Shown: in pieces, positions 1-64,000 of the stretch
Layout: each line of letters starts with the position of its first letter
How positions within the stretch are numbered: position 1 is the first letter of the stretch
Assembly (NCBI GenBank): GCA_964368945.1
Contig: CAYJDM010000001.1
Span: forward strand, 106,849 to 170,848
DNA length: 64,000 nucleotides
Reading direction: 5' to 3'
Source of the DNA: an uncultured Candidatus Saccharibacteria bacterium
Lineage (GTDB): Bacteria > Patescibacteriota > Minisyncoccia > Phycocordibacterales > CAIZLB01
Translations under genes and position numbers: made by a program
The notes under the pieces: generated by a model
Database searches by the model: none
Told to the model about the DNA's origin: nothing
What the model saw: only the letters and a program-made list of their open reading frames with translations

Positions 1-126
1 GCGGTCAAAAGGCCTTCAGCAGCGAGAAGGGCTCTCGGCGCCATCGGATCTTTTCTATCATCGCCGTTCAAGAAGGCGGCTGGCGCACTGGGCGCTGGAT
101 ATGAGCGCAGAATCCTTATCGCGGAT

Positions 127-1239
127 ATGAAAGAGGCGAATGGTTCGGTACAGGACAATCTTGTGCGAGTCGAGAAAGCAAAGGCTCAATACGGCCAGGC
201 CGATGCGAGCGTAAAGGCTTTGGAAAGCCAATTGGCAACATTGAATGGTTTGGCGGCACCTGCCACTCCAAAAGAAGCAGTGGCGCGACAGAAGAGCAAG
301 AATCAGCTCGAATCACAGCTTTCAAAAGCGCAGATGGATAAGGAGAAAAGGCTTCTCATCGTCAATACTGCCGAAGCACGAACGATCAATCATGAGAATA
401 AGCGCGCTGAAATCGCTCGACAATATGCCGAGGTGGTTGATCGACGCCTTGCTCCGACGGTCGGTGCTAGGGATTCTCTCAATCTCGAAAAGCAGGCGCA
501 TGAGAATGAGCTTGCCACATGGCAGTCTGCCGTGAGCGGATACAGAATGCAGATCGACCAGCTTCTGCTTTCGGCACGAGACAATCCTGCTCTTCATTCC
601 ACATTCCGCCTGCAGATCAAGGAGGCACAGAGGCTTCTCGGAAAATCTGAGAACGAAGTCAAGGAGCGAATTGCTGGCTTGAGCAGGATCGATGCAAGGC
701 TGACGCGAACGAATGCCATTATCTCTAAATGGGATCTCAAGAAGAAGGGCTATCAGGATATGGCGGACAAGAGAATGTTCCGCTCTCATCTCGATCCGAA
801 TACGCCGCTTGATACGGTATCGGCGGCCGGTTTCCGCGATCCGGTCAATCGTCCTGAAGGCGATCCGATCGCTGAGGAAGCTGAGGCTACAGAAGAGGCG
901 GGCGCGGCTTTTGAGCGACGCGAAGCATTGTCTACGCAATTCGGCTTCAAGGAATGGGTCAAGGGATGGAATGATATGCATGGCTCTAAGCTCGAATTGG
1001 ATTTTGATAAAATGATGGATGCCATGCAGGATCAGGATGTGGCGAATAATTATAGAAACAATCCGCCGGCTCTGACCGCAGCTCTGTTCTCGAAGGCGGT
1101 GAAGGGGTATCTTGTTGATCATAAGAACAGGACTGGAACTGCGCTTAGCGGCGATATGTCGCAGAAAAAGATTATCGACCTGAATAAGCTGACCCTCACT
1201 CAATTGCAGAAAGAAGAGGCTGCCCGGTCTTCTTTATAG
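127..1239 (+). CDS. hypothetical coiled-coil protein; probably 5'-partial, because the frame stays open back to window position 1
   Basis: 370-aa ORF in the track; the same frame has no stop between nt 1 and 127; composition is Q/E/K/A/L-rich and heptad-like; no catalytic motif recognised. Confidence 0.5.
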   Translation: MKEANGSVQDNLVRVEKAKAQYGQADASVKALESQLATLNGLAAPATPKEAVARQKSKNQLESQLSKAQMDKEKRLLIVNTAEARTINHENKRAEIARQYAEVVDRRLAPTVGARDSLNLEKQAHENELATWQSAVSGYRMQIDQLLLSARDNPALHSTFRLQIKEAQRLLGKSENEVKERIAGLSRIDARLTRTNAIISKWDLKKKGYQDMADKRMFRSHLDPNTPLDTVSAAGFRDPVNRPEGDPIAEEAEATEEAGAAFERREALSTQFGFKEWVKGWNDMHGSKLELDFDKMMDAMQDQDVANNYRNNPPALTAALFSKAVKGYLVDHKNRTGTALSGDMSQKKIIDLNKLTLTQLQKEEAARSSL

Positions 1240-1279
1240 CTTCTTTACACTTTATACATAGCATAATCAAATAATCCTC

Positions 1280-1546
1280 ATGAACCAATCACAACAATCT
1301 CAGTCGGATGCAGAATTGGAAGAAAAGCAGAAGGCTCAGGCCAAGCTGATGGAAGCGGAGATCGAGGCCCTCATTGCTGAGATGGGCTCGAAGCTGCCTC
1401 CGATGGAAAAAAACGCCGCGGATAGTGAGCGGGTACTGGAACGCTCTGCGGACGATTTGCAGCGAGGGGCGGATGCCGCAGATCATGAGCTTACAGAAGC
1501 TGAAGCGGATGCTCAGAAGCATATGGAGATAGTAGACGAGGAATAA
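1280..1546 (+). CDS. small acidic coiled-coil protein, hypothetical
   Basis: 88-aa ORF, E/A/D-rich, co-oriented directly downstream of the previous gene. Confidence 0.35.
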   Translation: MNQSQQSQSDAELEEKQKAQAKLMEAEIEALIAEMGSKLPPMEKNAADSERVLERSADDLQRGADAADHELTEAEADAQKHMEIVDEE

Positions 1547-1582
1547 TTTTTTTCAAAAAAAAACAAATCAAAAAGAAAAGCC

Positions 1583-1918
1583 ATGAATCCTGAAAATCAA
1601 AAGAATCAAAACAATGCCACTATCCGGTCAGAGCTCGATGCCCAGCATTCCGATCTTCGGTATGTCGAAAAAGAGCTGGCTGAGATCAAGGATATGATGA
1701 AGGAAAATCAGCGCATGCTGAAGAAGATCTATCGAAGCAATCGAATCTCGTTCTCGGTTTCGGTTCTCAAATGGGTCGTCATCATCGGCATCACCCTTGG
1801 GGCCTTCTACTATGTCCAGCCGGTCTTTGAAGCCGTCATGAGGACATATTCTGGCGTAGGAGGGCTTGGTTCTGGTCCTAATGGGGAAAGCGTTCTGCAG
1901 CTCTGGAAGGGTCTTTAG
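1583..1918 (+). CDS. small protein with C-terminal transmembrane helix, hypothetical
   Basis: 111-aa ORF; hydrophobic stretch ISFSVSVLKWVVIIGITLGAFYYV near the C-terminus; A-rich region upstream. Confidence 0.4.
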   Translation: MNPENQKNQNNATIRSELDAQHSDLRYVEKELAEIKDMMKENQRMLKKIYRSNRISFSVSVLKWVVIIGITLGAFYYVQPVFEAVMRTYSGVGGLGSGPNGESVLQLWKGL

Positions 1919-2054
1919 GCATTGATAAAAGGCCTTAAATCGGGTAATATGGGTCTCACGAAGACATGCCTAGAGCTGCCAAGATAAGCAAGAAGCTTCT
2001 CTCGGCGGCGCTCAGGCATAATGTGAAAACAAGTTTTCCCATTAGCCTTCGCTT

Positions 2055-2130
2055 GCCGAGATAGCTCAGTTGGTAGAGCATATCCCTGAAGAGGATGGGG
2101 TCGCCGGTTCGAATCCGGCTCTCGGCACCA
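2055..2130 (+). tRNA. tRNA-Phe (anticodon GAA)
   Basis: Cloverleaf read by eye: acceptor gccgaga/tctcggc, D-arm agctcagttggtagagc, anticodon loop ctGAAga, T-loop ggttcgaatcc, 3' CCA encoded. Confidence 0.9.
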
Positions 2131-2297
2131 TGAAATAAGCTAAAAAGAATTCCAAGAGGATTGAAATCGAAAAGACCGATACTGCAATGTGTCGGTCTTT
2201 TCGCGTTTTGACCTTGGTCGCAAAATATGGCAGTCTAGAAGCCGGTCTCAAAGTTCACAAACAACCCGCCTGAAAAGGCATCAACCATTCGAATATC

Positions 2298-2873
2298 ATG
2301 AGTCTTGATAAGCACATACCTCAGTTTCAGCATGTCCCGGTAAGCTGCATTAGCACGGGCGGCTCCTTAGAGAAAGACTATCCATCCGGAAAAGGCGTTG
2401 AAGGATTTGAATTCCCATCCGTCTCAGCGCTTCCCGGCATCATCGAGCGCGCCGGCATTATTGGTTGCAGAAGCCAGCGCTTCAAGCAGATCGATAGCCT
2501 GAAAATGGACGATACGTATCGCGAGGGGCTGATGCTCTATGCCTTGGGAGCAGGAAATTTCGAGCAGAGGATCGTGATCGTGCATGGCACTGATGCCATG
2601 ATCGAAACGGCTGAATACTTTGCTGCCAAGGCAGGCGATCGGCTGGACGATAGGGTGATTGTCTTTACAGGCTCCCTCAGGCCTGCTTATATGCGGGAAA
2701 CGGATGCAGATGCCAATATCGGATCCGCAATCATTGCAGCGAGAATGCTGCCGCAAGGCATTTATATCGCTATGCATGGGCAGATCTTCGGATATGATCA
2801 ATGCTCCAAGTCTGACAGCGGGACTTTCCACTTCAAGGAAGGTTGTCAGCCATTCAGGCTTCAATTGCAGTAA
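2298..2873 (+). CDS. asparaginase/glutaminase-family protein, N-terminal domain only (191 aa)
   Basis: Motifs ISTGGS (the TGGT threonine loop) and VHGTDAMIETAEYF (the HGTDTM motif); only about 190 aa, so the C-terminal domain of canonical asparaginases is absent. Confidence 0.5.
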   Translation: MSLDKHIPQFQHVPVSCISTGGSLEKDYPSGKGVEGFEFPSVSALPGIIERAGIIGCRSQRFKQIDSLKMDDTYREGLMLYALGAGNFEQRIVIVHGTDAMIETAEYFAAKAGDRLDDRVIVFTGSLRPAYMRETDADANIGSAIIAARMLPQGIYIAMHGQIFGYDQCSKSDSGTFHFKEGCQPFRLQLQ

Positions 2874-2967
2874 GAATGTTCAAAAAAAAAGGATCTCTAG
2901 GAAAAAACCGCCAGCGAATCCGGGCCCATTTGCCCCGATACGCTGCGCGGTTTTCTTTTCCTCGACC

Positions 2968-3198
2968 TTATTGTATCGCCCTCCTCAGATCGCTGTGGTC
3001 TAAGGCATTCTGGGTAATGTGATCTTCGATCCTGGATTCCTGATTCACTATCTTCCCATTAAGCATATTGGCCACATCTACAATGACTGAGCGCAGGTCT
3101 AACGCTATGCGTCGCACGGCTTTGTCCAGTTCATCATGAAGATATTCCTTGGTTACAAATTTTTCAAACAATTCCTCCCGCGTGATTGTCGTATTCAT
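2968..3198 (-). CDS. hypothetical small protein
   Basis: 76-aa ORF in an intergenic gap; no motif recognised. Confidence 0.3.
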   Translation of the reverse strand: MNTTITREELFEKFVTKEYLHDELDKAVRRIALDLRSVIVDVANMLNGKIVNQESRIEDHITQNALDHSDLRRAIQ

Positions 3199-3470
3199 CT
3201 GTGGTTTTTTTTATTCAAATTAATAATGGGCTAAGTATAAGCTCGCGGCCATGAAGCCGTGATCAATTTCTCATAAAAATTGTGAAGAACTCAGTGCAAA
3301 ACCTGTGGACTGAAAGGGGATTAAGCAGGCAAAACACAAGCCAGAGAATTAGCGATATTTTAAGCGTCATAATCTAAAATCACATAATGAAAAAGCCGAG
3401 TCGCATAGTGCGTTCTCAGCTTTTTCCTTGTCTTTTATCCACATTTCGACCCGCTTTCCTAAGCTTGATC

Positions 3471-4001
3471 TTAGATTGATCGAATCTTCAGCTTCGACTG
3501 TCGGCCCTTGTCTACGCGAGGCAGGGTGAGGGTGAGCATGCCGTCCTTTTCGGATGCTTCGGCTCGGTCGATATCGACTTCATGAGGCAAGGTGAGGGTT
3601 CGGATGAAAGATCCCCAATACAATTCTCGGCAATGATAATCCTGATCCGCGACTCGGTTCTCTTCGACGCGCTTGCCCTTGAGAGTGAGATTGTCCCGAG
3701 AGATGGCGATATCGATATCTTCCTTTTTGACGCCGGGAATCATGGTTCGAACGACGATGGCATCCGGAGTCGTATACATGTCTACCGAGAGCTCGCCTTC
3801 ATCGCCCTGTTCTTCCATCCAGCTTGAGCGATTATTGTTCTCGATGGCTCCTTTGCCAAGCGCGCTCTTGCTTATCGATCGAGTGCGATCGAGGGACGGT
3901 GCTTCGGCTTCGGTCTCTTCGTCAAAGAGCTCATCCTGCTCCTCGTCATCGTATCCTGTGCCTGTTATTCTCTGAAAGAAAGATCGTTTTTTTGGGAACA
4001 T
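3471..4001 (-). CDS. small heat-shock protein, Hsp20/alpha-crystallin family
   Basis: Alpha-crystallin-domain pattern (VDMYTTPDAIVVRTMIPGVKKEDIDIAI ... GMLTLTLPR); acidic N-terminal extension. Confidence 0.8.
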   Translation of the reverse strand: MFPKKRSFFQRITGTGYDDEEQDELFDEETEAEAPSLDRTRSISKSALGKGAIENNNRSSWMEEQGDEGELSVDMYTTPDAIVVRTMIPGVKKEDIDIAISRDNLTLKGKRVEENRVADQDYHCRELYWGSFIRTLTLPHEVDIDRAEASEKDGMLTLTLPRVDKGRQSKLKIRSI

Positions 4002-4060
4002 GTTTTTGGTAAGGTTTATTTTTATTAAAAAGAAAGCCGAAGATCAGAAAAATCGCATTG

Positions 4061-4798
4061 TCAGAATTTCTTGATGGCCTTAACTTTTTCGAGAGCCGCG
4101 ATCAGGATGATCGTTGTCAGCCAGACGAATGAAAAGATAAGGTATGAGCTATCCTCTGTCGTGATAATTATAAAATAGTTGAAAAGCGTATGCAATACCG
4201 TCGCAGCTAATAACCCGACGATGATATATGCTCGCTTCATCCATTTTGACTTATAAAATGCATAGGAAATGAAGATGGACAATGCTCCTGATGCGACTAC
4301 ATGCAAGAGGCTGGCTCCCATAAAGCGCGAATTGCCCGTGACGATGGATCCCATGGTGTCGCCCTGCAGCAGAGGGGCGAGCAGATAAAAGGTATTTTCC
4401 ATGGCCGTAAAGCCCAAAGCGGCTGTCATCAGATAGATGAAGGCATCCGAAGGCTCGTCGAAGGCTGCCTTTACCTTGAAAGCGCAGATATATGCCGCAG
4501 CGAATTTGAATAATTCCTCAAGCGCAGCCCAGATCACCAATGTCCCTCCGCTCGAATCATCCAGATGGAAGATATATCGCGGAATCAATTGCTGGAAGGG
4601 GTATACGAGAAAGACGCATGCCATTCCGCCGAGAAATGTCAGGGCTATGATGTTTTTAGGCTCATTATGAGAATAGCTCTCATGCATCCAGAACCACATC
4701 CATATCAATGCCGGCAATAATCCGCCGAGCAAGGCATAGAAAAAAGCTTCGATAACGAAAAAAGGAGAATTTGTTAAACCTAAGAGTGCAGCGGCCAT
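4061..4798 (-). CDS. PrsW-family intramembrane metalloprotease
   Basis: Polytopic membrane protein carrying the EELFK (EExxK), FTAMEN (FxxxE) and HTLFN (HxxxN) motifs characteristic of PrsW. Confidence 0.6.
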   Translation of the reverse strand: MAAALLGLTNSPFFVIEAFFYALLGGLLPALIWMWFWMHESYSHNEPKNIIALTFLGGMACVFLVYPFQQLIPRYIFHLDDSSGGTLVIWAALEELFKFAAAYICAFKVKAAFDEPSDAFIYLMTAALGFTAMENTFYLLAPLLQGDTMGSIVTGNSRFMGASLLHVVASGALSIFISYAFYKSKWMKRAYIIVGLLAATVLHTLFNYFIIITTEDSSYLIFSFVWLTTIILIAALEKVKAIKKF

Positions 4799-7422
4799 CG
4801 TTCGACACTAATCATATCATGATTTGTGTCGTTGGCGTTCGAATTTTCGCGCATTTCTTGTGGAACAATTGTCCAGATTTCCTGCGTGATATGCGGCATG
4901 AATGGATGCGTCGCTAGCAATACTTCCCGAAGGATGGTGAGAAGCGTCTGCGCCATTGCGATCATATTCTGCTTGCGCTCATTCGTATCTGCAGAATCCT
5001 GCTGGTCAGCGAGAATGATTTTTTCCGCCTCGGTTTCGCCCTCGGCTTTCTCGCTTTCGGTCAGAACATCTTCAGGGGCATTCTTGAGAAAATCAGGCTT
5101 GAGGATAAGCTTGCTTTCTTCGAGGATCTTGTCGGCAAATGTATGCCAGATATAGTGATAGAGCTCCTCGGCTGCGAGATGGATTCGATAATTGTCTATA
5201 TGGCCCGAGATGCTTGCGAGAGCGGTCTTCCATTCCTGCCAGATTCGGATATGTCGAGGCGTCATAGGATCGTCATCTGCCGGAGTCATGGGCTGGCCTG
5301 CAAAGAAGTCTTTATCAAATTTTAATGTGGCAGTTGTCGGGTTCTCTTCGATCGCTGAAAGAATAAATCGAGTAATATTCCAGATCTTATTTCCGAAATG
5401 CTTGAAGCCCTTGATCTTGTCCTCGAGAATTCGAGAGTCGGTTCCTGGCGTGCTGGCCATGGCATAGAACATGCGCAAAGCATCCGCACCATATTTCTCA
5501 GAGATGACGATTGGGTCGCCGCCATTGCCGAGAGATTTGGACATCTTCTGACCCTTGGCATCGCGAACCATGCCGTTGAGGTATACGGTCTTGAAAGGAA
5601 TTGTGCCGAGCCCGTATCCCGTCATGAGGATCATGCGCGCAACCCAAAAGAAAAGGATATCGTGCCCTGTGACCAGGACATCGGTAGGGTGGAATGCAGC
5701 GAGGTCTGAGCCCGGCTTCGCAGAATGAGTCGTCTCATCCCAGGCATTCGGCCAGCCCATGGTCGAGAATGACCAGAGGCCTGATGAGAACCATGTATCG
5801 AGCGTATCTTCGTCCTGGATCCAGGCAGCAGAAGCGTCTGCAGGAGCTTCGACACCACAATGGATTTCGAGGTCCGGATCAGCGGGATGAAGGTCGATAG
5901 TTTTTTCCAAAACCTTTCCAGACTTGCTGCGATACCAAACGGGAATCCGATGGCCATACCAGATCTGTCGCGAGATGCACCAGTCATTGAGATTGTCGAT
6001 CCAATGATAATAGGTCTTGTCAAAATGTTCGGGCAGGATCTTTATCGCTTCAGCTTCGCCTGTCTGCGGATTAATGCGACCAGATTCGACGGCTTTGCGC
6101 ATGATTTCCTTGAGCGTCGTTTCTGATCCGCTAGGGATCGCGGCAAATTCAGAGTGGGGAAGAACGAATGGCTTATTCACGGCAACGAACCATTGATTCA
6201 TGACCTGAGGCTCTATTGTTCCGCCCGTTCGCTCTGCTGTCGCGATATTGTGGACATAATTCTCCTCGATCTTTTCGACGAGGCCTTTCGATGCGAGCTT
6301 TTCGACGATCTTTTCGCGGGCTTCGCTGATCTTCATGCCGGCGAATTCTCCGGCAACAGGAAGAAGCTTGCCGACCTTGTCGATGATCTGTTCCTTGTCG
6401 AGCTTGTATTTTTCAGCCAAAGCGAAATCCACAGCAGAATGCCATGGCGTGATCGTCATGACGCCGGTACCGAATTCCATATCGATGCTATCGTCCTTGA
6501 TGATGGTCGCTTCGATCGGCCCATTGATCCATTCGACCGTGAGCTTGTCGCCATGGCTGTACTGGGAATATCGCGCATCATCAGGATGCATGACGACGTA
6601 CTTGTCGCCGAATTTAGTTTCTGGTCGAGCCGTTCCGATCACGAATGGGCCATATTTGAAATAATAGAGCTTGGTTTTTTCTTCCTTATAAACAAGCTCG
6701 TCATCGGCGATCGTCGTCTGTCCCTTCGGATCCCAGTTCACGATTCTGAAGCCTCGATAGATGAGACCATCGTCAAACATCTTTTTGAACATCGTTCGCA
6801 CGGCAAAATTGCGATCGTCATCGAGCGTAAAAGCTTCGCGCGTCCAATCGAGAGATGCGCCGAGCCGTTTGACCTGCGAGACGATGGTGTCATGGCTGGT
6901 CATTGCGAAATCATTGATGCGCTCAAGCATATTCTCGCGCCCGATATCGTATCGAGATTTGCCTTCCTTCTTTGAGATTTCTTTTTCTACCACTGACTGC
7001 GTGGCGATTGCAGCATGATCAGTACCGGGAATCCAAAGCGTTTTGCGGCCATCCATGCGCGCCTTGCGAATGAGAATGTCGCTGATAGATACCATCAGGC
7101 TATGTCCGAGATGGAGCGTGCCTGTTACGTTTGGAGGAGGGAGGATTATGGAAAAACTTTTCTTGCTTTCGTCGACAAGCCCGAGCTTTGCTGAGACGTC
7201 CGGATTATAGGCGCATATTTCAGGTGTGGCGCGCTCAAAGGCCTGGATGCGAGGCTCGGTCTCGACCGGGTCATATGGCTTGAGGAGCTTCTCGTTTATA
7301 TTGGCCGGCACATAAGCTGATGATGCGGCGTTTTTGGGCATTCGGTCTGGGGTTGATCCGTCCGCATGTAGCTGGCCCTGCCCATTATCTGGGGCCGCGG
7401 AGGGTGTATTTGGTTGTGTCAT
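4780..7422 (-). CDS. valS: valyl-tRNA synthetase
   Basis: 880 aa; HIGH region PPPNVTGTLHLGH; KMSKSLGN motif; class I editing-type architecture. Confidence 0.9.
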   Translation of the reverse strand: MTQPNTPSAAPDNGQGQLHADGSTPDRMPKNAASSAYVPANINEKLLKPYDPVETEPRIQAFERATPEICAYNPDVSAKLGLVDESKKSFSIILPPPNVTGTLHLGHSLMVSISDILIRKARMDGRKTLWIPGTDHAAIATQSVVEKEISKKEGKSRYDIGRENMLERINDFAMTSHDTIVSQVKRLGASLDWTREAFTLDDDRNFAVRTMFKKMFDDGLIYRGFRIVNWDPKGQTTIADDELVYKEEKTKLYYFKYGPFVIGTARPETKFGDKYVVMHPDDARYSQYSHGDKLTVEWINGPIEATIIKDDSIDMEFGTGVMTITPWHSAVDFALAEKYKLDKEQIIDKVGKLLPVAGEFAGMKISEAREKIVEKLASKGLVEKIEENYVHNIATAERTGGTIEPQVMNQWFVAVNKPFVLPHSEFAAIPSGSETTLKEIMRKAVESGRINPQTGEAEAIKILPEHFDKTYYHWIDNLNDWCISRQIWYGHRIPVWYRSKSGKVLEKTIDLHPADPDLEIHCGVEAPADASAAWIQDEDTLDTWFSSGLWSFSTMGWPNAWDETTHSAKPGSDLAAFHPTDVLVTGHDILFFWVARMILMTGYGLGTIPFKTVYLNGMVRDAKGQKMSKSLGNGGDPIVISEKYGADALRMFYAMASTPGTDSRILEDKIKGFKHFGNKIWNITRFILSAIEENPTTATLKFDKDFFAGQPMTPADDDPMTPRHIRIWQEWKTALASISGHIDNYRIHLAAEELYHYIWHTFADKILEESKLILKPDFLKNAPEDVLTESEKAEGETEAEKIILADQQDSADTNERKQNMIAMAQTLLTILREVLLATHPFMPHITQEIWTIVPQEMRENSNANDTNHDMISVERWPLHS

Positions 7423-7528
7423 AAGGGACAGTGTAGCAGTTTCGGTTGATTTTTTAAAGCTTTCTGATCAATGTGGATTCTTTGAATATTTGATCAAAAC
7501 TTAATGACTGTAGGGGCATTCTGTTCGA

Positions 7529-7963
7529 ATGGATATTAATCTGAGGCGCATAATGCATGAATTAGCTGGCTTTTCGAAGAAAGAACTGTTGCCAGATCCA
7601 GACAAGAAAGTGTTTTTCAATGCAAGATTGCCGATTGCGGTAATGGAACGGATGAGATCTCGTTCGCGAACAGTATTTTTTACCAAGAAATCATTAAAAC
7701 ACATAGTCGAAAAGGGTCAGGAGGGCGAAAGATTGATTTTTTTAGCAAAGCTAATAATCGAGAATCCTGACATGTTGCTCAAGGCAAAAGGAAAAGACAG
7801 GTACTTGTTGGTTAAGGCACTTAGGCATCCTCAATACAGACGTCCTCATGTCGTAGGCTTGGAAATATTGGGCCGTCGTGGAAACATTATCGTCACGCTC
7901 TTTCAGAGCGATTCTTCGTATCTTTCGAACTTTGAGCTTCTTTGGAGAACGGGGAGCTTGTAG
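7529..7963 (+). CDS. hypothetical protein
   Basis: 144-aa ORF; its 3' end is partly duplicated downstream (see repeat 7921-8211). Confidence 0.4.
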   Translation: MDINLRRIMHELAGFSKKELLPDPDKKVFFNARLPIAVMERMRSRSRTVFFTKKSLKHIVEKGQEGERLIFLAKLIIENPDMLLKAKGKDRYLLVKALRHPQYRRPHVVGLEILGRRGNIIVTLFQSDSSYLSNFELLWRTGSL

Positions 7964-8211
7964 GATACAAGGTGGTTTCTCCATCTGGCCTTGAAGACAA
8001 GGCTGCCAGGACCCGAATTTTCTGGTCGTAAAGAAGCTCGAAATCAAAAAGATTCAGCTAGCGATGATTTTAATCTGCGATCAATTCGAAGTCAATGGGT
8101 TCGGGAGGTAAAAAAGCAAAATCCCTTTGCAAGGCACGGACATCTTTCAAACTTTGAGCTTCTGCAGAGCGGCAAGGCCGTTCCAGAAGAAGCTCAAAAT
8201 CAAAAAGATAT
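7921..8211. repeat. degenerate direct duplication of the 3' end of the 7529-7963 gene
   Basis: tctttcgaactttgagcttct ... gaagctcgaaatcaaaaagat at 7921-8055 recurs as catctttcaaactttgagcttct ... gaagctcaaaatcaaaaagat at 8143-8211; the peptide fragment SNFELL is encoded twice. Confidence 0.5.
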
Positions 8212-8364
8212 CTTTTTTGCTTTCGGTTCACGCGATATGCCGCGAGCGTTTTCGCCGCGGCGTATGCAATGTCTGCTCTTGCAAATAATTTTTTTATAAA
8301 AAACGATTCGTAAGAGCGGAAAAATGTGCAGTCCGCTTTTGATTTTAATGCGAATAGCGTTATT

Positions 8365-9690
8365 TTACAAGCCTAAATTTCCACTCGCTCTCAATTCCGC
8401 GAACTCTGGGCTATTCGGATCGAGCCCCGCCTTGCCATCGCGCATCTGGAAATAGGCGACAAGCCCGATCATCGTGGCATTGTCTGTGGACAAATCCTTT
8501 TCGGGCACGAGAAGCTTGATATCGAGCGATTCGCACAATGCTGCGAAGTTTTTCCTGATAAAAGAATTCGCTATCACGCCGCCTCCGATGATGAGGGTCT
8601 TTGCGGCATATTCCTCGATGGCTCGCTTCGTCTTATGCAAAAGGGTATCGACGACGGCCTGCTCGAATTCCGCGGCGAGTGATTCTTTCTGGACGTCGTC
8701 GAGGGGTTCGTTATTTTGTGCGGGCTCAGAGAGCTTGTCGCGTACGGCATAGAGCGCGGCGGTTTTTAATCCTGAAAAAGAGAAATTATAATCCTTCGTA
8801 TGAATCATGGGGCGAGGCAATGCGAATAGCTTGTCGCGCTCAGCTGATGCCGGATCTGAGTGCTCGGTTCGCCATTTTTCTGCAAGCTTGGAAATATGCG
8901 GTCCTCCAGGATATGGCAGGCTCATCAGGCGCGCCACTTTGTCATATGCCTCGCCGACTGCATCATCGACAGTCTGGCCGATCTTCTGGTATGAATGCCA
9001 AGAATCAATGGCTATGAGCTCGGTATGGCCGCCGGAAATGAGGAGGGCGAGGGCTGGGAAAAGTATCTGTGGCGAGCCGTCCAGAGCCTCAAGGGTGCCT
9101 TCAGGGCCGGCCTCATTATGTGTATTTTGCGCGAGGACGGATGCGATATGGCCTTCCATATGATTAATGGGGTAAAGAGGCTTGCCGAGGGCTGTAGCGA
9201 GTGCTTTCGCGCCTGATATGCCTACCCATAGCGCCGGCTCGAGGCCGGGGCCATAGGTGACGGCGATGGCGTCTATGGCAGACTGATTATCGGCGCCAGT
9301 CTTTATCTTGATGAAATCTTCATGCGGTATGTTTTGAAAAAAAGAAATCAGATCATCTCCGAGGTTGTCTTCGCGAGTGAGAAATGCGCGCATCTTTGCT
9401 GCTGTTTCTTCACCGAGGTTTTTATTGACATCATCGCTTGTATCGCCGGCGTTTTTGGCCTCAATGCCAAATGCTTCCTTAAGAGTTGCGGCAAGGAGCG
9501 GTGTGAAATTTTTATCGTGCTCGCGCTTGGCAAGGGCAGGGAAGACGCCGCCGAATTCTGCGTGTACATCGATCTGGGAATGCACTTTATGGCTGAGGGT
9601 TTTGCCATCGCGCAAGATCGAAAAAGCCGTCTCGTCGCAGCTGGTTTCGATCGCTAGTATTGTCGCTGATGTTTTTACTTGCTCGCTCAT
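8365..9690 (-). CDS. tsaD: tRNA N6-adenosine threonylcarbamoyltransferase TsaD (Kae1/Gcp family)
   Basis: ILAIETSCDETAF N-terminus; HAEFGGVFPALAKREH metal-binding region; 441 aa with an approximately 90-aa internal insertion relative to typical TsaD. Confidence 0.85.
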   Translation of the reverse strand: MSEQVKTSATILAIETSCDETAFSILRDGKTLSHKVHSQIDVHAEFGGVFPALAKREHDKNFTPLLAATLKEAFGIEAKNAGDTSDDVNKNLGEETAAKMRAFLTREDNLGDDLISFFQNIPHEDFIKIKTGADNQSAIDAIAVTYGPGLEPALWVGISGAKALATALGKPLYPINHMEGHIASVLAQNTHNEAGPEGTLEALDGSPQILFPALALLISGGHTELIAIDSWHSYQKIGQTVDDAVGEAYDKVARLMSLPYPGGPHISKLAEKWRTEHSDPASAERDKLFALPRPMIHTKDYNFSFSGLKTAALYAVRDKLSEPAQNNEPLDDVQKESLAAEFEQAVVDTLLHKTKRAIEEYAAKTLIIGGGVIANSFIRKNFAALCESLDIKLLVPEKDLSTDNATMIGLVAYFQMRDGKAGLDPNSPEFAELRASGNLGL

Positions 9691-9698
9691 ATTATTTG

Positions 9699-9962
9699 TT
9701 ATGTGCGGTTAGGGTTCAATTTTTCAGCTTTTTGTTTCGTATATTGATAAAAGATAAGTGGAAATTCGAATAAGGCCAAAAATAAGACAGCCCAAAATCC
9801 CAAAATTGGCAAGATTGCACCCCAATCATATGTGCGTTGATCTGGATAGCCGAATTCTCCGTTATTGTTCGTGAGCATCATATCTCTCCAGATCACTGAT
9901 ACCAAAAAGGCTATTATTCCCAAAACCAAGACGTGAGGAAGTATGGTCTTGAAGAGTTTCAT
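9699..9962 (-). CDS. small membrane protein, hypothetical
   Basis: 87 aa with two hydrophobic helices. Confidence 0.4.
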   Translation of the reverse strand: MKLFKTILPHVLVLGIIAFLVSVIWRDMMLTNNNGEFGYPDQRTYDWGAILPILGFWAVLFLALFEFPLIFYQYTKQKAEKLNPNRT

Positions 9963-9964
9963 CT

Positions 9965-10038
9965 GGTGACCCTACCGGGAGTCGAACCCGGCTTCTCGCC
10001 TTGAAAAGGCGATGTCCTAACCGATAGACGATAGGGCC
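9965..10038 (-). tRNA. tRNA-Glu (anticodon TTC)
   Basis: Reverse complement gives ggccctatcgtctatcggttaggacatcgccttTTCaaggcgag...ggttcgactcccggtagggtcacca, with CCA encoded. Confidence 0.85.
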
Positions 10039-10174
10039 AATTTCCTGGCCAATCCTGGGAGGGATTGACGGAATAGAGCCTATTATATGTATTTTTTAAT
10101 AAAAGAAAAGAGGCCGCCACATTGGTATGGGCGGCCTCGATATTGTTGGGTTTGCGTGATGGCAGCGAATTTGC

Positions 10175-10375
10175 CTAAGTCCGCTTCTTGCTTTTCCTTG
10201 GCCGTTTGGGGTTTTTTGGATTTTCAATGCCATCCTCTCCTTCCAGTTTTTGGGTCAGGGAAGGAAGGAGTCCGAGGCCGATGATCTCATAGAGAGAGGC
10301 CGAAGGCAGCCTTTTGGGTTTCGTATTGCGTGAGGCCATGGCGAATGAACGGGGTTGGGTGTTGGTTTGATACAA
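10175..10375 (-). CDS. small basic protein, hypothetical
   Basis: 66-aa ORF followed on the minus strand by a 9-bp perfect hairpin (gaggccgcc/ggcggcctc at 10120-10148) and a T-run. Confidence 0.3.
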   Translation of the reverse strand: MYQTNTQPRSFAMASRNTKPKRLPSASLYEIIGLGLLPSLTQKLEGEDGIENPKNPKRPRKSKKRT

Positions 10376-10488
10376 TGCTGTATTGCGTATATACTATAAC
10401 ATAACTTATAGATAATTGCAAGTATCAGAATACATATTCGAGGTTTTTGCTAGTGATGCGCAATCGTGAAGTCAATTAAAATGCAGAT

Positions 10489-11184
10489 GTGAAATCCAAA
10501 TTTGCGCATCTGAAAGATGAGGTGATTGCATTGCGTAAGCAAGGTTTTTCTATTACTGCGATAGAGAAGCAGTTTGGAATTGCCAGGTCGACTCTAAGCG
10601 GTTGGTTTCGCAAGGTTGAGCTAACAGATGAGCAAAAGGCTGCATTGGCGCCAAAAGGAAAAAATCGATGGTCCGCAGCGAGCAGGGAAAAAGCAACAGA
10701 GTGGCACAATGCTCAAAAACAAAAACGTTTGAAAGAAGCAAGGGATTCCGCTCATGAGCGGATCATGGATATGGGTTATGTTGATAAAAACATGGTGGAG
10801 ATTGCTGTTGCGATGCTTTATCTTGGCGAAGGATCAAAAGATGAAAAGACTTCTCTCGGAAACTCAAATCCTGCAATTCTTCAATTTTTCGTGATCTCGT
10901 TGATAAAGATTTACAATGTGCCCATATCAGATATAAAATGCGAACTTCATTTGCGATATGACCAAGACGAATACGCTGAGAAAAGGTATTGGTCTGGGGT
11001 ATTGAAAATTCCAATGTCTAATTTTTTGACCGCTTCGTTTGATAAAAGGACCATTGGAAGACCGACAAGGGAAGGGTACCACGGGGTGTGTATCGTTCGC
11101 TGCGGGCGCATTGCCATCATGCGCAAATTGGTATATCTTAGTAACATGTTTTGTGGCATGGCCATGGAATTATTGGGCGATTAG
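10489..11184 (+). CDS. HTH-domain protein with LAGLIDADG-like homing-endonuclease core
   Basis: N-terminal helix-turn-helix (SITAIEKQFGIARSTLSGWF); central MLYLGEGSKDEK resembles the LAGLIDADG dodecapeptide and is followed by a roughly 100-aa core; the stop codon overlaps the first 10 nt of tRNA-Val. Confidence 0.45.
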   Translation: MKSKFAHLKDEVIALRKQGFSITAIEKQFGIARSTLSGWFRKVELTDEQKAALAPKGKNRWSAASREKATEWHNAQKQKRLKEARDSAHERIMDMGYVDKNMVEIAVAMLYLGEGSKDEKTSLGNSNPAILQFFVISLIKIYNVPISDIKCELHLRYDQDEYAEKRYWSGVLKIPMSNFLTASFDKRTIGRPTREGYHGVCIVRCGRIAIMRKLVYLSNMFCGMAMELLGD

Positions 11185-11247
11185 CTCATTTGGTAGAGCG
11201 CGCCGTTGACGTCGGCGAGGTGACAGGGTCAGAACCTGTATTGCCCA
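11175..11247 (+). tRNA. tRNA-Val (anticodon GAC)
   Basis: gggcgattagctcatttggtagagcgcgccgttGACgtcggcgaggtgacagggtcagaacctgtattgccca; T-stem acagg/cctgt; no encoded CCA. Confidence 0.85.
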
Positions 11248-11325
11248 CAAATAAATATACAAAAAAGAAGGGCCGCGGCACTGATGCCGTGGCCCTTCTT
11301 TTTTTATCCAAAATCCTTAGCTGGA

Positions 11326-12297
11326 CTACCTCTTGCTCACATACACATAGATATCCTCCAATGCCTTCACCGCATCTCCAGCCGCGATATTGTTCTGATG
11401 ATAGAGGCCATCGGTGCAATCGCCGGCAGACCAGATTCCGGGCTGCGATGTTGATTGCGTCCGGTGGTCTACCTTGATCTTATTGTATTCGTCTCGCTCG
11501 ACGAGATTGCCGATGAAATCAGTGTTTGGCAAGAGGCCGATTTCCACGAACACTCCCGTTGTCGGCAATTCTTTGACTTCGCCCGTGACGGTATTTTTGA
11601 CCCTGATGCCAGATACGAATGTATCGCCCGTAACTTCCTCGATGATGGTGTCGGTGAGGGAATTGACGTTTTCTTTTGCCAAAATCTTCTCCACGGTCAC
11701 GGGATCGGCTCGGTATGATCCGCTTCGATTGATGATGGTGACAGATTTGCAATATGCCGCGAGCTGCGCTGCGCTTTCGAATGCGGCATTTCCGCCGCCC
11801 ACAACGAATACGTCCTGATCAGAGAACATCGGACCATCGCATGTCGCGCAATACGTTACGCCCTTATGCTCGAACTTGTCAGCGCCGATAGCCTCGAGCT
11901 TTCTGCGCTTGCTGCCCGTTGCGATGAGGATTGCATGAGAAAGGAATGTCTCGGGTTCGGTCGCGCCTTTCTTGGCTGCGAGGCTGACCTTGAAGACATG
12001 TCCATCGACTTCGCCTGCTGCATTTTCTACAGGAAGCTTCTCTACAGACTGTACCCATGATCCGGTCTTGATATCCACAATATCGGCAGCGTACGCTCGG
12101 AGATGCGCTTCGAGGCTTTTTGCGAGATCGTTGCCTGAAATCTTGATCGTGCCGATCCAGTTCTCGATGCCTTCGGATACGATGCTCTGTCCGCCGAAAG
12201 ATTCAGTAAGGAAAAGCGTTTTCAATTTTTTTCGGCTGGCATAGACTCCGGCGGCGACTCCGGCCGGTCCTCCTCCAATGATGATCAAATCGTACAT
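11326..12297 (-). CDS. trxB: thioredoxin-disulfide reductase
   Basis: N-terminal FAD motif IIGGGPAGVAAGVY; redox-active CATCDG; 323 aa. Confidence 0.85.
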   Translation of the reverse strand: MYDLIIIGGGPAGVAAGVYASRKKLKTLFLTESFGGQSIVSEGIENWIGTIKISGNDLAKSLEAHLRAYAADIVDIKTGSWVQSVEKLPVENAAGEVDGHVFKVSLAAKKGATEPETFLSHAILIATGSKRRKLEAIGADKFEHKGVTYCATCDGPMFSDQDVFVVGGGNAAFESAAQLAAYCKSVTIINRSGSYRADPVTVEKILAKENVNSLTDTIIEEVTGDTFVSGIRVKNTVTGEVKELPTTGVFVEIGLLPNTDFIGNLVERDEYNKIKVDHRTQSTSQPGIWSAGDCTDGLYHQNNIAAGDAVKALEDIYVYVSKR

Positions 12298-12473
12298 AAT
12301 TTACTCGATTCGCTGATACATTTCTCTCCATCTAGCAGACGACGATGCATATATTGATCGGGGTATGCCGGCTGCTGAGGCTGGAGAGTAAATGTACAGC
12401 GAATCTCAAAAGGTTAAAATTCACACTGGCTAATAGGATATAAGTATACCAAGCCTGTCAAACATAGACACCG

Positions 12474-13076
12474 TTGACTCATCCGGCTTATACTTGTCTA
12501 TATATGAAAAACAAGCCGGCTCAGAAAGCGCGATCAGGTAAGGAGGCAAAGAATGTCAAAAAGGCCATAAAAACAGTCAGGGTCAATGACCAGTATCAGA
12601 CTGGCTATTCCTATACGCTCGTTGAGCCAATGGGCAAAAATTTCGATCCTGAATTCAAGCCCCAGCTGACTCCGAAGCAGATGCTCGCTTTGGGGATATT
12701 CGGCGGTCTGTATTTTTCAGATCGCACGAAAGAGCTTCCGGCCGACTGGTATGCGAAAGCAAAGCTTCAGCATTTGGGCATGAAGGCTGATCCGAAGCTG
12801 AATTTGTTCAAGATCAATGCAAGCCAGCCGCTCTCTGTATGGAAGAAAAATGGCTGGATCTACAAGGATGATCCTCGAGGCTGGTTCCAATGGTATTGCC
12901 GGTATTATATGGGTCGGCGGATTCCTGCAGAAGACGCGCGGCAGATCAAGCGCTGGAAGGCCATCAATCGGCATATTGCTCAGGTTTCTTATGCTTGCCA
13001 GCCGGGAGATATGTTCTGCAGGCCGAAACAGAAGCAGGCCATCCTTCATTGGGCATACGACGCGAGAAGGCTCTGA
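12474..13076 (+). CDS. conserved hypothetical protein
   Basis: 200-aa ORF with a W/Y/R-rich segment (GWFQWYCRYYMGRR); no family assigned by eye. Confidence 0.45.
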   Translation: MTHPAYTCLYMKNKPAQKARSGKEAKNVKKAIKTVRVNDQYQTGYSYTLVEPMGKNFDPEFKPQLTPKQMLALGIFGGLYFSDRTKELPADWYAKAKLQHLGMKADPKLNLFKINASQPLSVWKKNGWIYKDDPRGWFQWYCRYYMGRRIPAEDARQIKRWKAINRHIAQVSYACQPGDMFCRPKQKQAILHWAYDARRL

Positions 13077-13095
13077 TCCTCATTTATCGCAAATG

Positions 13096-13136
13096 CAAAA
13101 ATACCGCCGGCTCTGAGTCGGCGGTATTTTTTTTTG
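13096..13136. terminator. bidirectional intrinsic terminator between the 12474 gene and ftsZ
   Basis: Perfect 9-bp stem ataccgccg/cggcggtat flanked by an A-run and a T-run. Confidence 0.6.
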
Positions 13137-13243
13137 TATTTGTAATTTCTTATCATTCACTTATCCTCCAGCCTCAGCAGGCACGATTATATGACTCTCA
13201 CGCAACGTTGTCTGCTAGATGGAGGAAAGTGAAGGGTGAGAAA

Positions 13244-14593
13244 TTACTTCAACTTAGACCGTCGCAAAAACGCTGGAACCGCGCTCCAATCATCATTGTC
13301 CTGAGATTCGATAGGTGTTGTCTGGCCCTGAGATTGCTGTCCCTGATCCTGCTTCTTTTCATCAGACTTGCCAGCGAACTGCATTGTATTGAAGATCTTG
13401 CCCTGATTGTCTCTCTTCGAATCGTCCTGGCCCTGATTGTTTTGTGCAGACTGACCGAATTGCTGAGGCTGTGACTGCTGCTGGTATCCCTGGTTCTGGC
13501 CCTGATTCTGCTGAGCGCCATAGCCCTGGCCCTGATCGATGCTTCGAGGCTGCGCTTCGATTCGGCTGCCTCCTTCCTGTCGAGGGGCAAGCGCAGGCTG
13601 ATTGTCTCCAAAGATAGTCTTTCGGAGGAATTCGCCCTGAGGGAAGTTCGCAGCGATGACCGTGATTCGGATTTCATTCTTCTTGAGATGCTCGTCTCGA
13701 ACCGTACCGAAGATGATCTTGGCATTAGGATCGACAGAGTCCGTAATGACTTTGGCAGCCTCCTGGATTTCCCACATAGTGAGATCGTCGCCGCCGGCGA
13801 TAGAGAAGAGAACTCCCTTCGCTCCATGGATCGAAACGTCGATGAGAGGGGAGCTGATAGCGGCCTTTGCTGCTTCCTGCGCTCGGTTTTCTCCTGATGC
13901 AACTCCGACGCCCATCAATGCTGATCCGGCATTCTCGAGAACTGCTCGGATATCGGCGAAGTCGATGTTTCCAATGATACCTGGAGTGGTGATAAGGTCG
14001 GAGATTCCTTCGACAGCCTGCTTCAAGACCTCATCGCACATAGCGAAGGCATTCTTGGCCAATGTGTCTTTGGAAACAGCCGCGAGGATTTTATCATTTG
14101 GAATGACGACAAGGGCATCAACTGCTTTGCTCAATTCCTCAAGACCCTGCTCGGCCAGTCTCATTCGCTGCGGCCCTTCGAATGCGAATGGCTTTGTGAC
14201 GACAGCGACAGTCAATGCGCCCATTTCCTTTGCGATTCGTGCAACCACCGGTCCGGCACCTGTGCATGTTCCGCCTCCGAATCCTCCGGCGATGAAGACC
14301 ATATCTGAATTCTTCATCGCTTCCTGGATTTCTTCTTTAGTTTCTTCTGCGGCCCGCTTTCCGACCTCAGGGTTCATGCCCGCTCCGAGACCTCGTGTGA
14401 GATTTTTTCCAATATGAATCTTTCGCTTTGCGAGAGAGTGGTGAAGATCCTGCGCATCGGTATTGATAGAAATAAAGTCGATGCCCTTAACTTTGGCATT
14501 GACCATATGATTAATCGCATTCTTACCAGAACCACCGACTCCGATGGCTTTGATTCGCGCGAATGTTTCTACTTCTGTTTTTACCTGTGGCAT
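13244..14593 (-). CDS. ftsZ: cell division GTPase FtsZ
   Basis: IKAIGVGGSGKNAINHM; GGGTCTGAGPVVA (tubulin signature variant); Q/N-rich linker; C-terminal peptide DDWSAVPAFLRR. Confidence 0.9.
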   Translation of the reverse strand: MPQVKTEVETFARIKAIGVGGSGKNAINHMVNAKVKGIDFISINTDAQDLHHSLAKRKIHIGKNLTRGLGAGMNPEVGKRAAEETKEEIQEAMKNSDMVFIAGGFGGGTCTGAGPVVARIAKEMGALTVAVVTKPFAFEGPQRMRLAEQGLEELSKAVDALVVIPNDKILAAVSKDTLAKNAFAMCDEVLKQAVEGISDLITTPGIIGNIDFADIRAVLENAGSALMGVGVASGENRAQEAAKAAISSPLIDVSIHGAKGVLFSIAGGDDLTMWEIQEAAKVITDSVDPNAKIIFGTVRDEHLKKNEIRITVIAANFPQGEFLRKTIFGDNQPALAPRQEGGSRIEAQPRSIDQGQGYGAQQNQGQNQGYQQQSQPQQFGQSAQNNQGQDDSKRDNQGKIFNTMQFAGKSDEKKQDQGQQSQGQTTPIESQDNDDWSAVPAFLRRSKLK

Positions 14594-15049
14594 GTTGGTT
14601 TTCTTTGGAAAGGGTTAGTTGCGGATTAGATTGCGTATTGAGAGATGCGCTCTGAAAATTGCGATGACACAAGCGAAACCCATGGACTGCAAAATAGAGT
14701 CCATAAGTTTGGCAAGGAGCAACGCGACAGGTGGATCTCGTCGAGTACGGATGCAATTATATCATGTATTGCCTGCCTGGAAATAGGTTTTGGCGTTGAC
14801 ATTACGGTGGGTTTGTAGCTCTCTAGGGATAAAAGGGGAGGCAGGATTGCGTATGACGGCCCTATTAAGCCTTCGCAAAGTATTGGTAAAAAAACGCCGA
14901 TTCTTCATGGTCTCTTCATCGATTTGCGAGGATCGGAAGGTGTTTTAGGCAAAAAACCCTCCGAATTTCTTGAATATGCCTTGGATATATGCTGGAAATG
15001 CGCATTATTTATGCCTATTCTTTATCAATATTTAATGTAGAATTATCGT

Positions 15050-16054
15050 ATGAAAAAAAGCAGCACTCTTGCGAATTCTCGGGGATTTATCAGCCTCATT
15101 GGCCTGATGGTTCTCGTAGCGGTGATCGCGCTAGGAACGAGCGTCTATTTTTATAAAAAGAGCGCCCATGAAACCGACAAGGCGATATTCTCTGACAACT
15201 ATATCGAAAATGCATCTTCGACTCAGGGCAATGGCAATGCGACCGGGACTTCTGATACTTCCAACCCGGCGAAGCTCGCTCAGAAATGCGGATTGAAAAT
15301 CCTCAACCCAGCGATAGGAGCAACGGTCTCTTTCCCGCTTCAGGTCAAGGGCATTGTGGATAATAGGAATTACAAAGCGATCGGCTGCAGCTGGGGTCTA
15401 TTCGAGGGTCAGGCAGGTGCCGTCGAAGTCTTTGCAAATATAAACAACGCTGGATGGAAATCAGTCTCATATTGGGCAAGCAATTCGAATGGCCCTTCTG
15501 CCGGTTTCGTGCCTCTTATGTCTGAAGGGAACTGGATGACATCCGGCCCTGTCGATGTCAGAGCGAGCATCATGCTTGATCCAAAGGCAGGAAAAATTCC
15601 AGCAGGCACACCGATGAAGCTCGTTATCGAAGAGGAAGATCCGTCTGGAAAGGGCAGTGAAAGATTCGAAATCCCATTCACCTATAGCGGCGAGAATATG
15701 GAAACCACAATCCTCACTATTTTTAAGCCGTTCATGGACAGCCCGACTGATTGCGGTGAAGTATATCCTGCTGTTCGCATTATTCCAAAAACAATAGCGG
15801 TCGCTGATGCTTCAATGCGAATCCTCCTGGAAGAAAACGTTCCTGACATCAAAGCGTATTACAATGGCGTGACTATCAAGAACGGCGTGGCAATCGTCGA
15901 TTTCGACAAAGCGGCTCTTGGTCGTCTCAATTCTGCCGCATGCATGCAGGCATCAATAAAATCCCCAATCGAAAAGACCCTGAAGCAATTCCCGACAATC
16001 AAGAGCGTTGAGTATTCGATCGATGGCAAATTGTTCGATCAGTGGGATGCATAG
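15050..16054 (+). CDS. membrane-anchored Gmad2/GerMN-domain protein
   Basis: N-terminal TM anchor; C-terminal GerMN-like segment (NGVAIVDFDKAALGRLNSAACMQASIKSPIEKTLKQFPTIKSVEYSIDGKLF); opposite strand to the flanking ftsA and ftsZ. Confidence 0.6.
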   Translation: MKKSSTLANSRGFISLIGLMVLVAVIALGTSVYFYKKSAHETDKAIFSDNYIENASSTQGNGNATGTSDTSNPAKLAQKCGLKILNPAIGATVSFPLQVKGIVDNRNYKAIGCSWGLFEGQAGAVEVFANINNAGWKSVSYWASNSNGPSAGFVPLMSEGNWMTSGPVDVRASIMLDPKAGKIPAGTPMKLVIEEEDPSGKGSERFEIPFTYSGENMETTILTIFKPFMDSPTDCGEVYPAVRIIPKTIAVADASMRILLEENVPDIKAYYNGVTIKNGVAIVDFDKAALGRLNSAACMQASIKSPIEKTLKQFPTIKSVEYSIDGKLFDQWDA

Positions 16055-16087
16055 TCAGAATAGAGTGTGACCGCGCCTCCCATAGGA

Positions 16088-16131
16088 TAAAAAACTTACT
16101 GATGCGATTCCGCAGGCAGTAAGTTTTTTTC
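16088..16131. terminator. bidirectional terminator for the GerMN gene (+) and ftsA (-)
   Basis: Stem cttactg/cagtaag with an A-run upstream and T7 downstream. Confidence 0.6.
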
Positions 16132-16176
16132 TGTTTGATTCGCTGCCGAGGACTTAGCAGCAGAAGTTTCTTTATT

Positions 16177-17478
16177 CTATGGGAGGAACTGCTTGAGCCA
16201 ATTCCACAATCTCTTGAATAATTTGCCTATGATTCCGACAGTAGAGCCGGACTGCACGATGCCGCCTTCGTCTGCGCCGAGACCAACCATGGCGAGGCCA
16301 TATGCGACTGCCCATTCCGTATCCTGCTGGATGACTTTGAGATTGCCCTGAAGCTCGAGATTCGATTTCTTTGATGGGAGGTGGAGGGCGATCTTGGCAA
16401 ACTCTTCTATATTGGTAAGGGCAGCGCCTCCTCCCGTGAGGATTACGCCGGCAGGCAAGAGGCCGCTGCGATCGATTCGCTTGAGATGGTCATTGATGAG
16501 GTCAAAGATATCCGCGAGTCGGGCGATGATGATTTCGTCGAGCTTCTTTTTTGAATATGAAAAATCCGCAGCTTTGCCATTCGCGCCCATCTTGATCTGC
16601 TCCGCATCCTCGAGGCTGACCTTGAGGCCGAGCGCGATATCGTTGGTGATGTCATTCGAGCCGAAAGGGAAGACCTCAAGCGATATAGGGATATTGTTTT
16701 CAAAAACGATGATGGACGTCGTCTCGCAGCCGATATTGGCGAGAAGGCAGCCAGCGATCTTTTGCGTCTTATTGAGGGTGACGAAGCTTGATGCCATAGG
16801 GCCTGCGATGACATCGGTGATTTCGATATCAGCCTCCTCGCAGGCGAGAAGGATATCATTGAGATGATGCGCGAGGCATGTCATATATAAAACCCTCGCT
16901 TCGAGTCGCAATCCCTTCAGGCCTTGAGGCTTGCCCAGGACTTTTTTGCCATCGATCTTATATTCGAGCGGGATGGTATGAACGATCTTGCGATTCTGAA
17001 TATACTGATTCGGCAATTCCTTCTCGCTTTCCTCGATCGCGCGCTTCACATCGAGATCCGTGATCTCCGCATCGGCCTTCGTGGTATTGACGCTTGCGGT
17101 AGAAATGATGGCGCCAAGGCCGACTCCGCTGATCGATACATATGCGCGCTTGATGGAAACTCCGGCGCTTTTTTCCGCCTGAGCCACTGCCGTCTTTATG
17201 CTTTTGACCGTCTCCTTTAAATTCGTGATATAGCCATGTCGCATTCCGCGAGTCTCTGCTACGCCTCCGCCGATGACGCGAGGAAGGTTATCCGAAGGGC
17301 GAGAGCGCCGATCCTGCGATGACGTTTCAGCATTCCTATCAACAGCCATGGATCCTCCTGCGCGGCTCTGCTGCTCATTCTTTCGGGCAGTCCATGATTC
17401 TGCCGATTCAGCAACAATAACCTTCACCTGATTGGTTCCGATATCGATGCCGACAGAAAATGAGCGTCCCATTGCCAT
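16177..17478 (-). CDS. ftsA: cell division protein FtsA (actin-like ATPase)
   Basis: N-terminus SFSVGIDIGTNQVKVIVAE; Hsp70/actin-fold phosphate motifs; 433 aa. Confidence 0.85.
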   Translation of the reverse strand: MAMGRSFSVGIDIGTNQVKVIVAESAESWTARKNEQQSRAGGSMAVDRNAETSSQDRRSRPSDNLPRVIGGGVAETRGMRHGYITNLKETVKSIKTAVAQAEKSAGVSIKRAYVSISGVGLGAIISTASVNTTKADAEITDLDVKRAIEESEKELPNQYIQNRKIVHTIPLEYKIDGKKVLGKPQGLKGLRLEARVLYMTCLAHHLNDILLACEEADIEITDVIAGPMASSFVTLNKTQKIAGCLLANIGCETTSIIVFENNIPISLEVFPFGSNDITNDIALGLKVSLEDAEQIKMGANGKAADFSYSKKKLDEIIIARLADIFDLINDHLKRIDRSGLLPAGVILTGGGAALTNIEEFAKIALHLPSKKSNLELQGNLKVIQQDTEWAVAYGLAMVGLGADEGGIVQSGSTVGIIGKLFKRLWNWLKQFLP

Positions 17479-17632
17479 GATTAGATTTTTGTTGAAGCGG
17501 AAATGAAAAGTAGCGCTTTATGTATCGCTATTTTTCGTTTATTGTACCATTTTTTCCCTGACTATCAATAAATTGCCTGCGTGGATAAGTAATATATGCG
17601 CTGGTGATGCGTCATCATATAAACTTTCAAAC

Positions 17633-17667
17633 AAAAAACCCGCCCAAACAGGGAACCGGACGGGTTT
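17633..17667 (-). terminator. intrinsic terminator after the 17697-18437 gene
   Basis: Minus-strand hairpin acccg...cgggt followed by a U-run. Confidence 0.5.
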
Positions 17668-17696
17668 CTTGTCGTGGCGAGTGAACGCTTTGGTGG

Positions 17697-18437
17697 TTAT
17701 TCGTTGAATGCGAAGGGGCTTCTTGAGATGGCCGTGATGTCTGAAATTCTTGTGCGGCGCACGAGCGCAGCCTCGACATCCGTGATCCAACGCGCGGTCT
17801 GACCAGTGCCGTCTTCTGCATCGTATTGAATCGCGACTTGCACATACCTTCGGACTTGGACCAGATCAATCCATGCTGATCCCGTACCAGATAATGCCGC
17901 GCTGACCCAATCAGCCATGGCAAAGGCGGCATCAGGCATATCGATGTGTAATGTAGGCGTTATCTTGCACAATACGGTCGAATCTTCGAAGCTCAGATCG
18001 AATTCCTTCGGCGCGTCACTCGAACCACGGAGGGCCTCGAGCGCTGATCCGACGCCGGTATTCAGACTTGAGATACTCCGACTTTGTGCGGCATGCAAAC
18101 CCGCCGCCAAGGAAATTTCCAAGACGTGATGTCTGCATGTCGTGATTCTTCGGAGCACCACCTTCGTGACGAAGACGGTTTGATTTATCGGCGTTTTGAA
18201 TTTGGTGGCGAAAAGCGTACGGCCTCCGGAGTGGGGTTCCCATATTGCGATCGTGAGAAGGCGGCTCGGAGGTTTGGTTTGAGGGGCGAGGGGAGGGGCG
18301 GCTGGCGCAGGTAATGTTTGGCTCATATGAAGACAGGGTGGTCGGTTGGTGTTTGAGGGCGGCATCTGACATTCGGAACAGCCGAATGAAGCGATGTTTT
18401 CCGAAAATAAATTAACACGGATTGTTTCGTATGTCAA
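17697..18437 (-). CDS. hypothetical protein on a GC-rich segment
   Basis: 246-aa ORF immediately downstream of ybeY on the same strand, with its own terminator; no recognisable motif; local GC is higher than in neighbouring genes. Confidence 0.35.
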   Translation of the reverse strand: MTYETIRVNLFSENIASFGCSECQMPPSNTNRPPCLHMSQTLPAPAAPPLAPQTKPPSRLLTIAIWEPHSGGRTLFATKFKTPINQTVFVTKVVLRRITTCRHHVLEISLAAGLHAAQSRSISSLNTGVGSALEALRGSSDAPKEFDLSFEDSTVLCKITPTLHIDMPDAAFAMADWVSAALSGTGSAWIDLVQVRRYVQVAIQYDAEDGTGQTARWITDVEAALVRRTRISDITAISRSPFAFNE

Positions 18438-18439
18438 AA

Positions 18440-18967
18440 CTAAATGCCGAACTTTTTTCGCACTGAAATCTCAGCCTTCTCCATCTTTTCAGCGCTTTCA
18501 TTATCCTCATGGTCATGTCCCTTGAGGTGGAACAGACCGTGTATAAAAAGAAACTTCACATAATTATCGAATGTTCGTCCAAACTCCTTGGCCTTGATTC
18601 GCGCCTTCTCTGGATTGATAAAAATTTCACCTGAGCCATATTGGAGTTCGCTGGCATTTTTTTCTCCATGGCCGTGCCCATCATGCCCGTCATGATCGCA
18701 GTGATCATCATGCTCGTGATCATCGGCAGAATCGTCGATATGATCGTCGAGATCGAAGCTCAAAATATCCGTCGCATAATCCTTATTGCGATGCTGCTTA
18801 TTGAGGGCGCGCATGCGATCGGCGCCGACGAAGACGAGGCTGAGCTCATATCCTTTGCCCAAGACCTTCTCCTTGATATCACGAAAAAACACGCCATGTA
18901 TTTTAGGCGTGCCTTTTCGAAGCGTCGTGACTATCGATATCGAATCTGATTCAAACAAGATTTTCAT
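18440..18967 (-). CDS. ybeY: rRNA maturation endoribonuclease YbeY
   Basis: Metal-binding HGLFHLKGHDHE motif near the C-terminus; contains an unusual His/Asp-rich insertion (DDHIDDSADDHEHDDHCDHDGHDGHGHGE). Confidence 0.8.
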   Translation of the reverse strand: MKILFESDSISIVTTLRKGTPKIHGVFFRDIKEKVLGKGYELSLVFVGADRMRALNKQHRNKDYATDILSFDLDDHIDDSADDHEHDDHCDHDGHDGHGHGEKNASELQYGSGEIFINPEKARIKAKEFGRTFDNYVKFLFIHGLFHLKGHDHEDNESAEKMEKAEISVRKKFGI

Positions 18968-19005
18968 TTAAATAAAATTCAAAACGAATGGCGCTTTTGA
19001 GGATC

Positions 19006-19254
19006 TTATCGACCTCCTCCCTTTCGAGTCTTTCGGACGAGCTTGCCGAGCTTGGCTAGCTTTTCCATATTGTTCTTTCGCTCGAGCATCTCGAGGGTAT
19101 TCATCTTCGTCTTGTAATGAGAAAGCACTCGCTTCGCATCTCGAAGTGATCGTACTCGCTGCGTAACGCCAGAATCCTGCATTCGCTTGGTGAATCGGCG
19201 AAGAAGGGAAGAGGCGCTCTCGTTTGGGTTCTTTTCTACTGCTACGTTTATCAT
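19006..19254 (-). CDS. rpsU: 30S ribosomal protein S21 (probable)
   Basis: 82 aa, basic; N-terminal pattern INVAVEKNPNES..LLRRFTKRMQDSGV resembles the S21 V.V..NE....ALRRFKR...GV signature. Confidence 0.5.
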   Translation of the reverse strand: MINVAVEKNPNESASSLLRRFTKRMQDSGVTQRVRSLRDAKRVLSHYKTKMNTLEMLERKNNMEKLAKLGKLVRKTRKGGGR

Positions 19255-19267
19255 GCGGAGTACTTTA

Positions 19268-20779
19268 TCACAGTTTCTTTAGATATTCAATAAGGGAGTC
19301 GATATGGATGGTTTCCTGGACCCGGGTCTCCACATGGCGGACCGTAACGCTATTTTCGATGGCTTCCTTCTGGCCTACGAGGAGGATATACGGAACGCCT
19401 AGCTTTTCAGCCCCTTGGAGCTGGGCGGTGATCTTGTCCTTGCTCAGGGCCTGATGGACCGGGATCCTGGCAGTTCGGAGCATTTCGAGGATGGTGAGGC
19501 TCTTGAGCTTAGCCTCATATCCGAGGTGGATGAAATAGAATCGGATATCTTCCTCGACGATTATAGTGCCGCCTTTGCCATTGCCTGAGGCCTTCGCGTC
19601 CTTATCGTCCACGAGAATATGAGCGCCGATGGCAGGGATTTCCTTTTTGCCAAAAGCCTTCCGCGCAATGCTATTGTATCGCTCGCCGATGCATAGGAGG
19701 CTTCTCTTTTCCGCACCCGTATCCTTTTTGCCCTCCTTTGCGATGCCGATGATCTGAAAGACCGTTCCAGTCGAGCAGTTTCGAGATCCCGTCAAAGCCT
19801 CATTGATCATATATGGAAGGCCGAGAGATTCGAGGAATTCCAAGACTTCTCGGAAATGGGTTCGGCTTTCTTCCGAAAGATAGTTCACCGTCTTCGGCGC
19901 CTCATCGCTCCATGGCTGGAGTCGGTCGTCCTGCGATACTGCGAGAAGAAGCGGATCTTTTTTATACATCTGTCGCAAATCCGCTGGCAATTCGCCCAGA
20001 TGCTTCTTATAATATGCGGCGAATTCCTTGGCGAATCGGGCAAATGAATCCTTGTCTCCGACAGAGTTGATTTCAACCATCAATTCCATATCGGGATTAT
20101 GCTCCTTGAGAATGACATATGCGGTTTCGATGACGACGGCATCAGCGATGCTCTTTGAATTGCCGATGATATCCACATTGAAGATATGGCCGGTCTTTTT
20201 CGCTTTTTCGGCGAATGTATTTCCCTTGAGCGGACCGCTGAAGCAGATCGATGGCGGCTGATTGAGATCCTGCATCTTTTTATCAATGTAATTGCGCAAG
20301 ATAGCAACCTTCTCCTCGAGAAAGGCATCGAATGTAAGCGTCTCGGCAGAATCGCCCTTCTGGCTCTTGTCCTTGAGCGACTTTACCTTTGTGATATCTG
20401 ATTTTTCAACCTCTGATTCGAATGGCACAAAGCCGAAATGCCGCGCTGTCTTGAGGCAGTTCAGATGGCCCTTGTATATATGCGCAGGGACCTGGAATTC
20501 ATGCTTGGTATGCTTGCCGGCCTTTGTGGGCTTGAATGATCGGGCAGGGACGGCATGCTGGTTCTCGGCATGGTGGTTGCTCTTGGAAGTCTTTGAGGCA
20601 TTCTTTCCAGCTGGCTTTGCGGCGATAGCAGGCTTGGGTTTTGCCTTGCTTGCGGGCTTTTTAGGGTGGGCAGAGGCGGCTTTAGAAGTCGTCTTTTTCG
20701 CCGTTTTAGGCGCTTTTTTGCTCATTTTGGTATGGGCTTTTGAGGTAAAAATTGCTAAGAAATCGTGTAAATCCCGCAT
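19268..20779 (-). CDS. hisS: histidyl-tRNA synthetase-like class II aaRS with Lys/Ala-rich N-terminal tail
   Basis: INSVGDKDSFARFAKEFAAYYKKH resembles the HisRS INSLG region; CIGERYNS resembles a degenerate GGGRYD motif 3; C-terminal anticodon-binding-domain pattern LGVPYILLVGQKE; roughly 100-aa K/A/P-rich histone-like N-terminus. Confidence 0.5.
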   Translation of the reverse strand: MRDLHDFLAIFTSKAHTKMSKKAPKTAKKTTSKAASAHPKKPASKAKPKPAIAAKPAGKNASKTSKSNHHAENQHAVPARSFKPTKAGKHTKHEFQVPAHIYKGHLNCLKTARHFGFVPFESEVEKSDITKVKSLKDKSQKGDSAETLTFDAFLEEKVAILRNYIDKKMQDLNQPPSICFSGPLKGNTFAEKAKKTGHIFNVDIIGNSKSIADAVVIETAYVILKEHNPDMELMVEINSVGDKDSFARFAKEFAAYYKKHLGELPADLRQMYKKDPLLLAVSQDDRLQPWSDEAPKTVNYLSEESRTHFREVLEFLESLGLPYMINEALTGSRNCSTGTVFQIIGIAKEGKKDTGAEKRSLLCIGERYNSIARKAFGKKEIPAIGAHILVDDKDAKASGNGKGGTIIVEEDIRFYFIHLGYEAKLKSLTILEMLRTARIPVHQALSKDKITAQLQGAEKLGVPYILLVGQKEAIENSVTVRHVETRVQETIHIDSLIEYLKKL

Positions 20780-20928
20780 ACATTACCATATATGGGGGTA
20801 TGGCACAATTATTTGGGTGTTTTAGGGGCTTTTTCACAGAAAAAACGAAAAGCGCATGCTATCATGTCCCCAGATTGCGGCACTATAAAGTTCCTGCATT
20901 CCTACCGAAATCCAGACAATCCATACCA

Positions 20929-22098
20929 ATGAAATCGATCTTTGCAAAAAAAGCGGGCTCCGTGCCCGCATTCTCTCTCTGTCTCTTTGGGCTGCTCGGC
21001 AATGCGCATGCTCAAGCCTCGAGTATCGTTATCTCCGAAGCTCCTGAAAGGATGGTATCGCAGAACTTTCGCGTCGATTCCGGAGGTTTTCCTCTGGTTC
21101 CTGTCGCTGCATTCACTGTCACATCATCAGGCGATGAAAATATCATGGCAAATTTCGATGTCGACATTGTCGGCTCGGCTTCCGTCAGGGTCATCTATCT
21201 CTTCGAAGGCGGCAATCAGATCACTGCCGGCGGCGCATCTGATCAGCATAGCGACAATCTCTTCATGGGGGTCAGAATGATGAATGGCGATAAGCGCACA
21301 TTCACCGTCATGGTGCAGTTCTTCAACGATGTGGCGACCGTTAGTCCGCTGGCTCAGGCTCGTGTGACGAATTTCATGTATTATAATTCGAATTTTCATC
21401 TCACGAGCGCTTCGGGCACGATAGTCGGACCCACGATGCATCTTTTCGACAAATGCGCGCAATGGTCTGTCGCGATGCCTACATCGATAGCGATCGATAC
21501 GTCCGCATCGAAGGTTACTGCATCATTTCCGCTCAATGCCAAAGCCTTGGCGGGAGCTGTCGTCATGCCGATCGCATCCGACTTCAGCGTCAAATTCGTC
21601 GATATCGAAACAGGAGAACTGCATGCGGCGACTGAAGTCTTGGTCGCTGTCAGTCCGCCTGGCCAGATTGCCGATGGATCTGTCAAACCGGTAACCGTAA
21701 CCGCTTCATTGTCGGCGCCAAGCATCAAGCCCGATGGCTTGTATCATGCGCGGATCGAAGCTATCAAATGGACGATTGCACAAAAGCAGACGATCCAGAC
21801 ATGGGGACTTGACCGCATGGTCACAGGCATAACGAATGCTGTTCCCTCGGAAAAAAACAGCATTGGGATTATCGGCTCAAGGCTCAGGCCCGTGGATCAG
21901 ACTCTTGTAATGGCATTCACCGCTCCGCATCAGAATTTCTTCGTCGAATCTTCCGCCGATCTTTCTGGTTGGACGGAGTTCAGTCCGCCGATTGCGGTCA
22001 GCGAGATCGCCGGCTTGCCCAATGATGCGAAAGCATACCGAATGGTATTGCCATTGCAGCAGGAGCGTCGATTCTATCGGGCCACGCTGCGGCCTTAG
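20929..22098 (+). CDS. secreted hypothetical protein, paralogous to the 49040 gene
   Basis: Signal peptide MKSIFAKKAGSVPAFSLCLFGLLGNAHA; beta-rich S/T/V/A composition; C-terminus DLSGWTEF...RFYRATLRP; the track ORF begins upstream at 20752 but the Met at 20929 gives a canonical signal peptide. Confidence 0.55.
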   Translation: MKSIFAKKAGSVPAFSLCLFGLLGNAHAQASSIVISEAPERMVSQNFRVDSGGFPLVPVAAFTVTSSGDENIMANFDVDIVGSASVRVIYLFEGGNQITAGGASDQHSDNLFMGVRMMNGDKRTFTVMVQFFNDVATVSPLAQARVTNFMYYNSNFHLTSASGTIVGPTMHLFDKCAQWSVAMPTSIAIDTSASKVTASFPLNAKALAGAVVMPIASDFSVKFVDIETGELHAATEVLVAVSPPGQIADGSVKPVTVTASLSAPSIKPDGLYHARIEAIKWTIAQKQTIQTWGLDRMVTGITNAVPSEKNSIGIIGSRLRPVDQTLVMAFTAPHQNFFVESSADLSGWTEFSPPIAVSEIAGLPNDAKAYRMVLPLQQERRFYRATLRP

Positions 22099-22158
22099 CG
22101 CGAAAATCAGAAGCCGGTCCTCCTTGCGGGGACCGGCTCTTCTACTTTCCAAAAAAAA

Positions 22159-22914
22159 CTATTGCGGCAAATTTACACCCTGAAACTCATCTGTCGATCC
22201 GGGCGTCAGGCCGAAATGCTTGAAGGGAAGAAGGCGGACAAGGGCGCGTCCTTCAATGGCCGTTCGGTGCAGGGCTCCCCAGATTCGTGAATCTGAGCTG
22301 ACCTCTCGATTGTCTCCCATGACGAAATACTCATCGGATGCGAGAGTTCGGTCCGCCTTGCGGCTGCTGGTGAATTTGACATATGGCTCGGTCGATTTGA
22401 AGCCATTGGGATTTTCTTTATTAAAAATGGTAACCGAAGTGCCATCAACGACGACGCGCTCGCCAGGAAGTCCGATGATTCTTTTTATAAAATACCTGCC
22501 ATCATTCGTTGGCGCATCAAAGACGATCACTTCGCCTCGCTCAGGTGCGCGGACCTGATATGAAAGCTTGTCGACAATCACATAATCGCCATCCTCGAAT
22601 GTCGGCTCCATGGAGCTGCCGTTCACGAGGAAGGGGTCGATGACGAAAAGCCGCAATAGGATGATTGCCACCATAAAGACGATGATCTTCGTCCAGAAAT
22701 GGTCTTTCTTAGGCTTTTTATTGCGAGCATTGACCGCGGCCGGCGTCTCGGATGCCATCTCAGCATCGATGTCTATATCGATGGGCTGGCCATTTATTTT
22801 CTCAAGCGGCTCGCCTCCATTTGGGTTAAAGGATTCACTCATATTTTTGCCAAGTATACCATATGGACACCGCATGGATACCGCGATAACCGCAATATCT
22901 GCATGGTTTTCCAA
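22159..22914 (-). CDS. lepB: signal peptidase I
   Basis: Ser box GSSMEPTF; Lys box and VMGDNREVSSDSR; N-terminal TM. Confidence 0.85.
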   Translation of the reverse strand: MENHADIAVIAVSMRCPYGILGKNMSESFNPNGGEPLEKINGQPIDIDIDAEMASETPAAVNARNKKPKKDHFWTKIIVFMVAIILLRLFVIDPFLVNGSSMEPTFEDGDYVIVDKLSYQVRAPERGEVIVFDAPTNDGRYFIKRIIGLPGERVVVDGTSVTIFNKENPNGFKSTEPYVKFTSSRKADRTLASDEYFVMGDNREVSSDSRIWGALHRTAIEGRALVRLLPFKHFGLTPGSTDEFQGVNLPQ

Positions 22915-22932
22915 TTATGATAAACTACCTTC

Positions 22933-23583
22933 ATGCATTACATTGTAGGACTCGGGAATCCCGGAACAGAATATGAAAATACGCGTCACAATGTCGGACG
23001 CATGGCAGTTCAATTATTGGCAAAAGAATATGCCGCGGATGGCGTAGCCGGATTCAAGGCGGATAAGGTTCTCAAATCCCTGAAGACGAAAGCGGATATC
23101 GATGGGGAATCAGCCACTCTGATTCTGCCGGAGACATTTATGAATAAAAGCGGCCAGGCCGTCGCGCCTCTCATCGTTGGCGATACCAAGATCGTCGGCA
23201 AGCTCAATGAGGCCCAGAAAAAAGCCCTCGATAAGAAAGCCAAAAAGCTCGTCGTCATCCATGATGATCTCGACCTGCCATTCGGCCATATCAAGATCGT
23301 CTTTAATCGCGGTCCTGGCGGAAATAATGGCGTCGATTCGATCATCAAATCGATCAAGACCGAGGCTTTCACGCGCATCAAGATCGGCATCTCTCCGACC
23401 ACTCCGACGGGCAAGCTTCGCAAGCCGGTAGGCGAGGACAAGGTCGTCAAATTCATCCTCGGCCAATTCCAGACAAGCGAAGCCAGCGAGCTCAAAAAAG
23501 TCCTCAAACGCATCCCGGAAATTGTCTCAGTCATCGTCAAAGAAGGCGAGCAGAGCGCGATGAATCAGTTCAATGCTCGATAG
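22933..23583 (+). CDS. pth: peptidyl-tRNA hydrolase
   Basis: N-terminus MHYIVGLGNPGTEYENTRHNVG matches the Pth signature. Confidence 0.9.
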   Translation: MHYIVGLGNPGTEYENTRHNVGRMAVQLLAKEYAADGVAGFKADKVLKSLKTKADIDGESATLILPETFMNKSGQAVAPLIVGDTKIVGKLNEAQKKALDKKAKKLVVIHDDLDLPFGHIKIVFNRGPGGNNGVDSIIKSIKTEAFTRIKIGISPTTPTGKLRKPVGEDKVVKFILGQFQTSEASELKKVLKRIPEIVSVIVKEGEQSAMNQFNAR

Positions 23584-23691
23584 CATTGACATGCGTTGAA
23601 TCGCAGTGCATGATTTATCCAGATTGGAACATAAGTGCCCTCGGGCTCGTTTCGGTTCAGAAATTCACTCCAACCCATCCCATCCTGCTGA

Positions 23692-24207
23692 ATGAAAATT
23701 AAAAAAAGAAAACCACAAACGAGAAGGCAACGGATCGCTGCCCTTCGCCTCACTGCTTCAATCTTGCGCCGCACTACAGCTCGGACTCGACAGATCAGGG
23801 ACCTGCTTGACGATTTTCAAGTCCAAACAGGATTCATGATGCACCGGCCCTGTAGGGAGTATGACGATTCTGACGCGGCGAAAGCGCTTGTCAGGCTCGG
23901 CAGGATTGCAATGCCTGCAATTGCCGATACCATCGATACTGTGTTTGGTTCCGATGACTATGGCTATACTGGAACCGTACTGTCTCATGAATGGTATTGG
24001 CGAACCTTCCTGGTTTGGACATTTCTTGTCGGCGATTCGCTCCGGGGTGTCGGCAGGCATGCTCCATATTCGAACCAGACGCCGTATGGCTACCAGGATA
24101 TGCGTGTGTACGCTGCGGCTTGTCGCCAATGCGCAATGGGCGTTCCGCAGACTCCGCAAATTCACAAGGTATGGGCTGAAGCCACATACTGCAAGCAAGC
24201 TGCTTAA
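23692..24207 (+). CDS. hypothetical protein on a GC-rich segment
   Basis: 171-aa ORF, basic N-terminus; followed by a strong terminator; strand choice rests on terminator position. Confidence 0.3.
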   Translation: MKIKKRKPQTRRQRIAALRLTASILRRTTARTRQIRDLLDDFQVQTGFMMHRPCREYDDSDAAKALVRLGRIAMPAIADTIDTVFGSDDYGYTGTVLSHEWYWRTFLVWTFLVGDSLRGVGRHAPYSNQTPYGYQDMRVYAAACRQCAMGVPQTPQIHKVWAEATYCKQAA

Positions 24208-24230
24208 GTGCGTATTGATACGCAAAACGA

Positions 24231-24258
24231 AACGCCGGCCCCGCAAGGGGCCGGCGTT
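24231..24258. terminator. bidirectional intrinsic terminator serving rpsA (-) and the 23692 gene (+)
   Basis: Perfect 12-bp stem aacgccggcccc/ggggccggcgtt with a gcaa loop. Confidence 0.6.
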
Positions 24259-24285
24259 ATCTCGTCTTAAGCTTTCGCTTTTTTT

Positions 24286-25449
24286 TTACTTCTTAGCCTT
24301 GTCGATGAATGACAATGCCATCTTCTGCTCCTTTACATCGAAGAGAGTGATCTTGAACTGGTATGTCTTGCCGAGCTCGAGCTTTTCTCGAAGCTTAACA
24401 TCGCTGCCGAATTCAGATACGTGTACAAGTCCGGCAACTCCTTCCTCGATAGAGGCGAGAGCTCCGTGCTTATTGAACTTGATGATGATGCCTGTGACGA
24501 CATCATCCTTCTTGTACTTCTTCTCGGCTTCCTTCCAAGGGTTAGGCTTGAGAGCCTTGATTGAAAGAGAGATCTTGCCATCCTTGATTTCGATGACCTT
24601 GACCTTTACCTTTTCTCCAACCTTGAACATAGATCGAGGGTCCTCGACGAGAGACCAGTCGATCTCAGAGATATGAACGAGTCCTTCGAGATTGTCCTCA
24701 AGCTTGACGAAGATTCCAAAGTCGACGGCACCTGTGACAGTTCCTTCGAGCTCCTCACCGATCGCATACTTGCTGACGATCTTTTCCTTGTCTCGAGATT
24801 CAGGAGACTTTTCAGAGAAGATAAGTTTTCCTTCCTTTGGAGACGCTGCGATGATGCAGACAGAAAGCTTTTCTCCTACGAATTTCTTCAATTCCTCAAG
24901 GATCTTATCCTTATCGCCATCCTCTACTCGAGGGTAGTGATCAGCCTTGAGCTGAGATGCGGGAAGGAATCCCTGGATACCCTGCCAAGACATGAGAAGT
25001 CCGCCCTTATTCGCTTCGAGAACAGGGATGTCGTAGACGGTCTTTGATCGGATAGCTGCATCAGCCTCGCCCCAGATGAGCGCCTGCTTAGCTTCCTTGA
25101 GGGAGAGCTCGATGTATCCGTCCTCATTCGCGATATCGACGACCTTGGCCGCGATCTTGTCGCCAATGTTTACCTTTCGGATGATATCTCGTGCGGCAAT
25201 GTATTCTCGGCCGTAGATGATACCTGTTCCGTATGGCTGAAGGTCTACGAAGACGCCCTTCTTATCGATCGCGATAACCGGTCCTTCGACCAAGTCTCCG
25301 ACTGATGGGGGATTCTCCGTATTTGCTAATAGCTGGCCCATCATTGAATCGTCGACGAGAACTTCTTTTTTGTTCTTCGCTGCTACTTCTTTGGCGGCTG
25401 CATGTTCTGCTTCAGTCATTTCGACTTCCGCGGTAGTTGTTTTTGTCAT
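24286..25449 (-). CDS. rpsA: 30S ribosomal protein S1
   Basis: Multiple S1 OB-fold repeats (GDKIAAKVVDIANEDGYIELSLKEA; VHISEIDWS...VGEKVKVKVIEIKDGKISLSIK); start chosen at MTKTTTAEV at 25449, since the longer track ORF extends into the promoter region. Confidence 0.85.
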   Translation of the reverse strand: MTKTTTAEVEMTEAEHAAAKEVAAKNKKEVLVDDSMMGQLLANTENPPSVGDLVEGPVIAIDKKGVFVDLQPYGTGIIYGREYIAARDIIRKVNIGDKIAAKVVDIANEDGYIELSLKEAKQALIWGEADAAIRSKTVYDIPVLEANKGGLLMSWQGIQGFLPASQLKADHYPRVEDGDKDKILEELKKFVGEKLSVCIIAASPKEGKLIFSEKSPESRDKEKIVSKYAIGEELEGTVTGAVDFGIFVKLEDNLEGLVHISEIDWSLVEDPRSMFKVGEKVKVKVIEIKDGKISLSIKALKPNPWKEAEKKYKKDDVVTGIIIKFNKHGALASIEEGVAGLVHVSEFGSDVKLREKLELGKTYQFKITLFDVKEQKMALSFIDKAKK

Positions 25450-25549
25450 ATTTGTGGCGCCTATGCTTCTGCTTGGATATCTGAGGCCGATTAAGGCATG
25501 CACAGCAGGGATTACGTAGTCGCGGTTTGCTAATAAATATGTAGGGGAA

Positions 25550-25577
25550 AGTATACCTATTTTGAGGGGTTTTGCAA
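25550..25577 (-). promoter_or_regulatory. putative sigma70-type promoter of rpsA
   Basis: On the minus strand: TTGCAA, a 16-nt spacer, then TATACT; roughly 100-nt leader before the start codon. Confidence 0.4.
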
Positions 25578-25581
25578 TATA

Positions 25582-25943
25582 AATAAAATGCACTCGCAGA
25601 ATCCGGAGATTCGTACGAGTGCGGGTTTTATGGTGTCGAACAAGCCGGCCTTCGCCCGTATTATCCAGGTATCAGCACTATGGAAGTGCTAGGAACCCTT
25701 CAACGATGACGGTCTAGTTACCTTGTCTTCATATACCGACCTTTATTCTTGATCGGAGCTTGTCAGTTTTGCCACCATTTAACCGCTGTCCAACCGTTAG
25801 GTTGGTTTCAGGACCTATGAATGATCCTGTGGTTCAGCGCCTCAGTCAGGTTTCCCTGTTGAGGCTACCGGAAGTAGGGGCAGGATACGAGTACCTTAAA
25901 CTCGCCCCGCCGTACTTCGGCTATGTAGGGTACTTTCATTAAC
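25582..25943 (-). ncRNA. candidate structured ncRNA of about 360 nt, class unresolved (RNase P RNA is one possibility)
   Basis: GC-rich, ORF-free block between an AT-rich sigma70-like promoter (TTGACA-17-TATCAT) and an intrinsic terminator (gcactcg...cgagtgc plus a U-run); several clean hairpins (ccaaccgttaggttgg, agcactatggaagtgct, cgagtaccttaaactcg); weak resemblance to the RNase P P4/CR-V element (gaaggccggcuug). Confidence 0.4.
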
Positions 25944-25950
25944 TATGTAT

Positions 25951-25979
25951 ATGATATCACATATACATATATATGTCAA
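25951..25979 (-). promoter_or_regulatory. putative sigma70-type promoter driving the candidate ncRNA
   Basis: Minus strand: TTGACA (25979-25974), a 17-nt spacer, TATCAT (25956-25951). Confidence 0.4.
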
Positions 25980-26024
25980 GTACATAAAAAGCCTTATTTT
26001 GGCCATGACATATAAAAAGCAAAC

Positions 26025-26050
26025 GGCGCTGTCCCGTGAGGGACAGCGCC
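26025..26050 (-). terminator. intrinsic terminator of the 26083-26535 gene
   Basis: Stem ggcgctgtcc/ggacagcgcc followed on the minus strand by a T-rich tract. Confidence 0.55.
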
Positions 26051-26082
26051 TGAAGTGTCTGTTGGTTGTGTTGGTTTTGCGG

Positions 26083-26535
26083 CTAAGCTGCTGGGCGCCG
26101 CTTGCGCGTCGCTTTCGCATTGCCATAGGATCCGCCTCCAGTCGGCGGATTGCCGAAGTCGACGTAGGCTATGCTGTCACCGCGTCGGGCATGGGTAGGC
26201 ATCGTGAAATCCCGAGGAACGGGGTTCTTTGGCGCTTCGCGGATATTTTTCCAGCGAACATAATAGGCAAGCGGCACGATGAACGGGGCGATTCGGACGA
26301 AATAATGAGCCACCGCTGAGGAGTACCATTCTTTCTGCTGATAGAGGCCCCATGCGCAGCAGGCATAGAGGCCTGCCAGCATGATGATCGTCAGTATCGG
26401 AGCCGCGATGTCATCGGAGCCGCCGCGCTTCTGCGAAATGGCTGTCACCTCGTAAGGTTTAAGGCCGATATGCGCGAGAACGAACGTGAGAACTATGAAT
26501 AATATGGGTAGTACGATTGTCGGGTTGAGGTTCAC
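26083..26535 (-). CDS. hypothetical membrane protein
   Basis: 150 aa with 3-4 predicted TM helices and a basic C-terminus. Confidence 0.45.
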   Translation of the reverse strand: MNLNPTIVLPILFIVLTFVLAHIGLKPYEVTAISQKRGGSDDIAAPILTIIMLAGLYACCAWGLYQQKEWYSSAVAHYFVRIAPFIVPLAYYVRWKNIREAPKNPVPRDFTMPTHARRGDSIAYVDFGNPPTGGGSYGNAKATRKRRPAA

Positions 26536-26688
26536 TTGTTGGGTGTCAGGAGTGACTAGTGCGCTGTGTTGGTGGACAAGCCTATGCGGTCTGTATGGCC
26601 GTATTTACTTATCTGGGATAAAATGATACCACTCATATCATTGGGCGTCAATTTCTGCTTTTGGATAAAATATCGTAGAATAGACGGC

Positions 26689-27345
26689 ATGATTATCACA
26701 AATCTCGGACATGAGTTTTTCAAAGTGCAATTAGGCGACCTCACGATCGCTTTCAATCCTCCTTCAAAGGAATCCACATTCAAATCATCGAAGTTCGGCG
26801 CGGATATCGTGCTCGAGACATTGTCGCATGAGGATATGTCGGGCGGCGCCGACCTCGCATATGGCGATCGCGCTCCATTCATCATCTCCGGTCCTGGAGA
26901 ATATGAGAGAAAAGGAATCTTTATCAAGGGAGTCGCTGGCGCATCTCGATATGACCTCGATGATAAGGATGAAGATCTGATCAATACGATCTATTCTTTG
27001 TCGGTCGACAATATCAATCTATTGTTCCTCGGCGCGCAGAGCAGGGAATTACCCGCGCAGCTTTCTGATGTAGTCGATGAAGTGGATATCGTATTTATCC
27101 CGATCGGCAGTGCTGACGGCAAGGGAAGTGGGGTTTTTTCTCCAAAAGAAGCGTATAAAATCGCAATGAATCTCGAAGCCAAGCTCATAATCCCAATGAA
27201 TTTTTCATCAACCAAAGACGAATGCCTCAAGCAATTCATCAAGGAATCGGGAGGCGAGGCGACAACTGTGGATAAGCTCACGATCAAGCGCAAGGATATC
27301 GAAGGAAAGGAAGGCGAGATCATGATCCTCGAGCCGCAGGTCTAG
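26689..27345 (+). CDS. MBL-fold metal-dependent hydrolase (UPF0173-like)
   Basis: N-terminus MIITNLGHEFFKV...GDLTIAFNP plus an H.D motif (LETLSHED); start taken at the internal Met at 26689. Confidence 0.6.
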   Translation: MIITNLGHEFFKVQLGDLTIAFNPPSKESTFKSSKFGADIVLETLSHEDMSGGADLAYGDRAPFIISGPGEYERKGIFIKGVAGASRYDLDDKDEDLINTIYSLSVDNINLLFLGAQSRELPAQLSDVVDEVDIVFIPIGSADGKGSGVFSPKEAYKIAMNLEAKLIIPMNFSSTKDECLKQFIKESGGEATTVDKLTIKRKDIEGKEGEIMILEPQV

Positions 27346-27371
27346 CCTATGGCCGCCAGCGACAGGGCGAT

Positions 27372-27746
27372 TTGCATTTATATATGTCAAAATTCATTCA
27401 AAACCTAAAAGAAAAGCCGGTCGCGCAAAGAAAGAGGTTCGCGATCATATGCAGCGTCATTGTTGCCGGCCTGACTTTCATCGTCTGCGTCCTGGTTTTT
27501 CTCAGCGAGGTGAATGCATATTCGAAGAGCGCCGAGAAGAAAGCCAAGGAAGAAGGCACGCTCTCGAAGGTTTCCAAATCATATAATGCATATAAGAAGA
27601 ATTTCGACGATAGCGAGCTGGCGCAGCGATTCGATGGCGTCGGATTCGTTCAGGAGGATCCAGCTTCTACTACCGCGCCTACTACTGCGACCTCGACAGC
27701 CACATCGACCGCCACAAGCAGCGCTTCGGTCAATGTGCAGCGATAG
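27372..27746 (+). CDS. small membrane-anchored protein with S/T/A-rich tail, hypothetical
   Basis: 124 aa; one TM helix; C-terminal TAPTTATSTATSTATSSAS low-complexity region. Confidence 0.4.
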   Translation: MHLYMSKFIQNLKEKPVAQRKRFAIICSVIVAGLTFIVCVLVFLSEVNAYSKSAEKKAKEEGTLSKVSKSYNAYKKNFDDSELAQRFDGVGFVQEDPASTTAPTTATSTATSTATSSASVNVQR

Positions 27747-27843
27747 CGAATTAGGCAATGCCTCGAGGATACGGGCCACTACCGCATAAGTCGGATACTT
27801 GATATAATGCGCATCACCACAAACCCATTCATTTTTTATATAT

Positions 27844-30381
27844 ATGGCAAAAACAAACGGCAAAGGCAGCGATAAGGAAAAATCAGAAAACTCAAAGGAG
27901 CCGATACAGCATACTGATGGCTCGACGACGAATGAAGCGGGCAATGACCGAATGGTCACGCGAAGCCTCGTCACAGAAATGCGAGAATCGTTCATCGACT
28001 ATGCCATGTCGGTTATTACGGATCGAGCATTGCCGGATATTCGAGATGGAATGAAGCCCGTGCATCGACGAATCATGTATTCGATGTATCAGAAGCGGCT
28101 TTTTTCTTCTGCCAAATTCGTAAAGTGCGCCACGGTTGTCGGAGACGTGATGGGTAATTACCATCCTCATGGAGACTCATCTATCTATCAGGCCCTCGTG
28201 AATATGGGGCAGGATTTCTCGACGCGATATCCGCTCGTTTTCGGACAGGGTAACTTCGGTAATATCGATGGAGATCCAGCTGCCGCGATGCGATATACCG
28301 AATGTAAGATGGCGCGAATCTCTACGGAATTGCTCCGCGATATCGAGAAGCAGACGGTAAATATGCTTCCTAACTACGATGGTTCAAAGAAAGAGCCATC
28401 TGTCTTGCCGGCCGCTGTTCCTAACTTGCTCCTCAATGGAGTATTGGGAATCGCCGTGGGTATGGCGACGAACATCCCTCCTCACAATCTTGGGGAGGTT
28501 CTCGATGCCACTATTCATCTCATTGATAATGAGGATGCGACATCGACTGATCTTTTGCAATTCGTAAAGGGTCCGGATTTCCCGACGGGAGGCATCGCAT
28601 ATGGAGGCGCAGAGCTCGGTCAGGCATATAGCCATGGACGAGGAGGCGTCGTCGTTCGAGGCGAGGCAGAAATCATCGAGGAAAAGGCTGGACAGGCAAA
28701 GATCGTCATCACTTCTATCCCATATAAGGTAAATAAATCTTCTCTCATCGAGAATATCGCTCAGCTCGTTCAGGATAAAAAGCTCGAAGGCATCCGAGAT
28801 CTCCGGGACGAATCTACCAAGGATATCCGTGTCGTCGTAGAGCTCAAGAATGGCGCATACCCTCAGAATGTTTTGAACTATTTGTATAAGCATACGCAGC
28901 TCGAGACCACATTCAATTACAATATGGTCGCGCTTGTAGACGGTACGCCGATGACCGTTTCTCTCAAGACCATTCTCGAGGAATTCATCAAGCACCGAAA
29001 GGAAATCATCCGACGACGAACTGAATTCGATCTTGCCAAGGCAAAGGATCGAGAGCATATCTTGCTCGGCCTCAAGAAGGCGCTCGATCATATCGATGCC
29101 ATCATCAAGCTCATCAAGGCTTCAAAGGATACTCCTACGGCGCATATGAATTTGATGAAGGAATTCAAATTCTCTGATCGACAGGCGACTGCGATCTTGG
29201 AAATGAAGCTCCAGAAGCTTGCCGGCCTCGAGCGAAAGAAGATCGAAGACGAATTGAAGGCGGTCCAGGCTTTCATCAAGGAATGCGAAGACATTCTCAA
29301 GAGCCCGAAGCGAGTTCTCGGCATCATCAAGACCGAGCTCGATGAGATCCGAACGAAGTATGCTGACCCTCGAAAGACGCGCATGATCAAGGGCGCCGTC
29401 AAGAATCTCTCCATCGAAGACGTGATCCCAGATGAGGAAAGCGTTCTCGTCCTCACATCAGGCGGATATATCAAGCGAACCGATCCTGAGGAATACCGCA
29501 AGCAGAAGCGAGGCGGTGTAGGCGTCGTCGATTTGGATACAAAGGAAGAGGATTTCATCACGCATCTCATCACTGCCACTACGCATAGCGATCTATTGTT
29601 CTTTACCGATAAGGGCAAGGCATATCAGATCAAGATGTATGAAATCCCAGAAGGAAAGCGAGCCACGAAGGGCAAGGCCATCATCAATTTCCTTTCACTC
29701 GCTCCAGATGAAAAGGTGACTTCCGTTTTGCCTATGCCAAAGGAAATCAAGAAGGCGCGATCAGGCGATGAAAGCCCGCTTTCATTATTCCTCGTCACAA
29801 AGCAGGGAACTGGAAAGAAGGTCGCAGCAGAAAGCTTCCATGATGTGCGAAGGAGCGGAATCATCGCGATCCGACTCGAAGCGAAGGATGAGCTCGTATC
29901 AGCATCATTCGTCGAGCGAGGCGATAGCGTCATGGTTGTCTCATCAGATGGCCAGTCTATCCGATTCGATGAAGGCGATGTTCGAGAAATGGGCCGAGCT
30001 GCCGGAGGCGTACGAGTCATGAAGCTCGATCCTAAGGTTGCAGTAGTAGGCGCCGATACCATCAAGAAGGGCGGAACGAAAGCAGAAGTCCTCATCGTAT
30101 CCGCGAATGGATATGGAAAGAAGACTCCTATGTCCGAATACAAGATCCAGGGCCGAGGCGGCTCAGGAATCAAGACTGTCAAAGTCACTGACAAGACCGG
30201 AGATCTCATCTCTGCCAAAGTCGTCACCGAAGAAACGGAAGAAGTCGTAGCGATCTCAAAGCGAAGCCAGGTAATCCGATGCGGAGTCAGCGAAATTCCA
30301 TCACTCGGCCGAGATACTCAGGGCGTGCGCGTCATGAAATTGCGAGAAGGCGATTCGATTGCGTCGCTGATCTGTTTGTGA
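27844..30381 (+). CDS. gyrA: DNA gyrase subunit A
   Basis: [21 protein letters not shown] active-site region with the catalytic Tyr; C-terminal beta-pinwheel repeats; 845 aa. Confidence 0.95.
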
Positions 30382-30611
30382 TTTTTAAAAAAATAGGCCA
30401 AAGAGACAAAACAACCCTGTGAATAAGGGTTGTTTTGTTGCATGCTAAAACTCATCTAATAATTGACTTATATAATATATATGGTATACTTATATACGTA
30501 CAAGAACCTTGAATATGTTCCGTTTGCTCGCATCTTTCAGCGCTTAATCGAGCCTTGAAAGATGCGGGCAATATTGCAACCGCAGAAAACACCAACACCG
30601 ATACATAGAAA

Positions 30612-31019
30612 ATGAATATCATTTACGCCGAAGGCAATGACCGCCATGAATGGGCTTGCGCAGAGCTGGGAAGTGCATACCGACGCGTCCGCGGCATAAT
30701 CCAGAAAGTGGTCCGTGAATTCGAATCCGTTGGAGATGAAAGGACTCTCGTGATCGTCAACGGATGCCCTTGTTGTGATGAGAGCTCGCAAATTGCGCGC
30801 GCCCAACATCGTCTGCCGAACACCGTGCTGGTATCGCCGCTCTGCGGCATTGATCCCAGTGGGATGAAACGGATAGTGAGGATGGACAAATATCCTCCGT
30901 TTCGGGATGCCGGTGTGGACAGAGAATGTGCTACCGATGCGGAATATGAAACGGAGTGGAGGAATACGCTCACGAAAGCACTCTCCGTCGTCGAAGTTCC
31001 AGCAGATGCGGCAGCATGA
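30612..31019 (+). CDS. hypothetical Cys-rich protein on a GC-rich segment
   Basis: 135-aa ORF with NGCPCCDE; followed by a strong plus-strand terminator, which favours it over the overlapping minus-strand ORF 30537-31097. Confidence 0.35.
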   Translation: MNIIYAEGNDRHEWACAELGSAYRRVRGIIQKVVREFESVGDERTLVIVNGCPCCDESSQIARAQHRLPNTVLVSPLCGIDPSGMKRIVRMDKYPPFRDAGVDRECATDAEYETEWRNTLTKALSVVEVPADAAA

Positions 31020-31046
31020 CGTTTCTATCGAGTATCGTCTCGAACC

Positions 31047-31078
31047 GCCGACCCGTGACAGGGGTCGGCTTTTTTTTA
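31047..31078 (+). terminator. intrinsic terminator
   Basis: Stem gccgaccc/ggggtcggc with a gtgaca loop, followed by T8. Confidence 0.65.
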
Positions 31079-31136
31079 TATAAAAATTCACAAACAAATA
31101 AACATCGGACGGAAAATACGCTATACTTAAAATCTC

Positions 31137-32981
31137 ATGAGCTCCTCAGCAATACAAACAGAGACTGGCGCATCGAAGACAGATGCAAAGAAGCCAGCAA
31201 GTCCTCTAAAAAATCTAATACGATCGATCCGTCTCATCAATCAGCATGATAAGCGGTATTTGATCGTTGAAATGAGCCTGCGCCTTGTCACCGGCGTTCT
31301 GCCTTTCGTACTCGTCTGGTATTCCGCATTGTTCATCAATAAAGTCACGACTGGGACTTTCACCAGCGTATTCGATCCGGCCCTCTTATCGGTGGTCATC
31401 ATATATATAACCTTGCCATTCTTCAGCGAGACTGCGCGAGTGATACAGCAGACATTCCGTCAGAAGTTCTATATATTCTTTCGGCAATGGTTCGATATTT
31501 CTTTGATGGAAAAAAAGACCCTCGTCGATATCCAAACATATGAAAACCCCGCATTCAGGGACAGGATGGCAAAAGTGGGCGAAAATTCATATAAGCTGAA
31601 CAATACTGTCGATTGGTTTTTCGATATTTGGGAATATGGAATCAAGGCGATTATCGCTATTTCCATCGTCGTCGCATACAAATGGTGGGTCGCTCTCATC
31701 CTGCTCGCGGCATTGCTGCCGGATATGTATGTGGAAAGAAAATACGGCCATCGCATATGGGGAATTTGGGATGCAAAGGCATCGATCAAGCGTCGATACT
31801 ATGAAGCGTCATCGCATTTCGAAAAGGCATCTGATCTGATCGAGATGAAAGTGTCTGGGACGAAGAATTTTCTCATAAGGACCCTACAATCCCTCGCTTC
31901 TCAGTTCAATAATGAGAGCAGAAAGAATGAGAATAAGCGAATGTATCTCAAGATCGGCACGACGGTTGTGATTTCTGCTGCAATGGCAGCCATCGTGCTC
32001 ATCATTATGAGCGATTTGATCAGCGGCTTGCTTGCCATCGGTACATTCGTCTTCATCCTGAGCAGTATGGGCGGATTGCGGGCGGATCTCAGCGAAATGC
32101 TACGCGGCGTCAGCACATTGAGCGCGGACAATCTTTTCGTCAATGATATCCATGAATTCCTCGCCACTGAAAATGTCCTCAAGAACGGAACGATCGCTCT
32201 CGATAGTCATACGCCCGGCATAGAATTCGAGGATGTCGCGTTTGCATATCCTGGCTCTGAGACAAGTACCGGCAAGAGCATCTTCGAAAAGATCAATTTC
32301 ATGATCAAGCCAGGCGAAAAGATCGCCATCGTAGGCGTAAATGGAGCAGGGAAGACGACGCTGACGAAATTGCTCATGCGTTTCTATGATCCTACGGGCG
32401 GAAGCGTGCGAATCGGTGGTCATGATGCTCGCACTATAGAGATTTCTTCATATTATAAAAAAATCGGCTATCTCTCACAGGAATATGACAAGTTCAAGAT
32501 GATTACCAAGGACGCTATTGGAATTGGCGATACATCAGGTCCGACTGATCTACCTCGAGTCATCGAAGCGGCAAAACGCGCCGGCGCCCATGAATTCATT
32601 CAGGAATGGCCGCATGCCTACGATACCCAGCTCGGAAATGAATTCGAAGGCGGCATACAGCCTTCTATCGGCCAGTGGCAAAAGCTGGCACTCGCGCGGC
32701 TCTTCTATCGCGATCCGCAGATCTGGATTCTCGATGAGCCAACCGCATCGATCGATTCTGTCGCGGAAATGGAGATATTCTCGGAGCTCGAGAATCTGCC
32801 TGATGACAAGACCGTCATATTGATTTCGCATCGCTTCAATACCGTAAAAAATGCCGACAAAATCATGGTCGTCGAGGACGGCCAGATCAAGGAATTCGGC
32901 AATCATGCGCATTTGATGGCAAAGGAGAATGGCGTATATCGCAAATTGTTCACATCGCAGAAGGATTCGTTTGCTGATTAG
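31137..32981 (+). CDS. ABC transporter, fused permease/ATP-binding protein (exporter type)
   Basis: N-terminal 6-TM domain; Walker A GVNGAGKTT; degenerate signature SIGQWQKLALAR; Walker B/D-loop ILDEPTASID. Confidence 0.85.
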   Translation: MSSSAIQTETGASKTDAKKPASPLKNLIRSIRLINQHDKRYLIVEMSLRLVTGVLPFVLVWYSALFINKVTTGTFTSVFDPALLSVVIIYITLPFFSETARVIQQTFRQKFYIFFRQWFDISLMEKKTLVDIQTYENPAFRDRMAKVGENSYKLNNTVDWFFDIWEYGIKAIIAISIVVAYKWWVALILLAALLPDMYVERKYGHRIWGIWDAKASIKRRYYEASSHFEKASDLIEMKVSGTKNFLIRTLQSLASQFNNESRKNENKRMYLKIGTTVVISAAMAAIVLIIMSDLISGLLAIGTFVFILSSMGGLRADLSEMLRGVSTLSADNLFVNDIHEFLATENVLKNGTIALDSHTPGIEFEDVAFAYPGSETSTGKSIFEKINFMIKPGEKIAIVGVNGAGKTTLTKLLMRFYDPTGGSVRIGGHDARTIEISSYYKKIGYLSQEYDKFKMITKDAIGIGDTSGPTDLPRVIEAAKRAGAHEFIQEWPHAYDTQLGNEFEGGIQPSIGQWQKLALARLFYRDPQIWILDEPTASIDSVAEMEIFSELENLPDDKTVILISHRFNTVKNADKIMVVEDGQIKEFGNHAHLMAKENGVYRKLFTSQKDSFAD

Positions 32982-33021
32982 TGGTACAATACAAAACACA
33001 ACTTCGCTCTCATTCATATAT

Positions 33022-34329
33022 ATGAAATCAACTTTCAGCACATTTCAACTCGTAGTACTCATCTTCTTTATCTTCATCGGAATCGCCGGCGTCGTAGTAT
33101 TCGCTGGATTCGGCGGCACGAGCAAAGATCATGTTCCGGAAGCCGTTATTTGGGGTACGGTGCCGAATGCAACAGTCAATGAAGTGGTGCGCTTGATCAA
33201 TATTGAGAAAACAGTCATCAAGGTGACATATCAGCAGATCGCTCCCGAAAGCTTTCGCTCTACATTCGTGAATGCGCTAGCTGAAGGCAAGGGTCCTGAT
33301 ATCGTTCTCCTTTCCGATGATCTACTGTATGCAGAAGGCAATAAGCTCAGCCCTGTGCCGTATACCGTTTTTACCCAGAGAGATTATGCGGATACATATA
33401 TAAATGCGGCTGATCAGTTCATGGTCTCAAATGGAGTTCTCGGCGTGCCATTCAGCGTCGATCCTATCGCCATGTATTGGAATCGCAGCATATTTGCTAC
33501 GGAAGGAATCGCGAGCCCTCCTCGAACCTGGGATGAATTGCAGAAATTGGTGCCGAAGCTCACGCGACTCAATGATAGCAAGGGGATAGTGCGAAGCGGC
33601 GTGGCTCTCGGAGAAGTTCGAAATATTTCCGATGCAAAGGAAATCCTCGCTTCAATGCTCATGCAGAAGGGCAATACGATAACCGCTATCGATCCTCAGA
33701 CTAATGCAATCGTTTCGACGCTCGATAGGGCCGGTGCTGACAATTCATTCACTGCCGCTCAGGTTATCAGCCTCTATACATCATTCGCTGATCCTACCAG
33801 CCCTAATTATTCTTGGAGCCGATCGATGCCTGATTCTCGCAAGGCATTTCTGTCTGGCGATGTAGGCATGTATTTCGGCTATGTCAGCGATTTCGAGGCT
33901 CTTCGCCGAGAGAACCCGAACCTCGACTTCGATGTCGCGCCCATACCGCAATTCGATGATCGATTCAGCGCCACATATGGAAGGATTACGGCTTTCTCTG
34001 TCACGCGCAGGGTTACGAATGCCATGGACGCATATAATGTAATAGCAAAAATGACATCGGCCGCAGCTCAGAAGAATTGGGTGGAGCTGACAAAGATGCC
34101 GCCCGTGCGCAAGGATTTGCTCCAGGAAACGCCTAGCGACAAATATCTATCGACATTCTATCGAGCTGCCATCCAGACCCAGACTTGGTTCGATCCGGAT
34201 CCTGCATATTCGTCTACGATCTTCCGCGACATGGTAGAATCTATTACATCAGGCAAGACGCAGCCGTCGGATGCCATCAGCAATGCCAAGCAGCGACTCG
34301 ATATGCTCCTGCAAGGCATAAAATCATAA
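33022..34329 (+). CDS. extracellular solute-binding protein (family 1-like), membrane anchored
   Basis: N-terminal TM/signal anchor (start at the Met at 33022), then a roughly 400-aa alpha/beta domain with periplasmic-binding-protein-like pattern; weak call. Confidence 0.45.
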   Translation: MKSTFSTFQLVVLIFFIFIGIAGVVVFAGFGGTSKDHVPEAVIWGTVPNATVNEVVRLINIEKTVIKVTYQQIAPESFRSTFVNALAEGKGPDIVLLSDDLLYAEGNKLSPVPYTVFTQRDYADTYINAADQFMVSNGVLGVPFSVDPIAMYWNRSIFATEGIASPPRTWDELQKLVPKLTRLNDSKGIVRSGVALGEVRNISDAKEILASMLMQKGNTITAIDPQTNAIVSTLDRAGADNSFTAAQVISLYTSFADPTSPNYSWSRSMPDSRKAFLSGDVGMYFGYVSDFEALRRENPNLDFDVAPIPQFDDRFSATYGRITAFSVTRRVTNAMDAYNVIAKMTSAAAQKNWVELTKMPPVRKDLLQETPSDKYLSTFYRAAIQTQTWFDPDPAYSSTIFRDMVESITSGKTQPSDAISNAKQRLDMLLQGIKS

Positions 34330-34346
34330 TCAATAATCCGAAATAC

Positions 34347-34787
34347 ATGAAATTCGCAATCAAATTCAGACTAACATCAGCCGCGGCACGATTAGGGATG
34401 CTCGCGATCGTATTCGGATTCGCACTCTCGCTATTCGTACCGCACCATGATGCATTGGCTCAGTCAGGAGTTCTCAAGACCAAATTCACCATTCCTGCAT
34501 ATTGCAATCAGCCCCAGACTGAATGCGGGTGGGTGCAGCTGGTGCAGCTCGGAACAGAAATCCTTTCATTCGGCGTATATATCGCCATTCTCGGAGCGAC
34601 AGCGGTTATCGTCCTTGCTGGATGGAAAATCCTGACAGCTGGCGGCGATGAAGGGGCGGTCAAGACGGGCAAGAAAATGCTTTGGGCATCTATCGTCGGA
34701 ATCATCGTGACCATGTCGGCATATATGCTCGTTCAATTCGTTCTGACGAAGCTCGGCGTGATATCCGGAATTCGTTTGTTCATTTAG
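34347..34787 (+). CDS. VirB2/TrbC-like T4SS-pilin-domain protein, paralog A
   Basis: Signal peptide, a short Cys-containing segment, then a two-helix module (LAGWKILTAGGDEGAVKTGKKMLWASIVGIIVTMSAYMLVQFVL) shared with the next five genes. Confidence 0.55.
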   Translation: MKFAIKFRLTSAAARLGMLAIVFGFALSLFVPHHDALAQSGVLKTKFTIPAYCNQPQTECGWVQLVQLGTEILSFGVYIAILGATAVIVLAGWKILTAGGDEGAVKTGKKMLWASIVGIIVTMSAYMLVQFVLTKLGVISGIRLFI

Positions 34788-34825
34788 TTTGCAGTTTGAT
34801 ATACTTATTAAAAAAGCGCACAATC

Positions 34826-35827
34826 ATGGCCAATATAACCAAAACAAAACAGGAGAGGGTACCAATCTTATTCGCGCTCGGTCTTGTTCTGGTCTTGGCA
34901 TTGATTGCGATCACGCTTGTCGCTCCGAACGCAAAGCTGGCATTCAGAGGCGTCATTCTGGATGGAAAAGCACAAGTTCCTGATGCATGGAAAGTTGGCG
35001 CTACGGCCGATGCTCCGTTGGGCTCAATCGATAATCCGCTGCCTTACGACGGTGACAATAGTTTTTTTGACGAATCTGTATATGTGATCAATCCGGATGC
35101 CGATCAATTCAGCTCTGTAAACCTGGGCGATTATTTCAGCAATGAAGGCTATGTCGATGGGCCATTGTCAAATTCTTCCGTGTCATTATCTTCCTCCAGG
35201 AATACCTATTATGATCCTTTCAATACGTATTTTTCTGGCGGCAATTCGTCAATGAGCTCAACGGAGAACTTTTACGCTGGATCAGCCGTCACCACTCCTT
35301 CTACTGCTTCTCAGGCGCAATCAGCGGCAAATTCCGTGGGCAATGCGGTCAATTCGGCTTTTGGCTCGGTATTCGGCAATGGCACTGGCGGCGGGGCGGC
35401 TGGATCTGCTGGCACGGCGGGCACTCAGTCAACTGCCGGATCGGCTGTTTTGGCAGGAAATACTTCGGGCAATTTCTCGGCGCCAACGTCTGCAGCTGGA
35501 AAAAATACCGGCGTTAATAAAGCAGCGGCAACTGCGGTGAATTGTACCGGAACGGCATGCCAGTTCCAGAATCCTCTAGGAACGAAAAACAGCTCGCTGG
35601 ATATTTTTCTCAATAGCATCCTCGATGTCATCATCCTCATCGGAGGAATAGTCGTGGTAATCATGATCATCCTTGCTGGCCTCAAATATGTCACGGCTCA
35701 AGGAGATGAAAGCAAGATCGAATCTGCGCATAAGCAGCTTACATGGACGGTTGTCGGCGCAGGAATCCTCCTTGGAGCGAAAGTGATCGCTCTGGTCATC
35801 CAAAATACAGTCAAGGCTTTAACATAA
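34826..35827 (+). CDS. VirB2/TrbC-like pilin-domain protein with long low-complexity ectodomain, paralog B
   Basis: N-terminal signal anchor; roughly 230-aa S/G/A/T/N-rich region; C-terminal pilin module LAGLKYVTAQGDESKIESAHKQLTWTVVGAGILLGAKVIALVIQNTV. Confidence 0.55.
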   Translation: MANITKTKQERVPILFALGLVLVLALIAITLVAPNAKLAFRGVILDGKAQVPDAWKVGATADAPLGSIDNPLPYDGDNSFFDESVYVINPDADQFSSVNLGDYFSNEGYVDGPLSNSSVSLSSSRNTYYDPFNTYFSGGNSSMSSTENFYAGSAVTTPSTASQAQSAANSVGNAVNSAFGSVFGNGTGGGAAGSAGTAGTQSTAGSAVLAGNTSGNFSAPTSAAGKNTGVNKAAATAVNCTGTACQFQNPLGTKNSSLDIFLNSILDVIILIGGIVVVIMIILAGLKYVTAQGDESKIESAHKQLTWTVVGAGILLGAKVIALVIQNTVKALT

Positions 35828-35850
35828 AATAACCCCTTAACCACAAACCC

Positions 35851-36126
35851 ATGTCATCAAATAGCTTCGAAGGATTGGTAGGAAAGATCTATAGCATGCT
35901 GTCGAGCCTCGTGCCGCTCATTATCGGGCTTACCGTCGTCGTCTTCCTCTGGGGCATCTTTCAGCTCGTGCGAAGCAATAGCGAGGATACACGCGCTGAT
36001 GCCATCAAGGTCATCACATTCGGCGTAGTGGCGCTTTTCATCATGGTATCGGTATGGGGCTTCGTCGCCTTGCTCAATAGCACTATTTTCGGAGGGAGCC
36101 AGATCTATATCCCACAGCTCCGATAG
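35851..36126 (+). CDS. VirB2/TrbC-like pilin-domain protein, paralog C
   Basis: 91 aa; two TM helices around the loop RSNSEDTRADAIK; motif FLWGIF ... FGVVALFIMVSVWG. Confidence 0.55.
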   Translation: MSSNSFEGLVGKIYSMLSSLVPLIIGLTVVVFLWGIFQLVRSNSEDTRADAIKVITFGVVALFIMVSVWGFVALLNSTIFGGSQIYIPQLR

Positions 36127-36141
36127 TTTTAATAAAAAAAC

Positions 36142-36426
36142 ATGAATACGCTCCAATCGCTCATCCTCCAGTTCGCGAATTTTCTCAATAGGCTGGTGCC
36201 ATTCATCATCGCGCTTACTCTGCTCGTCTTCCTATGGAGCATATTCAAGCTCGTTTTGACCAGCAATGAGGATGCGCGCAAGGAAGCGATCAAGCTGATC
36301 ACATTCGGAGTCGTAGCCTTATTCGTGATGGTCTCGGTATGGGGCTTGGTCAATATCCTTGTATCCACATTGAAGCTGCAGAACAATGCGAATATTCAAC
36401 AAGGCCCTGGCGTTCCTCGTTTTTAG
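36142..36426 (+). CDS. VirB2/TrbC-like pilin-domain protein, paralog D
   Basis: 94 aa; very similar to paralog C (FLWSIFKLVLTSNEDARKEAIKLITFGVVALFVMVSVWG). Confidence 0.55.
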   Translation: MNTLQSLILQFANFLNRLVPFIIALTLLVFLWSIFKLVLTSNEDARKEAIKLITFGVVALFVMVSVWGLVNILVSTLKLQNNANIQQGPGVPRF

Positions 36427-36513
36427 TGTATAATTATCTGGTGACTTGTTTAGAGTCTATTCAAGACTCAGTGGTCGCTTATCAATTTAAATAAACAACA
36501 ACTACTTTCATTT

Positions 36514-36909
36514 ATGAAAAAAGCGTCATCAAAGGCCGGATTGCTTGGCCTGACTCTCGCCTTGGTACTTCTTCCGAATTTCGTATCGGCACAGAGCGTC
36601 GGACTAGGAGGCTTGCTCGGACTTCTCGCGCAGGCGAATGATTTGATCAACCGATTGATTCCGTTCATCATCGCCCTTACCATCCTTATCTTCCTTTGGG
36701 GAGTCTTCAAATTCGTCTTCTCAGGAGGAGATGGAGAGCAGCGAAAGGAGGCTCAGGGGTATATGATCTGGGGTATCATCGCTTTATTCGTCATGGTTTC
36801 AGTATGGGGCTTGGTAAACATCCTCGTTCGAAGCTTCAACCTCGACAATACGGCGCCCGCAGCGCCAGCGCTTCCTTCTCCGGCTGGAACATTCGTTCCG
36901 ACTCGATAG
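36514..36909 (+). CDS. VirB2/TrbC-like pilin-domain protein with cleavable signal peptide, paralog E
   Basis: 131 aa; signal peptide MKKASSKAGLLGLTLALVLLPNFVSAQS; pilin module FLWGVFKFVFSGGDGEQRKEAQGYMIWGIIALFVMVSVWG; proline-rich tail. Confidence 0.55.
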   Translation: MKKASSKAGLLGLTLALVLLPNFVSAQSVGLGGLLGLLAQANDLINRLIPFIIALTILIFLWGVFKFVFSGGDGEQRKEAQGYMIWGIIALFVMVSVWGLVNILVRSFNLDNTAPAAPALPSPAGTFVPTR

Positions 36910-36923
36910 TTCAAACTTAGAAT

Positions 36924-37220
36924 ATGCAAACCAATAGCACTGCCATCGATTTCATCCATAAGGTGAATTCGGTCATCGTCAATCCGCTCATACGCCTCGT
37001 ATTTCTCGTAGCACTCGTTTACTTCCTCTGGGGAGTATTCGGATATGTGCGCAATAGCGACAGCGAGGAGGCGCGCGCTACCGGACGAAGGCATATGCTT
37101 TGGGGCATCGTGGGAATGTTCGTCATGATCTCGGTATTCGCAATCATGGCATTCATCCTCAATACCGTCGGTGTTTCTCCTACGACGGGACAGATCAATA
37201 CGGTCATTCCGCTGCAGTAG
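36924..37220 (+). CDS. VirB2/TrbC-like pilin-domain protein, paralog F
   Basis: 98 aa; FLWGVFGYVRNSDSEEARATGRRHMLWGIVGMFVMISVFA. Confidence 0.5.
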   Translation: MQTNSTAIDFIHKVNSVIVNPLIRLVFLVALVYFLWGVFGYVRNSDSEEARATGRRHMLWGIVGMFVMISVFAIMAFILNTVGVSPTTGQINTVIPLQ

Positions 37221-37354
37221 GGCGGGAAGGGGCCTTAGGCGGCCGCCCAGGGCAATACAGCGCCATATCGGGCTCTCTACGGACGATAGCAAGCAAAAGA
37301 AAAGGCATTCCGCGAGGGGTGCTTTTTCTCTTTATTTGATATACTGAATACACT

Positions 37355-38212
37355 ATGAGCAAAGAAATCCTGTCCATGAATCTAGGAATTGAAGAAAATC
37401 CAGCAGATTCAGCTGAAGCTTCTGCTAATGCAGATATCGATGCTTTGCCAAGCATGCCGGTTTTTGAGCATGGCAGCGTAGGAGTTGATGATACCGAAGG
37501 CCTTCCTGACGATCTCCTTTCTTCTAAAGAAAAAAGAGCAAGAGAGATCCATCATATTAGAGAGGCCCTCGAAAAGGCATCCAGCCATGAACCGATCGAT
37601 GAGGAAAAAAAGGCTGCGATAAAGGCGAATGTGAATATGATCATGCCCAAGCTCGGCCTTCCACCCATGAAAACGCTCAAGGTACCAGATGAGCAGTTCG
37701 GCGAGACGGAACCGCTTAGAATGAATGGTCCGGTGAATATCCTCATGGTAGATAATGAGCCTCTTACCATAATAGACTTGATCACGCCGCTGAGCGTCGT
37801 AAGCGAGGGTCATCTGGATGTTTTTATCCAGACAAGGGAAAGCGCGCGAGAAGTTGCCGAGAAGATAGCAGGCATGGACCCGCAGCCGGATATCATCGTG
37901 ATGGATTATGATCTCGCCGGCATAATGGGGGATGAGGTTATCGCCGAGCTCAAGGGCCTTGGCGTGAAATCTCATATTGTCGGAAGATCGGGCAATGAGG
38001 CAGCGATCCTCGACTTCTTGAAATACAATGTGCCGATTGCATTCTATAAGCCTCGAGATTGCGATATCGATGAGGAGATGGCCTTTCTCGCTGAATTGTA
38101 TGATGATAGAAATGCGAAGTTTCTTGATCCGAAAATCGCAGAAGGCCTTGTATATGATGAGCCTATCGAAGGCCGTCCTAAGGAAGGGGACGAAGAGAAG
38201 GTTGGGGAATAA
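37355..38212 (+). CDS. orphan response-regulator receiver-domain protein with acidic N-terminal extension
   Basis: C-terminal CheY-like REC pattern (ILMVDNEP ... DIIVMDYDLAGIMGDEVIAELK ... PIAFYKP); no output domain seen. Confidence 0.5.
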   Translation: MSKEILSMNLGIEENPADSAEASANADIDALPSMPVFEHGSVGVDDTEGLPDDLLSSKEKRAREIHHIREALEKASSHEPIDEEKKAAIKANVNMIMPKLGLPPMKTLKVPDEQFGETEPLRMNGPVNILMVDNEPLTIIDLITPLSVVSEGHLDVFIQTRESAREVAEKIAGMDPQPDIIVMDYDLAGIMGDEVIAELKGLGVKSHIVGRSGNEAAILDFLKYNVPIAFYKPRDCDIDEEMAFLAELYDDRNAKFLDPKIAEGLVYDEPIEGRPKEGDEEKVGE

Positions 38213-38233
38213 AAAGAATGTCCTTGCCCACAA

Positions 38234-38270
38234 AATAAAAAGGCCTCCGTTCTGGAGGCCTTTTTATTTT
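38234..38270. terminator. bidirectional terminator between the receiver gene and tRNA-Leu
   Basis: Stem aggcctcc/ggaggcct flanked by A-run and T-run. Confidence 0.6.
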
Positions 38271-38271
38271 G

Positions 38272-38353
38272 TGGGCAAGGAGGGACTCGAACCCTCAACC
38301 CTTACGGGACCAGTTCCTAAGACTGGCGCGTATACCAATTCCGCCACTTGCCC
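38272..38353 (-). tRNA. tRNA-Leu (anticodon TAG), class II with long variable arm
   Basis: Reverse complement gggcaagtggcggaattggtatacgcgccagtctTAGgaactgg + variable arm tcccgtaagggttga + gggttcgagtccctccttgccca. Confidence 0.85.
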
Positions 38354-38489
38354 AATATGTCTCGAACTTCACTATAATACACGAAATTAAGGCTTTTTCC
38401 AGTGTCTCCAACACCCTTCCGAAAGGGCTTTGAAAATCTTCATTTATTTGCTAGGATGGTCTCTGTGCTTTCAAACGGCATTTAAAAAA

Positions 38490-38566
38490 TGCGCTTATAG
38501 CTCAGTTGGTAGAGCAGTCGCCTCTTAAGCGAACGGTCGTAGGTTCGAATCCTACTAGGCGCACCA
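38490..38566 (+). tRNA. tRNA-Lys (anticodon CTT)
   Basis: gcgcttatagctcagttggtagagcagtcgcctCTTaagcgaa...ggttcgaatcctactaggcgcacca, with CCA encoded. Confidence 0.85.
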
Positions 38567-38702
38567 GCGAGCAAATCCAAACTGCTTTGGATTTGCGAAG
38601 ACTTGTGCGAGGCGGAGCGTTATCGAGCCAGCAGGCGAGATCGCGAGCCAAGGTCATGGAAATTTGCGAGTGTCGACGAGCAAATTATCCGGGACCACAA
38701 AA

Positions 38703-38735
38703 GAAAGCACCTCTGATCGGAGGTGCTTTCTTTTT
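38703..38735 (+). terminator. intrinsic terminator downstream of tRNA-Lys
   Basis: Stem gaaagcacctc/gaggtgctttc followed by a T-run. Confidence 0.6.
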
Positions 38736-38762
38736 GCTTAAACGATCTCGTGACCCGTTGGT

Positions 38763-39488
38763 CTACTGAGCATTCCTCGCCGAAGCGATTTTCGAGCAGA
38801 AAGAGGCCAGAGAGCTATCGCTGATCCCCTTATTGAACTCAAAGACGGAAGTTTTTTCATTCCAGACATATACGTCGAGCGTACATTCGATAGCGTCCGG
38901 ATTGGCTCTATCGAGGCTCCAGCCGCCTGAATAAACGGCCTTTGTGGCAGGGACCAATTCTACTGTCTCGCCATTGGAGACAGATGCTCCGGCCGCGAAC
39001 ATGAGAGGTCCTACAGCGCCGTCTCGCTGCTTGAACTGCGCGAGGACAGGCTTGGAATTCTTTGTAAGGGAACCATCCTTATTGGCATAATTGATTCGCA
39101 TGAGCGTGAGGAATTCAGAGTATGCGCCGCCGCTGCCGAGATCGATCAGGGCTTCATCTGTCTTGTCGCCAGTCAATTCCGCAGTCTTTGAAATCGTCAT
39201 TGGTCCAGACTGTTTGGTCTTTACATCCATGAATTCATCGCCAATTGTCTTCTCGACGGTCTTGATATTTTCAGACCAATTATATGATGGCAAAGGAGTC
39301 GATGTCGTTATCGAGCCGCTTGTCGTTGCTGCAGTAGTCGGCTGTTTTTTATTCCCTATATCTGAGATGGCGAAAAGCAAGAAGGCGAGTATGACTCCTC
39401 CCAAGACATAGCAAGCCGCCTTCAGGATTTCGGGCTTATTTATCTTTCTCGGATGCTTGATGCCGTCGATATTCTTGTTTTCGTCCAT
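38763..39488 (-). CDS. membrane-anchored hypothetical protein
   Basis: 241 aa; N-terminal TM anchor after a K-rich cytoplasmic stub; extracytoplasmic T/S-rich segment then a globular domain. Confidence 0.45.
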   Translation of the reverse strand: MDENKNIDGIKHPRKINKPEILKAACYVLGGVILAFLLFAISDIGNKKQPTTAATTSGSITTSTPLPSYNWSENIKTVEKTIGDEFMDVKTKQSGPMTISKTAELTGDKTDEALIDLGSGGAYSEFLTLMRINYANKDGSLTKNSKPVLAQFKQRDGAVGPLMFAAGASVSNGETVELVPATKAVYSGGWSLDRANPDAIECTLDVYVWNEKTSVFEFNKGISDSSLASFCSKIASARNAQ

Positions 39489-39610
39489 TGTATTAAATGA
39501 TATGGGTAATTTGATATAAGTGTATCATCGGCCGCGAATAAAAGTAATTTTCGTGGCGCTTTTTCTTAATGAAAAATTAATATTGCCATCAAACGCTTCT
39601 TGCGCACTTG

Positions 39611-39693
39611 TGCCCGGGGTGGGACTCGAACCCACAAAGCATTGCTGCTACGACATTTTAAGTGTCGCGAGTTTACCATTTCTCCACCTGGGC
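39611..39693 (-). tRNA. tRNA-Leu (anticodon TAA), class II
   Basis: Reverse complement gcccaggtggagaaatggtaaactcgcgacactTAAaatgtcg + long variable arm + gtgggttcgagtcccaccccgggca; one A-C mismatch in the acceptor stem. Confidence 0.8.
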
Positions 39694-40169
39694 ATGATAT
39701 TTCTCCCTCTATGGGTCGATTTCAGGCTATGACAATTGGGACATAATATCCTGAGATTGGACAGGCGATTGTCATTTCTGTCGCCATTTATATGATCCAA
39801 TTCAACTGGGATTCTACCATCTTCAGATGCCTTTGCCCAGCCGCACTCCTCGCATCTTTTTTCTTTCAATCCGGCGTCGAATAGCTTGTTTTTAAGCTTA
39901 TGGCTTTGGTATGTCGAATTTTGCACTAAAACATCCTCGAGAGAATATTTCATGCCTCCCTTACGATTCGGCCCACAATTGGCTGCTCGGCCCAGAAAAT
40001 GACTTATATCGAGCCCGTGTTCAGCGATTAGTCTTTTTATGTGTGCGTAATTCCCACCGGCTGGAATTAAGCCGAGCGTCTCGATTACTTGGCGGTAACT
40101 GTGTGAATTTTTTACAGCATCCCACAGTTGCTCGATCTTCCATTTGTATACGCCGCGTTTTTTCTTCAT
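39648..40169 (-). CDS. HNH endonuclease
   Basis: CEECGW ... ELDHINGDRNDNRLSNLRILCPNCHS (HNH/zinc-finger motif); start taken at MKKKRGVYKW; the last roughly 15 codons run through the 5' half of tRNA-Leu(TAA). Confidence 0.65.
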   Translation of the reverse strand: MKKKRGVYKWKIEQLWDAVKNSHSYRQVIETLGLIPAGGNYAHIKRLIAEHGLDISHFLGRAANCGPNRKGGMKYSLEDVLVQNSTYQSHKLKNKLFDAGLKEKRCEECGWAKASEDGRIPVELDHINGDRNDNRLSNLRILCPNCHSLKSTHRGRNIMPRWRNGKLATLKMS

Positions 40170-40215
40170 TAACCGAATTATAATCCAACCAGTATGAAGA
40201 AAAAATGAATTTTTG

Positions 40216-40288
40216 AGGTGTAGGCCGGGGTCGAACCGGCGCATAACAGTTTTGCAAACTGCCGCGTTAACCACTTCGCCACTACACC
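40216..40288 (-). tRNA. tRNA-Cys (anticodon GCA)
   Basis: Reverse complement ggtgtagtggcgaagtggttaacgcggcagtttGCAaaactgttatgcgccggttcgaccccggcctacacct; discriminator U as expected for Cys. Confidence 0.85.
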
Positions 40289-40355
40289 ATTGAGGCCCTG
40301 CCTGCCGCTTCTGATTCTAGCTTAAAAACACATAAAGTTCCAGCCTTCATGCAGC

Positions 40356-40691
40356 CTAGATAAGATCGTCGATCTTCTGGCGGTTCTTTTCCCCGATATC
40401 TAATTGAATGTCGAGGAAGGGGAGAATGGAGAGGCGGCTTTTCTCTTTGATATAGCCTCGTAGCGACGCTCGCTGTCGCTTGGCGAAATCGAGCGCTGCC
40501 TCAGCCTTATGGTCTGGCATGACGGAGATATGGATAGTCGCCTGCTTTGATCTCGAAGAATATTCGACTTTGGTCACCGTAACGAGGGACTGCCGATTCG
40601 ATTCCATGGAAAGGAATTCAGAGGCGAGCTCCTTCAGGATATGGGTGATCTTTTCGTTCTTGAAGGCGATGGGGGTTCTCTTTGCTTTCAT
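40356..40691 (-). CDS. rbfA: ribosome-binding factor A
   Basis: 111 aa immediately downstream of infB; KH-like pattern (ITHILKELASEFL...SLVTVTKVEYS..SKQATIHISV). Confidence 0.65.
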   Translation of the reverse strand: MKAKRTPIAFKNEKITHILKELASEFLSMESNRQSLVTVTKVEYSSRSKQATIHISVMPDHKAEAALDFAKRQRASLRGYIKEKSRLSILPFLDIQLDIGEKNRQKIDDLI

Positions 40692-40705
40692 TTTTTTATA
40701 AAAAA

Positions 40706-42340
40706 TTACTTGAGCACGATTTCAAATGCTACGAGCTTATCGCCAGCAACCATCTCGATCTTTGATTCGACCATGAGTCCGCATTCTTTGCCTTCCTCAA
40801 CTGAGCCGACCTTGTTCTTGGCCTGCTGCAATTCGCGGATATGGCCTTTGCCGATTTCGGCATCTCGTCGCATGATTTTGACTCGGTCATGAATATGCAC
40901 CGTGCCCAATTCGACTCGGCCTCCGATGACCTGCTTGTCTTTGTTTGCGCTAAAGACCTTGAGGATCTTGAGCGTGCCCGTTTCTTCCTCGACATTGCGC
41001 TTAGGAATATTTTCTTCAGCCTTGATGGTGAGCCATTCAGTCAGCTTATAGATAATGTCAAAAGTCTCGATCTGGATGCCCATTCGGAGCGCCAGCTGTC
41101 GCGCTGAATTGTCTACCTTCGTATTGAAGCCGATTACGAGAGTGCCTGCCTTGCCTCCAGCAAGCTTTACATCGTTCTCTGTGATATCTCCGATGCCCGT
41201 CTGAACGATTTTGAGATTTACTCGTTCTACCTTGATCTTTGAAAGCTCGTATTTGACGGCTTCGAGGGTTCCATTCGTATCGCCCTTGATGATGATTGCG
41301 AGCGTCGCGACCTTGTTTGCAGGGTCGGTAGTATCGACTTCTTCGCCATTGGCAGATGCCATATTCGCGAGGATGTCATGGGCTGACAATCGCTGCTGGT
41401 TCGCGACCTTCTTCGTCTCGTCGGCGATTCGCTCTCGCTCAGATTCGATGAATGCTTCGGCGTCTTTTTTAGTCTTGAACGTAAAGCAAAGGCCGCCGAC
41501 TTCTGGCTGCTCGCTCCATCCGACGACGCGGATAGGCTTTGATGGACCAGCTTCCTTGATTGCTTTGCCTGTAAAATCCTCGAGGATTCGCACTGATGAT
41601 GATGCGAGGCCTGAGACGAGGACATCGCCAACCTTTAGGGTTCCGTTCTTGACAATGAGAGTTGCAGAAACTCCTCGGACATTGTCTCGATTTGCTTCGA
41701 TGACGATGCATTCAGCGGGAACCGATACATCTGCCTTGAATCCTTCGACTTCGGCAGTAAGGAGGATCATCTCGAGGAGATCATCAACGCCTTCGCCGGT
41801 TTTTCCAGAAAAAGGAACAAAGGGAATCTCTCCTCCATATCCTTCTACATAGATCTCATTCTCAGCGAGAGAAAGCTTGGCCTTGTCCACAGAAGCATTC
41901 GGCTTATCGATCTTGCTGATGCCGACGATGAAGGGCAGGCGAGCGGACTTGATAGCCCGGTATGCATCGAGAGTCTGGGGCTTGACCGCATCTTCTGCAG
42001 AAACGATGAGAATTGCGATATCGGCTGACAATGCGCCACGTGCTCGCATTGCATTGAACGATTCATGTCCTGGCGTATCGAGGAAAGTGATGTGCTTATT
42101 CACGCCTTCCTGCACATGCGTCACTTCGTATGCGGACATCCGCTGCGTGATGCCGCCGACTTCCTTGTCCACGATATTCGTCTTTCGGATATAGTCGAGC
42201 AAAGTCGATTTGCCGTGGTCGATATGACCCATGACAACGACTACTGGTGGGCGAGTCTGCAAAGCCGCGAGTCGGGCCGCGATATCGCCATAATGGTCAT
42301 CCGAAGTCGTGTGGACGTGTTTTTTTGCGGCAGGGGACAT
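40706..42340 (-). CDS. infB: translation initiation factor IF-2 (short form)
   Basis: G domain VVVMGHIDHGKSTLLDYIRKTN with DTPGHESF and NKID; beta-barrel domains; 544 aa, lacking the long N-terminal region. Confidence 0.9.
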   Translation of the reverse strand: MSPAAKKHVHTTSDDHYGDIAARLAALQTRPPVVVVMGHIDHGKSTLLDYIRKTNIVDKEVGGITQRMSAYEVTHVQEGVNKHITFLDTPGHESFNAMRARGALSADIAILIVSAEDAVKPQTLDAYRAIKSARLPFIVGISKIDKPNASVDKAKLSLAENEIYVEGYGGEIPFVPFSGKTGEGVDDLLEMILLTAEVEGFKADVSVPAECIVIEANRDNVRGVSATLIVKNGTLKVGDVLVSGLASSSVRILEDFTGKAIKEAGPSKPIRVVGWSEQPEVGGLCFTFKTKKDAEAFIESERERIADETKKVANQQRLSAHDILANMASANGEEVDTTDPANKVATLAIIIKGDTNGTLEAVKYELSKIKVERVNLKIVQTGIGDITENDVKLAGGKAGTLVIGFNTKVDNSARQLALRMGIQIETFDIIYKLTEWLTIKAEENIPKRNVEEETGTLKILKVFSANKDKQVIGGRVELGTVHIHDRVKIMRRDAEIGKGHIRELQQAKNKVGSVEEGKECGLMVESKIEMVAGDKLVAFEIVLK

Positions 42341-42510
42341 AAGATCGATAGACTTTACCGTATTTTTTGGGTTTTGGCAAATTGGGTGCTGGGTAAAATA
42401 TGACCAAATTTAGCCGTATTATTGCAATGTTTGATGTTCATCATTGACATTTACTGCATTGGATGGTTATATTTTATTATCAAAAGCCAATCGAAGGCTG
42501 AGATGCGGCA

Positions 42511-43041
42511 TTGGGCCGCGCACATCCAACAAAAAACAATACGCACGGAGGAATAATGATGAGTACCACACCCATATCGAAACGCTTGTCGGCCACCTTG
42601 AAAGCACTTGAAAATATCAATTCCGCGGAGGCGTCAAAGCTGCTTGGCTTGTACTGCAAGGCGGGCGAGGAATTGGACGTCCTGCCTCGGGCGCTAAGTT
42701 ACCCTGTCGTCAGGTATGAAGGCGCGGCGTTCATCGAAGCGGTTGCGAAATATGCAGAAAGTGCTGCCGAAGTGCACGAAGGCGAAGCCCGAAATACCGC
42801 ATTCGATGACGCGATTGCGCGGCTCGAGGGTGGCGTCGATGAAAAAACTGCGGTCGAGATCATCGTGAATTACCTGCCTCAGGCGATAGAGGGGCGCTCT
42901 TCAGACGAACTGAAGCGAACCTCCCTTATTCCCGAAGGATTTCCGGAGCAGTTCGAGAGCCTTGAACAAGGGGTCAGCATGCTCGAAGCATTTCCGACAC
43001 TCCTGACAGGGATCGAGCTCGCGACTTTCGCGCTATCCTGA
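42511..43041 (+). CDS. hypothetical protein on a GC-rich segment
   Basis: 176-aa ORF, A/E-rich; followed by a terminator (stem ccgctg...cagcgg plus a T-run near 43092-43125). Confidence 0.35.
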   Translation: MGRAHPTKNNTHGGIMMSTTPISKRLSATLKALENINSAEASKLLGLYCKAGEELDVLPRALSYPVVRYEGAAFIEAVAKYAESAAEVHEGEARNTAFDDAIARLEGGVDEKTAVEIIVNYLPQAIEGRSSDELKRTSLIPEGFPEQFESLEQGVSMLEAFPTLLTGIELATFALS

Positions 43042-43146
43042 GAATTTCGTTGCGCGGATATATCCCGCACCGATTGACCGCTGGCGCCTGCATAAGGTGA
43101 CAGCGGTTTTTTCTTTTTTAAAAAAAAACACAAAATGATACAAAAA

Positions 43147-43653
43147 CTAATTTCCCTTCATCTTCGCAATTGCCTGCTGCAGCGCCTGGTTTTCTTCCTC
43201 AGTCAATTCATATGAAGAAGCGAATTTGACGAGAGGCTTTGCATAGACGCTGACTCGATCGCTGGAATAGAGGCTCGAGAGAATGACGCCATCGCCATAT
43301 TCATTGAGGATAGCGGTTGCAAAGCTCTGATTGCCCCCAGTGCCATTGCCCTTGAAAGGATTGAATCGAATCGTCTCGACGCTCTGGATCGAATTCGACA
43401 ATTTATTGTTCATGATGGCGATATCGCTGAGGGTCTTGGATTGGAATTGCTCGAAGTTCGAGATATTGCGATAGATCTGCACGAGGACATCGTCGATATC
43501 GCGGGCGGATTTGCCTCGGAGCATCTTTGCGATGCGGCCGCGGGCACCGATCGATGTTATGAGGGCGATAAGGGAAAAGAGGAAAGCGGCGGCAATACAA
43601 CAGATGAGAATGATATTGTACGGGCTCGTAGTGAAGAACATTTCTATATTCAT
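43147..43653 (-). CDS. membrane-anchored protein, DUF4446-like
   Basis: N-terminal TM, then RFNPFKGNGTGGNQSFATAILNEYGDGVILSSLYSSDRVSVYAKPL resembling the DUF4446 core; family assignment from memory. Confidence 0.45.
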   Translation of the reverse strand: MNIEMFFTTSPYNIILICCIAAAFLFSLIALITSIGARGRIAKMLRGKSARDIDDVLVQIYRNISNFEQFQSKTLSDIAIMNNKLSNSIQSVETIRFNPFKGNGTGGNQSFATAILNEYGDGVILSSLYSSDRVSVYAKPLVKFASSYELTEEENQALQQAIAKMKGN

Positions 43654-43682
43654 AGGTCAAAGTATACAGACCGCTGAATTTT

Positions 43683-45347
43683 TTGTATAGTGGCACTCAT
43701 CAATCCGCCAGCCTTATTCAGGGCGAGGGACCACCGAGTTTTGCAATGAAGAATTTTACCCAAAAATACAAGGAAAAATACGAGGAAATCAAGCAAAAGG
43801 CAGGCACGACCATGCGTGGGATTTTTTCTAAAAAAGCAAAGGAGATAAATAGAGAGAAAAAGCCCGCTGAAAGCAATTTCATCCATAAGATTGCGGCCAG
43901 AAATTCCGCGCCAGCATCTGATAAGCTGGCGGACATTCGATCGTCTGATCAGGCCGAGGGCAAGCCGATGACTGCTTCGCAGCATATCTCTCATTCGCAG
44001 ATGGCATCCACTGGCATGGCTGAAAAAAGCGAAAAAACAGACAAGGCGGAAAATAAGCATGATAAAAAAACCGCGCATTCTATCACGCATTCCATATCAT
44101 CAGCTGCGCCCACTGCTCCAAAGCCTGATCGCATCTATCTCGACTATGCATCGCTCACGCCTATCGATCCTCGCGTCAAGAAAGTCATGATCGATGCCAT
44201 GGACGAGCATCCTGCGAATCCCTCATCTCTATACAAGGAAGGCGTCAAGGCAAAGAAGGCATTGCATGATGCGAGAACTTCGATCGCACAATTCTTTTCG
44301 GTGCAGCCGGATGAAATTATTTTCACATCTGGAGGAACGGAATCAAATTCGCTGGCATTTCAAGGAGTGCTCAATGCGCTCAGCGTCGATGATACGCCGC
44401 GTCCGCATTTCATCATTTCTACCATCGAGCATCCATCTATCGTCGAGATCGCCCTCGACCTGACCAGCCGCGGCTACGATGTCTCTTTTGTCCCTGTAAA
44501 TAAGGATGGAATCGTAGATCCAAAGGATATCAAGAAGGCATTGCGACCCGAGACTGTGCTCGTCTCGGTCATGTTTGCAAATAATGAGATCGGCACGATT
44601 CAGCCAATCAAGGATATTGCGCGCGAAGTTCGTCATTATAAAAAGAGCCTGGGTCGCGCTACGGGAGAATATCCATATATGCATACCGATGCTTGCCAAG
44701 CCGTTTTGTTCGAGGATATGCGCATTCCATCATTGGGCGTTGATCTTTTGTCTATTGATGGAGGAAAAATTTACGGGCCCCGCGGCATGGGCGTGCTCAT
44801 GAAGCGCCGACACGTTGATCTCGAGCCTGTCTTCCTCGGAGGCAGTCAGGAATTCGGACTTCGCGCCGGTACGGAAAATTTGCCATCGATCATCGGCCTC
44901 AAGCACGCTCTCGATATCGCTCATTCAGAGCGAGATGAAATGGTGATCAAGATGGGCCGTTTTCAGGAGACCATGCATGATCTTTTGTTTGCGCGCCTCG
45001 CCACATTCATGCCGGGAATGTCGCTGAATGGCCATCCTACGAATCGTTTGCCGAATAATTTGAATATTTGTTTCCCGAAAATGGACGCCGAATTCCTCGT
45101 CCTCCGACTCGATGCGCTCGGCGTCGCGCTTTCATCAGTTACAAGCTGCCGCGCAAGCAATGAGGATTCGAGCTCATATGTGATCGAGGCTCTTGGCAAA
45201 AAAAGCAATACGGAAGGAGATACGACAACCGATGATTGCGCCCAAAGCTCGCTTCGCATCACATTCGGACGATATACGACAGGAGAGGAGGTCGCTATCG
45301 CTATTGAGAAGATCGTACAGGCGGTGAAGGAGCAGATGGAGGCTTAG
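43683..45347 (+). CDS. cysteine desulfurase (class V aminotransferase, NifS/IscS-like) with N-terminal extension
   Basis: IYLDYASLTPIDPRV ... FTSGGTESNSLAF ... SIDGGKIYGPRGMGVL ... active-site loop SSVTSCRAS; the first roughly 150 aa are low-complexity and not part of the fold, so the true start may be downstream. Confidence 0.75.
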   Translation: MYSGTHQSASLIQGEGPPSFAMKNFTQKYKEKYEEIKQKAGTTMRGIFSKKAKEINREKKPAESNFIHKIAARNSAPASDKLADIRSSDQAEGKPMTASQHISHSQMASTGMAEKSEKTDKAENKHDKKTAHSITHSISSAAPTAPKPDRIYLDYASLTPIDPRVKKVMIDAMDEHPANPSSLYKEGVKAKKALHDARTSIAQFFSVQPDEIIFTSGGTESNSLAFQGVLNALSVDDTPRPHFIISTIEHPSIVEIALDLTSRGYDVSFVPVNKDGIVDPKDIKKALRPETVLVSVMFANNEIGTIQPIKDIAREVRHYKKSLGRATGEYPYMHTDACQAVLFEDMRIPSLGVDLLSIDGGKIYGPRGMGVLMKRRHVDLEPVFLGGSQEFGLRAGTENLPSIIGLKHALDIAHSERDEMVIKMGRFQETMHDLLFARLATFMPGMSLNGHPTNRLPNNLNICFPKMDAEFLVLRLDALGVALSSVTSCRASNEDSSSYVIEALGKKSNTEGDTTTDDCAQSSLRITFGRYTTGEEVAIAIEKIVQAVKEQMEA

Positions 45348-45482
45348 GATAAGGCTCGATTTGGGAGACGATATATATTGACATTCCATATATATTATAG
45401 TATAATATATATGGAATAGCGCGTTGCAGTATGCGCATATATTTCCACGTCACATCAGTCCAATCACCAACACAGATAATCC

Positions 45483-45830
45483 ATGAACCAGAACCAAAAT
45501 AAAAACGACGCCTTTGACATTGCGCAACAGCGGGCAAGCGAATACACCAAGGACAAACTTAAGGAGGCCGGCAACAAAACGTTTTCCTTCTATGTATATC
45601 TTTTGCTCGCAGGCTTGCTGACTTTTTGCGGATTCAGTCTGTTCACCGAAAACATGCTGGCTTCGCTGTTTGTTACGGTTGCCGTCCTTTCGGCAATTTC
45701 TGCAATCACCGAATATACAGAAAAAACGACGATGAAGGCGAGCCATGAGATTGTGGACCTGTTGCAGGCCCTGATCTCAGCGAGTCGGTCCGCCGATGGG
45801 CCGTCGAATCAATCACCGACCCAGGCTTGA
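45483..45830 (+). CDS. small two-TM membrane protein, hypothetical
   Basis: 115-aa ORF with two hydrophobic helices. Confidence 0.4.
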   Translation: MNQNQNKNDAFDIAQQRASEYTKDKLKEAGNKTFSFYVYLLLAGLLTFCGFSLFTENMLASLFVTVAVLSAISAITEYTEKTTMKASHEIVDLLQALISASRSADGPSNQSPTQA

Positions 45831-45852
45831 TTTGCCAGCAGCGATGCTAATC

Positions 45853-45885
45853 AGCGCCGCCCCCTCTAGGGGGCGGCGCTTTATC
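45853..45885 (+). terminator. intrinsic terminator
   Basis: Perfect stem agcgccgccccc/gggggcggcgct with a tcta loop, followed by tttat. Confidence 0.6.
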
Positions 45886-46020
45886 ATTTACGGCAATATA
45901 AATTCATCAAAACTTCATATCATATTGATAACATGTTAAGGTTCAATTCCGAGTTGTTTTGGGATAAAAAAATGACCAAAATTATTTCGAAAAAGTTGAC
46001 ACCTCTGCTATAATACGAAT

Positions 46021-48852
46021 ATGCCACCATTTAGCCATTTCACGACAAAAGCCAAAGAAGCCATCAAAAAAGGCCATGAATTAGCCATAGAACGCGGGCA
46101 GAACAATGTGAACCCGTTGCATCTTTTGACTGCCTTGCTCGTCCAGGAGGACAGCCTGGTCCTGTCCGTTCTCGATAAGCTCGAGGTGGACACTATTCTG
46201 CTTGCCGATACCGTGCTTGAGGCCATCGAGACGGGCGAGGGCGGGGATACCCTTTCGCCTTCATATCAGCTCTATCTCACTCCGGAGCTTGCCCAGATCA
46301 TCGAGACCTCTGCTCGAATCGCCGCGACCATGAAGGATGACTTCGTTTCCGTCGAGCATCTTTTCCTCGCATTCTTTGATGTGGCTTCTGCAGCGCGAGA
46401 TCTTTTGCAAAAGAAATTCAAGCTCGAGCGAGGCACTATCGCCGAGACTCTCTCAGAGCTCAAGAGCGCAAAGCCTACCGCTGAGAATACGAACACAAAG
46501 AAGATGAAGGCTATCGTCAAATATACGCGAAACCTCACGACGCTTGCCAAGGAGCATAAGCTCGATCCCGTCATTGGGCGAGATACAGAGATCAATCGCG
46601 TCATTCAGATCTTGTCTCGACGAACGAAAAACAATCCTATCCTCATCGGAGAAGCCGGCGTAGGAAAGACCGCGCTTGCTGAAGGGCTCGCGAATCGAAT
46701 CGCTATGGGTGATGTTCCTGAATCTCTCAAGGATAAGGAGCTTGTTTCTCTTGATCTAGGAATTCTCATCGCTGGTACGAAATATCGAGGCGAATTCGAA
46801 GAGCGACTCAAGAATATCTTGAAGGAAATCGAGAAGGCGGATGGCAAGATCATCCTATTTATTGATGAAATCCATACTATCGTTGGAGCCGGTGCTGCAG
46901 AAGGCTCTCTCGATGCATCGAATATGCTCAAGCCAGCCCTTGCCCGAGGCGAATTGCGAGCTATCGGCGCCACTACTTTGAAGGAATATCAGAAGCATAT
47001 AGAAAAAGATCCAGCGCTTCAGCGACGATTCCAGCCTGTATACGTCAACGAGCCTTCTATCGAAGATGCCGTTGCCATTCTCCGAGGTCTCAAGGAAAAA
47101 TATGAGGTATATCATGGCGTCCGAATCACGGACGATGCACTCGTATCGGCAGTGAATCTATCGAGCCGATATATTACTGATCGTTTTTTGCCAGATAAGG
47201 CAGTAGACCTCATCGATGAAGCCGCATCAACTCTCAAGATCGCTCTCGAGAATAAGCCGCAGGAACTCGAAGACGTGCATCGCAAGATAATGCGACTCGA
47301 AATCGAGCGCGAGGCGATGAAAAAAGAATCAGATTCTACAAAGAGCATCAAGACGAAGGCTCGAATCAAGGAAATCGAAACCGAAATTGCTGATCTCAAA
47401 GACAAGACTTCAGAAGTCGAAGCGAAATGGATCAATGAGAAGGAAACGCATGCCGATATAAAGGCCATCAAGAAGCAGCTCGAGACTTTGCGCATGGAAG
47501 CAGAGCGGGCAGAAGCGCATGCAGACCTATCGAAGGCGGCCGAAATCCGCTATGGCACTTTGCCTATGCTCGAAAAGGATCTCGACCTCAAGACCAAGCG
47601 CCTCAAGAAATTGCAGGTATCTCGACGCATCCTCCGAGAAGAGGTTACGGAAAACGATATCGCCATGGTTGTCGGACGATGGACTGGAATTCCAGTCACG
47701 CGAATGCTCGAAGAAGAAGCGCGCAAGCTCGTTCGCATGGATCAGGAGCTCAAGAAGGTCGTCATCGGCCAGGACGAAGCAGTACAGAAGGTCGCAGACA
47801 CCATCAAGCGATCTCGCGCAGGCATTAATGATCCGCATCGACCTATCGGCTCATTCATTTTCCTCGGACCCACTGGAGTTGGAAAGACTGAGCTTACCAA
47901 GGCTCTTGCGAAATTCATCTTTGATGATGAAAAGGCTTTGATTCGAGTGGACATGTCTGAATATATGGAAAAGCATGCCGTATCAAAGATCATCGGCGCG
48001 CCTCCAGGCTATGTCGGCCATGAGGACAGCGGCTCGCTCACGGAGCAGATCAAGCATCGACCATATTCAGTCGTGCTATTCGACGAGATTGAAAAAGCGC
48101 ATCCTGAGATTTTTAACATTCTATTGCAGGTTCTCGACAATGGACGCCTCACTGATTCAAAGGGACGAACGATCAACTTCAAGAATACGATCATCGTCAT
48201 GACTTCGAATATCGGCGCGCAGTTCATCGACCGCATGCAGTCTATCGGATTCAATGCGGCACTCAGCGATGAGAATGTCGTTGGCGGAAATTCAAACCAG
48301 AACAATACTTCGCGCGATAAGGAGAACTACGAATCGTCAAAGCTGAAAGTCATGGAGGCTCTCAAGGATCATTTCCGACCTGAATTCCTCAACCGAATCG
48401 ATGAAATCGTCCTCTTCGATATCCTCAGCCCAGAAGCTATCAAGAATATCGTCGAAATCGAAGTCGCCAAGGTTCGCGCGCGGCTTGAGGAAAAGGAAAT
48501 CAAGCTCGATCTCTCACCAGAGGCTCTCGAATTCCTTTCTCGCGAAGGGTACAATCCGCATTATGGCGCGCGACCTCTCAAGCGCCTCATTCAGAATAAA
48601 ATCCTCACTCCCGTGGCATCGCTCATCATAGGCGAAGGCGTTCAGCGCGGCGGCATAGTGACTGTAGGCATCAAGGGCCAGGGTCAGAACACGGAATTCA
48701 CTTTCGATGTGAAGAAAGGGAAGAAGGGGAGCATACTCGGCTCATCGCTCGTGAATCATGATGGCGAATCTGAGAATGGCGAAGGGGTCATCGGCGCCGT
48801 TCGAAATGTCTCTCATAAGAAAGCGGAAAAGGCAGGCAAGACAAATGCATAA
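46021..48852 (+). CDS. clpB: chaperone ClpB (two AAA+ modules plus M-domain)
   Basis: N domain ..[10 protein letters not shown]; NBD1 Walker [18 protein letters not shown]; long coiled-coil M-domain; NBD2 [15 protein letters not shown]; sensor GARPLKR; an extended -10 sequence TGCTATAAT sits 9 nt upstream of the ATG. Confidence 0.9.
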
Positions 48853-49039
48853 ATAGCGCTTTAAGCAACGATTAATTGCAAAGTTGGCCATCTGTGGATA
48901 ACTTTGACTTGACATATCTATTGTGGTATAATCCCGTTGCAATTGGAATTGCGAGTTCTTTGCCATAATTTGGTATTAGAATAGTGAAAAATCAATTCAA
49001 ACATCCACCCACCACCAATACTGAAACTCAGATACCGCC

Positions 49040-50803
49040 ATGAACACCAAAAACCTGCTCATCGCCCTCGTGGCCATGATGGGCCTCTTAGGGATCCGGT
49101 CCGTACGGGCTGATCCCTCGCTCTCCGTGAGCGAAACATCAGCGCAACAAGCTGTTGCGCCTCGCAATGTCTGGATTCGCCCGCTCTTCGGTGCGCGCAA
49201 TACAGCGGTCTATCGGTTCGACGCGAAGAGCGCGAACGGCGCCTGCAAGGCGAACGAAGTCAAGCTGAGCATACCGCCAACGGCGCGTATTCCTGAACAG
49301 GTCTACGTATACGATGGCGGCGTTCAACTGGCGTCGGGACTTCCCGATCAAGCGAATCGAACTGTCAGCCTTAACGGGTTCTCACTCGACATTCCGCAAG
49401 GTGCCACAAAGACATTGACCATCCTGGCTGACTATCCGCGGACCGACTATGTCGGCCCCTACGGAGAGTACGCCCAGGTCGAACTCGTTTCTGTCGGTTA
49501 TGTGACGGCAACGAATGTCGCCGCAACGGCAACACCATCTTCAAAAATGGTCAGCGCCCAGCAGCGGCTCTTTCGCCCGATGTCCGCAAACATTGGCGTC
49601 GATGAGACCCCGACTATCATAGAGGAAAGGAACTCAAGCGGAGTCCTGACCTCAATGTACGGACTCTTCGTAGTCACGTTCAAGCCGGAAGGCGGCAGCC
49701 TGAGGTCTCCCCAAGCCGAGGATTTCGTTATTCTCGGTCAGGTCGGTGGCGATGAAGTGCCATGCCAAGTAAGGGTATACGGAAGTGTTTCAGAGGTTCA
49801 GAGTGACTCGACGTACTACGCCTATGTAGGCGGTAGCATTCCGCTGCGCATTGAAGGTGCAAACCATCAGCGCGCCGGCGCAGTCAGCTTCCGAATCGCA
49901 CAGGTTACCTGGGAAAATCATCCCAATTCACCTGCCATATCGACTCAGCAGACCTGGGGTCTGGAGAGTCTGACCACGGCAACGACGGCAGTTCTGCCGA
50001 AGCCGGATTCTGAATCATCGGTAACTGCTGGTCGGGTAGGAAAGGTGAGTACGAAGGTTTGGGATGAAATCACAAGTGCCTTGAAGCCCGTTGACGGTTT
50101 CAAGGGGCAAGTGGTTTCCGAAGGCGGACAGATTCTGATCTGCCCTACGAATCCCAACCAGAAGAAATATCTGGTATTCCCGACGACCCATCCGCTAGGC
50201 GGACAGATCGCTGAGGTTGACGTTGTCGTAACACCGACCACGATGACCCCCTCGGTCCGCGCCCCAGAAGACCTGTCTGTCGACTCGCGCGAGACGCTGG
50301 TGGAATATCCGCTGACCTCTCTCGTTAGGATTCCAACGTCGCAACAGACGATGCTGGCAAATTTCGAGGTTACTCTCGGAGGCCTCCACGTACAAGGGAA
50401 GGCGATCCGCACGGGTCCGCTTACCGCAAGCCTGCAGTTCTATTGGGATTGCGAAAACGGCGTCTCGAACGCTCCCGGTGCAAACCTGGACCGTCTGGAT
50501 CTGGCTCCCGGATATACGACCGGCAATATCGAGTCTCGTCCGATGCGCTTTGATCTCGGGATTGGGCAGGTGTCGAAAGACTCCAGCTCTTTCCGTCTGA
50601 ATGTCAAAGGTGCTCCAGGAGCGTACTCCGTGTACACTTCCAAGGATCTCGCATCAGGCTGGGTTCCTGCAGACTTCGAATACGGCCCGATGCAATCGGC
50701 CGCAGTCGGAGGCGCTACGATGACCGGCGAATTGCGGATTCCGTCCGCATCGCTGACAACGCCCGAAGCGCCGACCCGCTTCTTTCGATTGGAGGTGCGA
50801 TGA
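49040..50803 (+). CDS. secreted hypothetical protein, GC-rich, paralogous to the 20929 gene
   Basis: Signal peptide MNTKNLLIALVAMMGLLGIRSVRA; 587 aa, beta-rich; GC near 58 percent and CGC/CGG arginine codons, unlike the CGA-rich neighbours; C-terminus DLASGWVPADFEY...RFFRLEVR. Confidence 0.55.
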   Translation: MNTKNLLIALVAMMGLLGIRSVRADPSLSVSETSAQQAVAPRNVWIRPLFGARNTAVYRFDAKSANGACKANEVKLSIPPTARIPEQVYVYDGGVQLASGLPDQANRTVSLNGFSLDIPQGATKTLTILADYPRTDYVGPYGEYAQVELVSVGYVTATNVAATATPSSKMVSAQQRLFRPMSANIGVDETPTIIEERNSSGVLTSMYGLFVVTFKPEGGSLRSPQAEDFVILGQVGGDEVPCQVRVYGSVSEVQSDSTYYAYVGGSIPLRIEGANHQRAGAVSFRIAQVTWENHPNSPAISTQQTWGLESLTTATTAVLPKPDSESSVTAGRVGKVSTKVWDEITSALKPVDGFKGQVVSEGGQILICPTNPNQKKYLVFPTTHPLGGQIAEVDVVVTPTTMTPSVRAPEDLSVDSRETLVEYPLTSLVRIPTSQQTMLANFEVTLGGLHVQGKAIRTGPLTASLQFYWDCENGVSNAPGANLDRLDLAPGYTTGNIESRPMRFDLGIGQVSKDSSSFRLNVKGAPGAYSVYTSKDLASGWVPADFEYGPMQSAAVGGATMTGELRIPSASLTTPEAPTRFFRLEVR

Positions 50804-51029
50804 CCTGCCAAGCTCCGACAATCCCAAGTAGTGCTTAAAGCCCATGTGTCCCCGGGAGGGGATGCATGGGCTCTACTATTTTTAATATTTTGAAAAACCC
50901 CGATTCTTTTACTTTCTTATAAAAAATGCTAGGATATTCGTGTTGTCAGACAACACCCGTCCTGACATGGCTTTTCAGCCATGCCGGAGATTTGGGCGCT
51001 GCTCGAAAGCAACATGACCTAAAATAGAT

Positions 51030-51113
51030 GCGCAGATGGCGGAGCGGTCAATCGCAATTGACTGTAAATCAATCGCCCATTGGGCTACGCAGGTTCGAAT
51101 CCTGCTCTGCGCA
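51030..51113 (+). tRNA. tRNA-Tyr (anticodon GTA), class II
   Basis: gcgcagatggcggagcggtcaatcgcaattgactGTAaatcaat + variable arm cgcccattgggcta + cgcaggttcgaatcctgctctgcgca. Confidence 0.85.
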
Positions 51114-51170
51114 CAAAATGAAAAACCCCTTTATGGGGTTTTTCATTTTGTGCGCAGAGCAGGATTCGAA
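51094..51170. repeat. 36-bp perfect inverted repeat incorporating the last 20 nt of tRNA-Tyr
   Basis: ttcgaatcctgctctgcgcacaaaatgaaaaacccc, spacer tttat, then ggggtttttcattttgtgcgcagagcaggattcgaa; this generates the mirror-image ORFs 51028-51459 and 51069-51317 in the track. Confidence 0.8.
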
Positions 51171-51291
51171 AGCCGGACCGCAGCTCCGATGTGAGCGTAG
51201 CGAACCGGAGCAAGGGAGGCGGGGTCGACAGGCTTTTTGCGAAGCAAAAAGAACTGGTGACCGAATCCTGAATCTTTCTTGCTTATGTTGT

Positions 51292-51513
51292 CTACTTATC
51301 CTCCTCTCTCGCATCAAACTCCTTCGTCATCCTTTCATACCATTGCTCCTTAGTCTCAGTCTGCGGATTATTAGGGTCCATGATTTTGTCCATATGCGCC
51401 TGATCTGCTTGCATATGCGCCATGCCTTTCTGGATGATCTCATCGAAAGTCTCGCCTGAGAATTTCTCATCGCAGATTCCGCCCAATTCCTTGCATGTGA
51501 ATGTTTTTGTCAT
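51292..51513 (-). CDS. DUF1059-like small protein
   Basis: MTKTFTCKELGGICDEKFSGETFDEIIQKGMAHMQ matches the DUF1059 N-terminal pattern as I recall it; start at the internal Met (track ORF 51292-51579). Confidence 0.5.
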   Translation of the reverse strand: MTKTFTCKELGGICDEKFSGETFDEIIQKGMAHMQADQAHMDKIMDPNNPQTETKEQWYERMTKEFDAREEDK

Positions 51514-51649
51514 GATAGTAAAAGTATAGCAGATCAAACTGCGAATTCGTTTTTCAAGACAATATGCAGTTCTTTGCACGCATTATTGCCGAACTGGGCG
51601 CTTTCGAACCCTGCTCTCTTTAATGAATATTGACATATGCAAGTTATAA

Positions 51650-52150
51650 TTGTACTCTAAAAAAGAACAACCAGCACAACCCATTCAGATTACGATGAAT
51701 CCAGAACAGAATAAAATCAGCCAGATAATCGAAAGGCTCAAGGCGAGGAGATGCATAGGGCATGTCTTCGAGAGGGGGATGAGATCCATCCGCTCCGTTC
51801 GCGACAATGGCACCGTCCATTGCGTGACCAGAATCAAGGACATTACGGTGCACATATCGAAATTTACAAATGTGAAAAAGCAGCGGAAGGCAATATCGCC
51901 AGAACCTTCCGATTCGGCCAGTGACATCGTGACGACTTGGTTTCAGATGTGTGTGAAAGACCTGGCAGCGACAACTGGAAGAAGGTTTCCCATGAAGGAA
52001 ACCGTAGCGGGTCCGGGAGAGGTTTTGCATGATGAAATGGAAGGCCTTTTCGAGCAGGCATTCAAGAAGGCAAAGCCATTCAATCCTGGTTCTCAGGAGC
52101 GACAGGCAGCATTGTCAGCATTGCAATTCGTTCTCGATACGATTGGCTAA
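51650..52150 (+). CDS. hypothetical protein (possible inserted cassette)
   Basis: 166-aa ORF flanked by degenerate direct repeats and followed by the hairpin aggggcggcgcc/ggcgccgccttt. Confidence 0.3.
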   Translation: MYSKKEQPAQPIQITMNPEQNKISQIIERLKARRCIGHVFERGMRSIRSVRDNGTVHCVTRIKDITVHISKFTNVKKQRKAISPEPSDSASDIVTTWFQMCVKDLAATTGRRFPMKETVAGPGEVLHDEMEGLFEQAFKKAKPFNPGSQERQAALSALQFVLDTIG

Positions 52151-52180
52151 AGGGGCGGCGCCAGCATGGCGCCGCCTTTC

Positions 52181-52495
52181 TCACATCTGATTTTTAACAA
52201 TGATATGCAGTTCTTTGCAAACAGCCTCGATGCTCTTGATCAAAACCTCAGGCCGCTTCGTATACAGGACCAAAAGCTGCACAGCGCTGCCTTCCTTGAT
52301 TTGGAGGGCGATGCCGGCAGAGCAGGGAGAGGCCTTGAGCCTTCGCTCCCCATTGGGCCGCCCACCCGTCTTGATCTCGCCGAACTGGACGCTTTCGAAG
52401 CCGTCAGCCTTCTTGATCTCGTCGACCAGCTTTTCAGCCAGCCCTATGGCCGTCGTATGGCTGCCGCGCCGCTTGTTTCCTTTGAGGCCTTTCAT
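52181..52495 (-). CDS. YhbY/CRM-domain-like RNA-binding protein (possible)
   Basis: LKGNKRRGSHT..IGLAEKLVDEIKKA...ELVQ..VLYTKRP loosely matches the CRS1/YhbY pattern (L.gkqkr...iGk.GlT..v..eId.a....ELvKv......lVq..G...vLYRP); start taken at MKGLKG. Confidence 0.4.
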   Translation of the reverse strand: MKGLKGNKRRGSHTTAIGLAEKLVDEIKKADGFESVQFGEIKTGGRPNGERRLKASPCSAGIALQIKEGSAVQLLVLYTKRPEVLIKSIEAVCKELHIIVKNQM

Positions 52496-52563
52496 ATGAA
52501 TGAAATATAGCACGATTGACGCTGCGCATAATACGGGTACTATGATTCCAACGCTACAGAGCG

Positions 52564-53118
52564 TTGCTTGCCGAGAAGCGATCTCGGCTGTTCTTACCAA
52601 ACTTATTTAATATGCCTACAGACGAAATGCCTCGTGCGCTGCAGACCGCGGCACCAAAGAGAAAGAAGCTCCTCTTCCTGAATATCGATCCGCTCGTATC
52701 CCTCGCGAACGTGCCCGAATCGCTTTTCGAGCTATGCTACACGCCGGTTTGGGTGAGTACCGGAAAACGGTTTGATGGTAAAATTCCTGCCCATGCGAAC
52801 GGACTTCAAGACATGGCTGACTCCGGCGAGGATGTCGATCTGTTCGTGGTCATGCACAAGGTGGCAATTGCTGATGACGGCAGCCACGAAGGGGTGGATA
52901 TTGTCGGCGCTTTGCCGCGATCCCTCAGTCAGAAAGTCCTTATCCTGTTTCCCAGCCAGACGAGCTGTTCAACCCATAAGGGCCTCTACAGCGCTCTCGG
53001 CTGCGAACATTTCGCCACCTGGGACATGCATGTCGACTATATGGCCAGCATGCTCAGGGTATCCAAAGACGCATGGCTGAATGCTGCCTGCGCTTGTCTG
53101 GAACTCGCGGCTGCCTGA
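52564..53118 (+). CDS. hypothetical protein on a GC-rich segment
   Basis: 184-aa ORF; several Cys/His (CSTHKGLYSALGCEHF); no family recognised. Confidence 0.3.
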   Translation: MLAEKRSRLFLPNLFNMPTDEMPRALQTAAPKRKKLLFLNIDPLVSLANVPESLFELCYTPVWVSTGKRFDGKIPAHANGLQDMADSGEDVDLFVVMHKVAIADDGSHEGVDIVGALPRSLSQKVLILFPSQTSCSTHKGLYSALGCEHFATWDMHVDYMASMLRVSKDAWLNAACACLELAAA

Positions 53119-53275
53119 ATCGAATGCGCGATGAGCCCTACGGCAATGCCATGGGGTCCAGGCAGAAATATGTGTAAAACATCCCGGATGGGCCGAATGG
53201 CTCGTCCGGGAATTGCTTTTTCAAGAAAATCTGCTATAGTATCCGGACTACTATTTAGCTGATTAATATCGATTT

Positions 53276-53437
53276 ATGGCCCAGGAACTACTAAGACTCA
53301 AGTGCAGCAAGTGCAAGAATGCGAACTACTACACGTCAAAGAACAAGAAGACTGTCGAGAAAAAGCTCGATTTGAACAAGTTTTGCGCTAACTGCAAGAA
53401 GACTCAGAAGCACAAGGAGACAAAGATCACCGGCTAG
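53276..53437 (+). CDS. rpmG: 50S ribosomal protein L33
   Basis: Translated by hand (below the 60-aa track cutoff): MAQELLRLKCSKCKNANYYTSKNKKTVEKKLDLNKFCANCKKTQKHKETKITG, with a four-Cys zinc ribbon and a KNKK..EKL.L.KF.. pattern; followed by a terminator and tRNA-Trp, as is common. Confidence 0.75.
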   Translation: MAQELLRLKCSKCKNANYYTSKNKKTVEKKLDLNKFCANCKKTQKHKETKITG

Positions 53438-53496
53438 GGCTTGGCTGGAAGGGATTGTGAAGCGATCAGCTGATAACATCTCAAATAAAAAAGAAG

Positions 53497-53529
53497 AGCG
53501 GCGGATCGCAGGATCCGCTGCTTTTTTTC
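53497..53529 (+). terminator. intrinsic terminator after rpmG
   Basis: Stem gcggatc/gatccgc with a gcag loop, then T7. Confidence 0.65.
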
Positions 53530-53647
53530 CATGCAAATGCCAAAAGCGAGCTTTGATTGAATTTTGACCCAAAGTAGATTAAACTGGCCCTACGTCGCTC
53601 CTCGATCCAGCCGATTCAGGAGCGGCAAAACATATACAGGAATATAC

Positions 53648-53722
53648 GGGTCCATAGTTTCAACGGTAAAACATCGCACTCCAAACGCGAGGTTCTAGGT
53701 TCGAGTCCTAGTGGGCCCGCCA
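53648..53722 (+). tRNA. tRNA-Trp (anticodon CCA)
   Basis: gggtccatagtttcaacggtaaaacatcgcactCCAaacgcgaggttctaggttcgagtcctagtgggcccgcca, with CCA encoded. Confidence 0.8.
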
Positions 53723-53818
53723 ATTAGAGCTAGTACGAGAGGGGTAGCCCATTCGGGCGCCCGAGAAGGGTAATGCATATAGTTTGAATATAGTACTGAT
53801 TCACATTGCGATCAGATT

Positions 53819-54250
53819 TTGATAGAATTACCGTATATGCACGCCTCTCTTACTGGTTTGAAAAAAATAGCAAAACTTGCTTTGATCTCGTTTGTGCTTT
53901 GGGTGATGCTCCTTGGGTTTTCTCAGTCTGCAATCGGGGCCGCTACGAATAATCAAATGGATAATTGTCCTTTTTCTGGACACTCCATGTCTATTTGCAA
54001 AACAAATCCCATAGAGCACATCGAAGAATGGCAGAGCATGTTCGCCTCAATTCCAGCAAAAGATGCAATCTCAATTCTGTTTGTACTTCTGGCATGTCTG
54101 GCAATAAGAAATGCAGTATCTCGATATAAATTTTCACTTGTGGAGATAGGGCGTCTCTATGCAAAGCATCTCTTCAGAAACGATTTCAATATATTGAATC
54201 CAACTAAGGAAGCTTTTTCCAGAGGAATTCTCAATCCTAAGCTTTTCTAA
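53819..54250 (+). CDS. hypothetical membrane protein
   Basis: 143 aa, two TM helices, extracytoplasmic Cys pair (CPFSGHSMSIC). Confidence 0.4.
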   Translation: MIELPYMHASLTGLKKIAKLALISFVLWVMLLGFSQSAIGAATNNQMDNCPFSGHSMSICKTNPIEHIEEWQSMFASIPAKDAISILFVLLACLAIRNAVSRYKFSLVEIGRLYAKHLFRNDFNILNPTKEAFSRGILNPKLF

Positions 54251-54323
54251 TCTCCACCCACTTAGCTGAATAATACGCTTATGGCGTATTTGCTTTATAT
54301 TTATTAATTTAAAGATACATACC

Positions 54324-55055
54324 ATGGAACCAAATACACAACCAATTAAAAAAAACACGCTGGCAATGCCAATTGCCATTGTTATCGCAGGGGCACTCAT
54401 TGCTAGCGCGGTGATATACCGTGGCGGCAGTGTGCCTACGGCTGCGGACATGGCAAATCAGCCGCAACAGCGGGCGGCACAGCAAACAGGTGATCTTGAA
54501 CAAATGACACCAGTTACGTCTAAAGACCATATCCGAGGTGATGTGAATGCGCCGGTAAAAATAGTGGAGTATTCAGATACCGAATGTCCATTCTGCAAGG
54601 TGTTCCATACCAATATGAAAGAAATAATGAATACCTATGGCAAAGACGGAAAAGTAGCATGGGTATACCGACACTTTCCGATCGATCAGCGTCATCCTAA
54701 GGCACGAAAAGAGGCTGTCGCTTTTGAATGTGCGAATGAGTTGGGAGGAAACGACAAGTTCTGGGAATATGCCGATCGCCTCTACGAAGTCACTCCGGCA
54801 AACAATGGACTTGACCTCGCAGAGTTACCAAAGATTGCGGAGCATGTCGGCTTAGACAAGGCAAAATTCAACACCTGTCTCTCAAGTACGAAATACGATA
54901 AGCACATCCAGGATGAAGTCGAGAATGCACAGGCAACCGGTGGCAACGGAACGCCATGGAGCATTGTGGTCGGCAAAGACGGGAAGAAGTATCCATTGTC
55001 GGGAGCGCAACCAATATCGGCCATTAAACAGTTGATTGATCTTGCGTCAAAATAA
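54324..55055 (+). CDS. membrane-anchored DsbA-like thiol:disulfide oxidoreductase
   Basis: N-terminal TM; thioredoxin-fold active site VEYSDTECPFCKVFH; second conserved Cys region. Confidence 0.7.
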   Translation: MEPNTQPIKKNTLAMPIAIVIAGALIASAVIYRGGSVPTAADMANQPQQRAAQQTGDLEQMTPVTSKDHIRGDVNAPVKIVEYSDTECPFCKVFHTNMKEIMNTYGKDGKVAWVYRHFPIDQRHPKARKEAVAFECANELGGNDKFWEYADRLYEVTPANNGLDLAELPKIAEHVGLDKAKFNTCLSSTKYDKHIQDEVENAQATGGNGTPWSIVVGKDGKKYPLSGAQPISAIKQLIDLASK

Positions 55056-55057
55056 CT

Positions 55058-55603
55058 ATGATTCCTAATGCCTTACAAAAAGTATTCCGGAAACCAGGCC
55101 TTGTGGTTCTTGCACTTCTCGTAAGTGCGTCGGTGTTTGTGTTTGCCGTCTGGCTTCCAAATATCCGACTGGTTGCGGGCATAGTCAGCTCACCTGATGT
55201 ACCTTTTGTAAGCAAGATTCAATTGCCCCTCAGTCTCCTGGGTTCTATTGGAACAAATTTCACACCACTCTCCGCCACTTACACGATTGTGATCGCCATT
55301 CTCTTTGGAGTGTACATTGCAATGATCACTTACTTCCTGAAGCGTCGGATCAAAGAGGTTGGAAAAAGTGGAGTGGCAACTGGATTCCTGGGTATCGCAA
55401 GCGGAGTGTTGGGGGTTGGATGTGCCGCCTGCGGTTCATTTCTTCTCACAAGCTTAACGCTTGTCGGTGCTGGAGGAGTATTGACGTTTCTGCCACTAGG
55501 AGGCAGTGAGTTCGGAATCATTGGAGCTATCCTGCTTGCCGTGGCAGTCTACATGACTGCAAAAAAGATTGTTGATCCCCAAGTATGCAAAGTCGAAAAT
55601 TAA
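55058..55603 (+). CDS. polytopic membrane protein with intramembrane CxxC
   Basis: 181 aa, about 4 TM helices; GVGCAACGSF lies within a hydrophobic segment. Confidence 0.4.
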   Translation: MIPNALQKVFRKPGLVVLALLVSASVFVFAVWLPNIRLVAGIVSSPDVPFVSKIQLPLSLLGSIGTNFTPLSATYTIVIAILFGVYIAMITYFLKRRIKEVGKSGVATGFLGIASGVLGVGCAACGSFLLTSLTLVGAGGVLTFLPLGGSEFGIIGAILLAVAVYMTAKKIVDPQVCKVEN

Positions 55604-55607
55604 ATTT

Positions 55608-56051
55608 ATGAAAAAATTAATCAATAAAATATCATTCCAAACCCTCCATTATGCGATCCTGCTTCAGGCAGGAATCGCTATGGCGGGAAGTCTGTTCTTC
55701 AGCGAGGTCATGAATCTGCCGCCATGCGTGTTGTGCTGGTATCAGCGCATCGCCATGTACCCGATAGTGATCCTTGCCGCAATCGGCATCATTCGAAACG
55801 ACAGAAAGACATGCGTCTCGGTCCTCGCGCTTGCTCTGCCAGGCCTCGCGATATCGATCTACCACAACCTGCTTTATTGGAAGATACTTCCCGAAAGCAT
55901 TGCGCCCTGCATGCTCGGGGTATCATGCACCACCAAGTTCTTTGAATGGTTCGGCTTCATTACCATCCCACTCATGGCGCTTGTGGCGTTCATTATTATT
56001 AACGTGCTAGCATTTATTAGCTTAAAGAAAAATACATATGAAAAATCTTAA
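55608..56051 (+). CDS. disulfide bond formation protein B (BdbC/DsbB-like)
   Basis: LFFSEVMNLPPCVLCWYQRIAMYP matches the BdbC/DsbB N-terminal Cys pair region; four TM helices; second Cys pair CMLGVSC. Confidence 0.65.
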   Translation: MKKLINKISFQTLHYAILLQAGIAMAGSLFFSEVMNLPPCVLCWYQRIAMYPIVILAAIGIIRNDRKTCVSVLALALPGLAISIYHNLLYWKILPESIAPCMLGVSCTTKFFEWFGFITIPLMALVAFIIINVLAFISLKKNTYEKS

Positions 56052-56694
56052 AATCATTATTGGAATTGTGGTCGCTATCGTAATCGTCTTTCTTCTTGCC
56101 AAGGGAGGGTATAAAAAGACAGAAGAAAAAGTAGAGACTACAAACACCAGTCAGGCTTCAGCACTTGAAATCAAAGCAAACGACTGGGTCTCTGGAACAA
56201 GCACCGCAAAGGTCACTCTCGTTGAATATCTCGACTTCGAATGCGAGGCCTGCGGAGCATTTTATCCGATAACGACAAGGCTCAAGGAAGAATATAAGGA
56301 TGATATGCGACTGGTCATCAGGTATTTCCCATTGTCGGGGCATAAGAATTCTCGAACAGCAGCGCATGCAGTGGAAGCGGCCGGAAAGCAGGGAAAGTTC
56401 TGGGAGATGTACAATATTCTCTTTACGAAACAGTCTGAGTGGAGTGAAAAGCCGGTCGCAAACCAGGATCAGTTTGAAAAGTATGCGGTTGAAGCGGGCG
56501 TTATGGATATCGAGCAGTGGAAAAAGGATGTCGTGAGCGATGAGGTAAAAAAGAGAGTTGATGACAGCTACAAAGAGGCGGTCAGTCTCAATCTCCAAGG
56601 CACTCCGTCATTCTTCCTTGATGGAAAAAAGATAGAAACTCCGAGAGGATACGAATCGTTCAAGCTTCTTATCGAAAAGGCGAAAAATAATTAA
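56038..56694 (+). CDS. membrane-anchored DsbA/BdbD-like thiol:disulfide oxidoreductase
   Basis: N-terminal TM; VEYLDFECEACGAFYP CxxC active site; thioredoxin-fold length. Confidence 0.7.
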   Translation: MKNLKIIIGIVVAIVIVFLLAKGGYKKTEEKVETTNTSQASALEIKANDWVSGTSTAKVTLVEYLDFECEACGAFYPITTRLKEEYKDDMRLVIRYFPLSGHKNSRTAAHAVEAAGKQGKFWEMYNILFTKQSEWSEKPVANQDQFEKYAVEAGVMDIEQWKKDVVSDEVKKRVDDSYKEAVSLNLQGTPSFFLDGKKIETPRGYESFKLLIEKAKNN

Positions 56695-56707
56695 TCAATA
56701 CACATCC

Positions 56708-57334
56708 ATGGAACATACAACATCAGAAAACAAAGAAATCTTAAAATCTAAGAAGCCAAAGCCTCTTGTAATCGCAATTGGAGTTGCAGCAGCCCTCATC
56801 ATCGTGGCCTTATTCTTTGCCAAAGGACTCTTCGTTGCTGCAACGGTAAACGGTAGTTCGATCAGCCGTCTTTCAGTTATCAAAGAGCTGGAGAAACAGG
56901 GTGGGAAACAGGCTCTCGAAGCGATCATCGACCAAAAGCTCATCGAGACTGAACTGAATAAGAAAGGAATAAGCGCATCAAAAGAGGAAGTCGATGTGGA
57001 GATCGAAAAGATAAGGACTCAAGTCGCCGCTCAGGGGGGAACTCTTGAAATGGCACTCGCACAACAAGGACTTACAGAAGAGAAGCTAAGAGAGCAAATC
57101 ACCACTCAGAAGAAGCTTGAGAAGCTTCTGGCAGACAAAGTTACAGTCAGTGAGGCAGAAATAGATGCGTATATCAAAGATTCAAAGGCCGCTCTGCCAA
57201 AAAGTGTAAAGATGGAGGATGTTAGAATGCAGGTCGGTGCGCAGCTTAGGCAGCAGAAATTCCAATCCGAAGCGCAGCAGTGGGTTTCTGAACTGACGGC
57301 AAATGCTAAGATAAAGTACTATGTCAACTACTAG
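56708..57334 (+). CDS. membrane-anchored SurA-N/PrsA-like chaperone-domain protein
   Basis: N-terminal TM then a helical domain resembling the SurA N-terminal chaperone module (ATVNGSSISRLSVIKELEKQ...); no PPIase domain. Confidence 0.4.
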   Translation: MEHTTSENKEILKSKKPKPLVIAIGVAAALIIVALFFAKGLFVAATVNGSSISRLSVIKELEKQGGKQALEAIIDQKLIETELNKKGISASKEEVDVEIEKIRTQVAAQGGTLEMALAQQGLTEEKLREQITTQKKLEKLLADKVTVSEAEIDAYIKDSKAALPKSVKMEDVRMQVGAQLRQQKFQSEAQQWVSELTANAKIKYYVNY

Positions 57335-57389
57335 AAACAAAAGAATTCTCATCCAATGGATAGATAAAGAACTTGCTGAATAAAGGCCC

Positions 57390-57863
57390 ATGCCCACATC
57401 AATCATCGTCTTCTGTGCACAATACCTTCCGTTTGTCATCCTTGCAGCAGCGGCAGTGTTCTTCGTAAGGCTCGATATTGTGAGGAAAAAATCCATGTTT
57501 GCGTTGTCATTGGTCTCATCTGTATTGGCTTTGGCAATGGATAAAACTCTGAATCTCCTGATCATCAGCCCTCGGCCCTTTGTGGTCAAGGGGGTAGATC
57601 CGCTTATCGCCCATGCGGCTGATAATGGATTTCCTTCTGAACACGCTCTCTTTGTATTCCTTATCGCAGGTGCTGTTTTCGCATATGACAAGAAGCTTGG
57701 AATTATCTTGGGAATAATAGGTGCCTTTGTCGGCACTGCGCGGGTAGTCGCAGACGTGCATCATCCGATCGATATAATCGGCGGATTTCTGATCGCCGCC
57801 ATTGCCCTTTTGATAGGGGAGTCCGTTCTCAAATGTCGAAAAGCAAAAGAGATTAATGTATAA
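57390..57863 (+). CDS. PAP2-superfamily phosphatase
   Basis: The three PAP2 motifs: ISPRPF (KX6RP-like), PSEHA (PSGH), ARVVADVHHPID (SRX5HX3D). Confidence 0.65.
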   Translation: MPTSIIVFCAQYLPFVILAAAAVFFVRLDIVRKKSMFALSLVSSVLALAMDKTLNLLIISPRPFVVKGVDPLIAHAADNGFPSEHALFVFLIAGAVFAYDKKLGIILGIIGAFVGTARVVADVHHPIDIIGGFLIAAIALLIGESVLKCRKAKEINV

Positions 57864-57914
57864 TAAAATCAAAAGGAGTTTGTGGATTTTCTTGGTATAA
57901 TGTGATATGTATAA

Positions 57915-58466
57915 ATGAAAATCAATCCGCTAACAATTTCCATCGCTCTTGTCTTCACCATCCTTGTCCCTTCAATAGGGTATGTCTCGTTCGGACCGTG
58001 GCCAGCTCTCCTGTTTCTGATAGGGTACTTGGGCGGATTCATATTATTGCTGATACTGCCAACAAGAGCACCTTTCTCAACGATCAGATCCGTGTATTGG
58101 ATCACGTTTGGATTGTTCATCCTGCATCGGGTTGAGGAAAAGGTATCGGGATTCTTTGCCACATTGTCGGAGATGACCGGAGTTCCGATTCCTGATGTAG
58201 CCTCTATACCGGTAATCCTACTCCTTATGCTATCTGTGGGCGCATGGATTTTAGGTCCTGTGTTGTATTCCAAAGGAAATGCTTTTGGTCATTACCTAGT
58301 CTGGACATTCTTTGCCTCAATGGGAATAACGGAGCTTGCGCACTTTGTCCTGCCACTATTTACTGGAGCGTCATACGGGTATTTCCCAGGGATGCTTAGT
58401 GTATTTGTCCTCGCGCCTGTGGCGTGGTGGGGTATGAGAAGAATTGTAAGTAAGCACTCTTTGTAG
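57915..58466 (+). CDS. HXXEE-domain membrane protein
   Basis: Polytopic membrane protein with HRVEE at the start of a helix. Confidence 0.45.
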   Translation: MKINPLTISIALVFTILVPSIGYVSFGPWPALLFLIGYLGGFILLLILPTRAPFSTIRSVYWITFGLFILHRVEEKVSGFFATLSEMTGVPIPDVASIPVILLLMLSVGAWILGPVLYSKGNAFGHYLVWTFFASMGITELAHFVLPLFTGASYGYFPGMLSVFVLAPVAWWGMRRIVSKHSL

Positions 58467-58482
58467 GATAATTATATAATCT

Positions 58483-58818
58483 ATGGAACCTCTTATAATT
58501 GCATTTACAATATCTTGCCTGATACAGGTATTGCATTCTGTGGAAGAAATATCAACTCGCTTTGAAAAGAGGTGGCCGCTCTGGAGAATGAGAAGATCTA
58601 CGTTTGTGATTTTCGAAATCGCTTTCACTGCCTTGTTTCTTTCCGCACTGTTCTTCAGCCCCTCGTTTGAGGTTATGTTCGCCAAGGCTTTTATCGCACT
58701 CATGTTTGCAAACGGTATCTGGCATATCTTCTGGGCAGGAAGCGAAAAGAGATATGTTCCAGGACTCATTACTGCCCCTCTGCATGTATTAAACTTTATT
58801 ATATATTTTCTCAACTAA
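58483..58818 (+). CDS. HXXEE-domain membrane protein (short paralog)
   Basis: 111 aa with HSVEE motif and three TM helices. Confidence 0.4.
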   Translation: MEPLIIAFTISCLIQVLHSVEEISTRFEKRWPLWRMRRSTFVIFEIAFTALFLSALFFSPSFEVMFAKAFIALMFANGIWHIFWAGSEKRYVPGLITAPLHVLNFIIYFLN

Positions 58819-58822
58819 ATCT

Positions 58823-59698
58823 ATGCACGATCACAACCATCCGTCAGGAGAAAAGAATATTAAGACTGCTCTTGCTTTGAATATCTGTTTTACAGTGATC
58901 GAGTTTGTCGGCGGGTTTTTCACGAATAGCTTGGCTATTCTGTCCGATGCGCTTCACGATTTGGGAGACAGCTTGGTGCTGGGGCTCGCTCTGTTTGCCG
59001 AAAAGAAATCTAAGAAAGGTGCCGACTCCAAAAGAACATTCGGATACGCCAGGTTGTCGGTATTGTCTGCGACAGTGTCCGGGGCGGTATTGATCGGGGG
59101 ATCGTTATTCATTCTCTCTGAGGCCATTCCTCGATTATTGCACCCAGAGAGTGTTAATGCAGGAGGAATGATGATTCTTGCGGTCGTAGGCATCATTTTC
59201 AATGCAATAGGCGCATGGAGATTGAAGAAAGGGGAGAGCGTCAACGAGAAGGTTTTGTCGTGGCACTTGATTGAAGACGTGTTGGGGTGGATAGCCGTAT
59301 TGATAGGCGGGGCCTTGATTTACCTATTTGATTTGCCTATCCTGGATCCCATAATTACTATCTGCTTTACGCTTTTCATACTTTGGGGAGTGATCAGATC
59401 TATGAAGGAGGTGGTGAATCTGCTCCTGCAAGGCGTGCCTCCAAAGACTGACCTTGATGCGCTCAAAGCTGATATCAAAAGTATTGACGGTGTTCTGGGC
59501 CTGCATGATCTGCATGTATGGTCTCTTGATGGAAAATCGAATGTTTTGACTGCTCACGTTGTGGTTCTTCCGCAGGGGATCGATGCCGCCCACGATATAC
59601 AACGACAAATAAAGCAAAAACTTCATGATGATCATGAGATTGAGCATTCCACTATTGAGCTTGAAACCGAAAAAACTTGTACCGGAAATGATTGTTAG
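58823..59698 (+). CDS. cation diffusion facilitator family transporter
   Basis: N-terminal His-rich MHDHNHP; CDF signature SLAILSDALHDLGDS; six TM helices plus a cytoplasmic C-terminal domain. Confidence 0.85.
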   Translation: MHDHNHPSGEKNIKTALALNICFTVIEFVGGFFTNSLAILSDALHDLGDSLVLGLALFAEKKSKKGADSKRTFGYARLSVLSATVSGAVLIGGSLFILSEAIPRLLHPESVNAGGMMILAVVGIIFNAIGAWRLKKGESVNEKVLSWHLIEDVLGWIAVLIGGALIYLFDLPILDPIITICFTLFILWGVIRSMKEVVNLLLQGVPPKTDLDALKADIKSIDGVLGLHDLHVWSLDGKSNVLTAHVVVLPQGIDAAHDIQRQIKQKLHDDHEIEHSTIELETEKTCTGNDC

Positions 59699-59703
59699 GT
59701 TTG

Positions 59704-61026
59704 CTAATTGACGAAGATCTCCTTTCCTTTGATCGTCACCTTGTTTTTCAGGCAGCCTAGCAATTCTCTTTTCTCTATATCCGTACCAGATTTAAAGATG
59801 TACTTAGTGTAGTTCCGTATATCAATATCCTTAACCTCTACCGAATCTTTGATATCCAATAGCGCATGGTTGAATTTCTTCATTCTCTCGACTTCTAATT
59901 TTATCTTTTGATTAATGGATGTCTCGTCAAGATTGATTTTGTCCATAAGCTTTATAAATTGCTGTATCAAGTCAGGCTCGTTTATATACTCCCGCTTACA
60001 TTCTGGGTTGCGTGATCTGCTGCAGGCATAGTACACGTGGCGGTTAATTGATCCATCTTTCTGTTTCTTGAATTTTTCTTCCGCGGATATTCCAGAACCG
60101 CATAATCCGCAGTTCATGAGCTTGGTGAATGCGAATTCTTTGGGTTCTCCTGTGCGAAGGATCTGGCTTTTGATCTGAGCTTGAACCAATTCAAAAAGTT
60201 CTTTTGAAATCAATGGTTCGTGCTTTCCCGTATACCAGTTTCCGCTTTTTGCGGGATATTCAAATACTCCGTAATAAAAATGATTTTCCAGTAATGTATA
60301 GATATTCCCCAAACTCATATGCTTGTGTCCGCAAACAGTTCTGAAATTAAGATCAAATTTGAGCCAGTGAAAAATCTTTCTACCTGTCCATTTCTCGTAC
60401 GCAACCTTTTCAAATATGCTCTTAATGATATGTCCTCGCTCAGGATCAACGTATACCTGGCATTTCCTATCGATCCTTTTTTCGCTTAGATATCCGGTCG
60501 GCGCTCTACCTGGCCACAGCCCCATCTCGCATCTTGTGCGCATGCCTCGTTTTACGTTTATGCTCTTGTTGTCGTTCTCTAGCTTGGCTTGTGAACAGAG
60601 AATCATCAATAAGAACTTTTCATTCGGTGAATTTCTAAATTGTTGTCCGTATGTTCGTATTTCTGATAGCAGCCCTTGATCCATCAAATCTACGACAGAT
60701 CCAAGATCACCTGCATTTCTAGAAAGTCTGTCTGGCGCCCAAGTCAAGATTCCGTTGAATCTTTGTCTTCGTATATCTTCCAATAATTCTTTATAGACTG
60801 GTCTCTGTCCAGAATCCTTTGCAGAATGCGATTCTCTGCGAATATCAATAATCTCTAATCCGTCTCGTTCAGCTATTTGTAGCATTTCTTTTACTTGAGA
60901 CTCAATCGACAAAGCTTGTTTCTCATCTGACTCGGTACTCTTGCGGGCATATAAGCAATACTTAGTTTTTGCTTGTGGCACTATCTCCGCCATCCGTATT
61001 TGGGCATTTGTGCCTAGTTGTTGCAT
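59704..61026 (-). CDS. large serine recombinase (integrase)
   Basis: Resolvase catalytic domain YARKSTESDEKQALSIESQ with the Ser nucleophile; recombinase domain; zinc-ribbon CGLCGS...YYACSRSRNPEC; 440 aa. Confidence 0.8.
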   Translation of the reverse strand: MQQLGTNAQIRMAEIVPQAKTKYCLYARKSTESDEKQALSIESQVKEMLQIAERDGLEIIDIRRESHSAKDSGQRPVYKELLEDIRRQRFNGILTWAPDRLSRNAGDLGSVVDLMDQGLLSEIRTYGQQFRNSPNEKFLLMILCSQAKLENDNKSINVKRGMRTRCEMGLWPGRAPTGYLSEKRIDRKCQVYVDPERGHIIKSIFEKVAYEKWTGRKIFHWLKFDLNFRTVCGHKHMSLGNIYTLLENHFYYGVFEYPAKSGNWYTGKHEPLISKELFELVQAQIKSQILRTGEPKEFAFTKLMNCGLCGSGISAEEKFKKQKDGSINRHVYYACSRSRNPECKREYINEPDLIQQFIKLMDKINLDETSINQKIKLEVERMKKFNHALLDIKDSVEVKDIDIRNYTKYIFKSGTDIEKRELLGCLKNKVTIKGKEIFVN

Positions 61027-61389
61027 ATATTAATTAATGACAGACCACCCAACCTTGCATAGCTATGCAGAACAACCGAAACGTAGTGTGGTCGCGTCAG
61101 CTCTTAGCAAGAAGGTCTTTCAGCGATAGGATATGGATTAATAGCCCAGATTGGGCTATTATGAGCATTAACAACTTAATATTGCTGACCTAACCCTATG
61201 GCCTCAAACCCTAGGCATGGTCAAAATCCGCTAAAGTGTAAAAACCTCCTCGTCAGGAGTCACTTTAGCGGTCGTATCTGGAAACGGGTACGGGTTGAGC
61301 CGAAAGGTTCAATCGCAACTGGCGGGGAGATTTTTGCTATCTCACTTTTGCCATTTATCATAAAAGCAAAACAAAACCGCTAAAGTTTT

Positions 61390-62112
61390 ATGAATAATAC
61401 AAATACTTCTCCGGACGGAGAAGGTAAAAATAGCTTTAAGCAATTCTTTGCAAAGCATCCATTTTGGAGTTGGACAATCGCAGGATTCCTCATCAGTCGG
61501 ATTCCAAAATTAGAATGGGTATTACCAATATTTTTGGTAATAGGTTTATATCAGTTTCTCAAACACAAAGGTAATCGAAAGAAACAAAATGTTTCTGATC
61601 GAAAGGAAGCAGTGACCAAGGGTATGGAGGAATTCGTTGCTCAGATAAAACAACAGAAAGCTCTGACTCCAATCTCATCATCACTTGTTTTAGGGCCAAA
61701 GGAGCAGGCATTCTTAGAAGAAGAGACTGCATTGCAGGAAACAAGATCAGTTCGCCAATTCCGTAGCACGGGAGTTCGGGTTCGATTGATGAAAGGATTA
61801 TCGGTTGGTCAGTCTGGAGGCAGGGCAGAGAGTCATAAAGAATGGAGAATCTTGGATACAGGAAAACTTATCCTTACGAATAAGAAGTTGGTGTTTGACG
61901 GAGGGAAAGAAGATCGAACAATCCCTTTGGATAAGATACTTACGATCTCACCAATGCTCGACGCGATAGAGGTATCCTCATCTTCAAGAAGCGGATCAAT
62001 GGTATTTCCAGTTAAGAATCCGTTCATTTGGGCAACAACCATTCGCATCCTAAGCGCAGTCGAGGATCCTTTGAATTTGGGAGATCTCGATCTGAACGTA
62101 CAGGTCAAATAA
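61390..62112 (+). CDS. membrane protein with bacterial PH-like (bPH/YdbT-like) domain
   Basis: N-terminal TM helices followed by WRILDTGKLILTNKKLVFDGGKEDRTIPLDKILTI, a bPH_2-like pattern; lies between the integrase and terminase genes on the opposite strand. Confidence 0.4.
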   Translation: MNNTNTSPDGEGKNSFKQFFAKHPFWSWTIAGFLISRIPKLEWVLPIFLVIGLYQFLKHKGNRKKQNVSDRKEAVTKGMEEFVAQIKQQKALTPISSSLVLGPKEQAFLEEETALQETRSVRQFRSTGVRVRLMKGLSVGQSGGRAESHKEWRILDTGKLILTNKKLVFDGGKEDRTIPLDKILTISPMLDAIEVSSSSRSGSMVFPVKNPFIWATTIRILSAVEDPLNLGDLDLNVQVK

Positions 62113-63574
62113 AGTAAACCCGAGGAGGATTGGGAGGGTGCTCCGTGGCATCTAACACCAGGTTGGAAAACGCATCAGCGAGGTCATCGTGTTTCTCGAC
62201 CCCGAAGTGTACGATCTGGTTTATCAGCTCTTCACATCCTTCCCGTGGAAATTTCACTCGACCGCTTTTGATGAGATTGGCAGTGAGTACCAGACGGCTT
62301 CGCTTGTCCTGATTTCCTGGCCTTGTCGATCTGACTTTCGGAATGCCTTCGCTTATCAATTGCTGGGGCAATGCTTTCTGGTATGCGACATCTTCTATTA
62401 CGAAGGTTGGATACATTCGATCCGATTCTGCATACGATTTGTTCAGTATCTTGCATGTCTCGACAGTCTCGGGAAAAGTCATCCTCTTGTTGATAATCTT
62501 CGGCAGGATGTAAATATCGTAACTCGATTCGGTCTCAAACAATAGACCGGGAACCATGGCAGTGTAGTCAGCAGTGGCACTCTTGGAAATCGCCAGATCT
62601 ATTCCGATACGAGTTTCCGTATGAGAAACATATCTTCCGTATATGGGTATCTTCGCAGGAATCACATCGTAATATTGGATCCATTCTCGGTGAATGGCCT
62701 GCTCCTCATCCGATACGATGTTGAGCAGATATTCTCTCTGCCAAGCAAACTCATTTCCAGCCTTTTTCTTTTCCTTCTCGACTTCGGCCATGGATGGATA
62801 TTTTCCAAGCCAAAGAATCTGTCCGTTCTCAATCAACGGATATTGCTTGAATATTCCACCTATGCGATCCTTTTCAATATCTTCCTTTATTCGCATGAGT
62901 AAGGAATCTTCGTGCAAAAGGTTTCCAATAACAACGAGGCGGGTGTTTATGTCTCCTGTGGGAATGACTTCGCTTGTCAGCCACTGATAGGTCTTGTTTC
63001 GACCTTCTCTTGTCTTCGTGGAAGCGATATCCTCTACGTCGTCGCAGATGATGAGATCGGGCCGATGCTGATTGTGCCGAAGCCCTCGGATACTTTGTTC
63101 TGAAGATGCCGCAGTGATTCGAGCGTTTGAATTTGAGAACACAAGGGAAGAAGATCCCCATTCATCGGATTCCTCCCTGAACGGCCCGAGATCGTTCTTG
63201 AGCACAGCATTGTCTTCAAGCTCTCTTCGCAGGTTCATCATGTGCTGTTTGGCTTGGCTCTGAGTCTGGCAGAGGATCAGAACGAATTTCTTCTGCGGCT
63301 TCCCAAGAATTGCCCAGATAGGGTAGGAGGTGGTGAGGATTGTGGATTTCCCGCATCCTCGGAATGCCACGATGAAGAAGTTGCCGAGCTCCTCATTCTC
63401 GGTCAAGTTGAATATCTCATTGTGAAAATCCGCTGTTGCATATCTCACATAGTGGGCGAAATACAGATGGAAGAAATACCAATGGCTTTCCTTCGTTATC
63501 GCGGCTCTAATCTTTCGGTCCTGAATCATCTGATCCACCAGTTCCTGTGGAATTATCTTCGGTTTGTTTTCCAT
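62105..63574 (-). CDS. phage terminase large subunit
   Basis: ATPase Walker A AFRGCGKST; Walker B LIICDDVED; C-terminal RNaseH-like nuclease region IGIDLA...D; 489 aa. Confidence 0.7.
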   Translation of the reverse strand: MENKPKIIPQELVDQMIQDRKIRAAITKESHWYFFHLYFAHYVRYATADFHNEIFNLTENEELGNFFIVAFRGCGKSTILTTSYPIWAILGKPQKKFVLILCQTQSQAKQHMMNLRRELEDNAVLKNDLGPFREESDEWGSSSLVFSNSNARITAASSEQSIRGLRHNQHRPDLIICDDVEDIASTKTREGRNKTYQWLTSEVIPTGDINTRLVVIGNLLHEDSLLMRIKEDIEKDRIGGIFKQYPLIENGQILWLGKYPSMAEVEKEKKKAGNEFAWQREYLLNIVSDEEQAIHREWIQYYDVIPAKIPIYGRYVSHTETRIGIDLAISKSATADYTAMVPGLLFETESSYDIYILPKIINKRMTFPETVETCKILNKSYAESDRMYPTFVIEDVAYQKALPQQLISEGIPKVRSTRPGNQDKRSRLVLTANLIKSGRVKFPREGCEELINQIVHFGVEKHDDLADAFSNLVLDATEHPPNPPRVYFI

Positions 63575-63947
63575 GATGTTTTGTAGATGCCAATTTTAAT
63601 GCTTCACGAACAATCGACTCTTGCTCGGGTGATAATGCGTCAGAGACAGTCTTGGTTGTGACTTCGATTCGCTCTCTGAATTTCGGATTTCGATGACGTA
63701 GCCAGAAGCTGACGGCTGACCAGTTCTTTTCCTTGATCATCGTGAGGAGCTGGCTTTCGCTCATATCGTTTACAAGATCCTCGCCCTCCTTTAGTGCGAC
63801 ATCCATTTCTGCTGCGAATGACCCGTCTTCCTTTCTCCATCTGTATACGGAATTTCTCGATAGCCCTGACTTCTCGCAGGCGACCAAGACGATAGGGATC
63901 TTTCTGAGCTGATCAAGAAATTCCTTTTGCAGTTTATTTTTCTTCAT
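63507..63947 (-). CDS. phage terminase small subunit-like HTH protein
   Basis: 146 aa, N-terminal HTH (VACEKSGLSRNSVYRWRK), directly upstream of and overlapping the terminase large-subunit gene. Confidence 0.45.
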   Translation of the reverse strand: MKKNKLQKEFLDQLRKIPIVLVACEKSGLSRNSVYRWRKEDGSFAAEMDVALKEGEDLVNDMSESQLLTMIKEKNWSAVSFWLRHRNPKFRERIEVTTKTVSDALSPEQESIVREALKLASTKHHGKQTEDNSTGTGGSDDSGPKD

Positions 63948-64000
63948 GGCGGATTATTCTCGCTTTTATTCCAGTAATCTTTTCAAATCGTCTTATCGCA

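What the first reader, a model, noticed from the sequence alone, without database searches (positions are those of the whole stretch)
51030..52230. tRNA-Tyr 3' end embedded in a 36-bp perfect palindrome, followed by nested partial repeats: probable recombination scars
Three separate repeat structures sit in 1.2 kb. (a) The last 20 nt of tRNA-Tyr plus 16 nt downstream are exactly repeated in inverted orientation after a 5-nt spacer (51094-51170). This would give a 36-bp perfect hairpin that sequesters the tRNA 3' strand. (b) A 15-nt copy of the tRNA 3' end with one mismatch (ttcgaaccctgctct) recurs at 51603-51618 as a direct repeat, the classic signature of site-specific integration into a tRNA gene. 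(c) About 38 nt from the 3' coding end of the YhbY-like gene (52185-52222, ...KELHIIVKNQM) are duplicated at 51547-51584, bracketing the ORF 51650-52150. Together these suggest successive small insertion and excision events at this tRNA-proximal site. The DUF1059 gene and ORF 51650-52150 may be cargo.
Basis: seen in the sequence. Interest (0 to 1): 0.55.

Follow-up and report, generated by a model that had tools for sequence, protein, structure and literature searches.

The report
Small insertion element at tRNA-Tyr tail
The perfect 36-bp palindrome after tRNA-Tyr is the left end of a roughly 150-bp non-coding insertion element; relatives of this candidate-phyla bacterium carry the same element family at the 3' end of different tRNA genes, each time flanked by a 19-base copy of that tRNA's own tail, and no such element family appears to have been described.

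Summary
All three repeat structures are real and non-random. The 36-nt perfect inverted repeat is 51094-51129/51135-51170. The 15-nt tRNA-tail copy is at 51603-51617. There are two (not one) fragments of the neighbouring 104-aa gene at 51550-51608.

They are not isolated scars. The palindrome is the left end of a 147-bp non-coding element (51115-51261): a terminator hairpin, an antisense copy of the tRNA tail, a two-hairpin spacer, then a partial second copy of the tail (51262-51270).

Close relatives (ClpB 95-97% identical) show presence/absence polymorphism. In L207 and L215 a homologous 194-195-bp element (79-84% identical to the right part of the window's) sits in tRNA-Trp. It is flanked by exact 19-nt repeats of tRNA positions C56-C74, and the distal copy keeps CCA and the original flank. 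The window, L206 and L208 have the empty tRNA-Trp site.

The palindrome reaches 0, 2, 8 or 20 nt into tRNA-Tyr in four relatives, so the perfect 36-mer is a young, lineage-specific extension.

A second tRNA-embedded palindrome lies at tRNA-Leu (38221-38281). There is no Rfam match and no integrase next to the site. 'YhbY-like' is not supported. The mobilising enzyme is unknown.

The parts
51030..51113 (+). tRNA-Tyr (GTA). CCA is not encoded; C74 is at 51114.
   Evidence: ARAGORN; Rfam tRNA model, 62.8 bits.
51096..51114 (+). Proximal copy of the 19-nt tail segment, tRNA positions C56-C74 (CGAATCCTGCTCTGCGCAC). This is the segment duplicated on insertion in relatives.
   Evidence: Boundaries defined from the exact 19/19 repeats in L207, L215, L087, L147 and L141.
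51094..51170 (.). Perfect palindrome: 36-nt arms 51094-51129 and 51135-51170, loop 51130-51134.
   Evidence: -67.7 kcal/mol.
51115..51149 (+). Left end of the element: A/T-flanked hairpin AAAATGAAAAACCCC-TTTAT-GGGGTTTTTCATTTT. It has the form of a bidirectional intrinsic terminator. L208 has the same sequence, and the tRNA-Leu trailer is near-identical.
   Evidence: The simple terminator scan does not call it, because the T-run lies inside the long stem.
51150..51170 (+). Antisense copy of tRNA positions T54-C74 (GTGCGCAGAGCAGGATTCGAA). Homologous positions in relatives hold only a degenerate anti-T-loop motif.
   Evidence: alignment A3. The extension into the tRNA is 0, 2, 8 and 20 nt in L207, L206, L208 and the window.
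51171..51261 (+). Element spacer with two hairpins (about 51172-51220 and 51223-51262), closed by pairing of 51160-51167 with 51263-51270. It ends in GGTGAC.
   Evidence: Fold z-score -3.7; helices. It is 84% identical to the L215 tRNA-Trp insert and 79% to the L207 tRNA-Trp insert.
51262..51270 (+). Distal, decayed copy of the tRNA tail (CGAATCCTG): the displaced original T-loop/T-stem.
   Evidence: The homologous copies are CGAATCCTGCTCT in L208, CGAATCCTGCT in L207 and CGAATCCTGTCCT in L206.
51292..51516 (-). DUF1059 gene (74 aa). It is absent from this position in all relatives examined.
   Evidence: Pfam. Homologues lie in unrelated contexts; synteny comparison.
51550..51608 (-). Remnant of the neighbouring 104-aa gene. 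It consists of two colinear fragments that read in frame by manual codon reading, with an internal deletion of about 150 nt.
   Evidence: It is closest to the window's own gene (24/29 and 20/21) rather than to the relatives' genes.
51603..51617 (+). Second distal tRNA-tail copy (TTCGAACCCTGCTCT). It is joined to the gene remnant exactly at TTCGAA/CGAA.
   Evidence: The intact gene has TTCGAA at the homologous place, 52394-52399.
51650..52150 (+). ORF166. It has no family match and is absent from relatives at this position.
52154..52176 (.). GC-rich hairpin between the convergent ORF166 and the 104-aa gene (GGCGGCGCC-AGCAT-GGCGCCGCC).
   Evidence: Read from the sequence.
52181..52495 (-). It is conserved and syntenic in relatives at 65-87% identity.
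38221..38281 (.). Second case in the window: a perfect 28-nt-arm palindrome. Its arm 38254-38281 contains the last 10 nt of tRNA-Leu(TAG) (38271-38353, minus strand). The trailer motif is the same, CAAAATAAAAA plus a GC stem.
   Evidence: -51.1 kcal/mol.

Best explanation
The palindrome is the left end of a small, non-coding, non-autonomous insertion element (51115-51261, 147 bp) lodged at the 3' end of tRNA-Tyr.

Members of this family occur in Patescibacteria directly after position C74 of tRNA genes. Reading 5' to 3', an element has:
- an A followed by a long, near-perfect, A/T-flanked hairpin that replaces the tRNA's own trailer and terminator;
- a segment antisense to the T-loop and T-stem;
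- a 70-170-nt spacer that folds into two or three hairpins.

After the element comes a second copy of tRNA positions C56-C74. This is the displaced original tail, followed by the original flank.

Shown:
- insertion polymorphism between close relatives;
- exact 19-nt repeats that always match the local tRNA;
- the same element family at tRNA-Tyr and tRNA-Trp;
- loss of the encoded CCA on insertion.

Inferred:
- The repeat is a 19-bp target-site duplication made by staggered cuts before C56 and after C74, by an enzyme supplied in trans and not identified here.
- The antisense segment pairs with the tail copy and may take part in target recognition.
- The window's unusually long perfect palindrome arose secondarily. 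The roughly 25 nt to the right of the terminator were overwritten by an inverted copy of the last 21 nt of the tRNA. The proposed route is hairpin-templated strand switching (quasi-palindrome perfection).
- Farther downstream, a second event at the decayed tail copy duplicated part of the neighbouring gene (junction at CGAA/TTCGAA) and left DUF1059 between two tail copies.
For: Occupied against empty sites. L207 and L215 carry exact 19-nt repeats of tRNA-Trp C56-C74, 214 and 213 nt apart. The distal copy keeps CCA, and its flank is homologous to the tRNA-Trp flank of the window (28/50 and 36/50 identical). The window, L206 and L208 lack the insert and encode CCA.

Same family at different tRNAs. 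Positions 86-147 of the window's tRNA-Tyr element are 84% identical to the L215 tRNA-Trp insert (E 8e-15) and 79% to the L207 tRNA-Trp insert (E 5e-12). Positions 54-111 are 74% identical to the L207 tRNA-Tyr insert.

Repeats elsewhere. Further repeats of 18-19 out of 19 lie 94-149 nt downstream in L087, L147, L141 and L126, and one flanks 2955 nt in L095.

Enrichment. Among 326 tRNAs, the own downstream region holds an antisense copy in 15, a sense copy in 13, and antisense followed by sense in 5. With permuted tRNA/flank pairs the counts are 37, 29 and 2 per 2900. Upstream regions give 3, 0 and 0.

Structure. All 14 units fold as a closing stem plus internal hairpins. In a hand-curated subfamily, 10 distinct P3 helices and 7 distinct P1 helices are 98-100% paired, against 51-66% with swapped partners.

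Palindrome length varies among close relatives. The extension into the tRNA is 0, 2, 8 and 20 nt. The outer arms of the L207 and L215 hairpins differ completely, yet each pair is perfectly complementary.

The site is variable: tRNA-Tyr is followed by the element plus different genes in the window, L206, L207, L208 and L213, and only by a terminator in L215.
Against: - No enzyme was identified. No tyrosine recombinase, transposase or Cas1 was found among 57 window ORFs scanned with Pfam.
- The element has no terminal inverted repeats.
- A 19-bp duplication cannot be told apart, from sequence alone, from an att identity block that has been homogenised by gene conversion.
- In the window itself the distal copies are decayed (9 and 13-15 nt), so membership rests on homology to the relatives' elements.
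- The sample is about 20 elements from metagenome contigs, and no complete genome was scanned.
- The covariation counts come from hand-curated helices.
- Template switching as the source of the perfect arms is inferred from the pattern, not observed.
Confidence: 0.6

Rival explanations
1. These are remnants of classical tRNA-targeting integrative elements. A tyrosine integrase recombines an attP, which carries the tRNA tail as an identity block, with the T-loop of the tRNA gene. The 150-200-bp units are what is left of the attP arms after the interior of the element is lost, like cis-mobilisable elements (CIMEs).
For: Direct repeats run from the T-loop to the end of the tRNA, as in known tRNA att sites. 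A 2.9-kb AT-rich islet in L095 is flanked by an 18/19 repeat. In L147 and L095 the proximal copy has CCA and the distal copy lacks it. L150 and the tRNA-Leu of L186 carry tail or half-tRNA copies of a different allele.
Against: The same element family sits at tRNA-Tyr and tRNA-Trp, and each time the proximal copy is specific for that tRNA. A fixed attP block would create a chimeric, dead tRNA. No integrase lies next to any of the units examined or within the window. The unit size is too uniform for random internal deletions.
Confidence: 0.2
2. The module is a functional structured RNA in the tRNA 3' trailer. The antisense segment pairs with the tRNA's T-arm and acceptor strand, or with the downstream tail copy. 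It could act as a processing, quality-control or termination device, or be a tRNA-like small RNA.
For: The three-way-junction fold is conserved with covarying helices. One subfamily has conserved unpaired motifs: GUAC(U/C)G and a CUGUAAG loop that resembles the tRNA-Tyr anticodon loop. The sense strand folds better than the antisense strand in 10 of 14 units. Trailers are complementary to the acceptor 3' strand more often than expected: 18 observed against 3.8.
Against: A strong terminator-type hairpin lies between the tRNA and the module, and another terminator often follows it, so the module should be poorly transcribed. Presence varies between close relatives at both tRNAs. The window's copy has lost the conserved motifs. 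There is no Rfam family.
Confidence: 0.1
3. No mobile element is involved. All the repeats are local by-products of replication errors (template switching or slippage) at terminator hairpins next to a highly transcribed gene.
For: The arms are perfect and their length differs between close relatives. Quasi-palindrome correction by strand switching is an established mutational route (my own knowledge). The tRNA-Leu case shows only a 10-nt extension and nothing else.
Against: This does not explain homologous spacers of about 60-150 nt at different tRNA genes and in different genomes. It does not explain the exact 19-nt direct repeats with a constant C56 and C74 boundary. It does not explain tandem arrays of units.
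Confidence: 0.08
4. The palindrome is an assembly or amplification artefact (a fold-back chimera).
For: Short-k assemblies break at both palindromes: L082 ends at 51161 and L209 ends near 38224.
Against: Unique sequence continues on both sides. L208, from an unrelated sample, has the same trailer hairpin with a different loop and an 8-nt extension. Contig breaks at palindromes longer than k are expected behaviour.
Confidence: 0.02

Closest known systems
Casposons and CRISPR spacer integration (Cas1-family integrases)
   Same: Integration is at the 3' end of tRNA genes and gives an unusually long, fixed-length target duplication: 14-15 bp for casposons and the repeat length for CRISPR (my own knowledge). 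Tandem arrays form at one site, as in L139, L148 and L186.
   Different: The duplication here is 19 bp. There are no terminal inverted repeats. The elements are 130-250 bp with no genes. No Cas1 was seen in the window. The link is a mechanistic analogy only.
tRNA-gene att sites of tyrosine-integrase islands and their integrase-less derivatives (CIMEs)
   Same: Direct repeats of the tRNA 3' part flank the inserted DNA, and the tRNA is restored by the proximal copy.
   Different: The proximal copy adapts to whichever tRNA is occupied. No integrase is present. The element has a constant small size and a conserved fold.
Folded-hairpin recombination sites (integron attC; CTX-phi attP(+))
   Same: An inverted copy and a direct copy of the target core, 60-140 nt apart, pair into a stem with a variable branched tip. 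Units form arrays next to a primary site.
   Different: There are no GTTRRRY/RYYYAAC boxes. No integron integrase or Xer context was found. The stem is only about 9-10 bp and is degenerate in the youngest inserts (L207, L215).
MITEs, REPINs and other structured bacterial miniature repeats (Correia elements, RPEs)
   Same: They are short, non-coding, strongly folding, non-autonomous, lie close to terminators, and vary between strains.
   Different: The elements are not dispersed: they are found only after tRNA genes. They lack terminal inverted repeats. The duplication is long and tRNA-defined.
Quasi-palindrome correction by intramolecular template switching (Ripley model; shown in E. coli)
   Same: It converts imperfect inverted repeats into perfect ones and extends them into the flanking sequence. 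This fits the 0, 2, 8 and 20-nt series.
   Different: It explains only the arm extension. It does not explain the element or the direct repeats.

Membership tests
tRNA-targeting tyrosine-integrase genomic island (attL/attR) | Direct repeats of the tRNA 3' segment flank the inserted DNA. | tested here: met
   19/19 repeats in L207, L215, L087, L147 and L141. In the window there are partial copies at 51262-51270 and 51603-51617.
tRNA-targeting tyrosine-integrase genomic island (attL/attR) | An integrase gene lies inside or next to the element. | tested here: not met
   The units are 130-250 bp with no ORF. There is no HxxR-type motif in any window ORF. There is no Phage_integrase hit among 57 ORFs. 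The gene calls around L206-L208 and L213-L216 show none adjacent.
tRNA-targeting tyrosine-integrase genomic island (attL/attR) | The element-borne identity block is specific for one tRNA. | tested here: not met
   Homologous elements sit at tRNA-Tyr and tRNA-Trp, and each has matching repeats.
MITE (miniature inverted-repeat transposable element) | Terminal inverted repeats. | tested here: not met
   The left and right ends of the L207, L215 and window elements are not complementary, by inspection of the sequences.
MITE (miniature inverted-repeat transposable element) | Short, non-coding, flanked by a target duplication, polymorphic. | tested here: met
   The duplication is atypically long at 19 bp.
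Integron attC site | R''/R' core boxes RYYYAAC ... GTTRRRY. | tested here: not met
   The cores are GGATTCGAA ... CGAATCC. GTTCGAA has C at the fourth position (sequences).
Casposon / Cas1-mediated integration | Cas1-family integrase and terminal inverted repeats. | tested here: not met
   There is no Cas1 hit in the window ORFs and no terminal inverted repeats. The rest of the genome could not be searched.
Rho-independent (intrinsic) terminator | A GC-rich stem directly followed by a T-run. | tested here: inconclusive
   The core CCCC-TTTAT-GGGG plus TTTTTCATTTT has the form. The stem has only 4 GC pairs, and the scan tool does not call it because the T-run is inside the 36-bp stem. Relatives have clearer versions.
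Any Rfam RNA family | A score at or above the gathering threshold. | tested here: not met
   Only tRNA passes. All other hits are far below threshold.
YhbY/CRS1 (PF01985), as proposed for 52181-52495 | A match to the Pfam model. | tested here: not met
   No hit at E <= 10.
DUF1059 (PF06348), for 51292-51516 | A match above the gathering score. | tested here: met
   22.5 bits against a cut-off of 21.1.

The most novel reading that the evidence does not exclude
Patescibacteria harbour an undescribed class of miniature elements that home to the 3' end of tRNA genes. They duplicate exactly tRNA positions 56-74 and swap the encoded CCA and native trailer for their own palindromic terminator. A still unknown enzyme moves them; the candidates are a Cas1- or casposase-like integrase, or a tRNA-gene-specific nuclease such as the HNH endonuclease encoded between two tRNAs in this window.

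This activity would explain three things: why many tRNA genes of these bacteria lack CCA yet keep C74, why tRNA neighbourhoods there are so plastic, and why small tRNA genes flip orientation between relatives.
Probability: 0.4. Interest if true: 0.8.

Novelty: new variant of a known kind. Interest (0 to 1): 0.68.

Why it matters
If confirmed, this is a new mode of tRNA-gene targeting: a 19-bp duplication defined by tRNA structure (T-loop to C74), carried out by elements too small to encode anything.

It gives a concrete, testable origin for CCA-less tRNA genes in candidate-phyla bacteria. In the data here, insertion turns a CCA-encoding tRNA-Trp gene into a CCA-less one, and 62 of 69 CCA-less genes in the sample keep C74.

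It also points to an unidentified site-specific DNA enzyme.

On the practical side, the long perfect palindromes break short-read assemblies at tRNA genes. The tail copies can also be mistaken for att sites of genomic islands.

Tried and rejected
- **Rfam.** Searches of the window region, of eight loci with units, and of L206 returned only tRNA. The microRNA-like hairpin hits are chance.
- **Hammerhead or other small ribozyme.** The junction sequences lack the CUGANGA/GAAA core (by inspection).
- **Integron attC.** There are no R boxes.
- **Terminal inverted repeats.** None found.
- **Small conserved ORF inside the units.** None is shared between units.
- **Restriction-site avoidance of TTCGAA.** The site is over-represented (41 observed against 16.6 expected), so there is no such signal.
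- **DUF1059 homologues.** They lie in unrelated contexts and did not help locus comparison.
- **Viral contigs.** No match to the tRNA-Tyr pattern.
- **HMM and regex searches with one unit subfamily.** They found copies only next to tRNAs and did not reach the other subfamilies.
- **MAFFT alignment of the tRNA-Trp loci.** It misplaced the insertion gap, so the boundaries were taken from exact repeat positions instead.
- **PHROGs.** No match for the local ORFs.
- **Conservation of the tRNA-Leu palindrome in relatives.** This could not be tested, because the relatives' contigs end at or before it, or carry the tRNA in the other orientation.
Full report
**1. Checking the observation**

The window comes from a Patescibacteria (candidate phyla radiation) genome. 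The best GTDB relative by ClpB is a Candidatus Paceibacterota MAG at 67% identity. Two independent Logan assemblies of sister samples are 100% identical to parts of the window.

tRNA-Tyr(GTA) lies at 51030-51113 and does not encode CCA. The inverted repeat 51094-51129/51135-51170 has 36-nt arms, is 100% complementary and has a 5-nt loop. It is the longest local inverted repeat in the 64 kb and folds at -67.7 kcal/mol.

The 15-nt copy of the tRNA tail at 51603-51617 is real: 4 hits with at most 1 mismatch against 0.03 expected.

- 51550-51578 matches 52191-52219 with a 17-nt exact core.
- 51588-51608 matches 52379-52399 at 20/21.

My manual codon reading of the sequence on the minus strand gives FESAQFG-NNA-CKELHIVLKNEFAV*, which would make the region a gene remnant with an internal deletion. 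I did not confirm this frame with a translation tool.

The gene itself (52181-52495, 104 aa) has no YhbY match even at E <= 10. The DUF1059 call is correct.

**2. The palindrome is not unique**

The second-longest perfect inverted repeat in the window (28-nt arms, 38221-38281) also swallows a tRNA 3' end. It covers the last 10 nt of tRNA-Leu(TAG), which lies on the minus strand. Its trailer motif is almost the same: CAAAAT(G)AAAAA followed by a GC stem.

I scanned metagenome contigs with a tRNA-Tyr pattern and obtained 120 loci holding 343 tRNAs. In these loci, trailers carry a complement of the acceptor 3' strand more often than chance: 18 cases with at least 7 nt against 3.8 expected from permuted tRNA/trailer pairs.

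**3. A recurrent module**

Many Patescibacteria-type tRNAs (Tyr, Trp, Val, Leu) are followed by the same layout:
- the complete tRNA;
- a long, near-perfect, A/T-flanked hairpin;
- a segment antisense to the T-loop and T-stem 3' strand, sometimes also to the acceptor strand;
- a 70-170-nt spacer with two or three hairpins;
- a second, direct copy of the tRNA tail.

Using a 10-nt probe (C56-C65) with at most 1 mismatch on 326 tRNAs, the counts were as follows:

| Region searched | Antisense copy | Sense copy | Antisense then sense |
|---|---|---|---|
| Own downstream (326 tRNAs) | 15 | 13 | 5 |
| Own upstream (326 tRNAs) | 3 | 0 | 0 |
| Permuted tRNA/flank pairs (2900) | 37 | 29 | 2 |

All 14 extracted units fold as a closing stem (antisense segment paired with tail copy) around internal hairpins. 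The sense strand is the more stable in 10 of 14.

One subfamily (L118, L139, L148, L186, L206, L213) keeps the unpaired motifs GUAC(U/C)G and a CUGUAAG loop. In hand-curated helices of this subfamily, 10 different P3 stems and 7 different P1 stems are 98-100% paired, against 51-66% with swapped partners. The units form tandem arrays of two or three in L139, L148 and L186.

No Rfam family matches.

The window has such a unit. 51160-51167 pairs with 51263-51270 around hairpins at about 51172-51220 and 51223-51262 (z-score -3.7). A 9-nt tail copy, CGAATCCTG, lies at 51262-51270.

**4. Close relatives settle what it is**

Homologues of the 104-aa gene (65-87% identity) led to syntenic contigs L206, L207, L208 and L213-L216. 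The shared gene order is ClpB (95-97% amino-acid identity in L206 and L207), a variable stretch, tRNA-Tyr, the 104-aa gene, L33, tRNA-Trp.

*tRNA-Trp.*
- The window, L206 and L208 encode CCA followed by a common flank.
- L207 and L215 carry an insert of 195 and 194 bp. It is bounded by exact 19-nt repeats of tRNA positions C56-C74, with repeat starts 214 and 213 nt apart.
- In both, the proximal copy completes a CCA-less tRNA. The distal copy keeps CCA, and its flank is homologous to the empty sites: 36/50 (L215) and 28/50 (L207) identical to the window flank, compared with 42/50 for the empty L208 site.
- L213 and L214 have an older copy with a decayed repeat.

*tRNA-Tyr.*
- The window, L206, L207 and L213 have full units.
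- L208 has a short one.
- L215 and L216 have only a hairpin, followed directly by the 104-aa gene.

*Homology between elements.* Positions 86-147 of the window's tRNA-Tyr element are 84% identical to the L215 tRNA-Trp insert (E 8e-15) and 79% to the L207 tRNA-Trp insert (E 5e-12). Positions 54-111 are 74% identical to the L207 tRNA-Tyr insert.

One element family therefore occupies two different tRNA genes, and in each case the flanking repeats match the local tRNA. Further repeats of 18-19 out of 19 with the same C56 and C74 boundaries occur in L087, L147, L141 and L126. One flanks a 2955-nt AT-rich islet in L095.

**5. Mechanism: what is shown and what is inferred**

Shown:
- Insertion occurs after C74.
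- C56-C74 is duplicated.
- The native trailer and the encoded CCA are replaced.
- The family is shared across tRNA species.
- Sites are polymorphic between relatives.

Inferred:
- The repeat always matches the occupied tRNA, so I read it as a 19-bp target duplication (staggered cuts before C56 and after C74) rather than a fixed attP block. Concerted evolution of an identity block cannot be excluded from sequence alone.
- The enzyme is unknown. Among 57 window ORFs scanned with Pfam there is no tyrosine recombinase, transposase or Cas1.
- The window does encode an HNH endonuclease wedged between tRNA-Cys and tRNA-Leu(TAA). It also encodes a large serine recombinase with a terminase from 59.7 kb on. 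The serine recombinase belongs to a prophage, and by established knowledge that class does not create such repeats.

**6. Why the window's palindrome is so long**

In four close relatives the hairpin extends into the tRNA by 0 nt (L207), 2 nt (L206), 8 nt (L208, which has the same trailer as the window but a different loop) and 20 nt (the window).

Alignment A3 shows that the window's antisense 21-mer occupies the place where the L207 elements carry only a degenerate anti-T-loop motif.

The outer hairpin arms of the L207 and L215 tRNA-Trp inserts are completely different in sequence, yet each pair is perfectly complementary. This points to a process that copies one arm from the other.

The best fit is hairpin-templated strand switching (quasi-palindrome correction), which extends the terminator palindrome into the adjacent tRNA tail. 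It is a young, lineage-specific state and not a conserved device. The 10-nt extension at tRNA-Leu fits the same process.

**7. The distal repeats**

The relatives carry a 315-348-aa gene between the element and the 104-aa gene. The window instead has DUF1059 (minus strand), the gene remnant, the second tail copy and ORF166.

The remnant is closest to the window's own gene (24/29 and 20/21) and not to the relatives' genes (13-19 matches), so it is a local duplication. Its junction with the tail copy lies exactly at TTCGAA/CGAA. The intact gene has TTTCGAAGCC at the homologous place, which resembles the T-loop target GTTCGAATCC.

I interpret 51271-51604 as a second event at the decayed tail copy, leaving tail remnants at 51262-51270 and 51603/51605-51617. 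The exact order of events cannot be reconstructed.

**8. Rivals**

- A classical integrase islet remnant fits the repeats and the L095 islet. It does not fit the tRNA-switching or the absence of an integrase.
- A functional trailer RNA fits the covarying fold and the strand bias. It does not fit the terminators that bracket the module or its presence/absence between close relatives.
- Pure replication error explains the arm extension but not the shared spacers.
- An assembly artefact is excluded by independent samples.

**9. Verdict**

The feature is a member of an apparently undescribed family of miniature elements that insert at the tRNA tail. There is no Rfam match, and four full-text literature searches found nothing relevant. 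On top of the element sits a lineage-specific palindrome extension.

Main limits: there are about 20 elements from metagenome contigs, no enzyme has been identified, no expression data are available, and part of the structural counting was curated by hand.

Noticed in passing
window 38221-38281 (tRNA-Leu(TAG) 38271-38353, minus strand): A second perfect palindrome (28-nt arms, 5-nt loop) contains the last 10 nt of a CCA-less tRNA. Its trailer motif is nearly the same as at tRNA-Tyr. The far arm abuts the stop codon of the convergent gene 37355-38212.
   Followed up: partly
window tRNAs at 11175-11248, 38271-38353, 39610-39693, 40215-40288 and 51030-51113; loci L086-L205: All five CCA-less tRNA genes in the window continue with C74 and then A. 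In the metagenome sample, 62 of 69 CCA-less genes keep C74, and position 75 is A in 45 and T in 19. This fits replacement of the flank after C74, or else a processing constraint.
   Followed up: partly
window 39648-40274 (minus strand; gene call 39648-40169): An HNH endonuclease ORF (HNH_3 and HNH, both above cut-off) sits between tRNA-Cys and tRNA-Leu(TAA), and its 3' end overlaps the tRNA. It is a free-standing nuclease gene in a tRNA cluster and a possible candidate for tRNA-gene cleavage.
   Followed up: no
window 59704-63574: A large serine recombinase (59704-61026, minus strand) and a terminase large subunit (62105-63574) indicate a prophage or integrated element at the right end of the window. 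L207 has the same pair downstream of tRNA-Trp.
   Followed up: no
L002 4863-4949; L211/L212 near 2030-2061: Single tRNA genes are flipped relative to conserved neighbours in relatives. tRNA-Tyr is inverted relative to ClpB in L002. tRNA-Leu(TAG) is inverted relative to the homologue of gene 37355-38212 in L211 and L212.
   Followed up: no
L206 9817-11221 (locus coordinates): A reverse transcriptase (RVT_1) and a bAvd-like gene, the hallmark of a diversity-generating retroelement, lie about 44 nt upstream of tRNA-Tyr. The window has the 587-aa secreted-type ORF 49040-50803 at that position.
   Followed up: no
L094, L100, L107, L108, L125, L130, L145, L154, L170, L174 (tRNA-Tyr GGGGAGG...CCCCTCCCCACCA): In a GC-rich, unrelated lineage the tRNA-Tyr trailer forms a hairpin followed by TGGTGGGGAGGGG. 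This is complementary to the tRNA 3' end including CCA, and is followed in turn by an acceptor-like mini-hairpin GGGGAGG-GGC-CTCCCC.
   Followed up: no
L095 141-3094: A 2.9-kb AT-rich islet with four ORFs (membrane protein, SRPBCC-like, FAD-oxidase-like, methyltransferase-like; my reading of the translations) lies after tRNA-Tyr. It is flanked by an 18/19 copy of C56-C74. The proximal copy has CCA and the distal copy lacks it. There is no integrase.
   Followed up: partly
L150 (tRNA-Tyr 1774-1858) and L141 (tRNA-Tyr 498-584, minus strand): Half-tRNA pseudogenes (variable arm to 3' end) lie 25-40 nt after the intact tRNA-Tyr. In L150 the fragment comes from a different allele with compensatory T-stem and acceptor changes.
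   Followed up: no
L082 end (window 51161), L209 end (window about 38224), L208 start (window 51076): Independent short-k assemblies break at or next to both palindromes. tRNA-tail palindromes are a systematic cause of contig ends in these genomes.
   Followed up: partly
window 10489-11184: A 231-aa ORF with an N-terminal resolvase-type HTH (HTH_7, 26.3 bits) ends at the start of the CCA-less tRNA-Val.
   Followed up: no
window 34185-35827 and L209: Tandem genes with T4SS-pilin (TrbC/VirB2-like) domains lie upstream of the tRNA-Leu region.
   Followed up: no
L207 (tRNA-Tyr insert) and L139 (third unit): An identical 21-mer, CGTACAGCTCCTGTAAGGAGG (the GUAC motif plus the CUGUAAG hairpin), occurs in two distantly related genomes. 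This suggests either strong constraint or horizontal spread of that sub-module.
   Followed up: no

Follow-up and report, generated by a model that had tools for sequence, protein, structure and literature searches.

The RNA treated here is LOOT (RF03000), a known family of unknown function which Rfam classes as 'Gene; sRNA'. The nearest cultured relatives of the large terminase (TerL) encoded near it are Mu-like phages with about 25% identity. We found 223 relatives of this TerL in GTDB species genomes, mostly of Patescibacteria and with 58-76% identity, of which 80, nearly all from Patescibacteria MAGs, were kept; synteny was counted over 88 TerL loci. The locus itself lies at 59704-64000 of a 64,000-nucleotide stretch (the window), and an earlier note had read it as the edge of an integrated phage-like element with a serine integrase, a membrane-protein moron, terminase genes and a control region of candidate repressor operators. 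A re-check of ORFs and sequence recovered all the features listed there (Table 1), and the supposed operator region contains a full-length LOOT RNA. The joint explanation that we favour, with somewhat better than even confidence, is a satellite-like packaging-module island carrying a LOOT two-fold translational gate.

Borders and gene content

The integrase adjoins the czcD-like gene as described, the gap being 5 nt and not 6. Its side of the element was delimited with a sister element from another genome (L230), which has 86% DNA identity to the window copy. Homology by blastn covers 59748-64000 and holds to about the integrase stop codon, beyond which the neighbours differ (czcD in the window; DsbD_2 and a cupredoxin-like gene in the sister); since it ends there, the integrase-side edge is placed at 59.7 kb, and the claim of an integrated phage-derived element with its edge at this site stands. 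The motif TTAGGTTTGCT spans both stop codons at this junction, and pairwise alignment with the sister gave TTAGG(T/C)TTG(C/G)T at both junctions with unrelated flanks. The crossover core of large serine integrases is 2 bp, so direct repeats at attL and attR are not expected. Synonymous differences from the sister far exceed non-synonymous ones in all four genes (e.g., 201 against 69 codons in the integrase, 49 against 9 in the cargo gene, and 105 against 21 in TerL).

Both enzyme assignments passed HMM tests. The integrase matched Resolvase (5.3e-19), Recombinase (2.5e-11) and Zn_ribbon_recom (5.5e-08) of Pfam, each above cut-off, as well as the PHROG integrase family phrog_95 (6.8e-58), and carries the catalytic-serine motif YARKSTESD near its N-terminus; members of its cluster occur in 57 of 88 TerL loci, mostly behind TerL and on its strand. 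TerL has the Walker A motif GCGKST and reached 24.9 bits with Terminase_6C (cut-off 22.6), its Terminase_6N match staying below cut-off, and TerS-cluster members stand immediately upstream of TerL in 65 of the 88 loci. The terminase genes had been said to run to the window end, but the last 66 nt (63934-63999) encode the C-terminus of a DNA methyltransferase: the translation ...AIRRFEKITGIKARIIRHEEK* from the window edge matches the end of the sister's methyltransferase gene (N6_N4_Mtase, 2.9e-26). This gene precedes TerS, and its cluster is present in 80/88 loci (phrog_498, 1.3e-80).

The cargo protein starts with two short hydrophobic helices, continues with a long helix and ends in a PH-like domain; its AlphaFold2 model has a mean pLDDT of 77, exceeding 90 for residues ~107-223. 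The top Foldseek matches in the PDB were all PH-like domains (Lam6, GRK2, Dbs, ASAP1), and the BFVD matches included phage proteins (E 3e-11 and 3e-6) as well as a phage 'Bacterial PH domain protein' (1e-3). The description as a bPH-like membrane protein thus holds for the predicted fold but not for Pfam, where no bPH family matched and the sole hit was a sub-threshold CheF-arch (7e-4); PADLOC and PHROG gave no match, and just 11 homologues were found among 5.8 billion proteins. In relatives, the same slot holds hypervariable cargo, often Sie-like or nuclease, in agreement with the proposed moron position.

Table 1. Features at the integrase-side edge of the element, in window positions
Feature	Position	Strand	Basis or remark
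czcD-like gene	58823-59698	+	Pfam Cation_efflux 2.9e-41
Element/host junction, approximate (one att site of the serine integrase)	59695..59745	.	homology to L230 fades
Large serine recombinase (integrase), 440 aa	59704..61026	-	Pfam and phrog_95
Perfect 12-nt palindrome GCATAGCTATGC	61059..61070	.	read from sequence; identical in L230
GCGATAGGAT, -10-like motif (GCGATAnnAT)	61124..61133	+	by eye upstream of many LOOT copies
Inverted repeat TAATAGCCCA-gat-TGGGCTATTA	61139..61161	+	10-nt arms, 100% complementary
ACAACTTAATA, copy of ACAAYTKAATA motif ahead of LOOT P1	61171..61181	+	
LOOT RNA (Rfam RF03000)	61187..61314	+	cmscan, model positions 1-121 of 121
LOOT P1/P1a, CCUAAC...CAUGG internal loop	61187-61222	+	
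LOOT P2 5' arm (D)	61228-61238	+	
LOOT P2 apical segment (A)	61239-61260	+	
LOOT P2 3' arm (E)	61261-61271	+	
LOOT P3, GAAA loop at 61281-61284	61273-61292	+	
LOOT P4	61293-61314	+	
3' tail B (CUGGCGGGGAGAUUUUUG), beyond Rfam match	61319..61336	+	complements A, alternatively C
Segment C (UAUCUCAC...GCCA)	61337..61353	+	hairpin with tail B in MFE
Segment F, third CCGCTAAAGT, exact copy of P2 5' arm	61377..61386	+	ends 3 nt before ATG 61390
Cargo gene, 240 aa	61390..62112	+	predicted fold
TerL, 489 aa	62105..63574	-	phrog_38 4.7e-79; Pfam Terminase_6C
TerS, 146 aa	63507..63947	-	phrog_4044 2e-10; phrog_309 2.5e-06
ParB-N/N6_N4 DNA methyltransferase gene, 3' end, cut by window edge	63934..64000	-	L230 C-terminus match

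A LOOT RNA in the control region

The control region between the integrase and the membrane-protein gene is present as noted, at 363 bp instead of 364. Its LOOT RNA scored 82.8 bits over the full length of the model (gathering score 46.4; E 4.3e-14) and 95.4 bits with a custom covariance model. The three copies of CCGCTAAAGT, two direct and one inverted, were found where reported, at 61228(+), 61262(-) and 61377(+), and nowhere else in the 64 kb; 0.07 copies are expected by chance, and three were reached in 0 of 100 shuffles. Repressor operators are not the best reading of them: two are the arms of P2 in a curated RNA family, the third pairs with the 3' arm, and all three change in concert between loci, a change that no single DNA-binding protein would follow.

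Covariation is observed for P2 (D:E) and, strongly, for A:B, a long-range helix absent from the Rfam consensus shown. The core A:B helix reaches 93.6% pairing over 74 sequences, slid controls ~40%, and 11 of its 12 pairs have changed on both sides; the pair columns were derived from the same 74 sequences, which inflates the paired percentage and leaves the both-side counts unaffected. Mean A:B duplex energy is -24.8 kcal/mol within a locus and -15.4 across loci, and pairing in the local hairpin within A reaches only 50-60%. U-G wobbles dominate three A:B pairs (53-65 of 74 sequences), which fits an RNA of the LOOT strand. The competing B:C duplex (-18.0 kcal/mol own, -13.2 cross-locus) forms a hairpin in the MFE structure of the 221-nt leader. 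Identity to the sister is 96% in the leader and 86% over the element as a whole, and all substitutions in LOOT, which lie in P1a and P4, are compensatory.

Both short palindromes reported earlier (gcatagctatgc and the inverted repeat TAATAGCCCA/TGGGCTATTA) are real. The former, at a distance of 33 nt ahead of the integrase start codon, may be an operator or part of a promoter for int. The latter, whose 3' arm carries TATTAT (61157-61162), may be an operator or promoter element at a putative LOOT promoter, or else an extra 5' hairpin of the transcript; comparable inverted repeats lie at -55 to -25 of LOOT elsewhere, with arms of 7 nt or longer in 21% of copies as opposed to 8.5% of shuffles, and TANNNT hexamers peak at -34 to -28. 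The GCGATAGGAT-type motif recurs ~60-75 nt upstream of LOOT in relatives, with one base different in the sister, and the pattern ACAAYTDAAT was found within 40 nt upstream of 70/155 LOOT copies.

Predicted alternative folds ahead of the cargo gene

We counted 39 LOOT copies, distributed over 36 of the 88 TerL loci; they are encoded opposite to TerL, and the first cargo gene follows 30-80 nt further 3'. None of 26 loci without cargo has LOOT, as against 19 of 27 with it: LOOT travels with the cargo. In a sample selected by LOOT itself, the 3' neighbour was on the same strand in 84/98 loci, usually 27-60 nt away, and belonged to a singleton family in 79/98. A stretch of 9 nt or more that is exactly Watson-Crick complementary to E is present in the leader of the copy itself for 18 of 38 TerL-linked copies, compared with 1 of 1406 cross-locus pairs, and in every case its end lies 1-9 nt ahead of the ATG; among independently selected copies the figures are 12/113 and 35/12656. 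E:F is therefore a locus-specific feature beside the AUG in a sub-class of copies (47% of the TerL-linked, 11% of the LOOT-selected), so that a gate built on it cannot be the universal function of LOOT. Where E:F is lacking, LOOT was no more complementary to the start region of its own locus than to that of others (-10.5 own, -10.3 cross).

In our proposal the cargo cassette would have its promoter and 5' leader in the control region, where LOOT is followed by ~75 nt of leader. In Fold I, P2 (D:E) would be closed and B:C paired, leaving the start region of the PH-fold gene free; in Fold II, tail B would pair with A, and the released E with F near the AUG, masking translation initiation. The two folds would be mutually exclusive, geometry being the ground for holding that full D:E and full A:B do not coexist. 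Folds forced on the window leader gave -71.2 kcal/mol with D:E and -67.5 with E:F, and over 20 loci the two differ by +2.3 +/- 4.5 kcal/mol, i.e., they are nearly iso-energetic in a nested energy model that ignores pseudoknots and tertiary contacts. The LOOT leader thus looks like a two-state leader able to mask the start codon of the PH-fold gene, and we infer from the modelled folds that they act as a cis-acting translational gate, for which co-transcriptional folding, a protein or a small ligand are candidate triggers.

The alternative that LOOT is a free-standing, trans-acting sRNA with its own promoter, ending at the B:C hairpin, is unlikely, though it survives best among the rivals. F would then be a cis-encoded target, as for a type I antitoxin, or irrelevant, with the cargo gene transcribed separately. 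The Rfam type, the U-rich stretch after the B:C hairpin in the window and the lack of relatedness among the downstream genes, unlike typical riboswitch regulons, all agree with it. Typical toxins of type I toxin-antitoxin systems are small membrane proteins, and an N-terminal hydrophobic segment was found in 67% of ORFs downstream of LOOT compared with 23% of background ORFs. Terminator-like sites or hairpins lie within 110 nt of 22/144 copies (~15%), which makes a stand-alone RNA product possible; however, most copies have no recognisable terminator, and the shared strand and short distance to the next gene, as well as the restriction to loci with cargo, argue against it. Moreover, E, which would have to pair with the target, lies enclosed in P2 once the RNA is folded, and F equals the other arm of P2, a signature of intramolecular alternative pairing.

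A probable packaging-module island, without virion genes in relatives

In relatives of the element the gene order is conserved as REP / C5 -> MTase -> TerS -> TerL -> cargo -> INT, REP being a LexA/CI-like repressor and C5 a small unknown gene. The conserved unit is ~6 kb plus cargo and is flanked upstream by defence genes (ThsB-TIR, ThsA-Macro, SMODS/Cap15, caspase-like, M78 peptidase, helicases) or housekeeping genes (aldolase, PPDK, CTP synthase, TsaD, ABC transporter). Within ~8-10 kb to either side of the module, the relatives yielded no capsid, portal or tail genes, the two 'tail protein' matches among 131 representative proteins being weak, and no replication module was identified. Judged from its relatives, as the window stops inside the methylase gene, the element would be a compact integrative one that arose from a phage packaging module, with its integrase-proximal end at 59.7-64.0 kb.

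The earlier note had also considered a prophage, and had itself said that a lack of capsid, portal or tail genes would tell against it; this is in part what the relatives show, so the element stands as phage-derived and integrated but is probably not a full prophage. A complete temperate CPR prophage, with structural genes past 64000 and the repeats as phage-repressor operators for int and the moron, is in our estimate a still poorer prospect than the free sRNA. TerL, TerS, ParB-methylase and serine integrase are typical phage genes, the module of relatives includes a CI/LexA-like repressor, IMG/VR has related contigs classed as viral, and the palindrome at 61139-61161, with its counterparts at other loci, overlaps a -10-like hexamer. 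The sequence beyond the methylase gene lies out of view in the window, and PHROGs and Pfam could miss structural proteins of CPR phages that have diverged too far. Against this, the ~8-10 kb upstream of the methylase in relatives hold housekeeping genes instead of a recurring capsid, portal or tail family; at one locus (L036) the regulator is directly adjoined by an FtsX/ABC transporter pair, leaving a core of ~6 kb; and the integrase directly downstream of TerL leaves no room on that side.

That the repeats and LOOT are DNA-level recombination sites or operators for cargo-cassette exchange and not RNA structure is highly improbable: the region does adjoin a recombinase, TerL and LOOT enclose hypervariable cargo between two conserved borders, and cassette exchange would need sites in the element. 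But if the other strand were read, the U-G pairs of A:B and the G-U/U-G at P3 would become A-C mismatches. GNRA-type loops and an internal loop resembling a tetraloop receptor are likewise features of RNA; the downstream copies are arranged with C before F, as nested helices require and a tandem duplication would not produce; and homologous recombination between conserved flanks can explain the exchange.

The island with a LOOT leader hence remains our preferred reading, and it belongs to a family which is widespread in Patescibacteria (CPR) and in whose other members no virion structural genes were found. In its make-up the element resembles a phage satellite, and most likely it behaves as a phage satellite or a defence-carrying island rather than as a self-sufficient prophage.

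Genes and boundary of the element

From our ORF and profile analysis of the element, the gene layout described in the earlier note was recovered with the ORFs in place, and we are nearly certain of the identity of the RNA and of the genes (see the table). The large serine integrase (INT) carries the domains PF00239, PF07508 and PF13408, all over the Pfam cut-off, and the catalytic serine motif YARKSTESD is seen in its translation; the three domains and the PHROG match bear out its assignment to the large serine integrases. The alignment of TerL to its PHROG profile spans residues 16-483 and a Walker A motif (GCGKST) is visible in the translation, with Terminase_6N at 18.9 bits, under the cut-off of 22; the nearest cultured-phage TerLs are Mu-like, at about 25% identity. 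TerS lies directly upstream on the same strand and overlaps the TerL start by 68 nt, and its match to Pfam Sf6_terminase is sub-threshold. The terminase assignment withstood HMM testing through the PHROG matches of both subunits and Terminase_6C. The terminase genes had been proposed to run to the end of the window; both subunits are indeed present, and the last 66 nt encode the C-terminus of a ParB-N/N6_N4 DNA methyltransferase (MTase), whose final 21 residues match the homologue in the sister element L230, a 6-kb contig of another genome. PADLOC, searched for defence systems, matched neither of the terminase subunits, nor the integrase, nor the PH-fold protein.

Features of the element and its border in the window
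Feature	Position	Strand	Evidence or remark
czcD-like gene	58823-59698	+	Cation_efflux 2.9e-41
Junction motif TTAGG(T/C)TTG(C/G)T	59695-59705		also at L230:760-775
Large serine recombinase, 440 aa	59704-61026	-	Resolvase, Recombinase, Zn_ribbon_recom; phrog_95 6.8e-58
Gap between recombinase and 240-aa ORF			363 bp
GCGATAnnAT	61124-61133		
LOOT (RF03000)	61187-61314	+	82.8 bits vs 46.4; model 1-121/121; E 4.3e-14
P2 5' arm (D)	61228-61238		first CCGCTAAAGT copy
P2 3' arm (E)	61261-61271		second CCGCTAAAGT copy
Downstream segment F	61377-61386		ATG at 61390
240-aa ORF, PH-fold	61390-62112	+	predicted fold
TerL	62105-63574	-	phrog_38 4.7e-79; Terminase_6C above cut-off
TerS	63507-63947	-	phrog_4044 2e-10
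MTase C-terminus, truncated by window edge	63934-64000	-	

The 240-aa protein has just 11 homologues. Its AlphaFold2 model, built from 12 sequences, has a mean pLDDT of 77 (>90 at residues ~107-223); two short hydrophobic helices at the N-terminus and a long helix precede a beta-sandwich, which is followed by a C-terminal helix. All top PDB matches in Foldseek are PH-like domains (probability ~1, with weak E-values of 1e-3 to 1e-2), and the viral matches include phage proteins at 3e-11 and 3e-6 and a 'Bacterial PH domain protein' at 1e-3. Neither Pfam bPH nor PHROG profiles matched the protein, and CheF-arch reached 19.8 bits, below its cut-off of 25. The bPH-like assignment is thus upheld at the level of the fold, by the confidently modelled domain and its PH-like PDB matches, and not at the level of profiles. 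A role in exclusion or abortive infection is suggested solely by analogy with the company that the protein keeps in the cargo slot, the variable position between TerL and INT.

The nearest copy of this protein, 96% identical, is encoded on L230, whose arrangement is that of the window (INT, LOOT, PH-fold gene, TerL, TerS, MTase). DNA homology between the two covers 59748-64000 of the window at 86% identity, and at the protein level the similarity of the integrases reaches the stop codon. The flanks are unrelated, with czcD in the window and DsbD_2-like and cupredoxin-like genes in L230. The edge had been placed at the recombinase, and the comparison agrees: homology stops near the int stop codon, beyond which the flanks differ, so that the recombinase sits at the element boundary. 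The motif TTAGG(T/C)TTG(C/G)T is common to both junctions, lies across the stop codons, and may mark the core of the att site. Direct repeats as attL/attR are not to be expected of a large serine integrase, whose crossover core is just 2 bp. Each of the two elements abuts metal-related genes at their 3' end, czcD in the window and DsbD_2 plus a cupredoxin-like gene in L230. The window holds about 8-9 tRNA genes, spread over its length, and no rRNA; since none of the tRNA genes adjoins the element, it is not integrated at a tRNA.

Synonymous codon differences between the window and L230 outnumber non-synonymous ones in TerL (105/21), the PH-fold gene (49/9), TerS (40/11) and INT (201/69), and this predominance indicates that the genes are under purifying selection and do not form a decaying remnant. 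We also observed that G+C falls from ~0.49 to ~0.43 at ~54000-59700, starting ~5.7 kb before the element edge. This stretch contains two paralogous genes of ~220-240 aa which also adjoin the integrase in the relative locus L010, and may represent an older island or an integration neighbourhood common to the two loci.

Organisation of the element family in relatives

We then performed a comparative analysis using TerL as the query. From 223 TerL relatives in one-genome-per-species GTDB contigs, 80 (58-76% identity) were kept, and eight further loci were taken from IMG/VR; in the resulting 88 loci our own ORF calls were clustered and the representatives annotated. The kept loci come mostly from MAGs titled Patescibacteria (Saccharibacteria, Paceibacterota, Gracilibacteria, and also Komeili-, Falkow-, Moranii-, Taylor- and Kaiserbacteria). 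About 15 of the 80 are in MAGs which by title only are Gammaproteobacteria, Flavobacteriaceae, Dysgonamonadaceae, Omnitrophota, Methanoregula or Nanoarchaeia (including L009, L018, L023, L025, L036, L047, L064, L066, L072 and L075); such titles may reflect mis-binning, mislabelling or a real spread beyond the CPR.

The conserved module begins with an S24 LexA/CI-like repressor, encoded on the opposite strand; then follow, in this order, a small unannotated gene, the MTase (phrog_498 1.3e-80), TerS, TerL, the variable slot and the serine integrase, which comes directly after TerL or after cargo. The slot carries, for example, a tRNA_anti-like/Sie-like protein, a membrane SNase, a reverse transcriptase or restriction-type genes; the 240-aa protein occupies it in the window and is common among the 88 loci only to L020. 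Upstream of the repressor we found ThsB-TIR, ThsA-Macro, SMODS with AGS_C and Cap15, a caspase-like protease, an M78 peptidase and Dda-like helicases, and farther upstream housekeeping genes (class I aldolase, PPDK, CTP synthase, adenylosuccinate synthetase, TsaD, FtsX/ABC transporter). The clusters C5, c7, c15 and c17 have no Pfam or PHROG match. Reverse transcriptases (phrog_1423, 1.4e-107) with small partner genes recur between TerL and the integrase (L029, L033, L034, L062, L081, L082 and others), and could be retron- or DRT-like defence systems. At L047:1-8845 tandem modules bring two TerL genes into one locus (order TerL, c35, MTase, MTase, TerL), and no integrase separates them.

A complete prophage, a possibility raised in the earlier note, does not agree with the relatives. 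No capsid, portal or tape-measure family is recurrent among 131 representative upstream proteins of the relatives, which contain just two weak 'tail protein' matches, and portal, major capsid and tail are absent from the 25 most frequent PHROG or Pfam families of those 131 proteins and from targeted scans. Primase/replicase and capsid-remodelling genes were likewise not recognised in the element family. The module of L036 covers 6700-12885, a core of ~6 kb with an ABC-transporter pair (FtsX/ABC) at its bounds. It is thus quite probable that the conserved unit is a compact island of ~6 kb plus cargo and not a full prophage, a reading which for the window is extrapolated from the relatives. These are small integrative elements with an integrase and an S24 repressor and without virion structural genes; by gene content, the island, widespread in CPR bacteria, resembles a phage satellite. 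No description of this element was found in the literature on CPR prophages or satellites with a terminase.

The LOOT leader and its predicted competing folds

An Rfam scan of the window at gathering thresholds gave nine matches: eight tRNAs and the structured RNA family LOOT, which lies in the gap between the integrase and the PH-fold gene and has the four hairpins and the conserved nucleotides of the family. The three CCGCTAAAGT copies and both palindromes reported in the earlier note as candidate repressor operators are present, and CCGCTAAAGT occurs nowhere else in the window (expected count 0.07). The first two copies, however, are the arms D and E of the LOOT helix P2. LOOT is one of many orphan structured RNAs known from metagenomes alone. 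The family derives from metagenomes, from Weinberg/Breaker alignments (PMC7779021); the accessible literature contains catalogue and method mentions and no function or genomic context for it.

A covariance model was built from 21 LOOT copies with a hand-specified structure, as RNAalifold on a plain MAFFT alignment recovered P1 and P3 alone. With this model 39 copies were detected, spread over 36 of the 88 TerL loci. They are encoded on the strand opposite TerL; the first cargo gene typically begins 30-80 nt downstream of them, and the integrase is often divergent, with a spacer of 130-166 nt. LOOT is present in none of the 26 loci with adjacent TerL and INT and in 19 of the 27 with cargo in between. 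A TerL-independent sample, from a sequence-pattern scan of viral and metagenome collections, added 125 confirmed copies. The MTase/TerS/TerL/INT module was seen in only about 20 of 141 LOOT-selected loci, many of which are on short contigs, and a serine-recombinase similarity somewhere in 47 of the 141. The commonest neighbour is an upstream family of ~530 aa, usually on the opposite strand. A few LOOT-selected contigs (L095, L096, L144 and L158) have the order MTase-TerS-cargo-LOOT-INT with a gap too short for TerL, and in gene order these TerS-only variants look even more like classical satellites.

Of 98 loci, 84 have the 3' neighbour of LOOT in the same orientation, 64 of them at a distance of no more than 120 nt, and in 79 of the 98 the neighbour belongs to a singleton family. 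A hydrophobic 18-mer at the N-terminus is encoded by 95 of 141 downstream ORFs (67%) as against 23% of other ORFs. Same-strand neighbours, singleton families and hydrophobic N-termini together argue that LOOT is a conserved leader of hypervariable genes, mostly for membrane-anchored proteins. Two elements carry two LOOT copies, each before its own cargo unit (L001:12970-13115 and 15944-16072; L012:12123-12265 and 20364-20496), an indication of stackable cassettes.

TANNNT hexamers upstream of LOOT are most frequent at -34 to -28, and the motif ACAAYTKAATA precedes P1 in 70 of 155 copies. A generic sigma-70 scan gave no convincing promoter upstream of LOOT; its two promoter-like sites in the region, none of them upstream, did not rise above shuffles. 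Inverted repeats like tagcccagattgggcta recur upstream: 21% of copies, versus 8.5% of shuffles, have one whose arms reach 7 nt or more. The palindrome of the window may be an operator overlapping a promoter or an extra 5' hairpin of the transcript. We further noticed GCGATAnnAT ~60-75 nt upstream of LOOT in many loci; it could be the -10 of a second promoter, which would place the inverted repeat within the transcript as the extra hairpin.

The RNA extends beyond the Rfam match. Its segments follow the order P1, D, A (the P2 apex), E, P3, P4, B (the 3' tail), C, F and AUG. Across 74 aligned sequences P3 is 96% paired and P2 76%, and a 12-bp core between A and B is 93.6% paired, comparable to P3, with changes on both sides at 11 pairs, against ~40% in slid controls. 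Covariation was also seen in P1a. The A:B duplex is also more stable within loci (mean -24.8 kcal/mol) than across loci (-15.4 kcal/mol). Several A:B pairs are mainly U-G, which points to an RNA of this strand. An Rfam-style local hairpin at the P2 apex was 50-60% paired in either register, no better than shuffles. Because A fills the P2 loop with essentially no linker, the ~19-bp A:B helix and a closed P2 can, on geometric reasoning, hardly coexist.

The arm E has another partner besides D. In 18 of 38 TerL-linked cases the same leader contains a copy of D that is an exact Watson-Crick complement to E over 9 nt or more, versus 1 of 1406 cross-locus pairs (0.07%); this copy, F, stops 1-9 nt short of the ATG in every case. 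Among LOOT-selected copies the proportion is 12 of 113 versus 35 of 12656 cross-locus (0.28%), with 11 of the 12 ending 2-6 nt before an ATG. The window belongs to this E:F class. The B:C duplex shows the same locus specificity (own -18.0, cross -13.2 kcal/mol). The downstream order C then F is the one that nested B:C and E:F helices need, and tandem duplication, as another origin of the repeated segments, would not give it. Forced D:E and E:F folds differ by +2.3 +/- 4.5 kcal/mol over 20 loci and stand at -71.2 and -67.5 kcal/mol in the window. The window leader is 96% identical to that of L230 versus 86% for the whole element, and all LOOT substitutions between them are compensatory, in P1a and P4.

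The leader of the window has riboswitch-like features which most LOOT copies do not share. Copies without F have no locus-specific complementarity to the start region, their own-locus energies being equal to the cross-locus ones; general start-site masking is ruled out for them, and masking is thus one use of LOOT and not its universal function. A clean division into translational (F) and transcriptional (terminator) classes also failed, as a terminator-like hairpin was found behind 3 of 30 copies of the F type and 19 of 114 of the others. Little or no variation is seen in the loop CCUAA(A/C)C...(C/U)AUGG and in the GAAA loop of P3, which together resemble, as a pattern only, an 11-nt receptor and its tetraloop; by this resemblance they would reflect a tertiary contact rather than a ligand pocket.

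Proposed translational gate and comparison with known systems

What the earlier note had observed (genes, repeats and edge) stands, and its interpretation survives in part, with the integrase end of a probable compact island in place of a full prophage and two of the three repeats assigned to helix P2 of LOOT. In the mechanism that we propose, the P2 3' arm E would choose between its normal partner D and the start-codon copy F, and this alternative pairing would gate translation of the PH-fold gene; we put the chance of such a gate slightly above even. The broader proposal is held only tentatively and is, on balance, doubtful: LOOT would be the sensor and core of a new class of bistable 5' leaders gating the hypervariable membrane and defence cargo of terminase-bearing Patescibacteria elements without structural genes, candidate CPR phage satellites. 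If true, both the RNA mechanism and the element family would be new to the literature. LOOT gains a context, as the leader of a variable cargo cassette beside the serine integrase in CPR mobile elements. Its structure is extended by a long-range helix with strong covariation, and the proposed mechanism can be tested by mutation. The element family is found in hundreds of species-level Patescibacteria genomes and carries Thoeris-, CBASS-, nuclease-, reverse-transcriptase- and Sie-like cargo. To our knowledge, CRISPR is missing from most CPR bacteria and very little of the biology of their phages has been characterised; in this large radiation, itself little studied, the compact terminase and integrase island would be a candidate vehicle for the exchange of defence genes, possibly a phage satellite.

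Bacterial PH membrane proteins of the YdbS/YdbT type belong to the Pfam bPH families. Like them, the 240-aa protein is predicted to start with two hydrophobic helices and to continue with a PH-like beta-sandwich that has a helix at its C-terminal end; unlike them, it falls outside the Pfam bPH profiles, has a long helical linker and belongs to a tiny family. As in the phage satellite families PICI, cf-PICI and P4-like (PMC10085698), the element is small and integrative, combines integrase, repressor and TerS, has relatives without tail or capsid genes, and offers variable slots with Thoeris-, CBASS- and Sie-like genes, nuclease and reverse transcriptase. It differs from them in a full TerL besides TerS, in the ParB-MTase, in the large serine integrase, in its Patescibacteria hosts, and in that replication and capsid-remodelling genes were not recognised. 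The Rfam consensus of RF03000 ends before the 3' tail and draws the P2 apex as a local hairpin, whereas here the apex pairs with the tail (A:B), and in the sub-class that includes the window a third copy of the P2 arm adjoins the start codon of the next gene.

The add adenine riboswitch is a translational switch in which a helix strand alternates with an anti-start segment. LOOT resembles translational riboswitches in being a structured domain 5' of a same-strand gene and in that E has two exclusive partners of similar energy, one of them over the initiation region. It differs in that its downstream genes are functionally heterogeneous, in that the start-masking copy exists in a subset only, and in its invariant nucleotides, whose likeness to a GAAA tetraloop and an 11-nt-receptor-like loop would suggest a structural contact rather than an obvious pocket. 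In hok-family mRNAs, coupled covariations of the tac, fbi, ucb and dcb segments set the alternative folds through which translation is controlled for a membrane toxin. LOOT differs from hok in having no evident antisense RNA partner and in its core, a compact, conserved multi-helix domain; in both systems, a triple locus-specific covariation reveals competing helices, and the product is small, membrane-anchored and encoded on a mobile element.
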